Virus record (IMG/VR): IMGVR_UViG_3300016482_000014
Location: 1-64,000 of that record
DNA from: an uncultured virus (IMG/VR IMGVR_UViG_3300016482_000014)
Taxonomy: Duplodnaviria > Heunggongvirae > Uroviricota > Caudoviricetes
Length of the DNA stretch: 64,000 nt
Reading direction: 5' to 3' (one strand)
How positions within the stretch are numbered: the first letter of the stretch is position 1; each line of letters begins with the position of its first letter. Below are positions 1 through 64,000 of this stretch, in pieces. A program made the position numbers and the translations under genes. A model generated the notes under the pieces. It was not told the origin of the DNA. It ran no database searches and saw only the letters and a list, made by a program, of their open reading frames with translations.

Positions 1-739
1 TGTGGGTGTGGCTTGGCATCTGCGCTTCGGAGAGCGTCACAGAGTTTGCACCGCCCGTATCACCTACTGCATAGCTGTTTCCGGCACCGACAATAAATCG
101 GTCACGCAAGTCAGGTCTGCCGCTGGTGCCATCACACAACGCCCATCCGGTAGGAATAGACGCAATTGAACCTGACCACATCACGATCAATCCAGCAGGC
201 AACGCCGACTGAACAAACGCTGTCGTTGCTAGTTGTGTCGTGTTCGCACCGAACGCTGCTGTTGGCGCAGTGGGTACACCGGTAAACGCCGGGGAGTTAA
301 ATGGGGCAGGGTTGGACAGAATCGTATTGGCACCGTCTGTGATCACCCGACCCGTGATAACGTTTGCACCGTTACAGTAGATGTATGCTTCAGACAGTGT
401 TGGAATATTGAACGGCGATCCGCCAGAGGTCTTGACCTGAACTGTGCTATCGGACGTATTCTTGACCGTATACGACTTGGTGACGTTCGGGATTGTCAGA
501 ATGCGAGTCGTGCCGGGGGTGCCTGTCACAAACAATACTGCACTGCGAGATTGATCCACCACGCCGTTTAAAGCGGTCAGCGTAATGTTGCCCGACGTGA
601 CATTCAATGAAGTATTGCCAGTCAAAGCCTGTTCGACAAGTGTGCCGAGGTTACTGTTAGTGGTTGTACCCCACACACCGCTTTGTTCGCCCGTGCCAAT
701 CAGCTCAAGACGCAACGATGGACTAAAAGTTGACGGCAT
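1..739 (-). CDS. Tail fibre/tail-collar domain protein (runs off window start)
   Basis: Manual translation from ATG 739 (RBS GGAGCC): MPSTFSPSLRLELIGTGEQSGVWG...FTGVPTAPTA...LATTAFV...IVMWSG...GWALCDGTSGRPDLRDRFIVGAG, a tail-collar signature. Confidence 0.8.
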   Translation of the reverse strand, partial: MPSTFSPSLRLELIGTGEQSGVWGTTTNSNLGTLVEQALTGNTSLNVTSGNITLTALNGVVDQSRSAVLFVTGTPGTTRILTIPNVTKSYTVKNTSDSTVQVKTSGGSPFNIPTLSEAYIYCNGANVITGRVITDGANTILSNPAPFNSPAFTGVPTAPTAAFGANTTQLATTAFVQSALPAGLIVMWSGSIASIPTGWALCDGTSGRPDLRDRFIVGAGNSYAVGDTGGANSVTLSEAQMPSHTH

Positions 740-754
740 TTACGGCTCCTTGGG

Positions 755-1066
755 TCAGGCCCACACACGCATTGGATACGGCTGTGGATCAATCGAGAAC
801 GGCTGAAGTGGTGCAGCGTCTTCGGTGGCAAGCACACGGACATTCACGAACCAGCCGTCATACGGAATCGGAGTTGGTGGATTCTCTGGATCAGGAATAG
901 GTTGAGGCTCGTAAATCACGCCAATGGTGTCGATGTTCATGTAGTTGGGCGTGGTTGACCACTCAATCGGATTGCCTTCCTCGTCCCACTTGATCGGCGT
1001 TTCGGTGTACAGGATGGACTTGGCTTGGGCTTCGTCTGCAAATTTCAAATATGCGTCTGTGTACAT
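755..1066 (-). CDS. Small acidic protein downstream of fibre/spike gene (possible chaperone)
   Basis: 103-aa ORF with RBS AAGGAA, operonic with 1076-2893. Confidence 0.55.
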   Translation of the reverse strand: MYTDAYLKFADEAQAKSILYTETPIKWDEEGNPIEWSTTPNYMNIDTIGVIYEPQPIPDPENPPTPIPYDGWFVNVRVLATEDAAPLQPFSIDPQPYPMRVWA

Positions 1067-1075
1067 AGTTATTCC

Positions 1076-2893
1076 TTAGCTAGTGAGAGCTTGGAGTTGG
1101 AGATTCGTGCAACGGATAGGGTAGTAGGCGAGCTTTTTGATTGTTCCTGCAAGTGCATAGGATGCACTAGGAGCAGCAGCATAACCACCAATAAATAATG
1201 TGGTGGGTAACGTTGCTGAAGGGACAGCAGCAGATGTATCTGTAGATACCGCACCAGAATTTAAACTACCTGCAATATCGTCAATTTTGTAAGTACCAGC
1301 AACTTTAAATGGGTTATTAGCCGAGACAACCCCAAGTGTTAGATTTGCCGTATACGCCCCGTTCACAACAACCCCAAATTTTGCATTAGTGTTAAGAACT
1401 GTCATTTCAATCCCTTGAGAGGACGGTAAATATGCCGTTGCAATAGCAACTCCGCCAGTTGGCTTTGATGTCACCGCCTCCGCATACAACGTCCCCTCAT
1501 CCGCCCGATACCAGCTAGAGAAGTTCGTCCCCGTCATACTAGCCGCATCTGCACTCCGTGTAACTTGGCTTGCTTCGGTTTTGATGTAGCTGGTAGCGAA
1601 TGAGCCAGCTTCGAGTTGTGCGCCCCAGATGTAGATGCCGGAGTAGCCGTCGCCTGCGTAGGAAACAGACGTACCGCTTGCCGTAGCAAAGTTTGCGTAA
1701 TATGTTGTTGCTGTTGCAGTGCGAGATACGGATACTCTAAACCAACCGTTACCTACGTTTGTAATTGAATTTACCGTGTACTCGGCTGGCATTGATCCGC
1801 TAACCGTTCCAGTGCTTAGATTGATATATGCCCATGTATTACCGGAGGTATCAAACGTAAAAGCAATAGTTGTTCTTTCTCCCGCTTTTGCATAAAACGA
1901 CAAAGTGTATGAAGCTGCTGTTAATATTTTACCTTGATAAACCTGATGCGGCGAACTTGACGTATTTTCTACCAGCTTTTCCCCAGTCAAAGTCCCATCC
2001 GGCGCAACAATAATATTAGCAGTTACCGTTGCATTCCCTTTTGTCCAAGCAGCATTATCAAACTGCTCGCTATACGTCAGCAAATTCGTCCGCTGCTCCT
2101 CCACCCTCAACCCCAAGCTCTCGCCTGTCACCGGATTGTGGTCAAACCGTGCTACGTTAGCTGGTGCAGACAGCAGAGTGGGGATGTAATTGGTGATAGG
2201 CTGAGTCGTGGTAGGCGTGTAGGCAGAGACGGATGAACGCTGTTCGAGTTGTGCGCCCCAGAGGTAAATGCCAGAGGTGCCGTCGCCTGTATATGTGTAA
2301 GCAGAAGGATCGCCAGAAGTATAACTGGCATCCATAATGTAAATGCCGATTCCTTGACTTGCGCTTGCAGTAGTTGGGGTTAGTACAATTCGATACCATC
2401 CATTAGCAAGTGCTGTTATTGATGCTGTAGTGCCACCAGTTTGAGCAATAACTGTGCCAGTTGATGTTGCATCAAAGGTTGCGTATTGACCGCCAACATA
2501 ATCCTCTCTGATACCAACTTTTGTGTATCCGTTTGGCTTAACAAAAACAGAGTAAGTATGAACAGCCGCCGCCGTATTTCCTGCTTGCCTTAAAACATGA
2601 TATCCAGAAGATGCGTTTGGAGTTGCTGTATCAGCAGTTGTTGTTCCGTCTGGTGCGGCGGTAGAGTTTGCTGTAACAGTAACGCCACCTGATTGAGTCT
2701 TTCCCCAACTGGCATTATCAAACGTCTGAGATTGCAACAGCAGATTCTCCTCCGCCTTCGCCACCGTCTTGCCGTCATAGACAACGGCGGTTGAAGCTCT
2801 GGAAAATGTAATTCTTGGATCCAATACCTTGGCGTTAGCGAAGTCCAGCAAGAGCGAAGGTTTTATCGGACTAAAGTTGTCTTTAACGCTCAT
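1076..2893 (-). CDS. Virion spike/fibre protein with duplicated beta-sandwich domain
   Basis: S/T/A/G-rich; two copies of NLL..S..FDNA.W...APDGT.T...GW(Y/F)R...GDG.SGIY.WGAQLE. Confidence 0.7.
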   Translation of the reverse strand: MSVKDNFSPIKPSLLLDFANAKVLDPRITFSRASTAVVYDGKTVAKAEENLLLQSQTFDNASWGKTQSGGVTVTANSTAAPDGTTTADTATPNASSGYHVLRQAGNTAAAVHTYSVFVKPNGYTKVGIREDYVGGQYATFDATSTGTVIAQTGGTTASITALANGWYRIVLTPTTASASQGIGIYIMDASYTSGDPSAYTYTGDGTSGIYLWGAQLEQRSSVSAYTPTTTQPITNYIPTLLSAPANVARFDHNPVTGESLGLRVEEQRTNLLTYSEQFDNAAWTKGNATVTANIIVAPDGTLTGEKLVENTSSSPHQVYQGKILTAASYTLSFYAKAGERTTIAFTFDTSGNTWAYINLSTGTVSGSMPAEYTVNSITNVGNGWFRVSVSRTATATTYYANFATASGTSVSYAGDGYSGIYIWGAQLEAGSFATSYIKTEASQVTRSADAASMTGTNFSSWYRADEGTLYAEAVTSKPTGGVAIATAYLPSSQGIEMTVLNTNAKFGVVVNGAYTANLTLGVVSANNPFKVAGTYKIDDIAGSLNSGAVSTDTSAAVPSATLPTTLFIGGYAAAPSASYALAGTIKKLAYYPIRCTNLQLQALTS

Positions 2894-3600
2894 TTTTTAC
2901 TCCATTCAAATTTGTAGCCCGCTGTGTGATGCATTTCTTTATTACACACCATCGTGACGCAACGCCTGTGAAGTCCAAGCCGTCTTGCCGCATCGTTTAT
3001 AGAAAAATACGTTTGACCGTTTGTAATGCAATATACAGGTTTTGATTTACCGTGCGACGCGTATGTTTGCAATAAGGATTCCCTGATTTTTGCCTTTGCT
3101 TGTTCAGAGTGAGTTCTTTGCCCTGACTTCAATCGTAGCAGCTCTTTGGTTTTTTCTGTATGCCGTTTCCCAAAAAACGGGTTTTCTGCTCCAGTGAGCT
3201 TACCCTTTTTGGATGCCCTCATCTTCTCAACCATTTCAATTGGTCTTGGCACACCAGTCTTTGCTGCTGATATTTTATTTTTGTGATCCTCTGACATTTT
3301 AAATGTATACCCAGAAGATCCTTCACCGCCATCCGTCTTGTTAACAAGATAGACGCCAAGCCTACGATATTTGTCTATAGCTTCGGCTTCGCATAAAAAT
3401 GCAAGTTCTTCCGTAATATCTTTTGCAAGATAGCGGACTTTTACGCCATTTGCTTTTTTTACTACGTTTTGCCAGTGTGCGTTTCTTTTGCTTCTTGTCG
3501 TCGCCCTGTAGCCACGCCCCTTGCCAACGTAAAACACCGCACCCGTATCAGGTCGTATGTGTTCGTAAACGTAGTACTTTGGCTTTGTATTCACGATCAA
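2890..3600 (-). CDS. GIY-YIG family homing endonuclease with NUMOD3-like repeats
   Basis: YYVYEH...FYVGKG..R, N.TDGGEG, NPFFGKRHTEKTKE, C-terminal YFSINDAARRLG HTH; start may be GTG 3594. Confidence 0.85.
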   Translation of the reverse strand: MIVNTKPKYYVYEHIRPDTGAVFYVGKGRGYRATTRSKRNAHWQNVVKKANGVKVRYLAKDITEELAFLCEAEAIDKYRRLGVYLVNKTDGGEGSSGYTFKMSEDHKNKISAAKTGVPRPIEMVEKMRASKKGKLTGAENPFFGKRHTEKTKELLRLKSGQRTHSEQAKAKIRESLLQTYASHGKSKPVYCITNGQTYFSINDAARRLGLHRRCVTMVCNKEMHHTAGYKFEWSKK

Positions 3601-3650
3601 TCCAGCAGGAGCGATGGACGAGTTGTCGGAAAGTTATCTTTTACGCTCAT
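3597..3650 (-). pseudogene. Orphaned original 5' end of the 1076-2893 gene (MSVKDNFPTTRPSLLLD*)
   Basis: 17 codons matching the N-terminus MSVKDNFSPIKPSLLLD of 1076-2893; has RBS AAGGA. Confidence 0.85.
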
Positions 3651-3808
3651 GGCATATCCTTACTTTTATCTTGCTGAAGCTGGTTATCCGCTTGCTCTTT
3701 TATCTTCACCAAAAGCGTCCAGGCTCCAGATGATGTTGGCAGTTGACCTAGCGTCTGCAAAATGGCGTTAACATCCTCTACCTTCAGCTTTAGTGTAATT
3801 TCCATCAT
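3647..3808 (-). CDS. Small tail-region protein (53 aa)
   Basis: Manual translation MMEITLKLKVEDVNAILQTLGQLPTSSGAW...; ATGA overlaps on both sides. Confidence 0.7.
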   Translation of the reverse strand: MMEITLKLKVEDVNAILQTLGQLPTSSGAWTLLVKIKEQADNQLQQDKSKDMP

Positions 3809-4101
3809 GCCACCCAAGGAATCCCAGATTCTTTAACAGGATTCTTTTGTGCATCAATCTGTGCTGCCAAACTTGCTTCAGCAGCCGCCTTATCCACTCC
3901 ATTAGCCCAACACCAGTCAAGTACATCTTGCTCTGTAACATTGGCGTATGGAACCTGTGGGTCAGCATCAGCAAAGCTGCAAGTGCTGTATACGGATGCT
4001 GTGTAGTCACCGTCAACAGCCGTACACGTCCAGTGGGCAACGGTGATAAAGCCAGTGGCAACGATATGCTCGCACTGAGTGATTTTCCAGTTGTATTCCA
4101 T
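3805..4101 (-). CDS. Small tail-fibre-associated protein
   Basis: 98 aa, RBS AAGGAA, follows fibre gene. Confidence 0.65.
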   Translation of the reverse strand: MEYNWKITQCEHIVATGFITVAHWTCTAVDGDYTASVYSTCSFADADPQVPYANVTEQDVLDWCWANGVDKAAAEASLAAQIDAQKNPVKESGIPWVA

Positions 4102-4110
4102 GATTGTTCC

Positions 4111-5307
4111 TTACCAAGTTGAAATCGCAGAGCGTTTCCAAGTGTTTGTTGCCACGCATACATAAACGTAGTTTGAATCCCAACAAATATCACCGGCGTT
4201 ACCAGTATCTGTTGAGGATGCAGGAGTCTTTGTAGTACGAACACGAACAACGTTAGAGTTGACGTCTAGTTTTGCTGTAGGCGAATTCGTACCAATCCCC
4301 ACGTTGCCGGAAGTGTCGAGTGTCAACTGAGCCGCAGACAAAAGGGTAGCGTCTTGATAGTTTGCCAGACCACCAGTGTTGCCAAAAATAAGGGAGGTGG
4401 CAACAGCAGAAACAAACATCTCTCTACTTCCTGCCCGGAACAGTGACAGCACTGGGGCATTATCTGCTATTACGTCGCCGTATATGCGCAGTGTGTTTTG
4501 CGCAACTACACCACTTTGACCAATCCACGCATTACCGAGAACTTGTAGTTTCTGTTGAGGCGAACTCGTACCAATCCCCAGTCCGGTAGAGGTGAGGCGC
4601 ATAACCTCTCCGACTGCGTTTCTATACCAAAGCAAATTTCCTTGATCGTTGTAATTTAGCCAGTATGTGTTACTCGTAGAGTCAGAAAGTGAAATACCAG
4701 CATACTGCCCTCTAATAGCAAGCCCCGGAACGCCAGCCAAATAACTACTTGGGCTATTTGTTCCAATACCAAAATTCGTCCCATCAAACGTCAGCGCACT
4801 ATCAGTCGTCAGAACCTTAGACGCATTGAGATACGCTACAGCGTTGGCTGTTCCAGCAGAAAATGTCGGGTTATTGGTAATCGTGCTGATCTGTCCGGAC
4901 ACGATGTTGACGCTATCGTTGTCCTCATACGCCATTGAACCGAGATACTGGTTCAGCGGGATCTGGTTTGGAGCCGTGCCTGTGTCAGCCTGAGATACCG
5001 ACATATCTGCCGGGTAGGTGACAAACACATCCTTGCTGCCAGAACCAAAGTTCACCAACGCATTCGCATTCGATGAGCGCAACACCTGTGTACGGGCAAG
5101 CGTGGTTGCGCCTGTCAGCGTACCAATACCCACTTCCCACGCGCCACTGACGGCATCTGCAATGGTGTAGTATGTCTGGTTGTTGACGCCGATCCCAGCG
5201 TTGAATGTCTGGAACCCAGAGGGTGCGCCTGAAAGCGTGACCGACCCTGTTCCAGTGGTGGAGGTTAATTCCCTAACCCGGTCGTTTACGATAATAGCCA
5301 TCGCCAA
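4111..5307 (-). CDS. Tail fibre protein
   Basis: N-terminal DRVRE.T.TTGTG anchor; three GIGT.SP repeats; C-terminal WDSNYVYVCVATNTWKR. Confidence 0.8.
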   Translation of the reverse strand: MAMAIIVNDRVRELTSTTGTGSVTLSGAPSGFQTFNAGIGVNNQTYYTIADAVSGAWEVGIGTLTGATTLARTQVLRSSNANALVNFGSGSKDVFVTYPADMSVSQADTGTAPNQIPLNQYLGSMAYEDNDSVNIVSGQISTITNNPTFSAGTANAVAYLNASKVLTTDSALTFDGTNFGIGTNSPSSYLAGVPGLAIRGQYAGISLSDSTSNTYWLNYNDQGNLLWYRNAVGEVMRLTSTGLGIGTSSPQQKLQVLGNAWIGQSGVVAQNTLRIYGDVIADNAPVLSLFRAGSREMFVSAVATSLIFGNTGGLANYQDATLLSAAQLTLDTSGNVGIGTNSPTAKLDVNSNVVRVRTTKTPASSTDTGNAGDICWDSNYVYVCVATNTWKRSAISTW

Positions 5308-5325
5308 TCCTTAAAAATTACCGCC

Positions 5326-6282
5326 TCAACTTTGCGGTGTAAACGTATCAATCAACACCCAATCTGAAGCTTCGTAAGTATCAATCAGCTCCCATTGCAA
5401 CCGAATTGATGGAGAATCCGACCCAGTTCCGCTATCCAACACCACTGTCCTGAAGTTTACATTACCAATAGGGTTGTCGGCTACTGTTGCGCTGTCAGCA
5501 AATGAATTATTTAGAACCGCAGTGGTTGGTACAAAATCACTGATTACCACTTGTTCTGCGGCAATGCTGCCAAATTCCGCAAGGCTGGAAACCTCGTCCT
5601 GACCCGATGCCCCATCCAAGAACGCCACTGCATAATTCGGAGTGCTAGAAAACTCATCCGATCCTTGGGCGGACTCATCAATGGATGCCGGGAACGCAAT
5701 GAAGTAGCTTGCTGTGTCGGTAACTTGGGCGGAATCCTCAAACGAAGCAGGTAGAGTCAGACTCCCAACAACAATGTCCGATATCGCAGCGGCGGATTCT
5801 TGAACCCCAAACGTCAGTTCCGCAGTGGTAAATGGTCTATCTGTCAGCACTGCACTTTCAGCCGCAGCACTGTTTACATTCACTAGCGTGGATACAACAT
5901 CACCAGAAACACGAGCAAGATAATCGCCCAGTGCATCAAACGGCCCAGAAGAGAACCCGCCTGTTGAGTAACCATAACCAGTCTGCCGATATGTTGCTGC
6001 TTCAGCTACCTCGGAAATTAAGCCGGTAAACGCTGCCAACGCGGAAGTCGTGTCTGATGCCCCAGCTGTTTCACCAACAACGCCCGGATATGTCATCCGG
6101 TAGGAGATTTGCTCCGATACCGATGAGCCATCAAACACGTCTACCCGATACGCCGTGCCGAAGGTAATCATATTCTCAATGCCGGAAGCCCCATCCGCAA
6201 ACGCAGAGGAGTACGCCGTCCCGTAGGTTGTGTCAGCAACCGTAGAAAACGACGTAGCGGTAAAGGCCCCGACCGAGAACAT
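5326..6282 (-). CDS. Acidic repetitive virion structural protein
   Basis: Degenerate roughly 19-aa E/D-S-A..SD repeats; tail module context. Confidence 0.6.
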   Translation of the reverse strand: MFSVGAFTATSFSTVADTTYGTAYSSAFADGASGIENMITFGTAYRVDVFDGSSVSEQISYRMTYPGVVGETAGASDTTSALAAFTGLISEVAEAATYRQTGYGYSTGGFSSGPFDALGDYLARVSGDVVSTLVNVNSAAAESAVLTDRPFTTAELTFGVQESAAAISDIVVGSLTLPASFEDSAQVTDTASYFIAFPASIDESAQGSDEFSSTPNYAVAFLDGASGQDEVSSLAEFGSIAAEQVVISDFVPTTAVLNNSFADSATVADNPIGNVNFRTVVLDSGTGSDSPSIRLQWELIDTYEASDWVLIDTFTPQS

Positions 6283-6295
6283 GGTGTTCCCTTAA

Positions 6296-6877
6296 TTAAG
6301 CAGCGTCGAGGCTAAACTGATACGTCACGTTCACCACGTCACCAGACACCACCGAGCGATCACCGGGGGCTTGGAAGTCGGCAGCAGAGAACAGAACGCC
6401 AGCCGTGCCGCCCTTGGTGCTGTTGCTGATCAGGAATGCACCGCCAACCACGGTCGTGCCGTTGATCGAAAACTGTGCGGGCGAACCAGAATTGCTGATC
6501 ACCGAAGGATCTGCCGTGGAGGCGGCACCAAATACACACTGGGGGCGGGCAGCTTGTGAATATGCCGTGACTTCCGTCCATCCAGCATGAGATGCAGCCG
6601 TGTCAGAAGCGGCAGGGTTGTTAGACGACGCAGCGCCATACAAACCGATGTACCAAGTTGCCGTGTAACCAGAACCCGAGAAGTATTTGTCGTTCATATC
6701 TTTCAGACCGACGTTGACGACGAGGTTGTGGCTCTGGGCTTCCCACTTCAGGTTGCCGTCTTTATCAAAGCACTGAATGGCAAACACACCACCACCTTTG
6801 ATTCCTTCTTTGGCACCGCCACCACACACCATTGAGGTAGAGACGGCATCAATCGATTTTGCCTGTTCGTTAAACAT
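6296..6877 (-). CDS. Virion structural protein
   Basis: KW....HNLVVNVG motif typical of phage tail structural proteins; RBS AAGGAG. Confidence 0.65.
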   Translation of the reverse strand: MFNEQAKSIDAVSTSMVCGGGAKEGIKGGGVFAIQCFDKDGNLKWEAQSHNLVVNVGLKDMNDKYFSGSGYTATWYIGLYGAASSNNPAASDTAASHAGWTEVTAYSQAARPQCVFGAASTADPSVISNSGSPAQFSINGTTVVGGAFLISNSTKGGTAGVLFSAADFQAPGDRSVVSGDVVNVTYQFSLDAA

Positions 6878-6887
6878 TTCCAGCTCC

Positions 6888-7301
6888 TTACGAGATACGA
6901 ATTAACGCCGAATCACTTGTTGCAGGAGGAAAGTCCACCGTAAATGTCGTGGATGAAGTCCTGTCTGCACCAAAGTCCAGCACACATACTGCCGGGTTGC
7001 CACCACCTACTTTGTAAATCAGTGCGCCCCGTGCAGTAATAGCGCCTGACCAAGAAACATCACCAAACGAAACATACGCAACACCATTCAGGATCCCCTG
7101 CGTGGGGACAATTGCCTGCCCGCCTGCGGTATACCCTGATGCAACAACCTCACCGTCAGTCGTGTAAACGGTGGTTTGTGCGTTTAATGTTGCGTTGTTT
7201 GTGTAAAGAGCGATTTTAAATGCGTCAACGGCAAAATCCACATCACCATTGAGCAATGCGAGTTTGAACGAGTTGCAGGTGAAGTTTCCTGTGAAGCTCA
7301 T
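6888..7301 (-). CDS. Virion structural protein
   Basis: FKIALYT...GY.AGG...ITARGALIY...VLDFG motif. Confidence 0.65.
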   Translation of the reverse strand: MSFTGNFTCNSFKLALLNGDVDFAVDAFKIALYTNNATLNAQTTVYTTDGEVVASGYTAGGQAIVPTQGILNGVAYVSFGDVSWSGAITARGALIYKVGGGNPAVCVLDFGADRTSSTTFTVDFPPATSDSALIRIS

Positions 7302-7930
7302 GCTGTCACCTCAATGAGCCGGTTTCCCTTTTTTACATTTAAAACACCGGGGATAACTTGAATATTCCACGGCACATGAAGTCCAGACACGGTTTTCCCT
7401 TGCAATGGAACGATGTGATCTACATGCCAAGCAAACCCAAATATTTTAGCTCTGAATTGCGCAAGTTCATATGCCTGCTCGATCATCCACAGATCATCTT
7501 GACTTAACCATTTCGGAGTTCGCATCCTCATGGAAGACCTGCGAATTGCTGTGTCTGCATTTTTTTGCGCTTTATATTTTCCTTTTGCTGTTTGGCGATG
7601 AATTAAAACTTTATCTGGGTTTCGCTCATTCCACGCCGCTTTCATGGCGCGTATTTTTTCTTTATTTGCTTTTCTATATGCAGCATCTGCTATACGTTTT
7701 TTCTCGGCACGAAAAGGATTGAGTTTTGACTTCTCGTTGTATTTTCTTTGCTGTTCTTTTGTGCGCTCTGGATTTAATGCCCGCGAAGAACGAAGGTGTT
7801 CTTTTGCGCATTGGGCACAAGCACCAGACACCCAGCGAAGCCCGTCAAGCTCGGGGTGTTTTTTGCACTGCCTGCCGTAACATTTTGGCACGCCAAGCGC
7901 TTTTGCTTGTTGTCTATTTAATCGTGTCAT
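7298..7930 (-). CDS. HNH homing endonuclease
   Basis: TPKWL...HVDHIVPLQGKTVSGLHVPWNIQVI...N..KGN; AT-rich relative to neighbours; overlaps both flanking genes. Confidence 0.9.
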   Translation of the reverse strand: MTRLNRQQAKALGVPKCYGRQCKKHPELDGLRWVSGACAQCAKEHLRSSRALNPERTKEQQRKYNEKSKLNPFRAEKKRIADAAYRKANKEKIRAMKAAWNERNPDKVLIHRQTAKGKYKAQKNADTAIRRSSMRMRTPKWLSQDDLWMIEQAYELAQFRAKIFGFAWHVDHIVPLQGKTVSGLHVPWNIQVIPGVLNVKKGNRLIEVTA

Positions 7931-8601
7931 TTTACGGGGTACCTCACCTGCCCGCTACGATATGCGTCTTGTCTTTCACGCCCATCGCCCAACTGTTTCA
8001 ACAAGACCATCGCCTCGTTGTACTTCTGTTCATAGTTGGCAACCACATCCTGCTCTTGGCGCTGGAATACCGCCGCTTCACGCAACGCGCCATACAACAA
8101 CACACTGTCAAAGTTATCGCCAAGCCACGTTGTACCCGCAGTAACGATCGACTCTGGGTAAAAGAAGTAATGCAGCTCCATGTTGTACACCGCGTCCGGA
8201 GACGGGCCGAGCAGCAACGACAACTCATTGGTCATCACGGGCGGGACAGAAGATGTCGTCGTTGGCCCAAAAATGGCGTAATACTTTGGAACACCCTTGT
8301 CGTTCGGAGACGGGTACGCCTGACGGATGAAGTTCACATCCTTATTCAGCAAGTATTCATACTCACCGTTTGGCTTAATCACTGCCAATGAATACACGGA
8401 CAGGAAGTCGCTGGGAGTTGTGAGGTACTTGTTGTTTGGTGTGGTAAAGCCCGTCACGTTCTTGCGCAGGTAGGAAATCTGAACGCTGTTGTAAATGCGC
8501 TGCTCTGCGGTGCGAACAAATGTGGGGATAGCAGCGACGAACGCCTGTTCATCGCTTTCCGAAAAGTTCTGTATCGCAGAAGTCAGGGCAGCGTAATCCA
8601 T
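7927..8601 (-). CDS. Head-tail adaptor/connector protein
   Basis: I..F...AEQRI, G.PKYYA, GP.PD..Y..ELHY, LLYGAL motifs. Confidence 0.7.
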   Translation of the reverse strand: MDYAALTSAIQNFSESDEQAFVAAIPTFVRTAEQRIYNSVQISYLRKNVTGFTTPNNKYLTTPSDFLSVYSLAVIKPNGEYEYLLNKDVNFIRQAYPSPNDKGVPKYYAIFGPTTTSSVPPVMTNELSLLLGPSPDAVYNMELHYFFYPESIVTAGTTWLGDNFDSVLLYGALREAAVFQRQEQDVVANYEQKYNEAMVLLKQLGDGRERQDAYRSGQVRYPVK

Positions 8602-8608
8602 TTACACC

Positions 8609-8788
8609 TCAAGCCATCGGGCCACGGGCTTTTACGCCACGGGTTGCAGCACCAGTGCCACGGATCTTGATGCCGGACGTTTTAACGTCGTTACGTGCTG
8701 GATCGCCAACAGAAACGCGCATAGCTGGGGTAGCGTTCGTTACGTCTTTTGAACGCAGGGAGTTGGGATCTTTCATTTGTTTTTTCAT
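8609..8788 (-). CDS. Small basic protein
   Basis: Ends GIKIRGTGAATRGVKARGPMA; start placed at ATG 8788 just after upstream stop. Confidence 0.6.
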   Translation of the reverse strand: MKKQMKDPNSLRSKDVTNATPAMRVSVGDPARNDVKTSGIKIRGTGAATRGVKARGPMA

Positions 8789-8789
8789 C

Positions 8790-8975
8790 TCAACCACCTT
8801 TCTGGTTTTTGACTTTGGCCAGACCACGACCCATTTTCTTCAGGTCAATGTTCTTCACGCCAGCGGTTTTCTTGCCGCCTTTCTGCATGCCGTCTTTGCT
8901 ACCGTCGTTGGGGAAAATCTCAACAGCGGTTTTCCCTTTCTTGGCAACGCCATCTGCGCCACGTTTGTAAGCCAT
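8790..8975 (-). CDS. Small basic protein
   Basis: 61 aa, Lys-rich, ADGVAKKGKT; RBS AGGAG. Confidence 0.6.
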   Translation of the reverse strand: MAYKRGADGVAKKGKTAVEIFPNDGSKDGMQKGGKKTAGVKNIDLKKMGRGLAKVKNQKGG

Positions 8976-8984
8976 GTTTTTCTC

Positions 8985-9368
8985 CTAGAGAGTGGCAACC
9001 GTCACGGTGCCAAGGGTGATACTCAATTGTAGATTGTTCGGGGTCAAACCGCCATCCCTGCTGCCACCTACCGGTTGCCAACCCCATTCAATCACCCGGC
9101 TACCACCAGTCGGTTCACCATCCACCCCAACACCACCTACGTAGTACCCAATCTCAGGACGAGGGTTACGTACAGCCTGTGGGTCGTTGACGGGTGTTTC
9201 GCCAAGCAACAATTGTGGGTGGTCTGGATTCCAGCATTCTGGGCAAGCCAAAACATTCGTATTCCTGCGTTTAACAATCAACGTACGTAATTGTTTAAGT
9301 TTATACCGTTGTCCACAAACATCACACTGCGATATTGCAAACTTGCCAGAACTAAATCGGTTTGGCAC
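8985..9368 (-). CDS. Zn-ribbon phage protein
   Basis: CDVC...CPEC..DHPQL...DPQA.R.PRP; GTG start. Confidence 0.65.
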   Translation of the reverse strand: MPNRFSSGKFAISQCDVCGQRYKLKQLRTLIVKRRNTNVLACPECWNPDHPQLLLGETPVNDPQAVRNPRPEIGYYVGGVGVDGEPTGGSRVIEWGWQPVGGSRDGGLTPNNLQLSITLGTVTVATL

Positions 9369-9372
9369 GGTA

Positions 9373-10113
9373 TCACCTCATCACACGAGGAACGAACCGG
9401 ACGGGAGCTTTGTCTCGGTCTTCCTGCGTCGCCAAATCAAGCTGCTCCATATAGTCAGCCTTGAGCGCAACAACGCGATCTGTAGGGATGTCTTGCAGTT
9501 TCATTGACAGGTAGAAGGCAAGACCAGCGATCATGCAGTTCAGAAAACGGAACGGGATATCCAACGTGTTAACTGCACCATTTACGTCTTGCATCCGGCG
9601 CAAACGCCAATAAACGAAGGTGTATTGGTTGCCCGGGTCGTTTGGTGTCGGCCAAACCGTAATCTTTGGAGCGTTAATTCCAGTAATCTGGTTCGTTCCA
9701 TTTGGCCCCGGAAGGGGGTACTGCGCCCCAGTCATGCGCTGGATCCAAACCTGAATTGGTCGTCCTTGCGCATTCTTGTTGGGGATCGTGGAGTAGGTTG
9801 GCTCAGCAATACGGTTGATGTTGATATCAATCTGGTTTTGGCCTGTACCCGTGCGGATAACATGATCCAGCAAATCCACCGTATCTACCGGCAGGTCGTA
9901 TGTCGCCTGCCCAGTCACCATCTGAATTGCACCTTGCTCGATCGTCCAGAGGTTGATCCCCCGGTTTGCCATCTCAATCAGGAGCAGGTTCATTGACCGA
10001 CGGGCGGTACGCAAATCATAACCCGTGCGCATCTCGCGCCCGCAACGCTCAAACGCTTCTTCAACGATCTCAGCGAAGTCTAGGTTAAATGCTGCGGTAC
10101 CGGATGTTGTCAT
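9373..10113 (-). CDS. Tail tubular/adaptor protein
   Basis: EEAFERCG..R.GYDLRTARRS.NL...NRG.NLWT...P.K..QGRP.Q...WPTP. Confidence 0.7.
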   Translation of the reverse strand: MTTSGTAAFNLDFAEIVEEAFERCGREMRTGYDLRTARRSMNLLLIEMANRGINLWTIEQGAIQMVTGQATYDLPVDTVDLLDHVIRTGTGQNQIDININRIAEPTYSTIPNKNAQGRPIQVWIQRMTGAQYPLPGPNGTNQITGINAPKITVWPTPNDPGNQYTFVYWRLRRMQDVNGAVNTLDIPFRFLNCMIAGLAFYLSMKLQDIPTDRVVALKADYMEQLDLATQEDRDKAPVRFVPRVMR

Positions 10114-10359
10114 TTACTTCTTCCTTGCTGCCCGCATATTGTCCACGAGGTTAGGGTATGGACGCCCTGCGGCTTTCGCCATGGCTTTTGCACCGGCCTT
10201 TTTAGCGGGTGTCAGCGGTGTGGATTTCTTCTTTGGGTTGGGTTTATCCCAAACCTCACCACCTTTAGCGTAGACCTTGACCGGCTCGTTGCCGTCGCGC
10301 TTCTTAATGGATTTCAGCTTCGCTGGGTTAATAATACCCATCCCGCGAGACGGTCTCAC
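10114..10359 (-). CDS. Small basic protein
   Basis: GRPYPNLVDNMRAA; YAKGGEV motif. Confidence 0.6.
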   Translation of the reverse strand: MRPSRGMGIINPAKLKSIKKRDGNEPVKVYAKGGEVWDKPNPKKKSTPLTPAKKAGAKAMAKAAGRPYPNLVDNMRAARKK

Positions 10360-10361
10360 AA

Positions 10362-10712
10362 TTACACCATCTTGCCACGGGTTTTGCCGCGCTGTGCGCA
10401 GCCGTCAGCAGCTTTGACGTAGCCACCACCAGCGTAACAGGAGGTCTTGCCACCTTTCTTCAGCTTGGCGAGGTCGGTCTTTTTACCGCCATGGAGTTGC
10501 TTGTCGTGCATGCCAACAGCTTTTTTGACCATGGACTTGTCTTGTTTCATGTCGTCTTTCATAGCACCACCTTCTTTGAATTTCATACCCTTGCTCTCTT
10601 TCGAGAACTCCTTTGCTACCTTGCCGGGGATACCGACTTTCTTTGCAAATGCTGGGTTGTGCGCCGCAGCATCCATGAATCTCTTTTGTTTAGCGCTCGT
10701 TGCGGGCATCAT
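10362..10712 (-). CDS. Small basic protein
   Basis: S.KQKRFM.AAAH.P.FAKKVGIP; ends DGCAQRGKTRGKMV. Confidence 0.65.
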   Translation of the reverse strand: MMPATSAKQKRFMDAAAHNPAFAKKVGIPGKVAKEFSKESKGMKFKEGGAMKDDMKQDKSMVKKAVGMHDKQLHGGKKTDLAKLKKGGKTSCYAGGGYVKAADGCAQRGKTRGKMV

Positions 10713-10953
10713 TACTTCCTTTCAAGACTTGATCCAACTTGTTTTCAAGCTTGTCGAACCGGATCAATATCTGCTGCATGTCCTCACGGACTTCCTGACG
10801 AGTGATATGGTCACGGGCAAACTCCTCCCGTGTGCGGTTAAGCAACTTGGTCACGTCATTGAGGGATTTAAACTTCTCGTTCATAACCCACCCGATGACG
10901 CCAACCAAGATTGTTAATACTGCGTTCCATAATGTCATCTCACCCGCCGACAT
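10690..10953 (-). CDS. Membrane-anchored coiled-coil protein
   Basis: N-terminal hydrophobic segment LWNAVLTILVGVIGWV followed by heptads. Confidence 0.55.
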   Translation of the reverse strand: MSAGEMTLWNAVLTILVGVIGWVMNEKFKSLNDVTKLLNRTREEFARDHITRQEVREDMQQILIRFDKLENKLDQVLKGSNDARNER

Positions 10954-10960
10954 ATTCCAC

Positions 10961-11212
10961 CTAACATTTCCAGCGTTTTAGACTTGCCGCCTTCCGTGTT
11001 GGGCGACCCTTTTCGTCTTTCATTGGGCCGGGCATACCAGACATCCGTGCGCAAAATGATTTCTTGCGTGGGCCACCTTCCGGCTGCGGAGCCTTCAGAT
11101 TTGACCCTGTTTCACGGTTGTACTTAGCACGGCCTTTGGCAGTCAGACCCGCCCCCTTGGAAGTGGGTAGCTTTTCGCCACGCCCGACAGCAAGGGAGGG
11201 ATTCTTAGCCAT
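10961..11212 (-). CDS. Small basic conserved phage protein
   Basis: GLTAKGRAKYN..TGSNLKAP...RKKSFCARM.G...SL..W.C. Confidence 0.65.
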   Translation of the reverse strand: MAKNPSLAVGRGEKLPTSKGAGLTAKGRAKYNRETGSNLKAPQPEGGPRKKSFCARMSGMPGPMKDEKGRPTRKAASLKRWKC

Positions 11213-11483
11213 AGAACACCGTTGCGGTTGCGCTGGTCAATGTGACGTGGACATCGGTGCGGCAAAGTATGCCTTCGCCCGGGATCACAATGTTTGTCGT
11301 ACCAGCAGCAGCAGCAGGAGCAGTGTAAGAAAACACCGTCGTCCCACTTGCACCACCATCACGTACAACCACAGTGCCGCCAGTCGCAAACGACACAACC
11401 AGCCCTTTTAAACGAGCTGGAGCGGCGTAAGCGGTATTAGTGGACGTAAGCTGTACGCTTTTTACGTCAGTCTGCATAGCCAT
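11205..11483 (-). CDS. Small beta-rich structural (decoration-like) protein
   Basis: 92 aa, IPGEGI motif, RBS AAGGAG. Confidence 0.6.
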   Translation of the reverse strand: MAMQTDVKSVQLTSTNTAYAAPARLKGLVVSFATGGTVVVRDGGASGTTVFSYTAPAAAAGTTNIVIPGEGILCRTDVHVTLTSATATVFYG

Positions 11484-11508
11484 GATCGGCTCCTTTTAGG
11501 TGGAGCGA

Positions 11509-11760
11509 TTAGCCAGCAGAAATAGCCAACGTGCCAGCGTTGTTCCAGATTGCACCAGCAACACCGGGGTCAGACGTAGGAATAATGATGACGTTTGCGG
11601 CGCCAGAAAGAGTGGTGTTTCCGGAAACAGAAAGCGTCGTAACCGAAGTTGCGGTACCAAAAGTTGCGTCAACGGTAATTGCGCCGGTAGTGGCATTTTT
11701 AGTAACCGACTGGAAACCGTTCTCTGAACGAATTGGGCCGGAGTATGTGGTATTTGCCAT
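11509..11760 (-). CDS. Small structural protein
   Basis: MANTTYSGPIRSENGF...PTSDP.VAGAIWNNAG; RBS AGGA. Confidence 0.65.
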   Translation of the reverse strand: MANTTYSGPIRSENGFQSVTKNATTGAITVDATFGTATSVTTLSVSGNTTLSGAANVIIIPTSDPGVAGAIWNNAGTLAISAG

Positions 11761-11774
11761 GATATTTCCTGTGT

Positions 11775-11846
11775 ATGCAGCACATCGTCCTATAGTCTCT
11801 GCATCGTCCGCTGGGTCGGTCTATAGGACTGAGGGTTCCCAGTCAC
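11775..11846 (-). ncRNA. Candidate structured 5' leader RNA (stem plus two potential pseudoknot pairings)
   Basis: 9-bp stem 11787-95/11821-29; loop segments complementary to flanks 11775-80 and 11838-42. Confidence 0.55.
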
Positions 11847-11852
11847 GGTGTA

Positions 11853-11881
11853 TTTATACGCTTTTTAAGTGGGTTGTGCAA
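11853..11881 (-). promoter_or_regulatory. Sigma70-like promoter
   Basis: TTGCAC-N17-TATAAA. Confidence 0.5.
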
Positions 11882-12623
11882 GGTATTTGAAGTGTTTCCC
11901 TTTATTTTTCCCACGAGTTAATGGTCTATCTGCAGCCAAAGCCTTCGCCAACATCCCGGGCGACATATTGAAGGCTTCTTTAACCGCCTTCAAACTTGGG
12001 TACACAACGCCGGATACAACCTCAACAATCGCCTTGTTAAATTTTGCTGCGTGGTCTTCACTACGAACTCGACCTTTACGGATAGCACTTAACTTGGCTT
12101 TTGTTTCGTCGGACGCTTTTTTACCCATATTTGCTTGGCGCAACAAGTCTTTTGTCAGGTCTGATACTGGTTTACCAGACCGATTTTCAGACATTTTTTG
12201 TTTTGACTCCTCGGTATGTTTACGCCCTTGGGCTGGATGTGGGTTTGTCTTGTAAAACTCTTTAAGCGCAGTTGATAACGCTTGCCTATGGCTGTCTGTA
12301 CGCACTACCCCCCTATTGGAATTGTCGGTGTATTTTGCGTAGTTATAACAACTCTTTGTCCCATGGTGTTTGTCCAGCCACAACTGTTCTGCAGCGGTCA
12401 GTTGATTCGGGTCATCCACCACTTCAACAACTTTAAACACAAACGAATTTTCACCGTATTTGTTCCACGCTGCCTGCAAATGTGGGCAATGATGTTTGTT
12501 AGCCCGTAAGTCACGTAAATGTTTACGCCATCTAGCCGCAACAACAATTGTGCTGCCAACATAAAACTTGGCGTTTTCCACGTTGATAATTTTGTAAATA
12601 ACCGCCTTACCCGTGTAGTCCAT
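11865..12623 (-). CDS. GIY-YIG homing endonuclease with NUMOD3 repeats
   Basis: VIYKIIN...FYVGST....RW..H...L....H....LQ.AWNKYG; GRKHTEESKQKMS. Confidence 0.9.
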   Translation of the reverse strand: MDYTGKAVIYKIINVENAKFYVGSTIVVAARWRKHLRDLRANKHHCPHLQAAWNKYGENSFVFKVVEVVDDPNQLTAAEQLWLDKHHGTKSCYNYAKYTDNSNRGVVRTDSHRQALSTALKEFYKTNPHPAQGRKHTEESKQKMSENRSGKPVSDLTKDLLRQANMGKKASDETKAKLSAIRKGRVRSEDHAAKFNKAIVEVVSGVVYPSLKAVKEAFNMSPGMLAKALAADRPLTRGKNKGKHFKYLAQPT

Positions 12624-12654
12624 TTTTAACTCCTAGGTGATTTCTACACGGGAA

Positions 12655-12684
12655 AGTATAGTAGACGGCGTTATAAAATGTCAA
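12655..12684 (-). promoter_or_regulatory. Sigma70-like promoter of the GIY-YIG gene
   Basis: TTGACA-N18-TATACT. Confidence 0.65.
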
Positions 12685-12688
12685 CAGG

Positions 12689-12718
12689 AAAAAGAAAACC
12701 CCCGCTTTTGGCGGGGGC
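12689..12718 (-). terminator. Rho-independent terminator after major capsid gene
   Basis: CCCCCGC-CAAAA-GCGGGGG then TTTTCTTTTT. Confidence 0.8.
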
Positions 12719-12752
12719 TAATCAGGCTAAATGCTTGATTTTACTGGGGTTA

Positions 12753-13661
12753 TCAAGCCCCGGCGCTACCGTACATCCCAAGAGGATCGCTGAATCCGAA
12801 CGAATAGCGCTCTCTCGCCTTGTACCTAACGTTCCCGGTATCAAAATCCCCTTCCATATTTGTGGACATGGGGGTGCGGACAAAGTGCTTCATACCGTTG
12901 GGCACGTCAGTCTTCAAGAACCAAGCGTTAGGATCGGTCAAGAAGTGGTTGATCGTGTAACCCTCGGGGATCGAGCCGTTGTTCTCGATAGCGTTGATAT
13001 CGTTATCAGCCGTACCAACACGCAGCTTCGTCTCGAGGAGGCGGGTAGCAACGAACTGGAGGGCAGACGGGATAACAAGCTTCAGAGGCTTGGCAGCGAT
13101 CAGCAGGCCACGCTCATCAGTCCAAGCAGCGATCTGGATCACTGCGTTTTCCAACGAGGTCTCGTTCAAGTCAGCAGCAACAGAAGGAACGTTGCTGTTG
13201 GTGCCACCAGAAACGAGGGGATGGTTTGCGCTAAACAGAGGCTGACCGTCACCACCGGCGAAGGCTGCGTTGAAGCCGTTGTTCAGAACGGATGCAGCTT
13301 TGACCTGCTTGGTGTAGGACATGGCACGAGCCAATGCCTTGGTGTAACGAGCTGACAGAGAATCATAGAGGTTGTCCTCGATGGCTTCTTCGGTCAAGCT
13401 GAAACCCAGAGCGATGGTTTCGTGGTTGTAACGAGCAGTCCAAGCTTCCTGCGCATTGTCATAAGCAATGGCAGCGCCTTCGTTCTTCACCGGAGCGGCG
13501 GAGAAGCCAGACAGCTTGGTTTCCTCTTCGAAGGAACGCTCGGAGGTCTCGGTTTCGTAGATCTCTTTGTGTTCTTCGCCGTAGCGGGCATACTCCAGAC
13601 CAAACAATGCGTTCAGGCCGGGGAGCAGCTCTTTCAATAGTTGTGCGCGTGAAATAGCCAT
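12753..13661 (-). CDS. Major capsid protein
   Basis: MAISRAQLLKELLPGLNALFG...TEEAIEDNLY...KARERYSFG.SDP; strong RBS, followed by terminator. Confidence 0.85.
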   Translation of the reverse strand: MAISRAQLLKELLPGLNALFGLEYARYGEEHKEIYETETSERSFEEETKLSGFSAAPVKNEGAAIAYDNAQEAWTARYNHETIALGFSLTEEAIEDNLYDSLSARYTKALARAMSYTKQVKAASVLNNGFNAAFAGGDGQPLFSANHPLVSGGTNSNVPSVAADLNETSLENAVIQIAAWTDERGLLIAAKPLKLVIPSALQFVATRLLETKLRVGTADNDINAIENNGSIPEGYTINHFLTDPNAWFLKTDVPNGMKHFVRTPMSTNMEGDFDTGNVRYKARERYSFGFSDPLGMYGSAGA

Positions 13662-13674
13662 GATTTAAGCTCCT

Positions 13675-14454
13675 TTATACGCCGGTTGCGGTTTCATACT
13701 GGTGCATGCCGAAGTTCCACTTGACGATGACTTCCTGCGCACCCGCGAACGAGAGAGCAACAGAGGTCAGGTCAGCGGCTGCGGAAAGCGTCAGTGTCGT
13801 GCCAGAGATAGCGGCAACGGTCGTGCCAGCGGCAATACCCGTACCAGACACACTCATGAACTTCTTGATTGCTGGGTTAGCAGCAGTCAGAGTCACGGTC
13901 GTGCTAGAACCAGAGGTAGAACCGACAGCAGAAGCCGTCACAACCGACTCAGGAACGATATCGATCACACGGATCGGCAGGGTGTTGGTCGTTGCGAAGT
14001 CGGTCACAGCAACAGCGGAATCACCAGTGTTGGTGGAACCAGCGTTCTGAACCAAAGCAGCGTTGTTACCAACAATCGAGCCACCAGCAGCAGCCATCAC
14101 AGTCGTGCCAGACACAACAGCAACCTTAAAGAGCAGATCGGGATCGTCAGCAACAATTGCTTGTGCGTCAGAAGCGACCGTGCCGCTAGGCCAGTATTGC
14201 GAGAACACTTTCTGCTTGGTCACAGGGCTGGTAAACGTGCAGCCCATAAAGACGCCAACAGGAGTGGCGGTCGTGGTACCAGTGTCTTTCTCGACCGTGC
14301 CGTTCGCTACTCGCTTGACCAAATCACCAAAGAAGATGTTTGCGCCATAGCCAGAGAGAATAGGCATGTATCGGGTAGCACCAGCATATACCTGTCCACC
14401 GATCAAGTTGATCGGCAGTAGCCCGTAGGGCTTGTCAACAGTAGGATAAGCCAT
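13675..14454 (-). CDS. Capsid-associated/decoration protein
   Basis: Immediately upstream of MCP; PYGL.P..LIGG, GVF.GC..T motifs. Confidence 0.65.
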   Translation of the reverse strand: MAYPTVDKPYGLLPINLIGGQVYAGATRYMPILSGYGANIFFGDLVKRVANGTVEKDTGTTTATPVGVFMGCTFTSPVTKQKVFSQYWPSGTVASDAQAIVADDPDLLFKVAVVSGTTVMAAAGGSIVGNNAALVQNAGSTNTGDSAVAVTDFATTNTLPIRVIDIVPESVVTASAVGSTSGSSTTVTLTAANPAIKKFMSVSGTGIAAGTTVAAISGTTLTLSAAADLTSVALSFAGAQEVIVKWNFGMHQYETATGV

Positions 14455-14472
14455 GTTTAGCTCCGAATAAGA

Positions 14473-14922
14473 TTATTTGCCTTTACCAAAGCTCACCTCA
14501 GACTTGCGCTCTTTAAATAGCGGCATCCGAGCGTCACTTTGGCGCATAAAGTTGTTGTCCACTGCTTCAGTTTGTGACCGGGACTGGTTTGCGTAATAGT
14601 CATTACGTTGGTCAACAAGCTCTTCAGGCGTTTTGCAAAGCAGAAGACCACCGATCTCGATGTTGTCTTTGAAACGACTATCGGGATCAATAAGAAGTTC
14701 GAACTGGGGCTGTTCGGAGAGTTTGACAGGTTCCCAACCTTCACGCAGCTTGGCGGAAAAGTTACGAGGATCTGCCTTGTTCAACGTCGAAACCCGAATC
14801 CAACGGTAAGCAAATCCCGGCTGCTTATTGGGTTCCGGCAGAAGCTCTGGCGGTTTCCAAGCTTTAGGGCGTGCACTGCGTTCGCGGCTATCAGCCTCGC
14901 GGGGGAGTCGGTTTTCAGCCAT
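14473..14922 (-). CDS. Conserved head-module protein
   Basis: YRWIR...N...KLREGWEPV...GGLLLCK.P; start at ATG 14922 after GGAG. Confidence 0.65.
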   Translation of the reverse strand: MAENRLPREADSRERSARPKAWKPPELLPEPNKQPGFAYRWIRVSTLNKADPRNFSAKLREGWEPVKLSEQPQFELLIDPDSRFKDNIEIGGLLLCKTPEELVDQRNDYYANQSRSQTEAVDNNFMRQSDARMPLFKERKSEVSFGKGK

Positions 14923-15889
14923 TTGATTTCTCCAATTCGGCCAGTTTTTTAGCGTAAAGCTCAAGAGGTATTCCCAACTTCTTGGCTACGTTTTGCTGCG
15001 TTTGCGTCAACCGAATTTTCTTCGGTGCGGTGGTGCGTTGTACAGGAGCTACAACGTTTCTGGTACGGCGAGGTGCTTCTTCCTTTTCCTGTTCAACATC
15101 GTCGAACTTGTCTGGGAATGCTCGGCGCATCGCTGTATCAATCTTTTGGTAATACTCATCCGTCTTGGTATATGCCTCACCATACTGACGCACTAACTTA
15201 TTGTGCACACCGTAGGCATATCCCGTCATATCTTCATCGCCGGGGCGCTCGAACCAAGGATTCTTTTCCGCCCATGACACCACCCGATCGTCCAACTGCG
15301 GGGATACAGGTTGTTGTGTTATAGGTTGAGTATATCTCTGTTCTTGGTTTTCCGGCAAGTTAATTGGCTTAAAGTCGTCTACCTTACCCATTTCAAGCTG
15401 CGCACGGAACAATTCCTTCTGTGCGGCAACAGCGGCTTCGGTATCTCCGGCATCAAGTGCGGACTTGAGCGCGGCTTCGGCGGAAGCCATGTTCTTCTCA
15501 GCCAAGGACTTGGACGTATTGATAAACGCCTTCTGCCCCATCTGCACATATTCTTGGAGTTTCTTGTTTTCTTCAGCCAACAGTCGGGCAGCTTTTTCAA
15601 GCTCAGCCTTCTCACGGGCAAGGGCTTCCTTGGCACGGCGTTCATCGTGGCGGGCGTGGGTCAGCTCCTTTAGGCGCTTTTGCACCTTGGTGCTGTATTC
15701 GGCCATTTCCTCATCGCTGGGTTCCTCAACCTCGCGTTCCAGCGGTTTGCGACCTCGGTCTTGGGGTGGGGTGTCATCTACGACTTCAACCGCCGCCTCT
15801 TCTGCACCTTCAAGTTCTAGCTCAAACTCGTCTGTTGGAGGGGCTTTACTGCCCGCCTCGTCGGGAAATTTAAACTCTTGCTTGTCCAT
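14915..15889 (-). CDS. Capsid scaffolding protein
   Basis: Acidic N-terminus, coiled coil, C-terminal LT..Q..VAKKLGIPLE.YAK; between portal and MCP. Confidence 0.7.
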   Translation of the reverse strand: MDKQEFKFPDEAGSKAPPTDEFELELEGAEEAAVEVVDDTPPQDRGRKPLEREVEEPSDEEMAEYSTKVQKRLKELTHARHDERRAKEALAREKAELEKAARLLAEENKKLQEYVQMGQKAFINTSKSLAEKNMASAEAALKSALDAGDTEAAVAAQKELFRAQLEMGKVDDFKPINLPENQEQRYTQPITQQPVSPQLDDRVVSWAEKNPWFERPGDEDMTGYAYGVHNKLVRQYGEAYTKTDEYYQKIDTAMRRAFPDKFDDVEQEKEEAPRRTRNVVAPVQRTTAPKKIRLTQTQQNVAKKLGIPLELYAKKLAELEKSNG

Positions 15890-15897
15890 TTGTCACC

Positions 15898-16314
15898 TCA
15901 CTTGCGACGGATACCACGGGGGTCAGCCACAACCGCCTCGACAGTATCATCGTTGATAAGACGGAACTCACGTCCATGAATGACCAGACGGGAACCGGAG
16001 TTTGGGCGAACCAGAATGAAGTCACCCTGCTTGCACCACGGGCCAGACGGGAATCTGGTTGTGTCTTTGTAACAGTCAGGCCCCAAGGCGATGACAAACA
16101 AGACTGTGGTGAGTACTTCTTCGTAATGCAGAGTCTGGTCGGCCTTCAGAAGACCGCTTTCATACTCTTTTTCGATTTCGGGAATCGCACACAGGATGTG
16201 GAACCCAACCGGTTGAGGAAGCTGTTTGGCCTTCTCTTCCGCACTTGCTGACATATCTACTGCACCAATAACTTGTGGGTTATCGGGGTTTGTGCCGATC
16301 AAAATCTCAGCCAT
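15898..16314 (-). CDS. GroES-like co-chaperonin
   Basis: P.G..IL...SGLL...V..LGPD.Y...PWCK.GD..L....G.......E.RLINDD.V.AVV. Confidence 0.75.
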   Translation of the reverse strand: MAEILIGTNPDNPQVIGAVDMSASAEEKAKQLPQPVGFHILCAIPEIEKEYESGLLKADQTLHYEEVLTTVLFVIALGPDCYKDTTRFPSGPWCKQGDFILVRPNSGSRLVIHGREFRLINDDTVEAVVADPRGIRRK

Positions 16315-16369
16315 TTTTTACTCCATATAAGCGCAACAAACCGTGCTGCGAACGGCCCTTTCGGGAAAA

Positions 16370-16558
16370 TCAATCCTCGTCTCTGTCGAGTTGATCCTTG
16401 AGATCCAACAGATCTCGTTCAGCGTGGGCGAGGCCTTCAATGACCCCACACATACGTTTATAGTCTTCAAAGTTCTGGCAGTTGCCAGTAGCGACCGCAT
16501 CAGCGATGTCGTTCATTCTGTCGCGCAATTTCTTGCGTAGCACATCAAACACGTCCAT
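16370..16558 (-). CDS. Small conserved protein downstream of portal
   Basis: 62 aa, G....FEDY...CG.I.GL. Confidence 0.6.
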   Translation of the reverse strand: MDVFDVLRKKLRDRMNDIADAVATGNCQNFEDYKRMCGVIEGLAHAERDLLDLKDQLDRDED

Positions 16559-19110
16559 TATTCAGTCTCTCCTTGTGGTCGTTGCCCCATCTGGGCTTTT
16601 GTCTTGGCAATCTCAACACCCAGACGAACACCTTCAGCTTCCTGCTTGGCTCGGGCTTTCTCCATGTCCATGCTGGCTTTGAGCATCTCGAGTTGCGCTT
16701 GCGCTTCGAGCTTGGCACGTGCGGCAGCGGTCTGCATACCCAGTTGTGTACCCTGCTTTTCCATCTCGGCTTGGAGTTTCTCGCGTTCAAGCGCCAGCTT
16801 GTCTGCCTGAGCAGCAGCGTCAACCACCAACTGCTTCTCTTTGATCTCGACTTCACGAGCCTTCAACTGCAATTCAGCCTGTTGCATCTGGACGATCGGA
16901 TCTTGCTGGGCTTCCATGTTTTGCTGCATCTGCGCTTCGGCTTGGTGTTTCTGCAACAACTGGCCTGCGGCTTGTGCGCTCAGACGTGACAGCTCAACTT
17001 CCATCTGCTTGGGCAACTCATCATCCGGTGCGGGCAGTGTGGCACCAATCTGTCGCTGCATGGCTTCACGGTATGCAAACGCCACGTGTTCAGTGATGTG
17101 TGCTTGGGCTGCGGCAAGAAGTGCCTGTGCTTGTGGGTTCTGCCCCATGACTGCCATGAGCTTGGGATCTTGCATTGCTGCCATGTGCACAGTGATATGC
17201 GCCTCGTGATCTTGATACATGAACGCTTTCACGGGCTTGCCCATCAGAATGTTCATGTTCTCGCTGATCGGATCAACCGGTTTCTGGTCATCATCGAGTG
17301 GCACGAGCTTATCTGCGTCCTTGATCCCTAGTACATCGAGCATCTGACGATGGAGTTTTGGCAAGTTGTAGATCTGTGGAGCCATCTGTGCAAGCTGAAT
17401 AACAGCCTGATACTGAACGACTCGCTGAGCCAACGTCGATGCGTTGGGATCACTAACAGGGATAATCTCAACGTAACTGTAGTCCTGTTTCCTTGCGCGT
17501 TTGTGTCCATCTTCGGGTTCGTAATCATAGCGTGGTGAAGCAAAGTCTCTGATCAACCCAGCAAGGAGTTTCAACTCCTGCTTCATGGCGAAGTGCATCC
17601 GAGCCTGAACAGCAGACATCACCTTCAAGTTACGCTCGATCAGTGCCAGCGTGGTACCAACCGGGGCTTGCGCCGACATGTCAGATACCTTCATATCAGG
17701 CGTAGCTGCGAAGCGTCGTGCTTCCTCGGTAATAATGCCAAGAAGGGTAAGTAAAGTCTGTGATGGCTCTTTGTACGGCAACGGCATGATGTTGTCTTTC
17801 AACACACCACTTGCCACATCTACATCCCGGAACTCTCCCGGCGAGATGGGGGTGTCGTCCCCTTTGATCCTGAGTCCACGTGTCTTGAGTCCACCCGGGA
17901 GGTTTGCGAGGGTACCTGCGTCCACAAGCTGTCGAGTAATCGCCGTTGCCGACTTTGCAGAATTACCCACCAGATGAACCAAACCAAAACCGTAAGAACC
18001 AAACCCGGGCACATATTGATAGTGAACGAAGAACTGATTGGGTTTCTTGTATGCGTACTCTGCGTCAATCTTGTCTGGGATCGGATCCCAATTACGACGG
18101 ATAGACAGGATTGTGCTTGTCTCTTCGAGGATTGTGACGACGTATGGCAGCGGGATACCGGTGGGTTCACCGTCCTTGTCCTTGTCTTCAAACCCGGGAA
18201 TGTCCATCTCCACGTGCATCTCAAGCAACAGTGGGCGGTCATCGTATGTGGCAGAGAATCCGGTCTCTTCGTCCTTCGCCTTCTGGATGCTATCGGGCTT
18301 GATAGACGTAGTATCTGGAATCTCAACATCCGTGCGGTAGAAGCCTGACTCTTGCAGCTTGATCAGGTCAATCTTTGTCTTGCGCATCCTGTGTGTGATC
18401 CGGCCACACATGGAAATATCAGACGTACCATATGGCAGTACAACATCTTCTGCTGGAACAAACACAGAAACTTGGCGCCCGATTGTCGGATCGAAGTACA
18501 CCTTCTTGAACGCTGAACCTGCGATCGGCAGGTTCCACAACATCTTCTCATGCTCAGCGCGGTACTCCGGCATTTTCTCCGTCAACTGGTAGTTCATGTC
18601 TTCTTGGACACGCACAGCCGCATCAGTCTTTTCTGGAGTCACATCACCTATAATCTTTGTGCGTACCGGGCCGCTGGCTGGGAATGTCTCCATAATAGCT
18701 TCGGCTTGAAAGCGCACGGCGGCTTCAGCGATCATCGGGTGGTGTACACCGCAGGCTCCTTCCCAAGGCTCGGTACGCTCCTCGTACTTTAGCCCCAAGA
18801 GCTTGATGCCTTCTGTGTAAGTTTCTTCCCAGTCCCTGCGGGAGTTGAGGTCGTTGCGGTAGGCCTCGATCAAGTCGGATGCCATTGTCTGCATCACGCG
18901 GTCGTCGATGTAGTCCACCAAGTTTGCATCGAACGGAACACCATTCTCATCGACTTCTTCACCGGGCATGATTGTGATCTCGACCGACCCATCATCCAGT
19001 GTGACCATCTCTGGGTTGACGACTTCAATCTCCAACTCGGGAGCCTCGTTCTCGTCTTGCATCTCATCCATCCCCATCGGGGCGGCATACAGCCCTTTTT
19101 CGATTGCCAT
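16558..19110 (-). CDS. Portal protein (P22/podovirus-type)
   Basis: 850 aa after terminase; GSAFKKVY.D, YGFGL.HL.G, Q-rich C-terminal barrel. Confidence 0.85.
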   Translation of the reverse strand: MAIEKGLYAAPMGMDEMQDENEAPELEIEVVNPEMVTLDDGSVEITIMPGEEVDENGVPFDANLVDYIDDRVMQTMASDLIEAYRNDLNSRRDWEETYTEGIKLLGLKYEERTEPWEGACGVHHPMIAEAAVRFQAEAIMETFPASGPVRTKIIGDVTPEKTDAAVRVQEDMNYQLTEKMPEYRAEHEKMLWNLPIAGSAFKKVYFDPTIGRQVSVFVPAEDVVLPYGTSDISMCGRITHRMRKTKIDLIKLQESGFYRTDVEIPDTTSIKPDSIQKAKDEETGFSATYDDRPLLLEMHVEMDIPGFEDKDKDGEPTGIPLPYVVTILEETSTILSIRRNWDPIPDKIDAEYAYKKPNQFFVHYQYVPGFGSYGFGLVHLVGNSAKSATAITRQLVDAGTLANLPGGLKTRGLRIKGDDTPISPGEFRDVDVASGVLKDNIMPLPYKEPSQTLLTLLGIITEEARRFAATPDMKVSDMSAQAPVGTTLALIERNLKVMSAVQARMHFAMKQELKLLAGLIRDFASPRYDYEPEDGHKRARKQDYSYVEIIPVSDPNASTLAQRVVQYQAVIQLAQMAPQIYNLPKLHRQMLDVLGIKDADKLVPLDDDQKPVDPISENMNILMGKPVKAFMYQDHEAHITVHMAAMQDPKLMAVMGQNPQAQALLAAAQAHITEHVAFAYREAMQRQIGATLPAPDDELPKQMEVELSRLSAQAAGQLLQKHQAEAQMQQNMEAQQDPIVQMQQAELQLKAREVEIKEKQLVVDAAAQADKLALEREKLQAEMEKQGTQLGMQTAAARAKLEAQAQLEMLKASMDMEKARAKQEAEGVRLGVEIAKTKAQMGQRPQGETE

Positions 19111-19123
19111 AATTGTTCCTTAC

Positions 19124-20647
19124 TTAGTAGTATGCTGCCTTTCTGGGGTACATTATCTCGTCCGGCTCATCGGTATCGAGTCTAATAAACCCACCGTTTC
19201 TGAATCTTGCCAACGCCATACTCACGCAGTCAACCATGTCGTCATGTTCGGCAGCGGGGAAGGCAGCGACTTGTTCCACCACTTCCTCAGCCCACTTGTA
19301 TCCGTCTGGATACCACACCATTCCGGACTTGACAATATCTGCAACAGCGTTAATACGTGCTATCTTATCACCTGTGCCTCTATGCGGGGTAAATTCCTGC
19401 ACGGGTATCCCCATGCGCCGAAGTTCCTGAAACAGAGGTGTTCCGCTGGATTTCTTTTCCACGATGAACGAGTCCGGCTGCCATTCCTTGAACTCCCTGA
19501 GCGCCAGCTCCTTTAACTCTGGGAACTCAACCCGCACGTTGATCGCATTGAGCAGGATGATGTGACTCGCCCCACTTGTTAGCTCGTCATCACTGAACAC
19601 CCCCCACGTCAGGAGCGCTGTGAAGTCCGCCCGGTTTGTTTTCTCGGCTGCGGCGTCAAGTGTCATGATGATATATTCACAGGCGGGGGCTTTATCCCGC
19701 TCCCAACGCCGCCACCACCCACGTTTTATGAGCGCACCTCCCTCGGCGGTCGGGTTCTGCTGGTACTGCGCGTTCCACTGGAACACCGGCATGGACGCTT
19801 TTGTGCGGTGCAGCGCGTCTAAATCGTAAAACTCAGGCCAGAGTGCCTTCTCGTTGTCGGTATTCTCGTTAAATATCGCCGGAAACTCGAAGAAGTGGTA
19901 CTGGTCGGACTCGGGTATGCGCACCATGTCCTTAGCCAAGCGACCAATCAGGTCTGCCGGGTGCCAACGAGTGTGCACGATGGCAACTTTACCCTGTGGC
20001 ATCAGACGTGTGCGGGCACCGTACGTGAACCACTCATAGGCTTTCTCAAAAACCTCGTAATTTCCATTCAAAACGTCCTGTTCCGAGAACGGATCGTCAA
20101 TAATCAGGAAATGCGCACCGCGGCCCGCCAATGCAGCACCCACACCACATGCGTAATACTCTCCGCCAGCGTTTGTGTTCCATCTTCCGGCGCTTTTTGA
20201 GTCGGCTGCAAGAGTTACATTCGGAAAAATGGCCTTATAAGCGTCACTTCCGACCAAGTTTCGCACTTTTCGACCGAAGTCCACCGCCAAATCAGCCGTG
20301 TGGGAGACCATCAACACCTTTTTATCAGGGTTTCGACCCAGATACCAAGCAGGAAAGAAGATAGATACGAGCTGTGACTTACCATGACGAGGTGGCACGG
20401 ACACACCAATACGGTCTTCTTCCCCTCTTTCCATCGCCATCAGCAGATCGGCAAGCCGTCTGTGGTGTTTCCCCACCTTGTAGTTGGGATCCATGGCCTT
20501 GCAAAACTCAATCAGGTCGTCCCTGCACCGCTCTGCGGCTTGTCTGGACTCCAACTCTTCCAATGACAGCAGTACTTCAGCAAGCTCTTCCTCTGTGAGC
20601 TTATCCAGATTGGCTTGCAAAAACTCAATCTCGCTAGACTGAAGCAT
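19124..20647 (-). CDS. terL: Terminase large subunit
   Basis: PPRHGKS Walker A, LIIDDP Walker B, TRWH, YQQ.P, RNaseH-like ..HDDMVD. Confidence 0.95.
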   Translation of the reverse strand: MLQSSEIEFLQANLDKLTEEELAEVLLSLEELESRQAAERCRDDLIEFCKAMDPNYKVGKHHRRLADLLMAMERGEEDRIGVSVPPRHGKSQLVSIFFPAWYLGRNPDKKVLMVSHTADLAVDFGRKVRNLVGSDAYKAIFPNVTLAADSKSAGRWNTNAGGEYYACGVGAALAGRGAHFLIIDDPFSEQDVLNGNYEVFEKAYEWFTYGARTRLMPQGKVAIVHTRWHPADLIGRLAKDMVRIPESDQYHFFEFPAIFNENTDNEKALWPEFYDLDALHRTKASMPVFQWNAQYQQNPTAEGGALIKRGWWRRWERDKAPACEYIIMTLDAAAEKTNRADFTALLTWGVFSDDELTSGASHIILLNAINVRVEFPELKELALREFKEWQPDSFIVEKKSSGTPLFQELRRMGIPVQEFTPHRGTGDKIARINAVADIVKSGMVWYPDGYKWAEEVVEQVAAFPAAEHDDMVDCVSMALARFRNGGFIRLDTDEPDEIMYPRKAAYY

Positions 20648-21227
20648 TTTTTGGTGGTGTGAGCAGAATATCTGTCAACCCTTCCACCCGTCCCTGCACT
20701 TCTTCCATGCTGGCAACACGTGGCTCGATGTCTTGGGCTGTGGATTTCTTCCCGATGAGTGCAGCGATCTTATCGCGCACTTTTTGTTCCAACTCGACGG
20801 TTGTCTGATGCTTGACCGTGACTTCACTGCGCTCGGTAAATAGCCCAACCTCGCTGATCTTACCCAGCAGCTCCAGCGCACGGATACGGTTTTTACTGCC
20901 GGGGGCGGCTTCTTCTATTAGAGAGTTCGTCACAAACGTGCGAATCTGGGCTGCGGTCTTGGCAACTTGTACGTCGTACTCGGTGAGGAGCGCACGGAGG
21001 TGTACCGCAGTGGCGGAATCTTGCACTGCACTGACTGGTAGTTGTTCTGTTAACACTTTCCGAGCGGTACTGGTTGCAAAAGGCGTGGTGCCTTCAGGCT
21101 TTCCGAAGATCTCGATGTACTCGCTGGAATTGAACATGGCTTCAGCCGCCTCACGCATTTGCGCATGGGACAACACCCCAAACCCAACGGGAGCGGCAAG
21201 CACTTCGGGTTGCAGTTCGACTTTCAT
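20634..21227 (-). CDS. Putative terminase small subunit
   Basis: Upstream of terL; RIRALELLGK...GLFTER motif. Confidence 0.7.
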   Translation of the reverse strand: MKVELQPEVLAAPVGFGVLSHAQMREAAEAMFNSSEYIEIFGKPEGTTPFATSTARKVLTEQLPVSAVQDSATAVHLRALLTEYDVQVAKTAAQIRTFVTNSLIEEAAPGSKNRIRALELLGKISEVGLFTERSEVTVKHQTTVELEQKVRDKIAALIGKKSTAQDIEPRVASMEEVQGRVEGLTDILLTPPKNASV

Positions 21228-21256
21228 ACGCGATACCTAGTGGTACGTTTGTGCGT

Positions 21257-21285
21257 AGTGTATATATTAATTATGTAGTGGGCAA
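21257..21285 (-). promoter_or_regulatory. Promoter for packaging/late arm
   Basis: TTGCCC-N17-TACACT. Confidence 0.5.
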
Positions 21286-21631
21286 GGGATTTTTGGCATA
21301 GGTACTTTAAAAAGTGACGGGGGGTGTTCGCAGATTGAGGGGGTGGGGTCGAAGGACTAAGGAATATAAAGGATGGGATAAATTTGGGAGATTTAGGAAA
21401 ACTTAGCGAATTTGGTAGTTGTTTGCGCGGATTACAGTGCAATGCGGCAGCGTCGGTCATCGGCGATTTAGGGGGGTCGGGGTACGGTGGGTACTATCAT
21501 TGGGCCAGCCCGAGATTTCCCGGTGATTCGGCGAGAATGAGAATCATTGCCAATACCTGCACATAATACCCTTTGCGTCACATAATGCCCACAATACCAA
21601 CTTAATACAGTATTAAGATAGTCCAACCCTA

Positions 21632-21661
21632 TTGACAATCCGTGTATATATCGCCTATAAT
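21632..21661 (+). promoter_or_regulatory. Early sigma70 promoter
   Basis: TTGACA-N18-TATAAT. Confidence 0.8.
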
Positions 21662-21717
21662 GTAATTACTGTGATTGATCACAGTTAATCAACTAATCAA
21701 CTAATAAGGAATACATC

Positions 21718-22323
21718 ATGTCAAACACTAAACAATCAAAGGTTTCTGTTGCTGCTGCTAAATCCATTGAGACCGCCAAGTCGTGCCTGATTGAATTGTG
21801 CAATGCCATTACTGCCAAAGATCAATCGGTGGTTATGGCGCGCAATGCGATGTCTAAACTCATCAAGACCAAAGTTACTCTTGGGCCGCTCAAGACTTGC
21901 GCAATGGCACAATTTTTCCGTGATTCCTTGTGCAGTATGACTAACCCTAATACTGGCAAACCATACTCGGATGGGACTGCTAGTAATTACCTGACTGCCA
22001 TGCGCCGATCAATTAAGACTGGTGAACCATTGGATCTTAACAAGTCACGTTCCGATGCTAAGGCTAAACCTGCAGGCCAGTCAAAAACCCCGGCCAAAAA
22101 AGATAAGGCCGCTCTTGTTGAACCATCCGTGATGGAAGACGATTCCGAGATGGCAAGTGATGAACCAAAAACACCAGCAGTCAAACCCGGTGCATTTAAG
22201 TCTAATGATGACGCCATTGCAGCACTCAAGACCGCCATCAAAAACGTTAAGCTGTCCTGCACCTTGAAACAATGGGAAGCGATACAAACCCTGTACCCTC
22301 AAATCGGAAAGCTCACTGATTAA
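21718..22323 (+). CDS. First early gene, hypothetical protein
   Basis: 201 aa with own promoter, RBS AAGGA and terminator. Confidence 0.75.
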   Translation: MSNTKQSKVSVAAAKSIETAKSCLIELCNAITAKDQSVVMARNAMSKLIKTKVTLGPLKTCAMAQFFRDSLCSMTNPNTGKPYSDGTASNYLTAMRRSIKTGEPLDLNKSRSDAKAKPAGQSKTPAKKDKAALVEPSVMEDDSEMASDEPKTPAVKPGAFKSNDDAIAALKTAIKNVKLSCTLKQWEAIQTLYPQIGKLTD

Positions 22324-22343
22324 CTTCATACCGTATGAAGATC

Positions 22344-22368
22344 AACCCCGGCAATGCCGGGGTTTTTT
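22344..22368 (+). terminator. Rho-independent terminator
   Basis: AACCCCGGC-AAT-GCCGGGGTT-TTTT. Confidence 0.85.
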
Positions 22369-22577
22369 ATTGCCCGCATGGTTCACGCCCTGCGGGTTTT
22401 TTCTCGCCCAAAAATTCTGAACTGCAAAACCTAAAAATACTATCATCAGGTGGCAGGTGGCAGGCGACAGGCATCAGGCGCGGCAGCGCCCAACTTCATA
22501 CGGTATGAAGTTCGTGTACTGGTACATCGAACATGAAACATGGTACAATGTGGTACACAAACTTTGAGGAGCTGATC

Positions 22578-22898
22578 ATGGATCGCCAAGACATTGCAAA
22601 CGTATATGTACGATACAACGAACAAACCAAATCCATACGTGATTGGTGCAAGGAATTGCATCTGAACTACGCAACCGTGCGGGTGCGATACATACGTGGC
22701 GCGAAAGGGGACAAACTGTTTGCGCCTACCAATAACAACCCCAAACCAATTGACCTGAATGCCTTTCTAGGGGACGAGATGTTTCAACAAGTGGCAGAGT
22801 TATCGGCGCACTTTCAGACAACCCCAGCGAAGCTGGTGCGGCACATGGTCACACATGGCATAACCAAGATGCAGAAGATGATGAGCAGTGAGCAGTGA
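22578..22898 (+). CDS. Putative DNA-binding protein
   Basis: RBS GAGGAG; YNEQTKSIRDWCKELHLNYATVRVR resembles homing-endonuclease C-terminal HTH. Confidence 0.55.
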   Translation: MDRQDIANVYVRYNEQTKSIRDWCKELHLNYATVRVRYIRGAKGDKLFAPTNNNPKPIDLNAFLGDEMFQQVAELSAHFQTTPAKLVRHMVTHGITKMQKMMSSEQ

Positions 22899-22902
22899 CA
22901 AG

Positions 22903-22924
22903 AAACCCCGCTTCGGCGGGGTTT
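22903..22924 (+). terminator. Terminator hairpin
   Basis: AAACCCCGC-TTCG-GCGGGGTTT. Confidence 0.75.
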
Positions 22925-22932
22925 GTACTTTT

Positions 22933-23382
22933 TTGATGTTCTTGTTCCCGGTTTTTTGCAGGGCGTTCCCGGAGAGTGCCGTACATAACATAACTGACAC
23001 CGGCGTTAATAGCAGTTCACAAATGATACATTCTGGTGTGTTCATAAGTGTTAAAACAAATAATAATAAATATAAATATAAATAAATAATAATAGAGGAA
23101 GAGAATGTTCCGCTACAAGATTCTGGGTTTCCCAAAAACGGTACAGTATGATGTNNNNNNNNNNNNNNNNNNNNNNNNNNNNNNNNNNNNNNNACATCAT
23201 ACTGTACCGTTTTTGCCCAACTTACCCTTTCAGAACAAGAACATCAAGAACATCGACCCCCCATCTCCCCGCAAACCCGCATGGATAAACGATCTACGTG
23301 TTCCCGACCTACCAGAACACGCCCCATCATAATTAACACCCACACACATAATCCACAATACACGCTAGAACATCACAGAACA
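22933..23382. other. Putative replication origin (contains 39-N assembly gap 23155-23193)
   Basis: Non-coding; 22-bp inverted repeat flanking the gap, AT tract, opposed TGTTC/GAACA motifs. Confidence 0.55.
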
Positions 23383-23389
23383 CCGACAC

Positions 23390-23418
23390 TTGACAATACC
23401 GCTTATTTAGGTTATAAT
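23390..23418 (+). promoter_or_regulatory. Early sigma70 promoter
   Basis: Perfect TTGACA-N17-TATAAT. Confidence 0.85.
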
Positions 23419-23513
23419 GTAGTTATGGGTCAGTAATTGTCTATCCCATACAACCCAACTTCATACCGTATTAAGTAACAATCAACAAACCAACCAACGA
23501 GGAACACCCCATC

Positions 23514-23711
23514 ATGCTCTACCACTGCCAACACTGCGGCAACACCTACCCCCAAGCACGAGCCAACCTAGGCTACAAATTATGCCTGCCATGCGGCGAG
23601 ACCGCTGCTAAAAAAGTGCGGCATTGTGTAGTGCCAATGTCAAAAAGTAATTATGTGTATGTAAGCAATCGTTCCCTGCTATCGCAGCTCAACCCAAAGA
23701 AAACCACATAA
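23514..23711 (+). CDS. Small C4 zinc-finger protein (DksA/TraR-like finger)
   Basis: CQHCG.....R...GY..C..CGE..A. Confidence 0.65.
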   Translation: MLYHCQHCGNTYPQARANLGYKLCLPCGETAAKKVRHCVVPMSKSNYVYVSNRSLLSQLNPKKTT

Positions 23712-23785
23712 CACAACACCACCAACCCAACCCAACCCAACCCAACTTAATACCGTATTAACTTACCAACCCACAAGGAGTAATC

Positions 23786-25105
23786 ATGACGCACACTACC
23801 AACACACCCACCACCCCGGTGCTCACCCAAGCCCAGTTTCAAACCATCTATTCATCCCCATTGCTGCTGGGCGACCCATCAGACTGGCATCACCGCACTC
23901 AACTACTGCACATCCTGCAAGCGTCCCGCCCATGGTTTAAAGACCTGACCATCCGCTTTAACCACCACCCGGCACTTAAACAACTCTTTAACCAGTACAA
24001 GTACAGCCAGTACATCGCCGACTGGCGGGAGATGATACTCGAGTGGCCGCATGAGTCCGAGGAACAGCCCGGCATGGTGGCGTATACCCAGAACGAGGAC
24101 AAAGGGGTGCGGGACATACAGACGCGAATCACATTGGGCAAATACTTGCGGCGGCACTGCCCGACCATGCCAGACCACGTACTCAGAGACTTTTGTGCGC
24201 TGCACGATACGACTGCAGGGTACATGCACATAACAAATGACCTCAACGAGATCATCGAAGCGGTACAACAAGGCCCATCGTCATGTATGCAGGACGACTC
24301 ATGGGATGACACGGACGAGGATGGCGACTACCTCGATCACCCGTATCGGGTATACGACCCTGAGTTTGGCTGGCACATGGCGATACGCAAGGTGGGTGAT
24401 CAGATCATTGGCAGGTGCCTGTGCTTGGCACACGGTGAGGCTAAGTTTTTTGTGCGGTCATATCGCAAGACCGACAGCCAGTCACCCACGGACACAGCAC
24501 TCGAGGCATGGCTGACCAACCAAGGGTATGAGAAGCTCTGCGAGTGGCCAGAAGGGACACGGCTTGCGTGTGTGACAAACAGTTTCGGGGATACCCTCAT
24601 GCCATACATCGACGGTGAGAACAAGCGAGTGGCTGAGAATACGTTTTGTTTTGTGATCCACAGCCGGGGTGAGTATCGCGCTGACAATACCGATGGCTTG
24701 CTACAAGCAAGCGGGTACGTGTGCCCAGACTGCGGCGACACGGTAGACGAGGACGACACGTACAGCACCGGGTATCATGGCGACCACTCCGTGTGCCGTG
24801 GGTGTCTCGAGGGTAGCTACGTCAGCGTATACGGCAGATGCCGTGAGCAGTACTACGTACACCAGGGCGATGCAGTTTGGGTCGAGGGCTGGGAGGAGTA
24901 CGTGGACAATGACTACCTTGAGCATAACGACATCGTGTGGTGCGAGGATCGCGGCGAGTACTGGAGGGCAGATGATTGCTGGCAGTGCCAAGCTACGAAT
25001 GAGTGGTATCCGAGTGAGCATTACGAATATGTATTAGTGGACGATGAGACGTACCACCCTGACCATGCACCTGAGACTGAAGAGGAAACCGAACAAACAA
25101 CTTAA
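23786..25105 (+). CDS. Hypothetical protein with C-terminal Cys-rich/acidic repeats
   Basis: GKYL.RH, GP.SCM, HPY.VY, FVRSY; CPDC...C..C; RBS AAGGAG. Confidence 0.7.
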   Translation: MTHTTNTPTTPVLTQAQFQTIYSSPLLLGDPSDWHHRTQLLHILQASRPWFKDLTIRFNHHPALKQLFNQYKYSQYIADWREMILEWPHESEEQPGMVAYTQNEDKGVRDIQTRITLGKYLRRHCPTMPDHVLRDFCALHDTTAGYMHITNDLNEIIEAVQQGPSSCMQDDSWDDTDEDGDYLDHPYRVYDPEFGWHMAIRKVGDQIIGRCLCLAHGEAKFFVRSYRKTDSQSPTDTALEAWLTNQGYEKLCEWPEGTRLACVTNSFGDTLMPYIDGENKRVAENTFCFVIHSRGEYRADNTDGLLQASGYVCPDCGDTVDEDDTYSTGYHGDHSVCRGCLEGSYVSVYGRCREQYYVHQGDAVWVEGWEEYVDNDYLEHNDIVWCEDRGEYWRADDCWQCQATNEWYPSEHYEYVLVDDETYHPDHAPETEEETEQTT

Positions 25106-25155
25106 TACCGTATGAAGGACGCAATACCCACAACCAACTAACGAAAGGACATACC

Positions 25156-26283
25156 ATGAGCACAACCAACCAACACATCGACACAATCTATTACCCATAT
25201 CTCACCAGTTTCTTTGCACACAAGCGACCACATGGTTCGCAGGGCGAGGCACAATGGATACAAACCCACATACTGCATGAACTAAACATACGCAACATAC
25301 AGTGGTACTTCGATGATGCGCGGAACATCCACGTCGACAGACGTAATATCGAATCAAACCCAAACCCACGCCCATCCCGAACACTGTTCGTTGCCCACAC
25401 TGATACCGTACACAAAGACGATAACGGATACCAGCGTGTCACGATTGACGACGAGCAAGTCATGCGGGTACTACCTACGAACACCAACTGCCTCGGTGCG
25501 GATGATGGGGCTGGGGTTCTCGTGTTGCTTGCATTGATACTCAATGGGGTATCTGGATACTTTATTTTTACGCGAGGGGAAGAGCGAGGCGGTATCGGGT
25601 CATCCCATCTGGCCATGCAGCAGTTCGACTTGCTAAGTGAGTTCGACCGGGCAATTGCGTTTGACCGCAAGGGTACATCGTCAGTCATCACACACCAAGC
25701 ATACGGCAGGTGTTGCTCTGATGTATTCGCAGATGCGCTCAGTGATGCGCTGTCTAACGATGAGTTGATGTACGCACCCGATGCGACAGGCGTGTACACC
25801 GACACGGCAGAGTTTATCAACGTGATCCCCGAGTGTACTAATGTGAGTGTGGGGTATATGAACGAGCATACGGTAGGGGAGTCTCTTGACTTGCGGCACC
25901 TCGGTGCGCTGATCCGTCGATGCGTAACGCTTGATTGGGAAGCATTGCCCACGGCGCGTGATCCGCTGGAGGATGAGATCGAGAAATTCGAGGAAGGTTG
26001 GTACAAGTACAACTTCAACAACACTACGTACAACGACTTCAACATGATGGCGTACGACATGTGTGTGCAAGCCTACCGTGGCAACAGTGATGAGTTCCTG
26101 TGGATGGTGGCTGAGGCCGTCAACCCTGCCGATCCTGACGAGGTGTACCGTGATATCTGGAGTGCCAAGATACCTGACAACGTGCTGCTGCAGTGCATGA
26201 AGGACTTGGATCATGCGGAGGACGATGTGCAAACCATGCAGGCACTGCTCAGTGTGTATGACTATATGGGAGTGATGAGATGA
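25156..26283 (+). CDS. M20/M28-family Zn-dependent peptidase
   Basis: AHTDTVH, LGADDGAG, GEERGGIGS, FDRKG, YTDTAEF, NVSVGY..EHT. Confidence 0.85.
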   Translation: MSTTNQHIDTIYYPYLTSFFAHKRPHGSQGEAQWIQTHILHELNIRNIQWYFDDARNIHVDRRNIESNPNPRPSRTLFVAHTDTVHKDDNGYQRVTIDDEQVMRVLPTNTNCLGADDGAGVLVLLALILNGVSGYFIFTRGEERGGIGSSHLAMQQFDLLSEFDRAIAFDRKGTSSVITHQAYGRCCSDVFADALSDALSNDELMYAPDATGVYTDTAEFINVIPECTNVSVGYMNEHTVGESLDLRHLGALIRRCVTLDWEALPTARDPLEDEIEKFEEGWYKYNFNNTTYNDFNMMAYDMCVQAYRGNSDEFLWMVAEAVNPADPDEVYRDIWSAKIPDNVLLQCMKDLDHAEDDVQTMQALLSVYDYMGVMR

Positions 26284-26608
26284 GCGACACATACAAACAA
26301 TTTATAGCTGCGCTGCACTACGCAGCGTGGACACGCAAGGGCATCAGCATTGTGGGCAGCGACTTCACCCATGAAGAAGTTGCCAAGATAGTTGAAGAAC
26401 TTGAAACGCTAACCACAAAGGAAACAAAATGAAAAAGTACACCGTTTTGCTTGAGAGAACCATGTTCACCGAGGTGGTGATCGAAGCCGAGAATGATGAC
26501 GATGCAGAGCGTAAAGCATGGGACGCTGCCATCGCCATGGAGAAAGCTAACCCCATCACGGATGATCTCGGTGAGATCGCCGTATACAGCGTGGAGGAAT
26601 TGAAATGA
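26280..26608 (+). CDS. Two small coupled ORFs (26280-26432, 26429-26608)
   Basis: Manual translation; ATGA overlaps and RBSs. Confidence 0.55.
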
Positions 26609-26937
26609 AAACAAAATACCTGACAGGCGCAGCCCTTGACTGGGCAGTAGCGAAGTGTGAGGGTAACGACGGGAAATGGTACGTTTCGGATAAAGACGTT
26701 GTGGACTTCACCCCATCAACCGACTGGGCACAAGGCGGACCGATCATCGAGCGCGAGTGCATCAACCTCACCTATCGACACCCCAGCTTTACTGGGCTGT
26801 GGACAGCGTTCAACGACGAGTGGGATGACGACAAGAACGGTGTGAACTGCGGTGACACTCCGCTGATCGCAGCCATGCGCTGCTACGTGGCAAGCAAATT
26901 AGGTGATGAGGTTGACGTGCCGGAGGAATTGAAATGA
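26605..26937 (+). CDS. NinX/DUF2591-like protein
   Basis: LTGAALDWAVAKCEG...PSTDWAQGGPIIERE...TPLIAAMRCYVASKLG. Confidence 0.75.
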   Translation: MKTKYLTGAALDWAVAKCEGNDGKWYVSDKDVVDFTPSTDWAQGGPIIERECINLTYRHPSFTGLWTAFNDEWDDDKNGVNCGDTPLIAAMRCYVASKLGDEVDVPEELK

Positions 26938-27045
26938 TCAAGGACATGATGTGGTGGGCGGCTGGCGTGGCTCAGTTCGCGCTGTTAATCTGGCTTATTT
27001 TTTGGGTGATGTGATGGCTGACGAGCCAATTTATTGGAGAGTGTG

Positions 27046-27437
27046 ATGGCAACGATGACAATAGATGTTGAAGTGGACTTGGATCTGATAGACACCGATG
27101 AGTTGAAGGATGAGCTTCAGCTACGTGGGGAGTTCCTCATGTCTGACGAAATCAAAGCGCAGGTGCAAACCATTTACGACTTGCGCCAGCAAGGCAAACC
27201 ATTTGACAACGAACTTGACCAACTAATCTACGCAGTACTCGGGAGAATCTCATGCTGATCGAAGCCGCATTCAAACACAAGACCAACGATCGTACGTATT
27301 ACTTCAACCCTGACAACGTGCTCTATATCGATCAGGACGGGGTGCTGTTCGCCCCGGATGTGTATAGACTATTTGCGGATGCTGAAGAGTATGAGTGGGT
27401 GGTGACGCAGTTACGCCGAGGACACCTATCAACTTGA
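27046..27437 (+). CDS. Two small hypothetical proteins (27046-27258, 27252-27437)
   Basis: ORF track plus GGAG RBSs. Confidence 0.5.
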
Positions 27438-27462
27438 CAGTGTACATATAATTTGTTATAAT
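27434..27462 (+). promoter_or_regulatory. Sigma70 promoter
   Basis: Perfect TTGACA-N17-TATAAT. Confidence 0.85.
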
Positions 27463-27530
27463 GTGAGTATGGTGTGGAGAGCACCATACGTACCAACCAA
27501 TTAACTTCATACCGTATTAAGGAGAGCATT

Positions 27531-28433
27531 ATGTTCGCATATGAACAGGCCACATCATTGCCTGCAATCGAGGCACCTACCCTTCAATCTTCTGCCATGT
27601 TGCTGACACTAAACATCAGCATGTACACCGGGCGCAAGGCAGACAAGAAAGTTAAAGACGAAGTACTGATCGACAAGGGCGCACACGCCAAAAACGCAGC
27701 GTCTGTATACAAGTCGCTGTTCGCAGGTGACGTAGACCTCGATGCAATCAATACGTTTCAGGCACGGGCACGGCGTGAGATCGCAGCGGTCACGCTTCCA
27801 TGGTCAGACAATGGTACACGGATGGTTTCGACCCGTAATTTCTTTGAGGTCAGCCAACTACTATCATCGCTTCGCGTAGAGTTTGAGGCGCTGGTCAACA
27901 AGTTTGTCGCAGGCTACGCATTGAAGGTCAGCAACGCAGCGTTTGCGCTTGGCGATATGTTTGATCGCAGCGAGTACCCAGATCCGGCAGAAATCAGACA
28001 TCGCTTTGCGTTTAACTATGCGTTTGAACCCGTGCCATCAAGCAATGACTTCCGAGTGGACTTGCACAACGAAGCCGTGCAGATGCTGCAGCAACACTAC
28101 TCTAAGACAGCGCAACAGCGCCTTGATGCGGCCATGCAGGATGTGTGGATGCGGGTCATGGATGAGGTGACACGACTGCGTGACAAGCTGATTGTCCCCG
28201 AGGAAGGCAAGCGCCCACGTATTTTTGCCAGCACATTCGATGGGTTCAAAGAGCTGGTTGGATCGCTACAAGCCTTGAACATCACGAACGACCCGAAGCT
28301 TGAAGACGTGCGAGTGCAGTTAAACAATGCTCTTGATCCTGTAGACCTAGACTCTATTCGTGAAAGCGATGAGGTGCGTGAATCCGTCAAGGAGAAAATG
28401 CAACGGGTACTGGACAAGTTTGGTGATATGTAA
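27531..28433 (+). CDS. DUF3150-like protein
   Basis: L.IS..TGRK.D, TLPW.D.G.R, LG..F...EYP, LNIT.DP.LE; RBS AAGGAGAG. Confidence 0.65.
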   Translation: MFAYEQATSLPAIEAPTLQSSAMLLTLNISMYTGRKADKKVKDEVLIDKGAHAKNAASVYKSLFAGDVDLDAINTFQARARREIAAVTLPWSDNGTRMVSTRNFFEVSQLLSSLRVEFEALVNKFVAGYALKVSNAAFALGDMFDRSEYPDPAEIRHRFAFNYAFEPVPSSNDFRVDLHNEAVQMLQQHYSKTAQQRLDAAMQDVWMRVMDEVTRLRDKLIVPEEGKRPRIFASTFDGFKELVGSLQALNITNDPKLEDVRVQLNNALDPVDLDSIRESDEVRESVKEKMQRVLDKFGDM

Positions 28434-28462
28434 CTTCATACGGTATTAAGAAGGAGAGAGAA

Positions 28463-29539
28463 ATGCAAAACCTATACAAAAACATCGAGCGTAAAGACCT
28501 CGTGCAGTCCATACTGGCACTGGGTAACGAGATCAGTTTCTTGGTCGAGGGTCACATCGGCTCGTCTAAATCATCATTGATCAACGACATCAGTGCGGCA
28601 CTTCCTACGCATACTCCGGTGTATGTGGACATGGCGTGTATTACAGATGCCGGTGACTTCCAGTTGCCAGCGCTTGATCACGAGACGAAAACGTCTACGT
28701 ACTACCCCAACACGGCGTTCGGGCTGCACACAGGCAAGCCCATGATTATCATGTTCGATGAGTTGGGTAAGAGTGGCAACCAAGGTGTGATCAATGCAGT
28801 ATTGCCAGCGTTGAACGAGCGCAGATGGGGTAACACATACTTCCATCCCGACACGATCGTGTTTGCCACGACCAACCTTGGTTCCGAGAACGTGGGCGAT
28901 ATGTTGAAGCCTCATGCAGTGAACCGTATCACCCGTGCGAGGATGGCAAAGCCCGGTGCCATGGACTACTTGGCGTATGCACAGAACCATGGGATCAACC
29001 CGATCGTGGCAGCGTGGATCAGCCGCAACCCGCACTGTTTTGCATCGTACGAGGACGTGGAAGACCCATCCGAGAATGAGTACATCTACCACCCCAAAGT
29101 ACAGCGACCAGCGTTTGTGACCCACCGCTCTATGACCCGAGCGAGTCTTATCATGGACAAGCGTGGTGTAATCAGTGACGACGCCATCACACACTTGCTG
29201 TGCGGTACGATCGGTGCACCTGCGGCGCTTGACATCATGACCTTTGCGACATTGGCTGACCAACTACCAACCAAGCAAGAGATCCTGATGAACCCCGGCA
29301 AAGCGCAAGTACCCGATAGCCCTGCGGCGATGGTGTTGTTGACATGCCAAGCGTTGCACTGGGTTGAGCAGGATACGTTGACGCCGTGGATGCAGTACAT
29401 GAATCGCTTTCCGATCAACGAACCCAAAGCATTGTTCGCCTTGCAACTGGTGCATAACGATACAAAAGTGTTGTGGGCATCGAAAAACCAAGCGTTTACC
29501 ACGTTTAATCAATCCAACGCTCACTTGTACGGAGCTTGA
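28463..29539 (+). CDS. MoxR-like AAA+ ATPase
   Basis: Walker A variant GHIGSSKS, Walker B IMFDE, FATTN sensor, NR finger. Confidence 0.8.
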   Translation: MQNLYKNIERKDLVQSILALGNEISFLVEGHIGSSKSSLINDISAALPTHTPVYVDMACITDAGDFQLPALDHETKTSTYYPNTAFGLHTGKPMIIMFDELGKSGNQGVINAVLPALNERRWGNTYFHPDTIVFATTNLGSENVGDMLKPHAVNRITRARMAKPGAMDYLAYAQNHGINPIVAAWISRNPHCFASYEDVEDPSENEYIYHPKVQRPAFVTHRSMTRASLIMDKRGVISDDAITHLLCGTIGAPAALDIMTFATLADQLPTKQEILMNPGKAQVPDSPAAMVLLTCQALHWVEQDTLTPWMQYMNRFPINEPKALFALQLVHNDTKVLWASKNQAFTTFNQSNAHLYGA

Positions 29540-29540
29540 T

Positions 29541-30692
29541 ATGTACACACCCATGCAGCGTATCGAGCAGGCTAAGGTCTCGCTCTTTCGTGATCCCCGG
29601 TTTTCTTACATGGCTGGGCTGTTCATGATTGGCAAGACCACTGTTACCAACGAGGTGCATACCGCCCGTACCAACGGGCGTGACGTGGAGTTCAATCCGG
29701 AGTTTGTGCAGTCTTTGGATGACGCAGAGTTACGTGCGCTGGTGTATCACGAATACGGTGGCCACATTCTGTATCGACACTTGTCTGTATTTAAGTTTCT
29801 GTATGAGCAGGATGGGCAACTGGCTAACATGGCATGTGACTACGTGGTGAACCAGATCATCCATGATTTCAACGACCCACGGTTTATCAAGCTGCCCAAG
29901 GGTGGACTGCAAGACGATCGCTTCCGTGGCATGGACAGCAAGCAGGTGTTTGACATACTGAAAGCTGAAGGTGCGGGAGGTGGCAACCGTAGTGGTGAAG
30001 GCGCGATGGACGATCATGATTGGGAAGGTGCCAATCAGATGGGTACTGCTGAAGAGCAGGCGCTGGTGAAGGAACTTAATACCGTATTAAGACAAGGGGC
30101 GATGGCCTCCAAGCTTCTCGGTCATCCAGTAGATCGTGAGGTGTTGCGTAACCTGAATCCGGAGGTTGACTGGCGTGAGGCACTGCGGGATTTCATGACT
30201 ACACACTGTGCAGGTCACGACTACTCTACGTATCGCAAGCCACGAAGGAGGATGATGGCAAGCGATATCTATTTACCCACGTCCATGTCTAACTCCATGC
30301 CATCTATTCTGGTAGCCGTTGATACCTCAGGTTCTGTGGATGATATACAGGTAGCTAAGTTTCTGGCAGAGGTTGCGGGGGTATGCGAGACGGTACACCC
30401 CGAGGTTGTGCATCTGATTTACTGGGGGTCACGTGTGGTCGGGCATGAGGTATATACATTGGATCTACAGGACATGCTGCGTGATGTAACCCGCCCCATG
30501 TGCGGGGGTGGCACTGATGTTAACTGCGTAACTACGTATATGGAGGAGAATCAACTGAACCCTTCCTGTGCGCTGGTGTTGACGGATGGCTATCTCGCCG
30601 GTAGCTGGGGCAACTGGCCTTGCCCTGTCATGTGGGGTATTACCACTTCCCGTGTCGCAGACGTAGGGACAACCATTAGATTGACATTGTAA
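29541..30692 (+). CDS. Metallopeptidase-like + vWA domain protein (DUF2201-like)
   Basis: TA.TNG, HEYGGH, N.ACDY..N; MIDAS VDTSGS, GGGTD, LTDGY. Confidence 0.85.
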   Translation: MYTPMQRIEQAKVSLFRDPRFSYMAGLFMIGKTTVTNEVHTARTNGRDVEFNPEFVQSLDDAELRALVYHEYGGHILYRHLSVFKFLYEQDGQLANMACDYVVNQIIHDFNDPRFIKLPKGGLQDDRFRGMDSKQVFDILKAEGAGGGNRSGEGAMDDHDWEGANQMGTAEEQALVKELNTVLRQGAMASKLLGHPVDREVLRNLNPEVDWREALRDFMTTHCAGHDYSTYRKPRRRMMASDIYLPTSMSNSMPSILVAVDTSGSVDDIQVAKFLAEVAGVCETVHPEVVHLIYWGSRVVGHEVYTLDLQDMLRDVTRPMCGGGTDVNCVTTYMEENQLNPSCALVLTDGYLAGSWGNWPCPVMWGITTSRVADVGTTIRLTL

Positions 30693-30709
30693 ATACCGGA
30701 GACTATGAT
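30681..30709 (+). promoter_or_regulatory. Sigma70 promoter
   Basis: TTGACA-N17-TATGAT. Confidence 0.7.
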
Positions 30710-30729
30710 ATGAGAAAACGGAGAGATTG

Positions 30730-31224
30730 ATGGATAACGAGAGAGAAGTCGCGGTCACGGTGCGCGCTGCGTTTAACCAACACCATCTGTGTATGCAGTA
30801 CAAGGTGTTTGCGACTAGAGAGTCATCCAAGATAGAGACACCATTGCAGGACTCAGTATCAGTTGTTGGTGTGACTACAGAATTGGTTGGTAGTGAGACG
30901 TTTTCTACCCCAGTGTCGGTTGCCATCTTACCTGACTGGCTATCGGCGGATCTCATGGTATTGATGATGCGCAAGAACCATATACCGGGTATCGGTGAGT
31001 GGTACAACAACATCGATGTATATGATCTTGGCGATGCCACCCATCGAGCATGGGTTGGCCCGAAGTTGATTACGTATCTACAACTGACAGACCTTTCAAG
31101 GAGACCCCTATGGCACTACGCAACCGCATACAAAAGACTGACGGATCAACAGCGTTACGAGCGTCTGACCGATACTATAAAGGTTTCAAGCTCGAAGACG
31201 TGGTGTACCGTCCCAACGCCCTGA
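30730..31224 (+). CDS. Hypothetical protein
   Basis: RBS GGAGAG; 3' end overlaps ORF 31110-31295. Confidence 0.45.
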   Translation: MDNEREVAVTVRAAFNQHHLCMQYKVFATRESSKIETPLQDSVSVVGVTTELVGSETFSTPVSVAILPDWLSADLMVLMMRKNHIPGIGEWYNNIDVYDLGDATHRAWVGPKLITYLQLTDLSRRPLWHYATAYKRLTDQQRYERLTDTIKVSSSKTWCTVPTP

Positions 31225-31295
31225 CCGTTTTAAATGCACCAAGTAAGTACGGTAACACCTTGTCCTACCCATACCATTACCAACAGAAATATTGA
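31110..31295 (+). CDS. Small hypothetical protein
   Basis: RBS AAGGAG; YRPNAL.VL..PS..G. Confidence 0.55.
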   Translation: MALRNRIQKTDGSTALRASDRYYKGFKLEDVVYRPNALTVLNAPSKYGNTLSYPYHYQQKY

Positions 31296-31302
31296 GAGAA
31301 CC

Positions 31303-31587
31303 ATGGCTAAAACTAAATCACAACGCATTCGAGAGTTGACCAAGCAAGGCAAGAGCGCCGCTGAGATCGTGAAGATCATGAAGTGCAGCGTCCAGTACGT
31401 ATACACCGTGCGGTCAAACATGAAGAGAGAACAAGCTGAGAAGCTTGGCATCGAGAAGGTCGGCAAGCAAGCTGATCCTACACCGGGCGGGATCACTGAG
31501 ATCCAAGCGCACGTCAAAGGGCTAGTCGAACTGGCACAGGAGAAGCCCTCGCTTTGGAGACGTTTTGTTAACTGGATCAGGAGCTAA
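31303..31587 (+). CDS. Small HTH protein
   Basis: KSQRIREL..QGKS..EIVK.MKCS.QYVY.VR. Confidence 0.6.
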   Translation: MAKTKSQRIRELTKQGKSAAEIVKIMKCSVQYVYTVRSNMKREQAEKLGIEKVGKQADPTPGGITEIQAHVKGLVELAQEKPSLWRRFVNWIRS

Positions 31588-31746
31588 TCATGGAAGCCGA
31601 ACTGACCAAAAAGAATTCCACGTTCAAGTACACCCCCGGCGGTAACGTGCAAGCCACATGGCGCAAGTACGGATGGGTGCCACCATCGGAGTACCGTGAG
31701 GATTACTTGTTTGCAGTTAACCGAGTAGCACAACAGGAGAGTAAAG

Positions 31747-32010
31747 ATGAAACAAACTGAGGACAACAAGGCCGCAGAACAGTATCTCGATGCATTACGG
31801 GAATTGGTGACGAAACGCATACAGGAGGGAGAAAAGATTGACGCCACTGCATATATCGTCGCCATCACTATGCACTTAGGTGAAATGCTGTGGGTGTCAA
31901 ACGTCCCGCTAGATGCGGCTGTATACAAGATGACGGAAATACTGCGCAGTTCGTACGACCAATGTAATCAACTGGATGCTGGAGGAAAATTAAATGCAAC
32001 GATTCAATAA
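31747..32010 (+). CDS. Hypothetical protein
   Basis: 87 aa with RBS AGGAGAG. Confidence 0.55.
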   Translation: MKQTEDNKAAEQYLDALRELVTKRIQEGEKIDATAYIVAITMHLGEMLWVSNVPLDAAVYKMTEILRSSYDQCNQLDAGGKLNATIQ

Positions 32011-32155
32011 GTGGTTAATCGGTATCGGCATGGCAGTTGCCAGTGCAGCGGTGTACGCATCGTGCATCACGACAACAGTGATCCAAAAGGACGGATCAGT
32101 TACGATCTGTACCACGTGCTGCTACAACGGCAACTGCCAAACTACGTGTTACTAA
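31994..32155 (+). CDS. Secreted cysteine-rich peptide (53 aa)
   Basis: Manual translation MQRFNKWLIGIGMAVASAAVYA-SCITTTVIQKDGSVTICTTCCYNGNCQTTCY; RBS GGAGG. Confidence 0.75.
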   Translation: MQRFNKWLIGIGMAVASAAVYASCITTTVIQKDGSVTICTTCCYNGNCQTTCY

Positions 32156-32165
32156 GGAGCATTAC

Positions 32166-35100
32166 ATGGATTTGAAAGTATCAGGAGGGCCAGCGCATCC
32201 GACATTGAATGGCGCAGTCATCGATGAAAAAACCCTCAGATTTGAAGGTATGACCCTATTTGACTACTACGTTGGTCAATTCATCGCGGCAGGAGCCGCA
32301 CCCGCAATGGCGGTTAAGAACGCCAAGGCAACCATGCAACATCGCAACGACCATCTCTACGAGGAAAAGAAATGAACGCCAATGAAATCAAAATCGTCTT
32401 CACGCTGGAACAGGTGAACGCAGTACTGCAACGTCTGGGCATGATGCCTTACGCCCAAGTAGCCGACCTCGTAGAGGGTATCAAGGCTATCGCCACGCCG
32501 CAGGTACCCAAGGAAGAAGTCGAAGCTGACGCCCCCGCTGCCGAAACCGTTCAGTAAGGAGTAGGTAATGGCCCCACGTTTAGAGTTATTCAAGATGACG
32601 CTGGGCGTGGGTGTTTATCTCGGCACATTCGCAGTAATTGTTTGGTACATGAATACATAGGAGACAACCATGCGTACACATTATTGCTTGGCGGATCGTG
32701 ACTGGATTACGTTTGAAGGAGAGTGCAGTTGGTGTGGGATGAAGGAGGATGCACCGATCACAACGGACGCAGAGTTCAGGGCGCTGATGGCGAAGCTGGA
32801 GGCTGACGCAAGACCGGATATCAATGATGACTAGGAGAGAGTGATGAATATATTAAGAGATGACATAGCCCGTGACGCAATGAAAGAGTTGTTGCGTTTT
32901 TTTGATTTGGAGAAGTGAAATGAACTACCAACACCAATGTCCAACTTGCCATTTACCTATCCCACACGATGGAGTAGATGCAGCCTTACCGTTGTGTCCG
33001 AATTGCTGGGCTAAGGACGGAGTTCTACCCATAATGAGCAGCTACAAACAATACAAAACAATGACACCCAGTGAACTGGCAGACAGGATCAAACGTGGTG
33101 AGAAGTGGATGGTTGGTCAAACTGATGCTCCGCACCCACCAAAGACATTACGTGACGAGTTTGCCATGGCGGCGATGCAGGGGCTGTTATCCAACCCAAC
33201 ATTTGACGCCAAACTAGAAGATGTCGCAGATATTGCGTATGACCACGCAGATGCAATGCTTAGGGAGAGGATAAAATGAACGAGCGAATTAAACAATTGG
33301 CTGAACAGGCTGGATTGGAATTTGATGATGATGAAGCACTTGAGTTTGGCAAACAAATCTATTATGTAACTAAAGAGGATATGGAAAAATTCGCCGAGTT
33401 GATTGTTAGAGAATGTGCTGAACAGATTATAGAGCAAGGAACAGATTGGATTGATTTTTCTCCTAGTCGGACCGGAGTCCGACCAGAGTATTGGAATATG
33501 TCACAACACATCAAAAAACATTTCGGAGTTGAAGAATGAACGAAGCGGACTGGTTAATATTGGGGTGCTTGGCACTTGTCTGGGCACATGGAATCTGGGT
33601 AGGTTGGTATATCTGGCGTAGACCGATGTTGGAGGAGAGGATGAAATGAAACCAAAAGGAACGACAGCATGGAAAGTGACATACCCAGATGGAACAAGTT
33701 GCCACTTCGGCAACTACGGAACTGCAAAAGCGTATTCGTATGGTGGAAAAATCGAAGAAGTACCTTTAAGACCTTCACTTGAAATAGTCAAAGCCATAGA
33801 CCCGGCATCAGACATTTCAGTGGCATTGGTGGATGAGCTAATAGGTGTAGTGCATAAATACAGCGGTTCAATGTTAACGACTACCGCCATCGGCTGTATC
33901 GAACTGGTTAAAAAGCACTTTATTGACAGCTTAGAAGAAGGAGAAGAACCATGACTGACCGAGAAGCAATGAAGCTGGCGTTGGAAGCGTTGGAAGGAAT
34001 ACACGTTGGAAACATGACTCCTATGGCAGAGGAAAATTGGAACAAAGCAATCACCGCCCTACGCCAAGCACTTGAGCAGCCAGCACAGCAGCAGGAGCCG
34101 GTGGTTAAGTGGCAACCCATTGAAACGGTGCCAATGTGCGAGGAAGTTATTGTCTGGTCTGAGTTTGATGGAGTTTGCGCTGGCATCCTAAACTCTTACG
34201 GAGAATGGTACTCCCCATTTAGTGAATACAAACTGACACGGGTGCGAATGTGGATGCCGCTGCCGGATGCGCCCATTGAAGCCGCACTCAAGGAGAAGAA
34301 CCGTGAATGACCGAGAAGCAATGGAGCTGGCATTGGATGCTCTTGAAAACCACACTGCGATCAAACATCCGCAGCAGATGCACTATCGAGATACAGCGAT
34401 AGAAGCACTACGCAAAGCACTTTTGCAGCCGGAGCAAACACCCCTAACGCTTATTGACTATTTCAAAAAACCATACGCTTATGTCGACGCTGTAGATCGC
34501 TCAAGAGTATACGTTGCACCTGCACGAAAGTTATGGCTAAAGGAACGTGAAGATAAAGAGTGGCGTGAATTCCACGTTAAGCATCAATACGACATACCGC
34601 TGTATACGGAGGATTACAACTATGAACAACAAGATTGCTGAGTTAGTAGCCGCAGAAATGGCTACAAGGCTGGTGTTGCCGCTGAGAACGAGGCGTGTGC
34701 GAAGGTGTGTGACAACATTGATCTCGAGTATGAAGACGAGGATGTGTTGGCGAGTTGGTGCGCCGAAGCCATCAGGGAGAGGATGAAATGAGTAAAGATG
34801 AAGCAATAGAAGCAACAGGTTCACTGCATGTCGTGCAGGCAAAGCCAAACTACAACGTGTCGTTCCACAACGACTGGAAAATGGTTGGCCAGTTGGACTT
34901 CAACGGCGACGTGATGACATTTGAAGGTGACGCAGACGAAAGCGCAAAAGTGTTTATAGATTTTATTGCCATGCGCTTTGAGCAACGACTGAAAGAGGAA
35001 CGGGCGAAAGAAAACGAGGCGTGTGCGAAGTTGGCTGACAATATTAGCGACAAATACGCTTTTGGTTACTACGGCAACGAAGTTGATACGGCAGATGAGA

Positions 35101-37719
35101 TCGCCGCAGCTATCAGGGAGAGAGTGAAATGAGTAATGCTGATTGGTTTAGTTTGGTATCAATGATGTTTGTTGCCCGTGCTGTACCGACAAACACCGCT
35201 GTTTTGTCTGCGTTTGTGTTTGCTGTTAGCTCTTTTATTTTGAGGTATTTATGACTGACCGAGAAGCCAACGCCCGATTGATCGCCGCCGCACCGGATTT
35301 GTTAAATGCGCTAACAGTATTTGCAGACGCCTGCGAACGAATGGGTATACCAGTTGACGCCGCTAAAGCCGCAATCGCAAAAGCAAGAGGTGAATCATGA
35401 AATACAAAAACGAAAGTGCTTTCCCCGGATTACATCCGTCTAAAGATTGCCAATATAACGACCCCGGAATGACCTTGCGTGACTACTTTGCGGCTAAAGC
35501 GCTACCTGCCGCATATCGTGATCTTTGGGATGACGTTCGTGCGGGTAGAACAGACCGTGTGCCCGAAGACTGGCGATTCGGCGTTGCAGTTGAGGCGTAC
35601 AAGATGGCAGACGCAATGTTGAAAGCAAGAGGAGAATGAAATGAAACCATTTGATTTAGAAGCCGCCAAGCGTGGCGAACCAATCCAGACTCGTGATGGA
35701 CGACCAGTGAGGTTTATTGCTCATGTGCCGAATGCGTATTTAAATCAGAGAGTAGTTGTGTTGATGGATCGTGCCATTCAATTCACATCAGAAAATGGTT
35801 ATTTTATATCCGATGAAGAAAAATCATCTTGGGACTTGGTTATGGCTCCCCGCAAGCGCACGGTGTGGGTGAATTTGTATCGCCCTAGAGATTACGATTA
35901 TTTATGTCAAAACATGCCAGCGTCTGCATATGACAACGAAAACGAAGCCAATAACGCTATTTCTAGCTATGTACGCATCGGCAACCGTGCATGGCCCTTG
36001 GAGATTGAAGAATGACTGACAACTGGCGATTCCGTGTGAATTGGCGAGGCAAGCTGATACTGCAACGATGGCGCAAATTTAGACATAGCAAGGATTGATT
36101 GGAGTTTACATGGCGTGACGCTGACGTGACCGACCTTGCTGATTTTTATATGGAGAATAGAAATGACTAAAGACGAAGCGTTAAAGCTGGCGTTGGATGC
36201 GTTGGTTGATTTTGGATGGCACATTGAGAATTGCCCACAGTTTCCAACTTGGGCTGAACCAAAAAAGCATCCATCATGTACATGTGGATATGACACGGCA
36301 ATCACCGCACTACGCCAAGCACTTGAGCAGCCGGAGTGCAACCCTCACCCAGACGCACCGCATGGGTTTAATCGTGAGTCATCGCACAGTCTTGGCAGGT
36401 ATGTCTGTGACTGCGAGGGATGGGAGCCAGAGCCTGTGGCATTTGCGAGCATAAAAAACGGATACCCAGATGCTTGGGTATGGAACCCTGAGTATGTAAA
36501 AGCCAATCCTAACATTCAACTCAAGCTCTACACCGCACCACCCAAGCGTGAGTTTATCGGGCTGACGGATAAGGAGATTGCAGAAGGAGCAAAGCAAAGT
36601 TGGGTAGACAGGCAAGCATTTGAGTCTGCCGTTTGGTGGGCAGAGGAAAAACTGAAGGAGAAGAACCGTGGATGAACAAACCGATACCCCCAACTTACTG
36701 GCTGACGCTTATGAACGGGCTGATTTTGTTTCGGTTAAAGGTCAACGTGGGCCTTGGTTACGAATCACTGAGGCTGGCGGTCTGACGCTGGTTGCGAGGT
36801 GGGTGCGTAATGACTTGATTGTGGAGGGGGAAAAATGATTACGTTCATCGCTTGGTATTTTGTTGTGGTTGCGGCGCAAGACAGGCCGCTGTCAATATCA
36901 ATGCCGTTCCCGACGAAGGAGGCTTGTGAGGTGCTGGAGAAGTTTCACAATTCAGTTTCTTTCGTAAGCAATAGTCGTGCGAAGTGCGTACAGCTTGAGG
37001 TGATCAAATGAACCCGAACGAACTACCCCTCACCGAGGAAGAAGAACAAGCATGGCAGGACATGGAACACAAGCGGGTCGGAGAGTACCTGCAACGTGCT
37101 CAGCTTGAGTCCGTCAAATTTACCAACGACTACCAACACGAACTACCAATCATGACGTTGCGCAAGGCCTTTGAGTTGGGCTTTCGTCGTGGTTATTCAT
37201 ATTCACAAGGAGAGAAAAATGGCAATGCCAAAAGGTAAGGTACACGACAAGTATGCGCCCAAGTCATTACAGGAGTGCATCGAAATACCGCACAAACCGA
37301 TTCAGTTGATCGCTGAGTTGTTTCTGTCAGGCAAGGAGTTTAGTGTGGGTCAACTGGCGAAAGCCATGAAGCTATCAAACACGAACGCAAGGATACAGCT
37401 CGACTTCCTGATCAAACATAAACTTGTTTATTTACATCGTTGGGACAAGACGCACTCACACAACTGGACAGCGATGTTCATAGCGGGGGACAAACCTCAC
37501 GCCCCAAGCCCCAACATGAAGAATGCGCTGACGATCAAGAAGCCCGAGCCACCACCGCCCCCACCACCAAAACCACTGTCGGCTACCGCAGCAGACGCCG
37601 CTGCACAACTGGCACACCTGAAAGAACTTGCCTCGGCATTGGTGCCGATCCGTACACCAGAGGAACAACATGCGGTTAACTGGGCATACTGGGAACATCT
37701 CGCAGGGAGAGCAGCATGA
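32166..37719 (+). CDS. Array of about 20 small coupled accessory ORFs (e.g. 32166-32375, 32372-32557, 32920-33279, 33276-33539, 33646-33954, 33951-34310 with DUF551-like C-terminus, 34303-34641, 34788-35132, 35251-35400, 35397-35639, 35641-36015, 36163-36675, 37008-37238, 37219-37719)
   Basis: Dense ATGA overlaps and RBSs; recurrent modules GMTLRDYFA, LALEALE, ANARLIAAAPDLL, EACAK. Confidence 0.6.
34622..34791 (+). pseudogene. Frameshifted small gene
   Basis: RBS+ATG frame (MNNKIAELVAAE) differs from the frame carrying AAENEACAKVCD...AIRERMK*, which ends in an ATGA overlap with the next gene. Confidence 0.55.
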
Positions 37720-38099
37720 ACGAGACGATAAAAGATATGATTGGTGAGATTGAAAAAAACGACCGCACACGCCGATTAGTAGAAATGAGCATGAACGCAT
37801 ACAACCCCTTACCAATGAACCCCGAAGTCCAACAGGCAATCAAAGAGAAACTCGATGCAGCCAAGGCGAAGGAGCGGCAGGAAGGTGGTGAGCATTACAA
37901 GCAGATGGGTGTGCAGCCGTGGGATGTCATCGACACATGGCCTATCGAGCAACAGATTGGGTACCACCGTGGTAATGTGCTGAAGTACACCATGCGCCTA
38001 GGCAACAAAGACGAGCGACTGCAAGAAGCCAAGAAGATCAGGCACTACGCCGACAAGTTAATTGAAGTACTGGAGAGATCAAATGGCAGCGACCCCTAA
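37716..38099 (+). CDS. DUF3310-like protein
   Basis: QEGGEHYK...QPWDVI...G...GNVLKY..R...K....KI.HY. Confidence 0.75.
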   Translation: MNETIKDMIGEIEKNDRTRRLVEMSMNAYNPLPMNPEVQQAIKEKLDAAKAKERQEGGEHYKQMGVQPWDVIDTWPIEQQIGYHRGNVLKYTMRLGNKDERLQEAKKIRHYADKLIEVLERSNGSDP

Positions 38100-38115
38100 A
38101 ACGTATCCACCATAA
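38083..38115 (+). pseudogene. Probable orphaned 5' end of VRR-NUC gene (MAATPKTYPP*)
   Basis: RBS GGAGAG then 10 codons; MAATP resembles the usual start of this nuclease family. Confidence 0.5.
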
Positions 38116-38160
38116 TTCATGTGTTATACTCCATACAGCAATTTATATTCTGGAGTTAAT

Positions 38161-38793
38161 ATGCGACCAAATCAGCTTGTTGGTATACGGTTTAATCGAT
38201 TAACAGTTGTTGCGGATGGAGGGCGCGACGCAAAGAAAAACGTACTATGGTTGTGCGTCTGTGATTGTGGGGGCAAAGCATTAGCTCCAGCATATGACTT
38301 AAAGGCTGGAAAAGTTAAATCCTGTGGGTGCTTATCTAAAGAAGGTAACCATCGCACACACGGTCACGCCCGTAAAGGTAAGAAGCGGAACCCAACATAC
38401 AGCCTATGGGCAACCATGATTCAAAGGTGCACAAACCCAAACGATAGAAGTTGGGCGGCATATGGTGGCAGAGGTATAGAGGTATGTAAGTCATGGCTTA
38501 CGTTTGAAGGTTTTTACGCTGATATGGGGGATAAGCCAAAGGGGCTTACGCTGGAACGTATCAACGTAGACAAAGGTTACAACAGGAAGAATTGCGTGTG
38601 GGCTACGCAACATGCACAAGCAAGGAATAAACGATCTAATGTGTGGGTGACTATTGATGGCGAATCAAAAATTCTGTCAGATTGGGTAGAGTACATTGGG
38701 GTGACAAAACCAGCGATTTACTACCGTAAACATAAAAAGCAGGAATCATATGAACAAATCGTGCGTTATTTTTTAAATCAACGGAGGGCATGA
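38161..38793 (+). CDS. HNH-type homing endonuclease
   Basis: WLCVCDCG...SCGC...W..M..RC...YGGRGI.VC..W..FE.F..DMG...TLERI.....Y...NC.WAT...Q.RN. Confidence 0.9.
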   Translation: MRPNQLVGIRFNRLTVVADGGRDAKKNVLWLCVCDCGGKALAPAYDLKAGKVKSCGCLSKEGNHRTHGHARKGKKRNPTYSLWATMIQRCTNPNDRSWAAYGGRGIEVCKSWLTFEGFYADMGDKPKGLTLERINVDKGYNRKNCVWATQHAQARNKRSNVWVTIDGESKILSDWVEYIGVTKPAIYYRKHKKQESYEQIVRYFLNQRRA

Positions 38794-39083
38794 TGGCAGA
38801 GACAAAAGAGGGGGCTGTAAAGCGTAAAGTCAAGAAAGCGCTTGATGCGTTCGGTGCGTACTACTTCATGCCGATTGGTGGGCCGTACTCCCGTGCGGGT
38901 GTACCAGATATTGTAGGGTCGTATCGAGGAAAGTTCTTTGCCATCGAGTGTAAGGCTGGCAGGGGCAAACCCACGGCACTACAAGAGAAAGAGATCACAG
39001 CGATCAATGCGTCTGGTGCAAAAGCTATCGTAGTGAATGAAGACAACTTGGACGATGTAGCCAAGTTACTGGAGAGTTTGTGA
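38790..39083 (+). CDS. VRR-NUC nuclease
   Basis: E..VK, GVPDI, AIECKA....T.LQ. Confidence 0.85.
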   Translation: MMAETKEGAVKRKVKKALDAFGAYYFMPIGGPYSRAGVPDIVGSYRGKFFAIECKAGRGKPTALQEKEITAINASGAKAIVVNEDNLDDVAKLLESL

Positions 39084-40963
39084 TGGATTTGATTACGTTT
39101 GATGCCGAGACTTACTACGACCCTGAATACTCCTTGCGCAAATTGACCACCGAGCAGTACATCCGTGACCCACGTTTCGAGATGATTGGTTTTGCGATCA
39201 AGGTCAACGATGGCCCAACCGAGTGGTATACCGGTGACAAAGAGCATCTCGCATGGGTGCTGAGCGCGATTGACTGGAGCCGTGCGGCGCTGCTGTGCCA
39301 AAACACCGCATTTGATGCGGGGATACTATCATTCATCTTCGGGATTCAGCCCAAGCGGATGTTGGACACCATGTCGATGGGACGCGCAGCGCTCGGTGTG
39401 GACGTAAGCGTATCGCTGGAGAACCTAGCCAAGCACTATGGGGTCGGAGTCAAGGGTGATGAGGTGATCCACGCCCAAGGCAAACGCCGCAAGGACTTCA
39501 CGCCAGAAGAACTTGCCCGCTACGGACAGTACTGCATCAACGATGTGGATCTGACATACGAGGTGTATCACCGGATGATACAGAACGGGTTTCCGTTGCC
39601 AGAGTTAAAGCTGATCGACATGACCCTGCGGATGTTCACTGACCCACGACTGCATCTGGACACGGACTTACTGAAACAACATCTACAGGAAGTCAGGGCG
39701 GCGAAGCGGCAGCACTTGGTCAACACCCTTGAGGCAATCGGCAAGCCAGAACTTGCAGCCCTTGCCATGATGGACGGGGAGTCAAGCGAACCCATACAGA
39801 AAGCGTTGCGCTCAAATGACCAGTTTGCTGACCTGTTGGAGTCACTCGGTGTACCTGCCCCGACCAAGATCAGCCAGACGACAGGTAAGAAGACTTGGGC
39901 GTTTGCCAAGACCGATGACGGGTTCAGGGCATTGCAAGAACATCCAGATACGAGAGTACAGGCAGTTGTCGCTGCACGGTTGGGGGTCAAGACCACGCTG
40001 GAAGAGACCCGCACTGAACGGTTCATCGAGATGAGCGCCAGAGGTAAGTTTCCCATCCCGCTGAAATACGCAGGTGCCCGGACATATCGCTGGAGCGGCA
40101 TGGATTCAGTGAACCTTCAGAACCTGCCAAGCCGGGGGGACAATACCCTCAAGCGGGCAATTCAGGCACCGGAGGGGTATGTGATTGTCGGTGCTGACCT
40201 ATCCAACATCGAATTGCGGGTTGGTCTGTGGTTGGCCAAACAGATGGACAAGTTGGCGATACTGGGTGGTGGTGCGGATCTGTATAAGGACTTTGCTGCA
40301 AAGGTGTTCGAGGTGCACTATGCGGAAGTGACTAAAGAGCAGCGGTTCATCGGCAAGACCTCGCAGTTGAGTCTGATCTACGGTGTCGGTGCGGGTAAGC
40401 TGCGCCAAGCCATCAAGATCGGATCCGGCACGGACATTGGTGAGGCAGAATCCAAGCGTATCGTTGACTTGTACCGGCAGCAATACCACTTTGTAAAAAC
40501 ATCTTGGGAGGAAGGTGAGAACGCACTGGAGTGCATCTTACACAACCGCCAGCGAAGCTACGGCAACCGAGGCCTTGTCAAAGTGCACGGCAAGACGGGA
40601 TGCCTCCTGCCGTCAGGGTTGTATTTACGGTACCCAGAACTGCAGCGTATCAAGGAAGATGGCAAACAGAAGTGGGTGTACCAGACTCGCAAGGGGAGGG
40701 AATACCTGTATGGAGCGAAGTTCTTTCAGGGACTGGTGCAGAGCCTAGCCCGCTGTGTGATGGGTGAGCAGATGCTGGCGATCAGCAAGAAGTACCCGAT
40801 CGTGTTGACGGTACATGATGCTGTGTATATCCTAGCGGAGCAAAGCGACGCAGAAGCGGCTATGGATTTCATGCTGAAGGAAATGCGCACACCCCCGGCT
40901 TGGATGCCCGACATACCATTGGATGCAGAAGCGGCTTTTGGATCAACCCTTGCGGACTGTTAA
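39080..40963 (+). CDS. polA: Family A DNA polymerase with 3'-5' exonuclease
   Basis: DAETY exo I; NLQNLP; motif A DLSNIELR; motif B K...L...YG; motif C VHD. Confidence 0.92.
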   Translation: MMDLITFDAETYYDPEYSLRKLTTEQYIRDPRFEMIGFAIKVNDGPTEWYTGDKEHLAWVLSAIDWSRAALLCQNTAFDAGILSFIFGIQPKRMLDTMSMGRAALGVDVSVSLENLAKHYGVGVKGDEVIHAQGKRRKDFTPEELARYGQYCINDVDLTYEVYHRMIQNGFPLPELKLIDMTLRMFTDPRLHLDTDLLKQHLQEVRAAKRQHLVNTLEAIGKPELAALAMMDGESSEPIQKALRSNDQFADLLESLGVPAPTKISQTTGKKTWAFAKTDDGFRALQEHPDTRVQAVVAARLGVKTTLEETRTERFIEMSARGKFPIPLKYAGARTYRWSGMDSVNLQNLPSRGDNTLKRAIQAPEGYVIVGADLSNIELRVGLWLAKQMDKLAILGGGADLYKDFAAKVFEVHYAEVTKEQRFIGKTSQLSLIYGVGAGKLRQAIKIGSGTDIGEAESKRIVDLYRQQYHFVKTSWEEGENALECILHNRQRSYGNRGLVKVHGKTGCLLPSGLYLRYPELQRIKEDGKQKWVYQTRKGREYLYGAKFFQGLVQSLARCVMGEQMLAISKKYPIVLTVHDAVYILAEQSDAEAAMDFMLKEMRTPPAWMPDIPLDAEAAFGSTLADC

Positions 40964-40965
40964 CT

Positions 40966-41154
40966 ATGAGCAACAACCTAGACTATTCACCCCATACCAT
41001 CAAGACTCATCAAGGACTAAAAGCCATGCGGGTCGCGTTATTACACAATGATTTTGATAAAGCACTGGAAGTTGGCAGTGAGGCACTGGTAGAATTAAGG
41101 ATGGCGTTAATTGCCATTCAGGACATGAAAGAGAAGCATTACACGGAGAGATAA
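40966..41154 (+). CDS. Small hypothetical protein
   Basis: 62 aa between polA and nuclease. Confidence 0.55.
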   Translation: MSNNLDYSPHTIKTHQGLKAMRVALLHNDFDKALEVGSEALVELRMALIAIQDMKEKHYTER

Positions 41155-41156
41155 AG

Positions 41157-41825
41157 ATGCCTCAAGTAGCATGGTCGTTTTCTGCCCTCAAGACGTTCCA
41201 ATCCTGCCCCAAGAAGTACTACCACTTGAAGGTGGCCAAGGACGTAAAAGAGCAGCAGTCAGAGATCATGCTGTACGGTATCGATGCGCACAAAGCCGCA
41301 GAGTTGTACATCGCAAACAATCAGGAACTACCCGGAAAGTACGAGTTCATGCGTAAGCAGCTCGACAAACTCAAGGCGCTGGACGGGGATAAATACTGTG
41401 AGTTTAAGTTTGGCTTGACCAAAGAAATGCAACCCTGCGACTTTTTCGGTAGTAACGTTTGGCTGCGGGGAGCAATCGATTTATTGGTTGTGAACACCGA
41501 GAAGGGTATTGCCCGGATGATTGACTACAAGTTCGGCAAGTCAAAAAACGCTGATATGAGCCAATTGCAGTTGATGTCGCTGGCGGTGTTTAAGATGTTC
41601 CCTGAAGTCCAAAAGGTGAAAGCTGGCTTGCTATTCTGCGCAGAGGATAAGATGATGCCCATTCAATATGAGCAATCCAACGCGCCAACTATGTGGATGG
41701 ACTGGTTGCCAGAGGTTGCCAGATTGGAAGCAGCATACGAAAATAACGTGTGGAACCCCAACCCATCGGGGCTGTGCAAAGCGTGGTGCCCGGTGGTATC
41801 CTGTACACATAACGGGAAACGATGA
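41157..41825 (+). CDS. Cas4/RecB-like PD-(D/E)XK exonuclease
   Basis: WS.S....F..CP, G...H, G.IDL, IDYK.GK, C..CPV..C. Confidence 0.85.
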   Translation: MPQVAWSFSALKTFQSCPKKYYHLKVAKDVKEQQSEIMLYGIDAHKAAELYIANNQELPGKYEFMRKQLDKLKALDGDKYCEFKFGLTKEMQPCDFFGSNVWLRGAIDLLVVNTEKGIARMIDYKFGKSKNADMSQLQLMSLAVFKMFPEVQKVKAGLLFCAEDKMMPIQYEQSNAPTMWMDWLPEVARLEAAYENNVWNPNPSGLCKAWCPVVSCTHNGKR

Positions 41826-42094
41826 TGGCTAGAAACTACAAGCGTGAATACGAGCTGTACCACGACACGGAAGAGCAAAAGAAAAACCGTGCCAAGCGTA
41901 ACAACGCCCGTCGTCGTATGGAGCGTGAAGGCAAGGTTAGCAAGGGCGATGGTAAAGATGTAGATCATCGTCAACCACTGTCCAAGGGTGGTGGTAATGG
42001 CAAGAGCAACCTGCGGGTTGTCGATGCCAACAAGAACAGATCGTTTAGTCGTAACCCCGACCGGTCGGTCAAGCGCAATACCCCCAAGAAGTAA
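41822..42094 (+). CDS. Small HNH endonuclease
   Basis: GDGKDVDH..PLSKGG....NLRV.....NRS. Confidence 0.8.
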   Translation: MMARNYKREYELYHDTEEQKKNRAKRNNARRRMEREGKVSKGDGKDVDHRQPLSKGGGNGKSNLRVVDANKNRSFSRNPDRSVKRNTPKK

Positions 42095-42166
42095 TACCGA
42101 CTGGTAGTAGCAGTACCCCGTGCGACCCAAAGACCACTTTTGGGCGTTACGCTATTGGAGAGCAAT

Positions 42167-44650
42167 GTGGAAGTCATCGAGAACAAAGCGCTGAAGATGC
42201 GCCTGCGCAACCCCCACCGGGTGCTGGAAGTCATACCAAAGAGCAAGATCATCGAGCAGTACGAAGATGGCACAAGCGATGTGCTGGTTCACTGGTCGTT
42301 GGAAGCCGCTCAGGTATTGAAAAACTTGCGCATCAAAAACGTGCCATCCCCCATCATGGCCAAGTACAAGTGGCCGGGGACACGAGAGCCGTTCACACAC
42401 CAGAAGCAAACCGCAGCGTTCCTCACCCTCAACCGCCGTGCGTTTGTGTTGTCTGATCCGGGTACCGGGAAAACACTCAGCATGATATGGGCGGCGGACT
42501 ACCTGATGAACATCAAGCAGATCAAACGGGTACTGGTGATCTGCCCAGTGTCGGTGATGAAAGCCGCTTGGGTGAATGATTTGTTTCATGGTGCGATGCA
42601 CCGCACAGTTGCAGTGGCACACGGTACACGCCAACAACGCAAAGACGTGCTGGCAGAGAACACGGAGTTTGTGATTATCAATTTTGATGGTGTCGAGCTT
42701 TTGCTGCCCGAGCTACAGGAAGCTGGGTTTGATATGGTCATCATCGATGAGGCAAACTTCGTCAAGACCGCAACCACAAACCGCTGGAAAGCCATCAACA
42801 AACTGATTCGCCCTGACACATGGCTTTGGATGGCTACGGGTACTCCGGCTTCACAGTCACCGCTTGACGCATACGGGCTGGTCAAAATGATGCACCCGTC
42901 CACCGCCCCAAGATCGTTTGGTATATACCGTGACATGGTGATGAGTAAAGTCACCACATTCAAGTGGGTTCCCAAGCGTGATGCTAACAGCATTGTCAAT
43001 CGGATGCTGCAGCCCGCCATCAGATTTACCAAAGAAGACTGTCTGGATCTGCCAGATATCCTGTACACCACACGCGAAGTACCGTTGACCAAACAGCAGT
43101 GGAAACTCTATGAGCAGTTGCGAAAGAGTATGGCAGCGCAAGTTGCTGGAGAAACCATCAGTGCCGTGAACGCAGCCGTTGGTTTGCAAAAGTTATTGCA
43201 GGTAAGTTGTTTGAGTAGTGACACCCAAGTGTTGACGGACTCGGGATGGAAATATATACTCGATGTTACTACCTGTGATAACTTATGGGATGGTATTGAG
43301 TGGGTGTCACATGGTGGGGTTGTGCACAAAGGAAAGCGGCATACGTTGAATTTATCCGGGGTGCGGATGACCGGAGACCATCAGGTACTTACCGTATCAG
43401 GGTGGCACACTTGCAAGGAGATCATCGATGGGGCGAGTAGCAATAGATTTGAAAGGGCAACGGTTCGGATTCCTGACGGTTTTGGGGCGCAGTGGGTCTA
43501 CGGGACACCGCTGTGCAACATGGCTATGCCTGTGCGACTGTGGGAACAAGGTCGTGAGAAAGAGTCAAAGCCTACGAAGCAAAAATCGCCCATTAGGGAA
43601 CCATTGTGGATGTCAGGCGTTTGCGTACAACCGGGTTCATGGGATGACCCACTCCCGCCCATTCAAAATATGGTCAAGTATGCGGCGTCGGTGTTTAGAC
43701 AAACGGGACAAAGACTACAAAAATTATGGCGCACGGGGGGTAACAGTTTGCGACCGTTGGGTAAACTCATTTACCAATTTTTGGGAGGACATGCAGAGTG
43801 GGTATCGGGATGGGCTTACATTAGATCGGAAGAACAACAACGGGCCATACAACCCAGAAAACTGTTGGTGGGCGACCCCCAAACAGCAAGCAAACAATAC
43901 CCGGACAAATCAAATAATTATGACCCCAAAAGGAGCGATGAATATATCTCAAGCAGCAGAAGCGTATGGGATCAAAATGATTACATTACACGCCCGAGTA
44001 TATCGCTACAAATGGTCAATAGAAAAAGCGTTAACCCACCCAACTGGTCGGAAGATGTCTACGACATAATTAACGCAGGCCCCAGAAACCGCTTCACAGT
44101 TTTAGGAAACGACCGCCCGTTCATAGTACACAACTGTGGCACGGTGTATACGGATGACAAATCCACGGTTGAGCTGGATATCAGCGAACGATTCAAGGTA
44201 CTGGAAGAAGTGATCGACAGCACCGACAACAAGGTGCTGGTGTTTGTCCCGTATACGAATACGTTGGAAGTGTTGCAAGAGAAACTGCTTGCCAAAAAAT
44301 ACACGGTGGATGTGATCTACGGCAAGATCAGTGCTGGCAAACGCGCAGACGTTATCAAGCGATTCCAAGAGCAACCAGACCCGAGGGTGCTGTTGATACA
44401 ACCACAAGCTGCATCACATGGAATCACGCTACACGCTGCAGACACAATCGTGTGGTGGGGGCCGATCATGTCATACGAAACATACGTGCAAGCCAATGCC
44501 CGTATCCATCGCGCAGGACAAAAGAACAAATGCTTGGTGGTTCGACTACAAGGCAGTCCGGTGGAAGAGAAGCGCTACAAGGCGCTCGATACCTGCGAAG
44601 ACACGAACGAAAGTTTGTTGGAGATGTTCAAGCAAGTATTGACAATGTAA
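42167..44650 (+). CDS. SNF2-family helicase interrupted by an intein
   Basis: DPGTGKT, IIDEA, TGTP, HGITL, QA.ARIHR.GQ; GTG start after GGAGAG. Confidence 0.9.
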   Translation: MEVIENKALKMRLRNPHRVLEVIPKSKIIEQYEDGTSDVLVHWSLEAAQVLKNLRIKNVPSPIMAKYKWPGTREPFTHQKQTAAFLTLNRRAFVLSDPGTGKTLSMIWAADYLMNIKQIKRVLVICPVSVMKAAWVNDLFHGAMHRTVAVAHGTRQQRKDVLAENTEFVIINFDGVELLLPELQEAGFDMVIIDEANFVKTATTNRWKAINKLIRPDTWLWMATGTPASQSPLDAYGLVKMMHPSTAPRSFGIYRDMVMSKVTTFKWVPKRDANSIVNRMLQPAIRFTKEDCLDLPDILYTTREVPLTKQQWKLYEQLRKSMAAQVAGETISAVNAAVGLQKLLQVSCLSSDTQVLTDSGWKYILDVTTCDNLWDGIEWVSHGGVVHKGKRHTLNLSGVRMTGDHQVLTVSGWHTCKEIIDGASSNRFERATVRIPDGFGAQWVYGTPLCNMAMPVRLWEQGREKESKPTKQKSPIREPLWMSGVCVQPGSWDDPLPPIQNMVKYAASVFRQTGQRLQKLWRTGGNSLRPLGKLIYQFLGGHAEWVSGWAYIRSEEQQRAIQPRKLLVGDPQTASKQYPDKSNNYDPKRSDEYISSSRSVWDQNDYITRPSISLQMVNRKSVNPPNWSEDVYDIINAGPRNRFTVLGNDRPFIVHNCGTVYTDDKSTVELDISERFKVLEEVIDSTDNKVLVFVPYTNTLEVLQEKLLAKKYTVDVIYGKISAGKRADVIKRFQEQPDPRVLLIQPQAASHGITLHAADTIVWWGPIMSYETYVQANARIHRAGQKNKCLVVRLQGSPVEEKRYKALDTCEDTNESLLEMFKQVLTM
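43208..44134 (+). mobile_element. Intein (309 aa)
   Basis: LLQVS|CLSSDTQVLT..GW (block A), MTGDHQVLT (block B), VYDI (block F), IVHN|C (block G, Cys+1). Confidence 0.93.
43428..44069 (+). CDS. HNH-type homing endonuclease nested in +1 frame inside the intein
   Basis: RBS AAGGAG 43415-20; WLCLCDCG...CGC...W.SM..RC...YGARG..VC.RW...F..DM...TLDR.NN.G.Y.P.NC.WAT...Q.NN. Confidence 0.9.
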   Translation: MGRVAIDLKGQRFGFLTVLGRSGSTGHRCATWLCLCDCGNKVVRKSQSLRSKNRPLGNHCGCQAFAYNRVHGMTHSRPFKIWSSMRRRCLDKRDKDYKNYGARGVTVCDRWVNSFTNFWEDMQSGYRDGLTLDRKNNNGPYNPENCWWATPKQQANNTRTNQIIMTPKGAMNISQAAEAYGIKMITLHARVYRYKWSIEKALTHPTGRKMSTT

Positions 44651-44667
44651 ATATACCGCTTTACAAT
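44639..44667 (+). promoter_or_regulatory. Sigma70 promoter
   Basis: TTGACA-N17-TACAAT. Confidence 0.75.
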
Positions 44668-44689
44668 GTAAGTTCATTAGGAGAGAAAC

Positions 44690-45085
44690 ATGGACGCCAC
44701 AGCAGAGAAGCTAGTCAAAGCCTACGTCAAAATGCGGGACTACCGCGCACAACTGAAGGCTCAGTACGAAGAACAAGATAACACAGTCAAAGAGCAAATG
44801 GAATTGGTAGAGGCCCAGTTGCTCGAGATGTGCAAGACCACTGGCGCAGACAGCCTGCGTACGAAATACGGTACGGCATCACGCACTGTGCAGACAAGAT
44901 ATTGGACAAGCGATTGGGAGGCAATGCACAAATTTATTATGGAACACAACGCACCTGATTTGTTGGAGCGCAGGATTTCCCAGCGTCAGATGCAGGAGTT
45001 CATCAAGGAAAACCCTGATGCCATGCCAGTAGGGTTAAATGTCGATAACCGTTACACCGTGTCCGTTAGAAGGAGCAAAACATGA
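44690..45085 (+). CDS. Conserved replication-module protein
   Basis: N-terminal coiled coil, S.RT..GT, DW......I......LLE.R. Confidence 0.7.
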   Translation: MDATAEKLVKAYVKMRDYRAQLKAQYEEQDNTVKEQMELVEAQLLEMCKTTGADSLRTKYGTASRTVQTRYWTSDWEAMHKFIMEHNAPDLLERRISQRQMQEFIKENPDAMPVGLNVDNRYTVSVRRSKT

Positions 45086-45318
45086 TCACGGAACGCCCGA
45101 TGACCACGGCGCAAATTGCAAAGGCGCTAGGTGTCAGCCGTGCCACCATTCTCGGTGCTGCACGAAAAGAAGTAGACCCCCTGCCCAGTATCAAGATTGG
45201 TGCGCACTACCGGTTTTTCTGGAGTGATGTCGCAAAATTCTTTGGTATCCCAGCAGACAAGCAGTCTGATTTTACCCACAACCCCATCAAGAACTTTACG
45301 GAGAACCACCATGAGTGA
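45082..45318 (+). CDS. Excisionase/MerR-like HTH protein
   Basis: MTT..IAKALGVSRATI......LP.IKIG..YRF. Confidence 0.75.
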   Translation: MITERPMTTAQIAKALGVSRATILGAARKEVDPLPSIKIGAHYRFFWSDVAKFFGIPADKQSDFTHNPIKNFTENHHE

Positions 45319-46198
45319 ATTGACCTTTCTGAAAAAAGACAAACTGCCCGCCTACCTGAAGAACATTCAGCGTGACGACATCACCAAGAGCATGTTGGGA
45401 AGCGGCGGTATTCCACGTATCTCTATCAAGGGTAGCGTGTTCCGCAAAATCGTTGGCGGCGAAGAAGTCATGCGTAACGAAGATCGTGCCATGAACATGG
45501 TCATCCTAAACAGCGCCCCCACGGAATACCGCACGTACTACTCTGGCACGTTCAAGGAAGGCGAGAACAAAGCCCCTGAGTGCTGGTCATCAAATGGCTC
45601 GACCCCGGACGACGCTGTGGAAAACCCACAGAGCAGCAAGTGCGATACGTGTCCGCAGAACATCAAAGGCTCCGGTCAAGGTGACAGCCGTGCCTGCCGT
45701 TACAGCCGTTGGCTTGCTGTGGCACTCGAGAACGATCTTGAGGGTGACATTTTGCAATTGATCCTGCCATCACAATCGGTGTTCGGCAAGGGTGACAAAG
45801 GCAAACTGCCACTGCGCCAGTACGCAAAGTTCCTCGATGCACACGGCCTGCCAATCACCGCAGTGGTTACCGAGATGCGTTTCGATACCGATTCTGCAAC
45901 GCCTAAGCTGACGTTCAAGCCCATCCGTCCGTTGGATGAGGAAGAGTACAACCAGTGCCGTGAGCGTAGCCAGCACCCCGATGCCGTTGAAGCAATCACC
46001 ATGCGGTTTACTCCCAACAAGAAGGAGTCGATCGAAGCTGACGAAGAGTCCGCTGCCGTAGTGAAAGCCGCAGCAGCCATGCACGGAAAGAAAGCCGCTG
46101 CGACAGACGATGAAGAGGAAGCTCCCAAGGTTCGCGGTAAGACCAAGGAAGCCGATGTTAAGTCTGTGCTGGATCAATGGGCTGATGACGACGAGTAA
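45311..46198 (+). CDS. Putative ssDNA-binding protein
   Basis: RISIKG..F, CWS..G, C..CP.N..GS, acidic tail WADDDE. Confidence 0.55.
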   Translation: MSELTFLKKDKLPAYLKNIQRDDITKSMLGSGGIPRISIKGSVFRKIVGGEEVMRNEDRAMNMVILNSAPTEYRTYYSGTFKEGENKAPECWSSNGSTPDDAVENPQSSKCDTCPQNIKGSGQGDSRACRYSRWLAVALENDLEGDILQLILPSQSVFGKGDKGKLPLRQYAKFLDAHGLPITAVVTEMRFDTDSATPKLTFKPIRPLDEEEYNQCRERSQHPDAVEAITMRFTPNKKESIEADEESAAVVKAAAAMHGKKAAATDDEEEAPKVRGKTKEADVKSVLDQWADDDE

Positions 46199-46211
46199 TC
46201 AGTAGCGTCGC

Positions 46212-46237
46212 AGGGGCGGTTCACCCCGCCCCTTTTT
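46212..46237 (+). terminator. Rho-independent terminator
   Basis: AGGGGCGG-loop-CCGCCCCT-TTTT. Confidence 0.8.
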
Positions 46238-46252
46238 CATCTTTTGGAGTCC

Positions 46253-46489
46253 ATGATGCGTGGCTATTCATACGAATTTGTACTTAAAGTGCGCACGTTA
46301 GCCAAGGGCAAACAAGCCCCGGTCGGTGTGCAGTTAGGTTTGAAAGCAGTAGAAATCGGTTTGCCAATTAAGCAGATCGCCGCCAAACTTGGCGTGTCAC
46401 GTATGACCGTTTATGACTGGTTTACTGGGAAGTACCAACCTTCACCGCAGCACCTCAAAAAGCTGACGACATTGGTGGGCAGTAAATAA
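46253..46489 (+). CDS. Cro/XRE-like HTH regulator
   Basis: IKQIAAKLGVSRMTVYDWFTG...P. Confidence 0.8.
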   Translation: MMRGYSYEFVLKVRTLAKGKQAPVGVQLGLKAVEIGLPIKQIAAKLGVSRMTVYDWFTGKYQPSPQHLKKLTTLVGSK

Positions 46490-46508
46490 TCATAGACAGA
46501 GGCATACG

Positions 46509-49430
46509 ATGACACCCTTAGATTTTTTTCGGTTAGTAACTCCAAGCCAAGGGGTGTATTGTTTCGCGGCCATATCTAACGGGAAGGTTGAGCATGTATT
46601 TTTGGAGTCTGTCGAGGATCTCGCTGGTATCAGCGAAGCCGTCATCGATGGTATTGACCAGTACTACACTCCCGCAACATTCAAAGTGCAGGGCAAACGC
46701 ACACAGGCAAATACTGCCAAGGTAAAAGCGTTTTGGTTTGACATCGATGTAGGTAAAGCCAACGACAAATGCTATTCCACACAAGATGAAGCCACAGACG
46801 CAATTGATGCGTTTCTTGCTGCGACAAACCTGCCAGACCCCCTGTGGGTCAACTCCGGCAACGGAATCCATCTGTACTGGCCTTTCAACAAAGAGCTTGA
46901 TGCAGAAGTGTGGAAGCCTATCGCTGGGCGTTTGCAAGCATTGGCACTCAAGCATGGTTTGCTGGTGGATACATCATGCACAACAGACAGCGCAAGACTG
47001 CTGCGCTATCCCGGATCGAAGAATTACCGCGACCCACAGAACCCCAAGCAAGGAAGTATCCTGACGGATACCTATGAACCGTTGGATCTGATGGATTTTG
47101 CAGGGAAGCTCGGATTGGGCGATACCAGCCAAGATTCAGATGAGCAAGACGAAGCATTGCCATTTTCCGTGCCTGACCATATCAAGCACGTTGACGACGA
47201 CATAAATAAAAGCATTGTTGGTGTAACGGTGTTCAAGATCATCATGGATCGATCTGACTCCTGCCAGCAACTGCAACACATTCGCAAGGAGAGAGAATCT
47301 TTACCAGAACCATTGTGGAGAGCAGGATTATCGATTGCACAGATCTGCGAGGATCGGGAAGACGCTATCAAGGCTGTGTCTGAGGGCCACCCAGATTACA
47401 GCTACGCTGCCGCAGAGAAGAAAGCTGCACAGACCAATGGCCCCTACACATGCCAAGCGTTTGAGAAGCTGGACTCCGAGCGGTGTAAAGGTTGCAAGCA
47501 CTACGGCAAATTGTCCACGCCCGCGCAGTTGGGACGGTATGTGGCTCCCGCTGTAACGGAAGAAGACCGCACGGTGGAAGTCCCCAAGCCTACGGCTACT
47601 GCTACGGTGTTGTTGCATCCCAGCATCCAACCAGCAAAGACAGTTATTCCAGAGTACCCCAGCCCCTACTTCCGACCGAAAGGCGGCATGGGTGTGCATA
47701 AAGTAGTGAAAGTGCAGGGCGAACCAGACACCTCGGTTCAGATCTGTGAATACGATTTTTATGTGACACGCCGGATGGTCGACCCGGATGTGGGCGAAGT
47801 ACTGTGGTTCAGACTACATATGCCGCTTGATGGGATCAGAGAGTTCAGCATCCCCCTTTCGGACGCAGTGGCACGAGATAAGTTACGCGATGCTCTCGCG
47901 ATGCACGGTGTGATGACAATCGACACCAAGCAGGTAACGGAGTATCTGGTTTACGTTAAAAAATGGTTGAGGCATCTACAAATGACAAAGCAAGCAGAAA
48001 AAGTACGATCCCAAATGGGCTGGACAGACGATGGCACGTTTGTCGTTGGCACCAAGGAGCTTGTTGCTGGGCAACCGGAAGGGCAAGACATCTTGTATGC
48101 GCCACCCGCAACTAAGAACATGAACATCATCCCTGCGATGACCGATCGTGGCGACTTCCACAAGTGGAAAGAGGTGATTAACTTCTACGCCAACGATGAC
48201 ATGGAAGCCTATGCGTTTGCCGTGTTCCTGAGTTTCGGTGCGCCACTCATGCAGTTCACGCCCTTGCGTGGTGGTGTATACAACCTAGTCAGTGAGCATT
48301 CCGGTATCGGTAAGTCTTCGGCTTTGCTGGCTGCGAACAGCATCTGGGGGCATCCGTTTGATCTGCTCATGCAAAAAGACGACACCTATAACGTGCGTAT
48401 CCACCGTGCGGGGGTCATGCGCCATCTGCCGCTGACGATTGACGAAATCACCAACATGAAGCCCATGGAGCTTTCTGATCAGGTCTATGCCAGCACATCC
48501 GGTCGGGGGAAAAACCGCATGGAGACGCACACCAATACCGAGCGCCTAAACCTGACGACATGGCAGACCCCCACGCTGACCACCTCCAACTCCAGCATTT
48601 CTGACAAACTGTTTATGAACAAAAGTTTTCCGGAAGGCGAGTTGATGCGCGTGATCGAGGTCGGAGTCCAGCGCAATACAAAATATCCCAAGTCGTATAC
48701 CGATATGTTGTTCCCGCAACTGGAGCATAACTACGGGATGGCATGGTTGCCCTACATGCGGTACATCATGAACAACCAGAGTGACGTTATCGGTATGCTG
48801 CGCCGCACACAAGAGAAGACAGACTCAGCCGCAAACCTGACGCAGCGTGAGCGGATCTGGTCAACGATGGCAGCGATCGGGCTGACGGGGGGTGCGATTG
48901 CACATTCTCTGGGGCTGCATGATATCAACGTAGAGCGGGTCGCACGGTGGGTGGCTGGACATATGTTTGACAGCTCCAAGAACATCACGCAATCCAGCAG
49001 CACGATGGAAGAGCATATCGCCGCATACATGGCTGAGAACTACACCAACATGCTGATGATTCGCAACGAGCCGGATATTGGCGAGATGTCCGTGATCCCA
49101 ATCATTGAGCCTCGCGGTGAGTTGTTGATTCGGTGTGAGCCTGATACCCGCCGTATCTTTATCGCCATCGGGCCGTTCAAGAAGTGGTGCGCAAAGAACC
49201 AGATTACGTACGCATCGGTAACACAATCGCTTGAGCGCAGTGGTATCAAGGTGGAAACGCTGAAAAAACGCATGTCCAAGGGTACGGCAATTACCATGCC
49301 CCCGGTGTCCACGATCATGATTCAGGTGCCAGACAATGTGGCAGGGTCTGTGTTTGGCTTAGACGAGATGGATAAGATCGATGAAGAGAAGAAAGCGGCC
49401 ACAATTGAAGCTCTTGCCCGCACCGCCTAA
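46509..49430 (+). CDS. Primase-helicase (AEP/RepB-like primase + DUF927-like helicase)
   Basis: FWFDID, NSGNGIHLYW, D.ARLLR.PG; GP..C; SGIGKS Walker A; IDEIT. Confidence 0.85.
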   Translation: MTPLDFFRLVTPSQGVYCFAAISNGKVEHVFLESVEDLAGISEAVIDGIDQYYTPATFKVQGKRTQANTAKVKAFWFDIDVGKANDKCYSTQDEATDAIDAFLAATNLPDPLWVNSGNGIHLYWPFNKELDAEVWKPIAGRLQALALKHGLLVDTSCTTDSARLLRYPGSKNYRDPQNPKQGSILTDTYEPLDLMDFAGKLGLGDTSQDSDEQDEALPFSVPDHIKHVDDDINKSIVGVTVFKIIMDRSDSCQQLQHIRKERESLPEPLWRAGLSIAQICEDREDAIKAVSEGHPDYSYAAAEKKAAQTNGPYTCQAFEKLDSERCKGCKHYGKLSTPAQLGRYVAPAVTEEDRTVEVPKPTATATVLLHPSIQPAKTVIPEYPSPYFRPKGGMGVHKVVKVQGEPDTSVQICEYDFYVTRRMVDPDVGEVLWFRLHMPLDGIREFSIPLSDAVARDKLRDALAMHGVMTIDTKQVTEYLVYVKKWLRHLQMTKQAEKVRSQMGWTDDGTFVVGTKELVAGQPEGQDILYAPPATKNMNIIPAMTDRGDFHKWKEVINFYANDDMEAYAFAVFLSFGAPLMQFTPLRGGVYNLVSEHSGIGKSSALLAANSIWGHPFDLLMQKDDTYNVRIHRAGVMRHLPLTIDEITNMKPMELSDQVYASTSGRGKNRMETHTNTERLNLTTWQTPTLTTSNSSISDKLFMNKSFPEGELMRVIEVGVQRNTKYPKSYTDMLFPQLEHNYGMAWLPYMRYIMNNQSDVIGMLRRTQEKTDSAANLTQRERIWSTMAAIGLTGGAIAHSLGLHDINVERVARWVAGHMFDSSKNITQSSSTMEEHIAAYMAENYTNMLMIRNEPDIGEMSVIPIIEPRGELLIRCEPDTRRIFIAIGPFKKWCAKNQITYASVTQSLERSGIKVETLKKRMSKGTAITMPPVSTIMIQVPDNVAGSVFGLDEMDKIDEEKKAATIEALARTA

Positions 49431-49647
49431 ACCAGTAAATGAATGGCGGTTCACGACTGAAGGGGTGGAGTTTGTTCTGAACTGGGACAAGCTCCCCATT
49501 CACGGGTTTGTATTTATCCCGTGCATAGAAACTGAAAAAGTAAGTATGTCGTTACGCAAGGAAGCCAGCAAGCAGGGGATATCCCTATCCCTCAAAGTTG
49601 GTATTCGGAACGGATACTGGGGAGTTGGAGTTTGGCGGACACGGTGA
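49381..49647 (+). CDS. Small hypothetical protein
   Basis: 88 aa, FIPC...G.GVWR. Confidence 0.55.
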   Translation: MKRRKRPQLKLLPAPPKPVNEWRFTTEGVEFVLNWDKLPIHGFVFIPCIETEKVSMSLRKEASKQGISLSLKVGIRNGYWGVGVWRTR

Positions 49648-49658
49648 TATACTGCACA

Positions 49659-49746
49659 CGTACCGGTTCTCTCCCCGGTACGGACATTCTCTCCTTTTGG
49701 TTCTGATGTGGTGACACCCCCGGCCCTCTCCTGCCGGGGGTTTTTT
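49659..49746 (+). ncRNA. Candidate anti-Shine-Dalgarno sRNA ending in a terminator
   Basis: Extended -10 TGaTATACT 49645-53; 8-bp hairpin with loop TTCTCTCC; linker TTCTCTCCTT; terminator with loop CCTCTCCT and T6. Confidence 0.65.
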
Positions 49747-52700
49747 ATTCCTTGAGCTTCATATAGTCGGTGCGCACCCGCCCGATGTCAGACAAGATCT
49801 CAGTCTCGACCCGCTTCAGTTCGTTGATCGCATCACGACGCTCCGCACCTGAGATGCCAATGTTGGCACCAGACTCGTAAAGTTTTTTCTGCTCACGGAT
49901 GGTACGCAGAAGTTTGAGCTTGGCGTTGACGTACGGTGCGGCTGCAAGCAAGTGGTAGTTTTTCTCAATGAACTTGGCCTGCTTTTCAGGATCATCCTTG
50001 AGCGAGTTTTTGCCAGCCACCGCAGCGGCAACTTTTTCACGGAATTCGTAGAAGTCATCCTTCGTGCGAGATCCCACCGGTGCCATGATACCGATACTCA
50101 AGAACGGCAACTGTTCCAACCCACGATCAGGACGGGCAGGGTTCATCATGGAATCTAGCATCATTGACGCCGTAGATCCCATCAAACCGAAGTACCCACG
50201 CACGAAGTTATCGATCTGAATCGGTGAGGTGGAGGTCTGCTCGCCCAACCATTTCGCAAACTCAGATGTTGCCGGGGTGTACTGAAGCGCGGCTGGTTTG
50301 GCTTTAAGTGACGGTGAAATCAGTTCTCGCTTGGTAAAGAATGAGAAGTTCGTGTAGTTCTCCAGCGCAGGGCGCAGGATCGCAGGGATTGGCTCGTTGC
50401 CATACACCGTCACGGCTCCTCGCAGGAAGTCCAGCGCAGCGTCTACAGCGGGCTTGGCTTCGTCCTTTGAGTGATCCTTGTAGTACTGAATTGCCCGCTC
50501 AGGGATGGATTTGAAGATAAACCCAAGTTCGACTGGCACTGGGATCTTGAGCGACTGCTTCATACCAAACGCATCACTGACCGATTTTGGCAGTATCCAT
50601 GCACGATCCCGCACTTCGTCTGACGTTTCCTCGTAACCCTCGTCGTCGCTCATCACAAGCGCATACATGGTACCCATCGCCATCATGGTCAGGATACGTG
50701 ACACGAACATACCAGCAGCGGCTCTTTTTGCCATGCCAGAAGACGCATCTTCACCGGTAAACCCACGATACAGCAAGTCAGTACCTTGCGCCCACGAGTT
50801 AAAGAACGGGATGATATGGGTGAGCATCCGCATGGTCTTAGATGCGCCACGGCGGTTGAAGTTGATTAACTCACGCGCACGGGATTGGGCGAGTACCGCA
50901 TCCCCGGTTTCCCGCATGGTTTGCTCATACACCGCCAGACGTGCTGCCATGTCAGAAGCTTTTGTCACCTGCTCCATGGCATGAACCAGCGCACGGACTG
51001 GACTGCGGCGCACTGCATTGGTGTCAAACTCCACCGTTTCGATTGGGTTGATGGGATTGAAGTCATAGTCACCAACAATCCCGGAACGCTCCAGTGAATC
51101 AATGACGGCTTTGTTTCCACCAAAGTTCTTCAGGAACAAGATGCGGGGCAGGTTGATAAGCGTTTTGCCCATCGCTGCCAGCGGATTCTTGACGCCAGAG
51201 TAGAACATCACCCGCTGTGCATCATCAAACACCTGCTTGAGCGCAAACATGGGGGTGGCTGTCACCGTGGTACGTAGAAGTCTTGAGCTTGCAGAAAACA
51301 CGTTGATCAGACTACCCTTGATCTCGGGAGCCTCGGCAAACGCTGCCAAGTCGTACTGGTTCTGCACTTCAAAGAATACAGGGTTGCCGCCCTCGTACAG
51401 TGCGGGCAGTACCAAATGCGTATTGGTAGCGTTCTTGGGACTATCCAGTTTGGTAGCCATACCTGCATCGGCCATGATATTCAACGTACGCACCACAGCC
51501 GAGTTGCGCATGGATTGTTCGGTCATCCAAGCCAGCTTGTGCATGTAGTTGTCAATGGCGTTTGCCACTGGGCGACCGAGTGAACCTTTCAACTGCGGCA
51601 GTTTACCAAGCGCGGCAATACCCCTGCGACCAGCAGCAAATACGATTTCCGGATTCTCGCTGATGTCTTTGAGTCGATCGAACGGTACATAGTTGACTGC
51701 GGCTTTCCAGTTGTCAGCCTGCTCCTTGTGGATACGCCCAGAAGTGACCATCGCATCGATCAGATTGCTGCGAACTGTATTCATGATTCGCTGGATTTCT
51801 TGGATCTCAGGACTCTTATTGAACACGGCTACCAGCGCATCAATTTCTGCGTTAGTTCTATGCAGCAGTACTTTACCCAACCGGGTTTCGTAAGCAGCAT
51901 CAACATCACCAGCAGCGGCTTGCTCAAGCGCCAGCGTTTCCAACTTACGGTTATGATCCCGCAGTTCTTTAAGCCGCATTCCTTCCAGTACCGTTGCCAC
52001 TTTCGCTTTGGTGGTCGGGTACGTCGAGTTGTTCTTCTTGGCAAGCTCCGCCAGTTTTTCCACAATCATTTGCGGAGACGCGGGTTTACCCTGACTATCT
52101 TTCAGTTCAGTAGCTGTCCAAAGACCATTCGACTCGAGCTTCAACCCACCCGTGCGGTATACCTGCAACGCAATACGTTGATGGTCAAATGCTTGGCGCA
52201 TCCAGACAATTGGGTTCACATCGCCAAACTGCCCGCGCACTCCTTGGGAAAACGCATCGCTCAAACGCTTGGCGATTGGAGCCAAAATATCCACAGTCTG
52301 TTGACGAATCAATGTGGCGTAGCCTGCCTCACCCTGACTGATGGTGTTGAGGAACTTGCGCATTTCCGTGCGCTGAACCTGATTGGGGGCTTGATTGACC
52401 TGAGCCAACGAGGTGGGCAGGGGTTGACCTAACGGTGTGTTGACGTTTTGTGCAGCGTACGCAATATCGGAAGCAAAGATAGACTTGCCAGTCGTGCGCA
52501 TCTGCAACTCACGCCCAGACCGCATCAAACCGTCGACTGCCACCATAGCGGTGAACAGCACGTTGCCTTGGGGTGAACCTTCTGCAATACCCAGCAAAGA
52601 GCGCAGCGCACGGGCAAACCACGAGAACACCGACTGGTTGCGGTACGGCATACCCATCAACTGAAACTGGAAGTCACGGTTTGACATGGCTTCTGAGGCA

Positions 52701-55700
52701 AACTCAGTCAGACTGGATAGCCCATACTCTTTGGCCAGATCCGGGCGGCTTGCCTTCACATGATCATAGACTTCTTGCAGCGTACGGAAGTTGGGGTTAC
52801 GAGCCTGCCCACGCTCTTGCAGCACGATGGAGCGGTGGACAAACGCATGGATCATCTCATGCAGGAATGTATGGGAATCCGCAGCACCCTGCACCAGCGC
52901 AATTTCGTCGTTGATGGAGTTGTACTCGCCCAGTATGGGTTCGCCGTTCACGTCGTTACCCAAGGAGTCCACCATACGCATAGTGGGCATGGGCATCTTC
53001 ATATCAAGAATACGGCGGGCAACGAGCTGTTCCTTGGGGTTAAACACCCCAGAGTTGTCATTAACGATGACTTGCAGTGCCGCAATAGGATCTTTCGCTG
53101 TGAATGCTTTGATCAGATTGTCGGTTACAGCACCCGCTGAGTCACCAGTTGCTTGCAGTGTCTGTACAGCGTTAGGAATACTCTGGTCTTTTGATTTCTG
53201 TAGCATACCCTCCAAACTGCCAGCAGCACCTACGATATCGCCTTCCGCAATTTCCTCCGCAATCTTCCTGCGGTCTATCTGTGTGATCAACCCACTGTCG
53301 GCAGCATCACGAGCCAATCTTGCCAACGCCTTGGGGTCAACCGTTTCGCCCATCTGCAACTCAGCTACACGTTGCAGCGCCTCATCATGGGAAGTAGTTT
53401 CGGAGGGTAGGGTGGTTACTGGAGCAGGTGCTTGTTCGATTCCCTGAGTGTCGATTCCAGCTCGTTCAGTAGGGCGAACCAATCCTCCTGACTCAGGTGC
53501 TGTAGTGGCTCCGGTGGTACCCTCTTGTGTGGCGGTTGGGATACTGCCCACGTCAACCACTCCCACGCCTCGCTCACTTGGTTGTCCGACAGTGGCTGGC
53601 TCAGTTGGAGTTGGTGCGGGCTTGACATCTTTAGCTCCTTGCGTTTGGGGCATCTCTTGAATAAGGTATCCGCCCTGACCATCTTGCGCAACCACACGGA
53701 ACGTAGCATCACGAGATGTAGTTTGGGATATTTCTGATTCGTATTCCTGTGCGGTTTCAGGATCAAACGTAACCCACGATAGATCTTTGGAGGGTATGGT
53801 TGAAAGATCAATTCCCGGTGTTGCGGTAACACCTTCGTTGCCTAGTTCATCTCGCTCGTAAGCAACTATATCTGCAGCGGTCATATCTGTTGGCATACCA
53901 CTGCTTCCGGTGCGATATACCGTACGAGACTGAATATCAGGTGTAACACCCACAGTTTCAGCCGCAGGAGCCTCGACCACAGGAGCAGTGTCAACCGGTA
54001 ACTGCCCCAAGAACGTATCAATATTTTCTTTGATACTCTCTGAGCGGTTCGGGGCGTCGCGGTATGTCTCCAGCACATTACGCACAAACTGACGGTCTTC
54101 AGGCTTGGTCAGGTCGGCATTGCGCAGGTCTGCATTTTTACGAAGCACCGCTGTCTTGCCAATACCCAACGTATCAAACACAGAGTCATCGACCTTCGTG
54201 GGTGCGACGGGTGCTGCGGGAGGCAGTTCAGCCTCAAAATCAAGCGCACCTTGTGCGGCTGGCACGGGTGCAGCTAACTTACTATCATACAAATTCTGTA
54301 GTTTTTCTTTAACTTCGGGCTTAACCTGCGGGTTCTGCATCGCACGACCAATAACCTCTGCGGCCTTGGTGCGTTGATCCGCATCACCCAAATCCAACCC
54401 CGACAACTGCTTAGTATATGCAGCCGATTTCGGCAACCCAATGTCGAGTAGTTCCTGCGGTTTGATTGTGAGGTCTACTGGTGCTGGAGCAGGAGCAATC
54501 TGTGGTGGCCCAAGCTCTCGCATAACGATTTGCTCAGGCTGTGCAGGAGTAGCGGCTTCGAATACAGCCGCCGAAGCTTTTGCTCTTTGCTCTTCTGGGA
54601 TATCCTTGACTTCTTCTTTTGCCAGCTTTGCACGGCGTGTGGGTTCCAACCCAATAGTCTTGGCAAATGCCTGACCTTCACCGATCTTGTCGTTGACGAG
54701 CTTCAACTGCTCGTTGATTTGCTGACGAACTTCCTTGTTTGCCGACACACGATCGAGGTTTTGTTTGAGGATCGTGAGGTTATCTTTGGCGGCATAGAGT
54801 GAGTTCAGGCTGTCATCCAGTCCTTCCACTTCCAGTGAAACACCCGCAACACCTTGCCCAATCTCACCTACTTTTGCACTGAGTTCTTCCGCAGTTTTGA
54901 TCTGTGCGGCTTCCTCTTCCTGTTTCTGTAGTTCGAGGGCTTGCAGTTCACGCTCTCGCATGACATCGGCGGTTTCTTGCTCTTGGCGCAAAATGGCTTC
55001 GCGCTCGGGTGTCATGGGAGGTTCAATCGCCTCACCAGTGGGAGTCAGCCCACGAGCTTCCAATTCTTGACGAGCAGCACGACGATCCAATGGAGACGCC
55101 ACCGCACCGATCGCTGGGCCAGCCTGCAACGCACCATAGGCAGCAAGGCCATATTTCTCAATCGCATCATCAGAGAGCAGATCCTGCCCAGACTGCCAAC
55201 GCTCTAGTACGGTCTGTGCCACTTCCACTGGGATCTCGGACAAACCTCGTGCAGCACCCCTGCCAGCACCACCAGCCAACGAAGCCTGTGCGGTTTGCAG
55301 GAGTTGTTTCTCGGCAAGCTCCTTGGAGACTTCTTTACCGATCATCTTGCCGATCAGGTTTTTACCAAGAGTGAACGCCGTGCCACCGGCTTCAAGGGCT
55401 GTCTGTCCAGCAGCGGCAACGGCAGCGCTGCTCCTATCCAATTCCAGTTGTTTCTTTTGCTCTTGGGCTACTCGTGCTTGCTCTTCGAGGTTGGCACCAA
55501 AAAACTGTGGATACAGATACCCAGCCGCACCCGCGATACCGCCAATCGTGGCTCCAACAGGGCCAGCTAGCGCACCTACTTTTGCACCAGCAAAACCTGC
55601 ACCAAGCGTACCAAGAATGTTCGCGCCTTGTTCAGCAACCGCACCGGGAATCTGAGAGACGAACTCACCTGCCGCAGGAAGGAACCCCTCACGTTGGTAG

Positions 55701-55972
55701 ATATCTTTGACCTCTGCAAACCCACGAGTGGGGCCAACGGCACGACTGATGCGTTCTTGTTCGGCAGCGCCAGCTTTTGCGGCAGCGGCGGCTTCTTCCG
55801 GGGTACCAATCGCACCACGAACACCTGTACCAATACTGGTTCCAGCACGTTCAAACGAGGACGTAAACCGTTTACCCAGTGAGGCTTCTTCTTGGGGCTT
55901 GAACGCATCTTCAAAAGAAAAGGTCTCGGAAGGCTTTTGCAAAGCCTCCTCAAACGAGAATTTCTCAGCCAT
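49745..55972 (-). CDS. Large polyvalent internal virion protein (zincin HExxH; LPD38-like C-terminus)
   Basis: 2075 aa; TFLHEMIH...EF.SEA..N..F; NF.R.G...IPFFN...QG; SP.QID....GYFG. Confidence 0.7.
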   Translation of the reverse strand: MAEKFSFEEALQKPSETFSFEDAFKPQEEASLGKRFTSSFERAGTSIGTGVRGAIGTPEEAAAAAKAGAAEQERISRAVGPTRGFAEVKDIYQREGFLPAAGEFVSQIPGAVAEQGANILGTLGAGFAGAKVGALAGPVGATIGGIAGAAGYLYPQFFGANLEEQARVAQEQKKQLELDRSSAAVAAAGQTALEAGGTAFTLGKNLIGKMIGKEVSKELAEKQLLQTAQASLAGGAGRGAARGLSEIPVEVAQTVLERWQSGQDLLSDDAIEKYGLAAYGALQAGPAIGAVASPLDRRAARQELEARGLTPTGEAIEPPMTPEREAILRQEQETADVMRERELQALELQKQEEEAAQIKTAEELSAKVGEIGQGVAGVSLEVEGLDDSLNSLYAAKDNLTILKQNLDRVSANKEVRQQINEQLKLVNDKIGEGQAFAKTIGLEPTRRAKLAKEEVKDIPEEQRAKASAAVFEAATPAQPEQIVMRELGPPQIAPAPAPVDLTIKPQELLDIGLPKSAAYTKQLSGLDLGDADQRTKAAEVIGRAMQNPQVKPEVKEKLQNLYDSKLAAPVPAAQGALDFEAELPPAAPVAPTKVDDSVFDTLGIGKTAVLRKNADLRNADLTKPEDRQFVRNVLETYRDAPNRSESIKENIDTFLGQLPVDTAPVVEAPAAETVGVTPDIQSRTVYRTGSSGMPTDMTAADIVAYERDELGNEGVTATPGIDLSTIPSKDLSWVTFDPETAQEYESEISQTTSRDATFRVVAQDGQGGYLIQEMPQTQGAKDVKPAPTPTEPATVGQPSERGVGVVDVGSIPTATQEGTTGATTAPESGGLVRPTERAGIDTQGIEQAPAPVTTLPSETTSHDEALQRVAELQMGETVDPKALARLARDAADSGLITQIDRRKIAEEIAEGDIVGAAGSLEGMLQKSKDQSIPNAVQTLQATGDSAGAVTDNLIKAFTAKDPIAALQVIVNDNSGVFNPKEQLVARRILDMKMPMPTMRMVDSLGNDVNGEPILGEYNSINDEIALVQGAADSHTFLHEMIHAFVHRSIVLQERGQARNPNFRTLQEVYDHVKASRPDLAKEYGLSSLTEFASEAMSNRDFQFQLMGMPYRNQSVFSWFARALRSLLGIAEGSPQGNVLFTAMVAVDGLMRSGRELQMRTTGKSIFASDIAYAAQNVNTPLGQPLPTSLAQVNQAPNQVQRTEMRKFLNTISQGEAGYATLIRQQTVDILAPIAKRLSDAFSQGVRGQFGDVNPIVWMRQAFDHQRIALQVYRTGGLKLESNGLWTATELKDSQGKPASPQMIVEKLAELAKKNNSTYPTTKAKVATVLEGMRLKELRDHNRKLETLALEQAAAGDVDAAYETRLGKVLLHRTNAEIDALVAVFNKSPEIQEIQRIMNTVRSNLIDAMVTSGRIHKEQADNWKAAVNYVPFDRLKDISENPEIVFAAGRRGIAALGKLPQLKGSLGRPVANAIDNYMHKLAWMTEQSMRNSAVVRTLNIMADAGMATKLDSPKNATNTHLVLPALYEGGNPVFFEVQNQYDLAAFAEAPEIKGSLINVFSASSRLLRTTVTATPMFALKQVFDDAQRVMFYSGVKNPLAAMGKTLINLPRILFLKNFGGNKAVIDSLERSGIVGDYDFNPINPIETVEFDTNAVRRSPVRALVHAMEQVTKASDMAARLAVYEQTMRETGDAVLAQSRARELINFNRRGASKTMRMLTHIIPFFNSWAQGTDLLYRGFTGEDASSGMAKRAAAGMFVSRILTMMAMGTMYALVMSDDEGYEETSDEVRDRAWILPKSVSDAFGMKQSLKIPVPVELGFIFKSIPERAIQYYKDHSKDEAKPAVDAALDFLRGAVTVYGNEPIPAILRPALENYTNFSFFTKRELISPSLKAKPAALQYTPATSEFAKWLGEQTSTSPIQIDNFVRGYFGLMGSTASMMLDSMMNPARPDRGLEQLPFLSIGIMAPVGSRTKDDFYEFREKVAAAVAGKNSLKDDPEKQAKFIEKNYHLLAAAPYVNAKLKLLRTIREQKKLYESGANIGISGAERRDAINELKRVETEILSDIGRVRTDYMKLKE

Positions 55973-55981
55973 TCCTTACCC

Positions 55982-58900
55982 CTATTTGACGAACTGCGAA
56001 CCATCCCAAACAGCAGGGCCTCTAGCGGTATTGTATGTCTGACCTTTAACTAAATCAGCTTTGCTAGACGGAAGGTTAATTCCAGACGCACTGCCAGCAG
56101 CAGGAGCATTAGCACCGCCAGTGCCGCCAAAACCATACACCTGCTGAGCGATACTATACACCTCTGGGGACAGTGTTTTGAAGAAGTTATCCCGGATACC
56201 ATCTACATTACGCTTAGCAGCTAGGAGTTTAGCTTCGGCGTCTTTGCGAACCTTGGAATCGGGTTTGACATTACCCAGCGCGTTTAATGTTTCAGTTGCG
56301 GCTTTTACTTCTGCCTGTGCCAATTGGTAGTCTTTATTGGCGTTCAAAGCGGTTTGTGCTTTTTGAAAGGTTATCCCTTCCCCTGCGCCACCACGCGCCC
56401 CTGCATTGATCTGTGCCACACGCTCACGACCTGCGATCTCTTCCAGCTTGATAAGCTGCGACGAATAATCCTTGAACATATCTGCGGCTTCTTTCTTGTC
56501 GTTGCGGTCAAGTGCAATCTTGTACTTCTGGAAGGCCATATCGGCTTCCTCGGCAGCTTCCATGGCTTTTGCAGCTTTGTCTTTACCCTGCATGAAGGTA
56601 GCGCCACCCATCTGGGCGGCTTTAGCAATACCATCGGCGAGTGACGTACCACCCATCATTGCAAGGCCAGCCATCATGATTGCATCATATTTGGCGGTAC
56701 CTTCTTGCTTGCCAGCACGTTCCATACGGGATTTGACCCGATTAGCCATGTCATCAAGCAGTTTCTGATCTTCTGGGCTACGCTGTACCGCCTGCCCGAT
56801 CTGCTGCCTATATTCCTCGAACGAGCCGGGGATGATGCTACGTGCACCCATGATGCCGGGGCCAGCCGCCGTGGGGGCGGTTTGAGGTGCTGTTCGAGGT
56901 GCAACAGCCGGGGGTACATTTTGTTGACCGGCTCCGGTAATCCCGAGTTTCTCTTGCGGTGGGGCAGCGGGAGCCGCAGGGGCTGGGGCATTAACCACCA
57001 TATCCATCTGATTGGCATCGTGTGGGCTTGCTACCGTAGGATCTATACGGGGAGGCATTTGCTGGCTTTTTGCCAACTCTTCGCCCACCGCAGCGGGGTT
57101 AGCAGTTGCACCGCGCCACAAATTACGGAAAAAGTTACCAATAGGGCGGTCGACTGTTGCGAAACCCTCTGGAATACCAGCCATACGCAAGGCTTCTTTT
57201 TGCTCGTCTGTCAATGGTTCGCCACCATTACTTAGCGCAACAATCCCACCACCAGCCATATCGATCGGGCCACCGAGGGATGCTGCCTGTGCTTGCTTGG
57301 CAATATCGTCTGCCACGGTAGTATCTTGTGGCTGCGCCATCGGTGCACGGGAGCGAGTGCGACGGTTCAATTCACCCTGCACAGCACTCAACGTAATAGC
57401 ATCTTTTACCGTGCGGGCGTAAGCAGCAAGTTGTGTATCTGACAAGCGACGCAGTTTGGACGGAAGTTCTTGTACTGCCATCGTACTCATCGCATCAGGA
57501 GTTACCTGCCCGCCAGCAGCGTAACGCTTTGGTTCTGGGATGCGACCGCCCTTAGCGCGGGCAAACGCACCATATGCACTCAAACCGGCACCGAGAAGCT
57601 GAGGAGCTACGGCAGGCTGTTGCTGGTACATATACTGCGCACTCTGGGTAGATGGGACTCCACGCAACAAGTCAGACATGTAGCTCAACTGCTGGTACGG
57701 ATACTGTTGCTGTGCGAGATACTGCTGATAAGCAAAATCCAACGCCTGCTGTTGTTGTTGCTGTTGCAACGCACCATACTTCTGGAGCGCATCCGTGATA
57801 CCCATTTCTTGAGCGTACTGGGTTTGACCCAACTGACCAAGCTGACCGGCACCAGAGATAGCTGTTTGAGCGCCTTGCAGACCATACTGACCTGCACCGA
57901 CCGCTTGACCGACACCCTGCATACCTGCCTGAGCGCCTTGAATGCCAGCCTGTTGACCAGCGATTCCGGCTTGAGTCCCTTGCAGACCCAACTGACCACC
58001 AGCAATTTGCTGACCAACACCCTGAAGACCGAGACCAGCACCTTGCATTCCCTGAGCGGTACCGGCAAGACCTAGCTGACCAGCGGCAATTTGCTGACCA
58101 ATTCCCTGTAACCCAAGCCCAGCGCCAGTCATTCCAAGACCATACAATTGTCCAGCCTGACCAAGCCCAGCCAATCCAGCTTGCTGACCTTGAATACCCT
58201 GTGCGGTACCTGCCAGTCCAGTCTGAAGACCCTGATAACCAGCCTGAAGACCTTGGATGCCAAGGCCAGCGCCGAATTGTTGAGCCTGTTGAGCCTGTTG
58301 GAATGCCTGTTGTGAACCAGCCGCTTGGATTTGGGCTAAACGATCTTGCAGGTTTCTTTGGTTTTCAGCTTCAACAATAGCAGAACGGGATCCACCAAAC
58401 GCTCCTACCCTAGCCGCCTGAGCCTGCGTGGTTTGACGGGCAATTTCAGCCTGCCGAACAGCGTCTTTTTGCTGTTGCTCCACCACATTCTGCATGTACG
58501 GTGACATATAAGCTTGTTGGGCTTCTGGCGACGTTGCCATTTGCTGATAAGCCCGCCCTGCACCAAACCCTTGTCCAGCAGCCTGAATACCTAGCCCGCC
58601 GATACCAACGCCTTGCATCCCAAGTCCAGCAGCGGTACCGCCATATTGTTGAGCTTGAGGAGCCAAGCCAGCGGCTGCACCACCATACCCAGCACCAAGA
58701 CCGCCATACATCCCAGCCTGCTGCCCAGTAATTCCAGCAACCTGTCCGGCTTGTTGTGCGCCTTGCGCACCATACTGAGATCCCATCAAACCATACAAAC
58801 CTGCCTGACGCTGCGCCTGTTGAGCCGCCATTTGCGCCTGCTGCGCACCTGCTAATCCAAGTTGAGATGCTGCACCACCATAACCAGCGCCTGCTTGACC

Positions 58901-59293
58901 ATAACCAAGGGCGGTTTGCTGGAGAGCTTGCGACACCGGCTGCGCACCAAGAGCCTGACCTGCTGCCGTGTATGCGATGTTAGATGCGTCAGTCAGTTGT
59001 GGAGCAACTTGTTGTTGGGAAAGCTGCTGGAATGCCTGTGCCTGCATCGGGCTAAACCCGGCAAAACGCTGACCCGTGTAGGCTTGGAACGGATTTTGGT
59101 TGATATCCGTCAGTGCTTGTGCGCGACCCAGCATTTCTTCCGCATATGGGCGGGCATATTCAGGGATATTGGTCTGTGTGACCGTAGACTTGGAGGGAGA
59201 AGAACTCCCACCTCCGCCTTGAGGTTTGATCTTGCCGCTTGCATCACGCTGGAATGCCTGCTCAGGCAACATATCAAAATGGTTGTATCTCAT
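55982..59293 (-). CDS. Internal virion/DNA ejection protein
   Basis: YMSPY.Q.V, GAFGGSR, QQQYPYQQL; long G/Q/A repeats. Confidence 0.7.
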   Translation of the reverse strand: MRYNHFDMLPEQAFQRDASGKIKPQGGGGSSSPSKSTVTQTNIPEYARPYAEEMLGRAQALTDINQNPFQAYTGQRFAGFSPMQAQAFQQLSQQQVAPQLTDASNIAYTAAGQALGAQPVSQALQQTALGYGQAGAGYGGAASQLGLAGAQQAQMAAQQAQRQAGLYGLMGSQYGAQGAQQAGQVAGITGQQAGMYGGLGAGYGGAAAGLAPQAQQYGGTAAGLGMQGVGIGGLGIQAAGQGFGAGRAYQQMATSPEAQQAYMSPYMQNVVEQQQKDAVRQAEIARQTTQAQAARVGAFGGSRSAIVEAENQRNLQDRLAQIQAAGSQQAFQQAQQAQQFGAGLGIQGLQAGYQGLQTGLAGTAQGIQGQQAGLAGLGQAGQLYGLGMTGAGLGLQGIGQQIAAGQLGLAGTAQGMQGAGLGLQGVGQQIAGGQLGLQGTQAGIAGQQAGIQGAQAGMQGVGQAVGAGQYGLQGAQTAISGAGQLGQLGQTQYAQEMGITDALQKYGALQQQQQQQALDFAYQQYLAQQQYPYQQLSYMSDLLRGVPSTQSAQYMYQQQPAVAPQLLGAGLSAYGAFARAKGGRIPEPKRYAAGGQVTPDAMSTMAVQELPSKLRRLSDTQLAAYARTVKDAITLSAVQGELNRRTRSRAPMAQPQDTTVADDIAKQAQAASLGGPIDMAGGGIVALSNGGEPLTDEQKEALRMAGIPEGFATVDRPIGNFFRNLWRGATANPAAVGEELAKSQQMPPRIDPTVASPHDANQMDMVVNAPAPAAPAAPPQEKLGITGAGQQNVPPAVAPRTAPQTAPTAAGPGIMGARSIIPGSFEEYRQQIGQAVQRSPEDQKLLDDMANRVKSRMERAGKQEGTAKYDAIMMAGLAMMGGTSLADGIAKAAQMGGATFMQGKDKAAKAMEAAEEADMAFQKYKIALDRNDKKEAADMFKDYSSQLIKLEEIAGRERVAQINAGARGGAGEGITFQKAQTALNANKDYQLAQAEVKAATETLNALGNVKPDSKVRKDAEAKLLAAKRNVDGIRDNFFKTLSPEVYSIAQQVYGFGGTGGANAPAAGSASGINLPSSKADLVKGQTYNTARGPAVWDGSQFVK

Positions 59294-59703
59294 AGTGTTA
59301 CCCCGGCAATCCTATATTTTTCCGTAAATCCGAACCTACGCCATAGACGGGCAACAGCCTCATTAACTGCGCCTTCGATCTTCGTAGCACCAAACGATTT
59401 GCATAACATGGCAAGTTGGTCAAACGCTTCTTGCGACACGATATGTTTGCCGCCGATGTAGGTGATAAATGCCACCCGATCATTCGGACGATTAAAGAAA
59501 TTTATTGTCATGGCACCTTTGATAGCGCCATCCTCATCAACCACTACTGCCAACAACCACGTACCCATCGTAACGTATGTGCGAACCTGATCAAGCGTAA
59601 AGTCAGGCTCACCTTCTTGCTGCACAATCGCCTCATCAATGAAAGTAACAACTTTCGGCCAGACTTGATTCACAAGTTCCAGCGGTACGTGCTGTATTTT
59701 CAT
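59290..59703 (-). CDS. GNAT-like acyltransferase
   Basis: Strand/helix pattern, AFITYIGG, ARLWRRFGF; sits between internal protein genes. Confidence 0.5.
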   Translation of the reverse strand: MKIQHVPLELVNQVWPKVVTFIDEAIVQQEGEPDFTLDQVRTYVTMGTWLLAVVVDEDGAIKGAMTINFFNRPNDRVAFITYIGGKHIVSQEAFDQLAMLCKSFGATKIEGAVNEAVARLWRRFGFTEKYRIAGVTL

Positions 59704-61385
59704 ACTGGCATGACCTTATCAGGGGAGACTTCACGTTGCTGTGACTTCTTGCCATGTGCAGACTGGCGGATGCTATCAATCATTTCGTACAGCTTTTCAG
59801 CGCCTTCTTCAGGATCGCCTTCACCAAGACGGGCAACAACATCAGGAGGAACGTAAACCTCACCATCTGCTACACGGGCAGGTTGAGAACCTTCAATACT
59901 GGCAGGAATGTCGTCGCTCAGTCCGTCGCCCTCACCCTCAATACGCATTGCAACACCAAGGTAGTTGTTCAGGATCTTTACACCAGCGTCTGTGCTGCCG
60001 TTACCAAGGGCGCTTACGACATCTGCCGGAATGACAAACGCATCGCTCGACATCTCGCCGCCAGCTTGGAACTTGGGGATTTGTGCGATACCAACTGCAC
60101 CGCCGCTGGCAAACCCATCCGCTCCACCAGCCATACCAGCGTACATGTTTGTGTCACCGCCCTGATTTTGCTGGTTTCCATACATCGCCATCATTTCTTC
60201 ACGCAATTTGTCGATCTCTGACTGCGTGGGTGCTGCCGGAGTAAACGTCTGTGTTGCGGGGTTGTAAATCATCCCGCCCGGGCCGGGAGCGATATTGGTA
60301 GGGGTAGGAGCCGCAGCAGCGATACCGACTGGAGCCGCAGAGGGTGTAATAGGAAATTTCATGCCCTGCACATACTCTTGTTGCGCACGTTCCATCATTG
60401 CCCGGTTGTAATCGGCTACGGCAGGATCTACCGTTCGGATAGGACGCTCATAGCGCTGTTCGATCTCACCGCCTTCGGCATATCCAAGAGAACCAGCATA
60501 CCCACTAAACGTCTGGCTACCCCAATCCGATGTTTTTACCGGGGGCAGTGCAGTAAATCGTTGGGTCTTGGGGTCATAAACAGACGGGCGGTAATACGCA
60601 TTCTGTTCTTCAGGCTCAGGCATACCACTGGAACTTGAGTCCATAATGCCGCCGATAATCGGCGCAGCAGCCATACCGACGTCACCAACAAATCCTTTCG
60701 GCAGCTGTTTAAACGTACCAGATGGGTCAGAAAATAGTTGACCGAAACCCTTACCGATAGAAGAAAGTCTATCCATTGCACCCATCTGCGCAAACTGTTC
60801 TGCACCTGTTAGGGTTGGCATATTAGCGCCGACACCAGAAAGAGCGGTATCGTATGCGCCAGCCAACTGCATCGGGGTCATCCCTGCGCCAGCGGTAGCT
60901 GCGCCAACGTTGGCACCAACACCCGTCAATCCAGCATCCGCAGCAGCAGCCAACGCTTCAGGAGCAATGCTCGTAGTCGCAGCAGTTGTCGCCGTAGTAG
61001 GAGCTGCCGCAGTAATGCCTGCCCCAACCTGACCAAGACTAGACAGCGCACTAGCACCGCCGAAAGCGCCAAGCCCGGATATCAAGCCCTTCTCTAAACT
61101 ACCTGTTAGGGCATAAGAACCCAATCCAGCAACAGCAGCGCCAATGAAAGGGGCAGCAGCACCGCCAGTAAGTGCGCCAACACCAATGCCAACCACTGTC
61201 GGAAGGACATCCTCAAGAAACCCCGCTTCTGGCAACCCGGTATTTGGGTTAATTGTCAGTGAACCACCCTTGGCACGAGCGATACCCTGTAGGGCATTAA
61301 GCTCCCTTGGGGTAACGTGCATCAATTGGGAATCATTGCCTCGACCATGTGCGCGGACGAGTTCGGCAGCTTTTGTAATACTCAT
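59700..61385 (-). CDS. Internal virion protein
   Basis: GR..DS.L.H...E, GGSLTINP.TGLPEA, GDG.SDDIPA.I.....ARVADGE.V.P. Confidence 0.7.
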   Translation of the reverse strand: MSITKAAELVRAHGRGNDSQLMHVTPRELNALQGIARAKGGSLTINPNTGLPEAGFLEDVLPTVVGIGVGALTGGAAAPFIGAAVAGLGSYALTGSLEKGLISGLGAFGGASALSSLGQVGAGITAAAPTTATTAATTSIAPEALAAAADAGLTGVGANVGAATAGAGMTPMQLAGAYDTALSGVGANMPTLTGAEQFAQMGAMDRLSSIGKGFGQLFSDPSGTFKQLPKGFVGDVGMAAAPIIGGIMDSSSSGMPEPEEQNAYYRPSVYDPKTQRFTALPPVKTSDWGSQTFSGYAGSLGYAEGGEIEQRYERPIRTVDPAVADYNRAMMERAQQEYVQGMKFPITPSAAPVGIAAAAPTPTNIAPGPGGMIYNPATQTFTPAAPTQSEIDKLREEMMAMYGNQQNQGGDTNMYAGMAGGADGFASGGAVGIAQIPKFQAGGEMSSDAFVIPADVVSALGNGSTDAGVKILNNYLGVAMRIEGEGDGLSDDIPASIEGSQPARVADGEVYVPPDVVARLGEGDPEEGAEKLYEMIDSIRQSAHGKKSQQREVSPDKVMPV

Positions 61386-61449
61386 AGATGCCTCGCGGCT
61401 AGGAGGTTGTTTAATCGTAACATTTTGGTGTATATACGGCAATGAATTG

Positions 61450-62127
61450 TCATGCCGTCGTATCCAGTGATCCAGACACCAAAACAATGCTTCCCACGGC
61501 TGATGGGTTGGCTGGTCTGGGATATGGCAAGGTTTGTGCCGGGAGATGTTCCATATAAACACCTTCCACCGGGCCAACTGGGTTGTATGCCTTTTCCGTT
61601 GCCCACCACAGTCGAATGGTATCCCCTGCTGTAATATCGAATGTCACGGATGAGTAGGCAACCAAATAACTATAAACACCGGCAGATTTTCTGGCTGGAA
61701 TGGTAAACCGGCTGCTTGAGTTTGGCGTGACGTTACCATTTGTTTGCAGCCAGACAAATACATCATGTGCTACGTTGTCGGTGTTCACGAACTGCAAGCT
61801 GTAGTCGATCTTGTAGGTGCCTGATGCCGGGCAGGTTGCACTCCCATCCAGATTAAGGGTAAACCCTTCGTTGGCTTCCAGCGTGTTCCACAATACTTGA
61901 GTCGGGGTGTCATCTGCTGCGGCATACTGATCTGTGGAATCGCTTGCTGAAATGTGCGGTGAATTGATGAACTTACCACCCAACGGGCCAAGCAGCGCCG
62001 AGGAGTTGGCATCATTCCTAGCAAAGTACAGCCGCAAAGCATTGTTCATCTGCTCGTGGTACATCGCCCGGTATTCCGCCGGGGCAAGCAGTAGGTTTGG
62101 TGCGACAGTGGGAATTAAGCGAGGCAT
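61450..62127 (-). CDS. Tail-associated structural protein
   Basis: APNL..AP.EY......LRLYF; beta-sandwich C-terminus (G.Y....S.Q). Confidence 0.6.
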   Translation of the reverse strand: MPRLIPTVAPNLLLAPAEYRAMYHEQMNNALRLYFARNDANSSALLGPLGGKFINSPHISASDSTDQYAAADDTPTQVLWNTLEANEGFTLNLDGSATCPASGTYKIDYSLQFVNTDNVAHDVFVWLQTNGNVTPNSSSRFTIPARKSAGVYSYLVAYSSVTFDITAGDTIRLWWATEKAYNPVGPVEGVYMEHLPAQTLPYPRPANPSAVGSIVLVSGSLDTTA

Positions 62128-64000
62128 CAGCGACCACCATCGTTTTTGATATCAGCACGGATGCTACCCAACTGCCACGCCACGCCGAGATCGTTTGACT
62201 CCACTCGCAATGCCATTTGTCGCCCCCTGAGTCGGGTATACACCTGACCGTTGAACTGCTGGATCGTGTACTGCCTGACATTGGTATAGTTGTCTTCGCT
62301 TTGTACCACCGGGATATCCGCAGGGCTATATGGCGCACCCGCATTCCGACGGGGCTTCAACGTCATGGTGACAGATGGTTTATCGACATACGAACCGGTA
62401 AAGTTAATGTCAGGCAAAATACGCCAGACAAACGCAAACCTGTTACCATCCCCGATGTCAAAATCAGCAGATTGGATGTGCGCTGAAATCGGCACCGCAG
62501 ACAAGCCAGACACATCATCCGTGCCAAGTTCGTGATAAATGATCCGGTTATTGTAGTCAGTAGCCATAGGGTATTCCCTAATAGGCGAGTCCAACCACGC
62601 AGTTCGTGCCATCGTGCCGTAGTACCAAACGTTTTCCAAGTAGTTGTAAACCACATATTTATCCACAGTTGTGGAATTGCCAGAGCAATAAAACCACCAA
62701 ATCTCGTTAAACCCTTCGTTCGTTCCGGCAAAGACTTGGTACCCTTGGTCTTTGTTGATATCGGAAAAAATGTACTGCCGCAAGGCGCAAGACAATGTTT
62801 CCACCCGCCCGGAGTACATATAGAACTTATCCTTACCCATCCAATACGTCACGTTATTGACGGTAATCATGGAGTTGGGCGACATGATGGAGATGTTTTC
62901 CGCCATCTGGTTAAAACCCCATACGTACGGAGGCCCAAGATACTGCATGGAATACAGCGCGGCGTCTGTCCAGATTAGCTGCTCTTGCCGTGTTGATATC
63001 GAGCCAACGATGTATGAACCGTGCGACAAACGGAATTCGCCAGACTGGTTGGTAACATCCGGCACCCACATAAACGGATCATCTTGATCTGACCACCTTA
63101 CCAACATTGGATCGAACGCTGTATTAGCGTTTGTCGGATCGTAAGAGTTTGCCCCCATCGCAATGACAAATCGTTCTGTTGGGGACACAAGCACTTGGTT
63201 AGTGGTGTGCGGAACAAAATCTTTATACGTATAGACCGTGCTTGGCACGGTTGCTCCAGAAGCCAGCGAAGACAAATACACACCCCGAGTCGTCACACCA
63301 AGGGTGGCATCCCAATAAAAAATAGGGCCTGCTCGCTGGTTAAACACCAGATCTTCACCGTAATTATCGGCTGCCCAGAGTCTCAATTGCTGCCCAATTC
63401 CGGTCGTACCGGGCGAACCCCACCCACCTGCCCCCCAAGGATCCGCTCCCCAGCCAAGGCCAATCACATAGATATCCAAACCAGTATTGGCTTGATAATC
63501 AGCCACAGCAGATACTCCTCCTCCTGACGCAGCAGAAGTGGAGAACACGCCAGCGATATTGACGCTGTATTGCGTGGTATTGATGTAGCTGAATACTTGT
63601 TGCTCTTTGTTAATGTTTCCAGTGCTAAACCCGCCAAACGCCGTGGCACCAGAAAATGTCACAAAGTCACCAGTTACAACGCCGTGGTTGGCATCCGTCA
63701 CAACAAATGTAGAGCAACCAACTGGGTCAGCAGTGGAATGAGAAGCGGCTGTCGTGCCGTTATACCCTCTGACCACGCCAGTCAAATTGTTGGTATCCAC
63801 GCCGTTAAAGAACATTTCTTCCGTGCCAATCTTGATAACCCCACCCGTTACGGGGAACGATGCGGCGCTGACTAATGGGATCGTAGTTTGTGTGGCGTCA
63901 ATGTTTGAAGCCAATGTGCTGTACGCACTTGAGAAAGGGTTCCCTGTTGCCGGTGGCTGCGGCCCAAGCATGGGGTTGACGGTCTTGCGAATTGGCGTGA
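62127..64000 (-). CDS. Tail nozzle/stabilisation protein (P22 gp10-like), 5' end outside window
   Basis: W..DN.GEDL, RWSDQ, F.E.WWFY, YV.YNY....W..G...RTAW.D, R.RGRQ, WQLG..R.D....G.R. Confidence 0.75.
   Translation of the reverse strand, partial: TPIRKTVNPMLGPQPPATGNPFSSAYSTLASNIDATQTTIPLVSAASFPVTGGVIKIGTEEMFFNGVDTNNLTGVVRGYNGTTAASHSTADPVGCSTFVVTDANHGVVTGDFVTFSGATAFGGFSTGNINKEQQVFSYINTTQYSVNIAGVFSTSAASGGGVSAVADYQANTGLDIYVIGLGWGADPWGAGGWGSPGTTGIGQQLRLWAADNYGEDLVFNQRAGPIFYWDATLGVTTRGVYLSSLASGATVPSTVYTYKDFVPHTTNQVLVSPTERFVIAMGANSYDPTNANTAFDPMLVRWSDQDDPFMWVPDVTNQSGEFRLSHGSYIVGSISTRQEQLIWTDAALYSMQYLGPPYVWGFNQMAENISIMSPNSMITVNNVTYWMGKDKFYMYSGRVETLSCALRQYIFSDINKDQGYQVFAGTNEGFNEIWWFYCSGNSTTVDKYVVYNYLENVWYYGTMARTAWLDSPIREYPMATDYNNRIIYHELGTDDVSGLSAVPISAHIQSADFDIGDGNRFAFVWRILPDINFTGSYVDKPSVTMTLKPRRNAGAPYSPADIPVVQSEDNYTNVRQYTIQQFNGQVYTRLRGRQMALRVESNDLGVAWQLGSIRADIKNDGGR

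Follow-up and report, generated by a model that had tools for sequence, protein, structure and literature searches.

In the 64,000-nucleotide stretch of viral DNA that we analyzed (the window; positions 1 to 64,000 of IMG/VR record IMGVR_UViG_3300016482_000014), positions 43208-44134 very probably represent a mobile intein of the type found in Hamiltonella phage APSE-1, carrying an independent nuclease gene in its +1 reading frame and, judging from the sequence, spliced out of a phage SNF2 helicase.

The helicase intein and the gene nested in it

The host ORF matched the DNA helicase family phrog_62 (E 9.8e-99), with the Pfam domains SNF2-rel_dom (aa 104-343, E 1.7e-23) and Helicase_C (aa 684-793, E 8.8e-18) on either side of the insert. 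The features of the locus, and a related gene elsewhere in the window, are as follows.

38119..38793, + strand: free-standing nuclease paralog in the replication module (phrog_374, E 4.7e-64)
42140..44650, + strand: SNF2-family helicase precursor gene, a single ORF of 836 aa including the intein and 527 aa once spliced
42140..43207, + strand: N-extein, C-terminal end ...KLLQVS (alignment A1 against intein-less helicases)
43208..44134, + strand: intein of 309 aa, Cys1 ... His-Asn (exact gap in A1; same ends in 26 relatives)
43208..43495, + strand: N-terminal splicing domain, intein residues 1-96, blocks A and B with T55/H58 (pLDDT; conserved columns in alignment A5)
43415..43420, + strand: AAGGAG, putative Shine-Dalgarno site read from the sequence, with 7 nt between it and the ATG (43428)
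43428..44069, + strand: 213-aa HNH-like nuclease gene in the +1 frame (phrog_374, AF2 model, conserved columns)
43496..44035, + strand: intein-frame reading of the nuclease gene, a linker of about 180 aa, residues 97-276, without a confident fold
44036..44134, + strand: C-terminal splicing domain, blocks F and G, VYDIINAGPRNRF ... FIVHN (pLDDT; conserved in A5)
44135..44650, + strand: C-extein, whose first codon is the +1 Cys (44135-44137) (A1; Cys also in the closest empty allele, L089)

Alignment A1, with the intein-less helicases of Pseudomonas phage Rollin and Rhizobium phage RHph_TM3_14A as references, placed the insertion point exactly and in frame at KLLQVS/CGTVY. The single ORF spans the whole insert, and the helicase frame is open throughout 43208-44134. 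The intein begins with Cys (CLSSDT), and its splicing residues are complete, comprising C1, T55-G-D-H58 in block B, VYDIINAGPRNRF in block F, H308-N309, and the Cys at +1; across 23 relatives (alignment A5), C1, T55, H58, and N309 were invariant and H308 nearly so. ORF, motifs, and the A1 gap all agree with the first-pass annotation of this DNA, which had proposed a 309-aa intein with intact splicing blocks in an open helicase frame. The intact motifs, together with selection for an open host frame (see below), suggest that the helicase precursor undergoes protein splicing.

In the AF2 model of the intein, the mean pLDDT per 10-residue block was 93 to 97 over residues 1-70, then 72, 80, and 53 over residues 71-100, with no stretch below 50 before residue 97, and 93 to 96 over residues 281-309. 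It fell below 50 at residues 97-184 and 189-276, where conservation in A5 was also poor. A VIA-align fold search of 48,161 chains returned intein, Hint, or Vint domains for all of the top 28 matches (Z 8.6 to 13.8), the best being gp41-1 (6riz; Z 13.8, rmsd 2.1 over 111 aa), which supports a model in which a HINT splicing domain is built from about 96 residues at the N-terminus and about 33 at the C-terminus. The intein family is divergent: the 309-aa sequence matched no curated intein profile (Pfam at E <= 0.1, NCBIfam at E <= 1) and nothing in a PDB sequence search at E <= 1, while the same Pfam intein models do match another, distinct intein carried by the hosts of two related loci, L011 and L013. 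The middle of the intein frame, previously described as having no recognizable endonuclease motif, indeed had no Pfam, NCBIfam, or PDB sequence match. No near-identical DNA was found among the GenBank phages searched.

The +1-frame ORF matched the profile phrog_374, labelled "HNH endonuclease" (E 3.8e-60), and, with phrog_3377 and phrog_2081, gave E values from 3.8e-60 to 3.3e-28, the PHROG labels being annotations rather than tests. Its AAGGAG consists of intein codons K70-E71, and its TAA stop (44067-44069) straddles intein codons I287/I288 within block F, so that the earlier description of a complete 213-aa HNH-type ORF, with its ribosome-binding site in K-E codons and its stop in block F, was exact in its coordinates. 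The protein has Zn-ribbon cysteines, a beta-beta-alpha core (strands 131-134 and 146-149, helix 151-156 in an AF2 model with pLDDT 91.7), and a C-terminal helix-turn-helix. It retains every invariant column of an 82-sequence homologue alignment, in which R134, Y141, and N145 show no variation and Q154 and N157 almost none; no conserved His ends strand 1, that is, the first catalytic His of a canonical HNH enzyme is not conserved in this family. In PacI, a Tyr has been proposed to act in the role of the HNH catalytic His, and by analogy the invariant Tyr of this family could replace the missing residue. The best chain for the nuclease model was that HNH enzyme, PacI (3m7k), a weak match at Z 5.9, below the caution line of Z 8 (rmsd 2.7 over 75 aa, across model residues 70-159). 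Foldseek against the PDB gave nothing at E <= 0.001, Pfam, NCBIfam, and PDB sequence searches (PDB at E <= 1) gave no HNH match, and the literature search found no characterized, nuclease-active member of the phrog_374-type family. As for an internal promoter, a sigma-70-like site lies at 43232-43260, and since the region contains five such sites against 3.4 +/- 2.1 expected, we do not count it as evidence.

Distribution of the two-frame layout and selection on both frames

Homologues of the nuclease were collected by tblastn from 85 loci, as 91 stretches each at least 140 aa long, the matches on viral contigs being the best 80 of at least 597. The two-frame layout was found in 27 of these 91 listed stretches, APSE-1 included, each lying within a long ORF with no stop in that frame; the other 64 of the matches listed were free-standing and had 1 to 46 stops (median 16). 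This predicted nuclease family is thus mostly free-standing in phages. Full intein ends (C1 ... [H/S]N|C, 281 to 319 aa) were present in 26 of the 27 nested cases, and the 27th was cut by a contig end. The 23 IMG/VR host ORFs that were scanned comprised 7 SNF2 helicases, 14 family A polymerases, and 2 without a Pfam match, and the three GenBank hosts of nested nucleases are annotated as DNA polymerases. The nested elements occupy at least five insertion sites, SNF2 helicases and family A polymerases among them. In the nuclease tree, all 27 nested nucleases fell into one set of 31 rows (SH-aLRT 97), and the nested/free label changed twice, compared with 23 times in shuffles.

Within the 91 matches listed, no nuclease was in frame with its intein. 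Two long nuclease-frame ORFs (L038 and L042) were considered as in-frame fusions and discarded, as their extra length is GC-rich read-through rather than intein sequence. Nine longer database proteins likewise included no intact in-frame intein fusion, which is weak evidence from that search. One of them, P0002 (634 aa), consists of a helicase and the intein N-terminal domain followed by the nuclease frame, a frameshifted read-through; the two-frame state is thus open to breakage or to misassembly. We found no split-intein pieces beside the free-standing relatives at tblastn E <= 1e-3.

The same genome also encodes a free-standing member of the family at 38119..38793, upstream of an intein-less DNA polymerase gene. 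Both this paralog, scored as the ORF 38161-38790, and the nested nuclease match phrog_374, consistent with the first-pass annotation, which had assigned the +1 ORF and an ORF at 38161-38793 to one family and had proposed that a free-standing nuclease of this kind invaded a mini-intein. The contiguous intein with an overprinted, separate gene fits that proposal; a recent capture from the paralog is contradicted, since the two proteins are only 32 to 34% identical and the paralog falls outside the supported clade containing all nested nucleases, suggesting that the two-frame state arrived with the intein. The paralog has 19 stops in the frame an intein would use.

The open intein frame is not what chance would leave. 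When the nuclease protein was held fixed and its synonymous codons were shuffled, the intein frame had a mean of 9.6 stops, and none of 20,000 shuffles was free of stops, compared with 0 observed. Back-translation with the codon usage of the exteins gave a mean of 8.9 stops and P(0) = 5e-5. The earlier estimate had been (61/64)^213, about 4e-5, and its reading as selection holds. In the 13 of 27 nested loci for which per-locus shuffles were computed, P(0) was <= 0.025 in every one. In this frame relation, a stop requires a T-ending nuclease codon before a codon starting with AA, AG, or GA; among the matches listed, T-ending codons preceded such codons in 0 of 1283 cases in nested genes versus 1077 of 3883 in free-standing genes. 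The intein frame therefore stays open at no amino acid cost to the nuclease, through total avoidance of such T-ending codons.

Substitutions were then counted by intein-frame codon position (1/2/3) in four intein pairs above 70% nucleotide identity (70 to 98%), all gap-free. The counts were 39/28/102 in the N-terminal domain before the nuclease ORF, 254/104/72 in the middle, where the peak is at the third position of the nuclease frame, and 10/4/32 in the C-terminal domain. The change from the flanks to the middle indicates that selection switches to the nuclease frame there, with the intein frame under selection in the splicing domains. By these comparative measures, the double coding at 43208-44134 is kept by selection.

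Proposed homing and its alternatives

The intein was absent from all 79 IMG/VR helicase relatives that cover both flanks and is therefore rare among the genes of its host family. L089, the empty allele closest to it, reads KLLQVS|CGAVY. Contigs from sequencing runs X2, X3, and X13, of three other studies, skip exactly the intein (927 bases), and run X2 holds low-depth intein-bearing contigs besides the empty-allele contigs. With 9 mismatches among the 18 bases surrounding the site and a Ser at +1, the empty alleles of these three runs are not necessarily cleavable. X13, probably DNA despite its RNA-Seq label, contains only the intein-less allele.

In the mechanism we propose, the helicase frame would be translated straight across the intein, and its middle of about 180 residues, a by-product of reading through the nuclease gene out of frame, would be excised by protein splicing. 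The nuclease would be translated separately from its own Shine-Dalgarno site and ATG. It would most likely cut intein-less alleles at or near LLQVS/CG(T/A)VY, and repair of the break would copy the intein into the empty allele, i.e., homing.

It is unlikely that the +1 protein is made without being a homing enzyme, acting, for instance, as a DNA-binding regulator or as an anti-competitor nuclease that shelters in an indispensable gene. The HNH assignment does consist of a PHROG label and the weak PacI match, a Zn ribbon and a helix-turn-helix are both present in the protein, and its free-standing relatives occur in many contexts. Nevertheless, nuclease and intein travel together over at least five sites, in two host-gene families and one host without a family match, as expected of a nuclease that mobilizes its intein, and the presence/absence polymorphism lies exactly at the intein borders. 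We regard it as distinctly improbable that the nuclease ORF in the window is a relic late in the homing cycle, unexpressed or inactive, its frame open only because the helicase is needed. None of the listed sequencing runs is recorded as RNA, and the 79 empty sites and the absent canonical histidine also point that way. Against this, the ORF is full length with all invariant columns in place, a strong Shine-Dalgarno site and ATG precede it, the four related pairs show purifying selection on the nuclease frame across the middle, all 27 nested ORFs among the matches listed are open over the matched stretch, and intein-bearing and intein-less alleles coexist in one sample.

Production of the nuclease as a fusion, through ribosomal frameshifting from the intein frame rather than from its own start, is very improbable. 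P0002, which begins in the helicase-intein frame and goes on in that of the nuclease, has that form, but it is one of nine longer matches, comes from one contig, and lacks the first Zn-ribbon pair, and it therefore looks like an indel or assembly error; moreover, Shine-Dalgarno-like strings with ATG or GTG precede the conserved nuclease N-terminus in the window and in other listed loci. The window is a metagenome assembly, in which two compensating sequencing or assembly indels might disguise an ordinary in-frame HNH intein, and to this we give next to no credence. The same +1 relation recurs in 27 stretches from independent records, including the cultured phages APSE-1, Caulobacter GB2A, and Shewanella SFCi1, the four intein pairs are gap-free, and the nuclease has its own start, and its stop within block F. 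Over 43000-44300, an independent Logan contig of the probable source run shows 0 differences and 0 gaps, although the same reads went into it.

There is also a broader reading, to which we give about an even chance: the APSE-type intein and its overprinted gene would together be a single mobile element, old, monophyletic, and obligately two-frame, that hops among five or more sites, located in phage helicase, polymerase, and other genes. Such an element would be stable because the +1 relation lets synonymous choices alone keep the host frame open and because block B codons supply the ribosome-binding site of the nuclease. If so, and together with a +2-frame version in Jerseyvirus polymerase inteins, many "mini", degenerate, or "endonuclease-less" phage inteins would hide separately expressed homing genes, and overprinting would be widespread and durable instead of an occasional accident. 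The finding itself shows that a gene written over an intein in a second frame can last while sequences diverge at length and the host gene changes several times, made cheap by a simple codon rule. Annotation pipelines overlook nested genes and label such inteins endonuclease-less, and many records would be put right by a catalogue of the family, to which APSE belongs, as do Jerseyvirus phages in a different frame. The family also offers a mini-intein that tolerates an unstructured insert of about 180 residues, and predicted nucleases with candidate target sites.

Comparison with known systems

The closest known system is APSE-1, whose P45 intein with the nested ORF P46 (NC_000935 / AF157835) belongs to the same intein family (31% identity over all 309 aa, E 8e-36); the likeness noted in the first-pass annotation was correct, down to the same +1 relation. 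Its nested nuclease is of the same family as the 213-aa ORF (40% identity, E 1e-41). APSE-type members also occur in Caulobacter phages GB2A, RW, RLK, and KcrB and in Shewanella phage SFCi1. The APSE-1 group shares the +1 frame relation, with the nuclease stop just before or in block F, but its host gene is a family A DNA polymerase, whereas here it is an SNF2 helicase. For APSE-1, RefSeq annotates both overlapping CDSs, the annotated P46 being a shorter internal piece. Our literature search found no paper on P46 as the out-of-frame endonuclease of its intein, nor on the APSE-type family.

The concept of an out-of-frame intein endonuclease is not new, and what the present analysis contributes is breadth and mechanistic detail. 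Out-of-frame or opposite-strand intein endonucleases have been described in two preprints from the Gogarten laboratory (bioRxiv 10.1101/2025.01.02.630785 and 10.64898/2026.09.14.751524), both of which cite Gorbalenya 1998. The first-pass statement that the arrangement is neither an in-frame domain nor a fractured gene therefore overstated its novelty; its suggestion of a wider class holds for the 27 of 91 listed stretches. In the non-canonical inteins of actinobacteriophages (Gosselin, Arsenault, and Gogarten; bioRxiv 10.1101/2025.01.02.630785), the intein is contiguous, the splicing domains are intact, the endonuclease is in another frame, and the in-frame middle has no recognizable predicted structure, all as in the window. 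The same-strand gene there is endonuclease VII-like and lies in "frame 3", and the hosts are actinophage terminase, polymerase, minor capsid, and thymidylate synthase genes, whereas here a phrog_374 HNH-like gene in the +1 frame lies in an APSE-type helicase intein. The word "APSE" occurs 0 times in the main text of that preprint, and its supplementary tables may include related polymerase inteins. The intein of bioRxiv 10.64898/2026.09.14.751524 shares with ours an overlapping ORF and coexisting intein-free and intein-bearing alleles, and its low dN/dS in the endonuclease frame with a relaxed intein frame parallels the frame-dependent selection found here; its endonuclease, a LAGLIDADG enzyme in a "+2ORF", resides in a bacterial chromosomal gene, in contrast to the phage gene here.

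Two further systems invite comparison. In fractured genes (Dassa et al. 2009, PMC2677866), a free-standing-type endonuclease gene with its own start sits at an intein's endonuclease insertion point, as here, and the model given there includes invasion of an intein by a free-standing endonuclease gene. The host in that system is split into two ORFs that rely on trans splicing, whereas here there is one 836-aa ORF, with no split-intein pieces by the free-standing relatives. The ShiLan element of a mycobacteriophage DNA methylase (Arsenault et al. 2025, PMC11855218) is an out-of-frame HNH gene in a stop-free host ORF; it starts a few codons inside the insert and stops where the insert ends, much like the gene described here. 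That element has no splicing domains, and its off-frame peptide stays in the host protein, whereas in the helicase of the window a complete intein would remove it.

Organization of the helicase gene, the intein and the inner gene

The IMG/VR record containing the window is complete (66,013 bp, with direct terminal repeats), and its helicase locus carries the following features.

42140..44650, + strand: SNF2-type helicase ORF with an intein, 836 aa, open throughout
Helicase aa 104-343: Pfam SNF2-rel_dom
Helicase aa 684-793: Pfam Helicase_C
43208-44134: intein, boundaries KLLQVS / C...HN / CGTVY (slashes mark the junctions)
43415-43420: AAGGAG in intein codons K70-E71, 7 nt 5' of the nuclease ATG at 43428
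43428..44069: nuclease ORF inside the helicase ORF, +1 frame relative to the helicase, 213 aa
44067-44069: nuclease TAA across intein codons I287/I288, inside block F

The helicase ORF matched the phrog_62 DNA helicase (E 9.8e-99), and when it was aligned to its counterparts from Pseudomonas phage Rollin and Rhizobium phage RHph_TM3_14A, both of which lack the intein, the gap coincided exactly with 43208-44134. All the sequence elements listed in the first-pass annotation were found in the window. Directly 5' of the helicase, a 90-aa ORF (41822-42094) presents by eye a small HNH-like pattern (...DVDH..PLSKGG..N...N...); a Pfam search matched no family to it, and its sole PHROG match was phrog_4590 (unknown function, E 3.3e-22).

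The intein frame had no match in Pfam, NCBIfam, or PDB sequences. Its AlphaFold2 model, built with an alignment of 23 relatives, had mean pLDDT values per 10-residue block of 93-97 for residues 1-70 and of 72, 80, and 53 for residues 71-100; pLDDT was below 50 across residues 97-184 and 189-276 and averaged 93-96 for residues 281-309. Among 48,161 solved chains, the 28 top-scoring ones were all intein, Hint, or Vint domains (Z 8.6-13.8), the best being gp41-1 6riz (Z 13.8, rmsd 2.1, 111 aa) and NpuDnaB 4o1r (Z 13.7). The confident ends and these structural matches indicate that both ends together make up a predicted HINT splicing domain, with the middle modeled without a confident fold.

The +1 ORF matched phrog_374 'HNH endonuclease' (E 3.8e-60), as did a free-standing ORF at 38161-38790 (E 4.7e-64), whose surroundings are as follows.

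37716-38099: nucleotide-kinase-like gene, on the 5' side of the paralog
38119-38793: free-standing nuclease paralog, directly 5' of an intein-less family A polymerase gene
38790-39083: small Hjc-like endonuclease gene (Pfam Hjc E 1.3e-4; phrog_93 E 7e-17), on the 3' side of the paralog
39080-40963: phage family A polymerase without an intein

The nuclease model (pLDDT 91.7, alignment of 82 homologs) has an N-terminal beta domain, a beta-beta-alpha unit with predicted strands at 131-134 and 146-149 and a helix at 151-156, and C-terminal helices. Four Zn-ribbon cysteines (C36, C38, C60, and C62) are invariant or nearly invariant among the homologs, as are R134, Y141, N145, W148, Q154, and N157. 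Foldseek returned no match to the model at E <= 0.001, and the top VIA-align chain, that of the HNH restriction enzyme PacI, reached no more than Z 5.9 (rmsd 2.7, 75 aa). The label 'nuclease' is less secure than the case for the gene itself.

Stop avoidance and selection in the two frames

When the nuclease protein was held constant and synonymous codons were permuted within the ORF, intein-frame stops averaged 9.6 per shuffle and none of 20,000 shuffles was stop-free. Back-translation with extein codon usage gave a mean of 8.9 intein-frame stops, with a probability of 5e-5 for none. The third frame of the nuclease ORF had 17 stops against 16.6 expected.

The comparison was extended to the best 80 of at least 597 viral-contig nuclease loci, plus the window and three GenBank phages, in which we counted tblastn matches of >=140 aa (n = 91 stretches). 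In this set, the 27 nested stretches, lying inside ORFs of 224-1278 aa, had 0 stops in the frame one base upstream, while the 64 free-standing ones had 1-46 (median 16). An intein-frame stop arises solely where a nuclease codon ending in T precedes one beginning with AA, AG, or GA. Before such codons, T-ending codons numbered 0/1283 in nested genes and 1077/3883 (28%) in free-standing genes; at other positions in nested genes, T-ending codons made up 21% (873/4131). Synonymous choices alone thus hold the host frame open.

Substitutions were summed over four intein pairs with >70% nucleotide identity (loci L001/L022, L011/L012, L019/L030, and L071/L087), all aligned with 0 gaps.

Substitutions by intein-frame codon position (intein position 1 = nuclease position 3)
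Region: position 1 / position 2 / position 3
N-terminal splicing domain: 39 / 28 / 102
First 25 nuclease codons: 33 / 15 / 11
Middle of the intein: 254 / 104 / 72
C-terminal splicing domain: 10 / 4 / 32

The substitutions peak at the third position of each frame in turn; hence, at the two ends it is the intein frame that is under purifying selection, and between them it is the nuclease frame. The intein-frame residues of the middle drift, constrained solely by the need for no stop and no indel. The per-frame check proposed in the first-pass annotation was thus made on four pairs of relatives and not on the window copy, and the selected frame does switch in the middle.

Family, insertion sites and mobility

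Complete intein ends of a single family were found in 26 of the 27 nested cases (281-319 aa; motif C[LIV]A..T.VLT ... VYD[LI].N[AC]GPR.RF ... [LF]IV[HS]N / C), the 27th being truncated by the end of its contig. Pfam assigned the 23 IMG/VR host ORFs to SNF2 helicases (7) and family A DNA polymerases (14) and matched nothing in 2 (locus L043 and a short fragment with which the L016 contig begins); the hosts in the three GenBank phages are annotated DNA polymerases. The insertion sites are listed below.

KLLQ[VI][SC] / C, SNF2 helicase: window, L009-L012
Second helicase region, SNF2 helicase: L013, L014, L016
..GK[LS] / CEN.. or ..GLA / CEN.., family A polymerase
..EN / C.QA., three residues beyond the .. 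/ CEN.. site, family A polymerase
Host protein without a Pfam match: L043

GenBank members comprise APSE-1 to APSE-7, Caulobacter phages GB2A, RW, RLK, and KcrB, and Shewanella phage SFCi1. All three GenBank genomes examined have an open polymerase ORF with a 213-224-aa nuclease ORF in +1. The likeness to the APSE-1 polymerase intein suggested in the first-pass annotation proved right: APSE-1 belongs to the family, and RefSeq likewise annotates its P45 (DNA polymerase) and an overlapping P46 ('HNH endonuclease').

In a tree built from these 91 stretches with a quick IQ-TREE run, all 27 nested nucleases fell within one set (SH-aLRT 97; 31 rows, including 4 free-standing), and the nested/free label changed 2 times versus a mean of 23 in shuffles. 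The window's own free-standing paralog lies outside this set. The four free-standing members (L048, L079, L026, and L042), beside which we looked for intein pieces and found none, may have escaped from inteins or may be the free-living relatives nearest to the nested ones. The tree fits a single old capture of a free-standing gene, after which the composite element would have spread to new sites; one origin is not proven, because the tree is unrooted and carries SH-aLRT support alone.

Several relatives had further arrangements. The helicase genes L011:252-3602 and L013:586-3888 carry, besides the APSE-type intein, a second one farther upstream (aa 196-485 in L011, aa 169-462 in L013), which is recognized by the Pfam models Hint and Intein_splicing. 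Contig L016 holds two nested units, one at its start (L016:3-674), preceding a polymerase-like C-extein, and the other (L016:1809-4235) in an SNF2 helicase. P0002, a 634-aa protein from one Logan contig with an intein at the same helicase site as the window, switches out of the intein frame to that of the nuclease and terminates at the nuclease stop; it represents a frameshifted (dead) allele or else a misassembly. The DNA polymerase intein of the Jerseyvirus Salmonella phage vB_SenS_S528 (L169:2501-3466) is related to that of the window (42% identity over 81 aa of the N-terminal splicing domain) and hides a 247-aa ORF of the phrog_374 family (2593-3336, E 1e-47), in the +2 frame and not +1, while the polymerase ORF (1160-4258) remains open. 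The intein query matched 145 Salmonella phage records, so this layout may be very common in cultured phages.

The helicase site was uninterrupted in 79/79 IMG/VR helicase relatives having both flanks, the closest empty allele (~86% flank identity) reading KLLQVS / CGAVY. For the run that is probably the source, the Logan contig showed no differences from the window over 43000-44300. In contigs of three runs from three other studies (X2, X3, and X13), 43204 is joined to 44150 via 18 other bases, a net loss of exactly 927 bases versus the window. In this intein-less allele, the +1 residue is Ser where the window has Cys, and 9 of the 18 bases spanning the insertion point do not match; its upstream flank is ~91% identical to the window (18 differences/204 bases), and its downstream 151 bases have 1 difference (~99% identical). 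The allele may mark a site that resists cleavage, a boundary of recombination at the element, or both. Run X2 also yielded low-depth intein contigs (43217-43466 and 43551-44029, 92-95% identity, no indels; depth 3.5-3.8 versus 15.2 for the intein-less contig), and thus both alleles coexist in one sample. The pattern of empty and occupied sites is as expected for a homing element with a putative cleavage activity.

Given the anatomy, selection, fold predictions, and empty alleles established here, we infer that ribosomes on the helicase message read straight through the insert, which the HINT domain would excise along with an off-frame linker of ~180 residues. Other ribosomes would initiate at 43428 to make the nuclease, which would cut empty alleles, and repair would then copy the element in. 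In several of the relatives inspected, a purine-rich string 5' of the nuclease start forms codons of the conserved intein motifs DH(E/K)VLT or (E/K)GW.

Comparison with known systems

The novelty supposed in the first-pass annotation is not supported, since this kind of layout is already in print. Gosselin, Arsenault, and Gogarten (bioRxiv 10.1101/2025.01.02.630785) report inteins of actinophages whose endonuclease genes lie in a different frame or on the opposite strand, among them an endonuclease VII-like gene 'in frame 3.' They propose that free-standing genes invade inteins and predict that inteins of this type are underrepresented in annotations. An out-of-frame LAGLIDADG gene in the dnaX intein is documented by Phillips, DeSimone, and Gogarten (bioRxiv 10.64898/2026.09.14.751524), who find that selection there depends on the frame and that alleles with and without the intein coexist. 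Gorbalenya 1998 is cited in both preprints. Arsenault et al. 2025 (PMC11855218) describe an out-of-frame HNH gene in a methylase without an intein, and Dassa et al. 2009 (PMC2677866) the split-intein alternative. APSE goes unmentioned in the accessible portions of bioRxiv 10.1101/2025.01.02.630785, PMC11855218, and PMC2677866, and the bioRxiv supplements may list related polymerase inteins; in the corresponding portions of two papers on APSE genomics, P46 is likewise not presented as an intein-nested gene. On sequence and model evidence, the finding is real, well supported, and neatly explained, but of a kind already published. To the published cases it adds this nuclease family, a helicase as the host, the extent to which the APSE-type family is large and coherent, and the codon rule keeping the host frame open.

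What the first reader, a model, noticed from the sequence alone, without database searches (positions are those of the whole stretch)
49645..49746. Candidate phage sRNA with three anti-Shine-Dalgarno motifs matching the phage's own early/replication RBSs
Seen: extended -10 TGaTATACT, then hairpin CGTACCGG-TTCTCTCC-CCGGTACG (49659-82), linker TTCTCTCCTT (49687-96) and terminator ACCCCCGGC-CCTCTCCT-GCCGGGGGT-T5. CUCUCC occurs three times in 88 nt, twice in loops. The complementary GGAGAG is the RBS of many plus-arm genes: 27521, 28453, 30720, 37209, 37706, 38072, 39071 (polA), 41145, 42157 (helicase) and 44680, with 9-10 nt perfect matches at 37207-16 and 44679-87. Late genes I checked mostly use GGAGC, GGAGT, AAGGAA or GAGGTG (exception: 16370-16558). 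Inference: an RNA-based early-to-late switch that silences one SD class, or a repressor of host mRNAs. It is reminiscent of bacterial sRNAs with anti-SD loops.
Basis: partly seen in the sequence, partly recalled or inferred. Interest (0 to 1): 0.85.

Follow-up and report, generated by a model that had tools for sequence, protein, structure and literature searches.

The report
Conserved phage small RNA with anti-RBS loops
An uncultured 66-kb phage and its close relatives carry a small conserved RNA gene whose exposed CUCUCC motifs can pair with the GGAGAG ribosome-binding sites that this phage uses for many of its early and replication genes, so it may be an RNA switch that turns those genes down.

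Summary
The sequence is as described. The 97-nt gap between the early (+) arm and a convergent late gene holds a promoter (TTGGAG, 17 bp, TG-n-TATACT), a 5' hairpin with a CUCUCC loop, a single-stranded CUCUCC tract and an intrinsic terminator.

All 14 distinct homologues from related phage contigs keep this layout. The stem covaries, the stop codon is always TGA, and a synonymous T that forms the -35 TTG is invariant. I conclude it is a real sRNA gene of about 87 nt. No Rfam family reaches threshold. The third motif, in the terminator loop, is lineage-specific (2 of 14).

The RBS claim largely holds:
- GGAGAG lies in the RBS of 14 of 53 plus-arm genes against 1 of 38 minus-arm genes (p=0.003).
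- Four complete distant relatives that lack the sRNA have none in 315 genes.
- A hairpin with a GGAGAG loop sits at the 5' end of the main early operon.

Against: one sRNA-bearing lineage has no GGAGAG RBS in 10 kb, orthologous RBSs drift, the seed is only 6 nt, the host is unknown and no RNA data cover the locus.

Verdict: a new phage anti-Shine-Dalgarno sRNA family. Self-targeting of an early RBS class is plausible but unproven.

The parts
49625..49630 (+). -35-like TTGGAG, 17 bp upstream of the -10, inside the last codons of the small ORF
   Evidence: The Val codon GTT that supplies TT(G) is invariant in 15 of 15 rows, while neighbouring wobble positions vary.
49645..49653 (+). Extended -10 promoter TG-A-TATACT; TGA is also the stop codon of the small ORF
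   Evidence: TGATATAMT is invariant and the stop is always TGA in 15 of 15 rows. The next 5-6 nt are variable. Only 3 TGNTATAMT sites occur in the window.
49659..49682 (+). 5' hairpin of the RNA (8-bp stem, 8-nt loop UUCUCUCC); the predicted transcription start is near 49659-61
   Evidence: Fold. 93.8% of cells are paired against 31-55% when the partner is slid. 4 of 8 pairs show compensatory change, and 0 of 500 shuffles reach the covariation score.
49669..49674 (+). Seed 1: CUCUCC in the hairpin loop
   Evidence: CUCUCC lies in the loop in 13 of 14 variants (CUUCUCC in L012).
49687..49696 (+). Seed 2: UUCUCUCCUU in the linker, mostly single-stranded
   Evidence: A CU tract with CUCC is present in 13 of 14 variants (L018 has CUGUCC). 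It is predicted paired in L031 and L033.
49716..49746 (+). Rho-independent terminator (9-bp GC stem, loop CCUCUCCU, U6) with a lineage-specific third CUCUCC at 49726-31
   Evidence: A terminator hairpin plus U run is present in all 14 variants, with different compensating stems. The loop motif occurs only in the window and L015.
49381..49647 (+). Small conserved ORF (88 aa) whose 3' end carries the sRNA promoter
   Evidence: Alignments A1 and A3. No Pfam or PHROG family. AlphaFold2 pLDDT 82.7 with no PDB fold match.
49745..55972 (-). Convergent late virion gene (2075 aa, LPD38 domain). Its stop codon overlaps the U run, and there is no U tract after the hairpin on this strand
27434..27489 (+). 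Candidate target leader: sigma-70 consensus promoter TTGACA-17-TATAAT with TG, followed at the start site by a perfect 8-bp hairpin (27467-89) whose 7-nt loop UGGAGAG complements seed 1
   Evidence: It is the only strong sense-strand hairpin presenting GGAGAG in the window. Its conservation could not be tested.
27521..44685 (+). GGAGAG-class RBSs of early and replication genes, at 27036, 27521, 28453, 30720, 31736, 33264, 33634, 34776, 37209, 37706, 39071, 41145, 42157 and 44680
   Evidence: Predicted seed-to-RBS duplexes have a median of -12.4 kcal/mol for early genes against -9.4 for late genes, p=0.0015.

Best explanation
The gap holds a real, independently transcribed small RNA gene of about 87 nt (roughly 49660-49746, + strand). 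Host RNA polymerase starts at a promoter with an extended -10 built into the last codons and stop codon of the upstream small ORF. It stops at the intrinsic terminator shared with that operon. This is the architecture of 3'-UTR-type sRNAs that have their own promoter. The RNA displays a conserved CUCUCC in the loop of its 5' hairpin and a second CU tract in a single-stranded linker. I infer that these act as anti-Shine-Dalgarno seeds. They would pair with GGAG(AG) ribosome-binding sites and block 30S binding. The most likely targets are the phage's own GGAGAG-class early and replication mRNAs, including the leader hairpin and first RBS of the operon that starts at 27467. As the RNA accumulates it would damp that gene class. 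Shown here: the gene anatomy, its conservation and covariation, the RBS-class bias, and its co-occurrence with the sRNA. Inferred: transcription, pairing, repression and timing.
For: Anatomy.

Conservation: all 14 distinct homologues keep the promoter, hairpin, CU tracts and terminator.

Structure: the hairpin is 93.8% paired, with 4 compensatory pairs, and 0 of 500 shuffles reach the score.

Promoter constraints at synonymous sites: GTT, the TGA stop and TATAMT are each kept in 15 of 15 rows.

Distribution: covariance model R1 finds only this locus (68.7 bits) in the window. It finds nothing in four complete distant relatives. Three of them clearly keep the synteny (primase, small ORF, convergent late gene) with no gap in between.

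RBS bias within the genome: GGAGAG is in the RBS of 14 of 53 early genes against 1 of 38 late genes, Fisher p=0.003.

Pairing energies: seed duplex energies favour early start regions (p=0.0015). Complementarity to the 16S anti-SD does not differ (p=0.37). 0 of 200 shuffled seeds separate the arms as well.

Relatives without the sRNA: 0 of 73, 79, 84 and 79 genes have GGAGAG RBSs. In a scan that does not depend on gene calls, GGAGAG made up 7 of 289 GGAG-plus-start sites, against 16 of 75 in the window.

Relatives with the sRNA: GGAGAG is kept at polA (3 of 3), the Gam-like gene (4 of 6), orf295 (4 of 7) and the helicase (2 of 5).

Leader: a hairpin with a GGAGAG loop follows the strong promoter.

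Weak Rfam resemblances, all on the + strand, include anti-SD-type sRNAs.
Against: No transcript evidence exists. The only metatranscriptome contig lies at 48904-49096, inside the primase gene.

The L007/L008 lineage keeps the sRNA but shows 0 GGAGAG RBSs in 10 kb of early genes.

Positions 5-6 of orthologous RBSs drift among GGAGAG, GGAGAA, GGAGAC and GGAGTT. PDDEXK keeps GGAGAG in 1 of 6 lineages.

Among genes with a GGAG core, the early-versus-late bias is only p=0.07.

The seed is 6 nt, and longer perfect matches are not above chance.

Three of the GGAGAG genes are paralogues with near-identical start regions, so the counts are not fully independent.

The co-occurrence of sRNA and GGAGAG RBSs is one clade-level event. 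A different host could explain it.

My gene calls and start choices are home-made.
Confidence: 0.45

Rival explanations
1. The sRNA is real and uses the same CU seeds, but its biologically relevant targets are host mRNAs or a host sRNA or protein. The GGAGAG bias of the phage's early genes would then have another cause, for example a purine-rich or S1-related preference, or a nuclease that reads GGAGR as T4 RegB does.
For: The loop CUCUCC is invariant even in the lineage whose early genes lack GGAGAG RBSs. Phage RBS positions 5-6 drift. The linker varies between CUCUCC, CUCCCCC and CCUCCU, all of which share the generic anti-SD core CUCC. T4 RegB recognises GG*AGRAYARAA at early RBSs (PMC3014915 passages).
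Against: GGAGAG RBSs are absent from four sRNA-less relatives and frequent only where the sRNA exists. The early-versus-late energy bias is specific to the real seeds. No RegB family was found among the 69 of 91 ORFs scanned with Pfam. The host is unknown, so no host target could be examined.
Confidence: 0.25
2. There is no trans-acting RNA. The conserved hairpin and terminator would simply be the 3' UTR of the primase/small-ORF operon (a stabiliser and termination insulator between convergent units), and the promoter-like sequence would be a by-product of the stop codon region.
For: The element occupies the whole convergent gap and shares its terminator with the upstream operon. No RNA data exist. 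The -35 matches the consensus in only 3 of 6 positions.
Against: A mere stabiliser does not explain several features: the invariant loop and linker CU motifs beside freely covarying stems, TATAMT kept outside the ORF while the next 5-6 nt vary, the stop always being TGA, and the invariant synonymous T of GTT. Distant relatives do without any gap.
Confidence: 0.15
3. The minus strand is the functional one. Late-operon transcripts run through the gap because there is no U tract after the hairpin on that strand. They would carry GGA-containing hairpin loops (AGGAGAGG, GGGGAGAGAA) that bind a CsrA/RsmA-type protein. Alternatively, the late 3' UTR and the sRNA could neutralise each other as a cis-antisense pair.
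For: The minus-strand fold is as stable as the plus-strand fold (-38.4 kcal/mol, z = -4.23) and has GGA in both loops. The late gene's stop codon abuts the hairpin in all relatives. No minus-strand terminator tail is present.
Against: The conserved promoter, the U run and the Rfam-type resemblances are all in the + orientation. The terminator-loop GGA is not conserved. Whether the unknown host has CsrA was not examined.
Confidence: 0.08

Closest known systems
Alphaproteobacterial ar14 / NfeR1 ('cuckoo') sRNAs
   Same: Several copies of a pyrimidine-rich anti-SD motif are displayed in unpaired regions of a short RNA. The stems vary while the motif is ultraconserved. The motifs act redundantly by occluding ribosome-binding sites (PMC10746234, passages seen).
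   Different: Their motif is CCUCCUCCC in three hairpins. Here it is CUCUCC, and only two copies are conserved, one in a loop and one in a linker. The Rfam ar14 score is 19.2 bits against a threshold of 58.8. This RNA is encoded by a phage with no integrase or repressor found, not by a chromosome.
Burkholderia anti-hemB (RF02837) and Betaproteobacteria toxic sRNA (RF02278)
   Same: Short RNAs with a CU-rich exposed tract and a strong terminator. Both gave sub-threshold Rfam matches on the + strand. The toxic small RNAs are expressed in Burkholderia and toxic when cloned in E. coli (PMC4603805 passages).
   Different: Scores are 22.4 against a threshold of 49.5, and 20.8 against 50. This RNA is not a member of either family. 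The function of those families is itself poorly known.
T4 RegB endoribonuclease
   Same: A phage tool that recognises the SD dialect of its own early mRNAs (GGAG, consensus GG*AGRAYARAA) and inactivates them (PMC1702504 abstract; PMC3014915 passages). This matches the logic proposed here.
   Different: RegB is a protein nuclease helped by ribosomal protein S1. Here the agent would be an RNA acting by base pairing. No RegB family was found in the 69 of 91 ORFs scanned.
P1/P7 c4 antisense RNA
   Same: A phage-encoded RNA whose loop-exposed sequences pair around the RBS of a phage mRNA (ant) and block its translation (review PMC12197685, passage seen).
   Different: c4 is processed from the same transcript as its single target and serves prophage immunity. 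Here there is a separate gene, a possible class of targets, and no lysogeny genes found.
3'-UTR sRNAs with their own promoter inside the upstream gene (MicL, DapZ)
   Same: The promoter lies within the end of the upstream coding sequence and the terminator is shared with the mRNA. MicL is described as transcribed from within cutC (PMC4102768 abstract, seen only in the search listing). DapZ is recalled from memory.
   Different: Those are host envelope or metabolism regulators that depend on Hfq. No sequence relation exists, and Hfq dependence is unknown here.

Membership tests
Rfam ar14 (RF02344) | Covariance-model score at or above the gathering threshold (58.8 bits) | tested here: not met
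   19.2 bits, E = 0.097. No match at gathering thresholds in the whole window.
Rfam ar14 (RF02344) | Three hairpins, each with an identical CCUCCUCCC motif | tested here: not met
   The motif is CUCUCC. One conserved copy is in a loop and one in a linker. The third copy occurs in 2 of 14 variants.
Rfam anti-hemB (RF02837) / Betaproteobacteria toxic sRNA (RF02278) | Score at or above the gathering threshold (49.5 / 50 bits) | tested here: not met
   22.4 and 20.8 bits.
Trans-acting base-pairing sRNA gene (generic) | Own promoter | tested here: met
   TTGGNN, 17 bp, TG-n-TATAMT is conserved in 15 of 15 rows, including a synonymous site and the choice of stop codon. This is sequence evidence only.
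Trans-acting base-pairing sRNA gene (generic) | Intrinsic terminator | tested here: met
   (14 of 14 variants).
Trans-acting base-pairing sRNA gene (generic) | Conserved structure with covariation and a conserved unpaired seed | tested here: met
Trans-acting base-pairing sRNA gene (generic) | Discrete transcript of the predicted size | tested here: inconclusive
   The RNA-run contigs found do not cover the locus, and contigs cannot show transcript ends.
Trans-acting base-pairing sRNA gene (generic) | Regulation of a target through seed pairing | not testable with these tools
   Only complementarity statistics are available.
CsrB/RsmZ-type protein sponge (minus strand) | Many GGA-bearing hairpin loops in an RNA with its own promoter and terminator on that strand | tested here: not met
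   There are two to three GGA sites. No terminator tail or conserved promoter exists on the minus strand. The terminator-loop GGA is not conserved.
T4 RegB-like system | A RegB-family nuclease gene | tested here: not met
   No such Pfam hit among the 69 of 91 called ORFs scanned. The remaining large genes were identified by PHROGs as other functions.

The most novel reading that the evidence does not exclude
The phage has evolved a private Shine-Dalgarno dialect (GGAGAG) for its early and replication module, together with a matching multi-seed sRNA that reads that dialect. The sRNA would be made constitutively from a host-type promoter and would rise with genome copy number. It would form a loop-loop kiss with the GGAGAG hairpin at the 5' end of the main early operon (27467-89) and occlude the GGAGAG RBSs downstream, shutting off the whole class. 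That would make it an RNA-only counterpart of T4 RegB and a self-contained early-to-late translational timer in a lytic phage.
Probability: 0.22. Interest if true: 0.8.

Novelty: new member of a known kind. Interest (0 to 1): 0.62.

Why it matters
Few sRNAs of lytic phages have a known role, and none that my searches found is reported to silence a whole class of the phage's own genes through a shared ribosome-binding-site sequence. This locus is well defined and small. It has 14 natural variants, clear seed motifs, a candidate leader target and sRNA-less relatives as natural controls. The idea can therefore be tested directly with two-plasmid reporters, even though the host is unknown. If confirmed, it would add an RNA-based route to temporal gene control in phages. 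It would also give a compact, portable tool for switching off genes that carry a chosen RBS variant.

Tried and rejected
- Rfam at gathering thresholds gave no family. The sub-threshold hits are resemblances only.
- blastn of the locus against cultured phages found nothing. The nearest cultured phages are distant: terminase about 45% identity to the HTVC023P/027P type, primase 28% to Pseudomonas phage Rollin. Rollin has no gap at the equivalent junction.
- RNA expression: one metatranscriptome contig (X20) lies at 48904-49096. X19, which is probably DNA, covers 49386-49669. Neither gives support for or against the sRNA.
- The genome-contig scan with the small ORF returned one hit, in a Chthoniobacter MAG. 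It is a chance match to a membrane protein with no element beside it.
- The IMG/VR pattern scan returned 7 known family members plus 3 chance hits (L051-L053) that lack the ORF, hairpin and terminator.
- Relatives of the first gene of the GGAGAG operon are at most 42% identical and do not share its leader, so the leader hairpin could not be tested.
- Structure of the small ORF: a confident model but no PDB fold match at E <= 0.001. I dropped the idea that it is a recognisable RNA chaperone.
- A Q-antitermination-type leader (short terminated RNA before late genes) was rejected, because the gene downstream of the terminator runs the other way.
- A small peptide encoded in the RNA was rejected: only AUG-UGG-UGA is present.
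- The weak R1 hit at 22317-22368 (E = 0.13) is just another terminator.

Full report
**Setting.** The window is the first 64 kb of a complete 66,013-bp virus record with direct terminal repeats. It has three arms:
- a minus-strand late arm (1-21.2 kb: terminase, portal, capsid, tail);
- a plus-strand early and replication arm (21.7-49.6 kb: polA, helicase, primase/polymerase and many small ORFs);
- a second minus-strand arm of very large virion proteins (49.7-64 kb).

No tRNA and no Rfam family at gathering thresholds were found. Cultured relatives are distant. The finding occupies the entire 97-nt gap between the last plus-arm gene, a small ORF ending at 49647, and the stop codon of a convergent 2075-aa late gene at 49745-47.

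**Observation.**
- The RNA folds into a 5' hairpin, a weakly structured linker and a terminator hairpin: -39.3 kcal/mol, z = -3.87. The terminator is also picked up by the consensus scan.
- CTCTCC occurs three times in this 88-nt stretch and nowhere else on the + strand of the 28-kb early arm.
- All ten listed GGAGAG sites exist. Nine are correctly spaced before real-looking genes. The one at 38072 precedes only a 10-codon ORF.

**Is it a gene? Comparative evidence.** I searched with the primase and with the small ORF in IMG/VR and in metagenome contigs. Together with the window this gave 14 distinct versions of the element, from phages whose primase is 70-89% identical. All 14 keep the same order of parts.
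- *Extended -10.* TGATATAMT is invariant. Its TGA is the stop codon of the small ORF, and the stop is never TAA or TAG.
- *-35.* The Val codon 20 nt upstream is always GTT, which gives TTGGNN at a 17-bp spacing. The wobble positions of the neighbouring codons vary freely.
- *Spacer.* The 5-6 nt after the -10 are variable.
- *5' hairpin.* The stem changes by compensation: A-U to G-C, C-G to U-A, G-C to A-U. 93.8% of cells are paired against 31-55% for slid partners, 4 of 8 pairs are compensatory, and 0 of 500 shuffles reach the covariation score.
- *Loop.* It holds CUCUCC in 13 of 14 variants (CUUCUCC in L012).
- *Linker.* It holds a second CU tract: CUCUCC in most variants, CUCCCCC in L007/L008, CCUCCU in L031/L033, and a mutated CUGUCC in L018.
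- *Terminator.* Different but always self-complementary terminator stems are followed by a U run.
- *Third motif.* The terminator-loop copy is present only in the window and its 98%-identical relative L015.

This pattern, with invariant exposed motifs and promoter hexamers beside freely covarying stems and spacers, is what a functional sRNA gene looks like. I put the existence of the sRNA at about 0.8. The gene layout, with the promoter inside the end of the upstream ORF and a shared terminator, matches 3'-UTR sRNAs that have their own promoter.

**Distribution.**
- A covariance model (R1) finds only this locus in the window (68.7 bits) and nothing in four complete, more distant relatives.
- Those relatives have a primase that is 28-32% identical. 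Three of them (L083-L085) clearly keep the primase, small ORF and convergent late gene, but the two genes abut with no gap. The element is therefore an insertion or innovation of one subclade.
- A pattern scan of IMG/VR returned only the known family plus three chance hits.

**The RBS-class claim.**
- With a simple home-made gene call (91 ORFs; starts chosen by complementarity to the generic 16S anti-SD), GGAGAG lies in the -20 to -3 window of 14 of 53 plus-arm genes and 1 of 38 minus-arm genes (Fisher p = 0.003). Among genes with a GGAG core it is 14 of 34 against 1 of 12 (p = 0.07).
- Predicted duplexes between the three exposed sRNA segments and the start regions are stronger for early genes than for late genes (median -12.4 against -9.4 kcal/mol, p = 0.0015). 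Complementarity to the 16S anti-SD does not differ (p = 0.37). None of 200 shuffled seed sets separates the arms as well.
- The GGAGAG genes cluster between 27.0 and 44.7 kb. They include DUF3150, an AAA ATPase, DUF3310, a PD-(D/E)XK nuclease, polA, the helicase and a Gam-like protein.
- The four complete sRNA-less relatives have no GGAGAG RBS in 73, 79, 84 and 79 called genes. With the same strand-blind gene calling, the window has 13 of 46 plus-strand genes and 0 of 34 minus-strand genes.
- In a scan that does not depend on gene calls, GGAGAG makes up 16 of 75 GGAG-plus-start sites in the window. In the relatives it is 4 of 65, 1 of 59, 2 of 98 and 0 of 67.
- In sRNA-bearing relatives, GGAGAG is kept at polA (3 of 3 lineages with data), the Gam-like gene (4 of 6), orf295 (4 of 7), the helicase (2 of 5) and PDDEXK (1 of 6).

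**Evidence against the self-targeting reading.**
- The L007/L008 lineage keeps the sRNA with its CUCUCC loop but has no GGAGAG RBS in its 10 kb of early genes.
- Orthologous RBSs flip among GGAGAG, GGAGAA, GGAGAC and GGAGTT.
- Three of the GGAGAG genes are paralogues with nearly identical start regions.
- The seed is six bases. The 9-10-nt perfect matches are not more numerous than chance genome-wide.
- The co-occurrence of sRNA and GGAGAG RBSs is a single clade-level event, and a different host could explain it.
- No RNA data cover the locus.

**A new lead.** The best sigma-70 promoter in the window is TTGACA at 27434-39, 17 bp, TG-n-TATAAT at 27457-62. It is one of only three TGNTATAMT sites.
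- Exactly at the expected start site it is followed by a perfect 8-bp hairpin (27467-89). Its 7-nt loop, UGGAGAG, is the complement of the sRNA's loop motif.
- About 30 nt further on comes the GGAGAG RBS of the first gene of the GGAGAG-rich block.
- It is the only strong sense-strand hairpin in the window that presents GGAGAG in its loop.

The leader thus has one looped and one single-stranded GGAGAG, and the sRNA has one looped and one single-stranded CUCUCC. This suggests a loop-loop kiss followed by RBS occlusion. I could not test its conservation, because no close relative in the collections covers this region.

**Mechanism proposed.**
- *Shown:* gene anatomy, conservation, covariation, the RBS bias, and the co-occurrence with the sRNA.
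- *Inferred:* host RNA polymerase makes the RNA. Its exposed CU seeds pair with GGAG(AG) ribosome-binding sites and block initiation. The phage's own GGAGAG-class early mRNAs are the most likely targets, and repression grows as the RNA accumulates.
- *Confidence:* I give the whole chain 0.45.
- *Rivals:* host targets with the RBS bias having another cause (0.25); a purely cis-acting 3' UTR and terminator (0.15); a minus-strand reading, either a late 3' UTR with GGA loops for a CsrA-type protein or a cis-antisense pair (0.08).

**Comparison with known systems.**
- The nearest analogues in architecture are the alphaproteobacterial ar14/NfeR1 sRNAs. They have three redundant CCUCCUCCC anti-SD motifs in unpaired regions (PMC10746234, passages).
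- The CU-rich betaproteobacterial sRNAs anti-hemB and the toxic sRNA family are also close in architecture (PMC4603805 passages).
- All Rfam scores are far below threshold, so this RNA is a member of none of these families.
- In logic the closest system is T4 RegB, a protein that inactivates early mRNAs by recognising their GGAG-type SD (PMC1702504 abstract; PMC3014915 passages).
- The closest phage RNA is c4 of P1/P7, which blocks the RBS of ant (PMC12197685 passage).
- My literature searches listed no phage sRNA reported to target an RBS class of its own genes. I read only listings, abstracts and the cited passages. The supplementary table of 38 uncharacterised phage sRNAs in PMC12197685 was not opened.

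**Verdict.** This is a real and previously undescribed phage sRNA family of the anti-Shine-Dalgarno type. The self-directed RBS-class switch is a serious hypothesis that can be tested directly, and it is not yet a result. Interest 0.62.

Noticed in passing
window 21602, 22325, 22495, 23460, 23747, 25102, 27506, 28435, 30076 (+ arm): A palindromic 15-mer, TT(C/A)ATAC-N-GTAT(T/G)AA, recurs about nine times in the first third of the early arm, mostly just upstream of RBSs. There are 19 strand-matches against 0.79 expected. It may be an operator for a repressor or an intercistronic RNA hairpin or processing site.
   Followed up: partly
window 27434-27489: A consensus sigma-70 promoter with an extended -10 is followed at the start site by a perfect 8-bp hairpin with loop UGGAGAG, complementary to the sRNA loop. 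Its conservation could not be tested.
   Followed up: partly
window 49381-49647; L083-L085: A small conserved protein (85-94 aa in the close relatives) has a basic N-terminus encoded in a second frame over the primase 3' end. The model is confident (three strands, a helix, two strands; pLDDT 82.7). It has no Pfam, PHROG or PDB match. Homologues also exist in sRNA-less relatives.
   Followed up: partly
window 33276, 33646, 34788 and 33951, 34303, 36668: Two sets of small early paralogues have nearly identical translation start regions: GGAGAGGAT(G/A)AA-ATG and AAGGAGAAGAACC-RTG.
   Followed up: no
window 11868-12623 (-) and 2893-3594 (-): Two homing-endonuclease-like genes lie inside the late arm: GIY-YIG plus NUMOD3, and NUMOD3 plus I-HmuI-like.
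   Followed up: no
window 38084-38116 and 38122-38130: A 10-codon mini-ORF with a perfect GGAGAG RBS lies at the end of the DUF3310 gene. It is followed by a third TG-n-TATACT promoter-like site before the gene that starts at 38161.
   Followed up: no
window 21400-49640 (+ strand): The sense strand of the early arm holds no CUCUCC at all outside the sRNA. My rough estimate is 4-7 expected. This might reflect avoidance of self-pairing with GGAGAG RBSs.
   Followed up: no
window 23155-23193: A run of N (masked bases) lies in the early arm.
   Followed up: no
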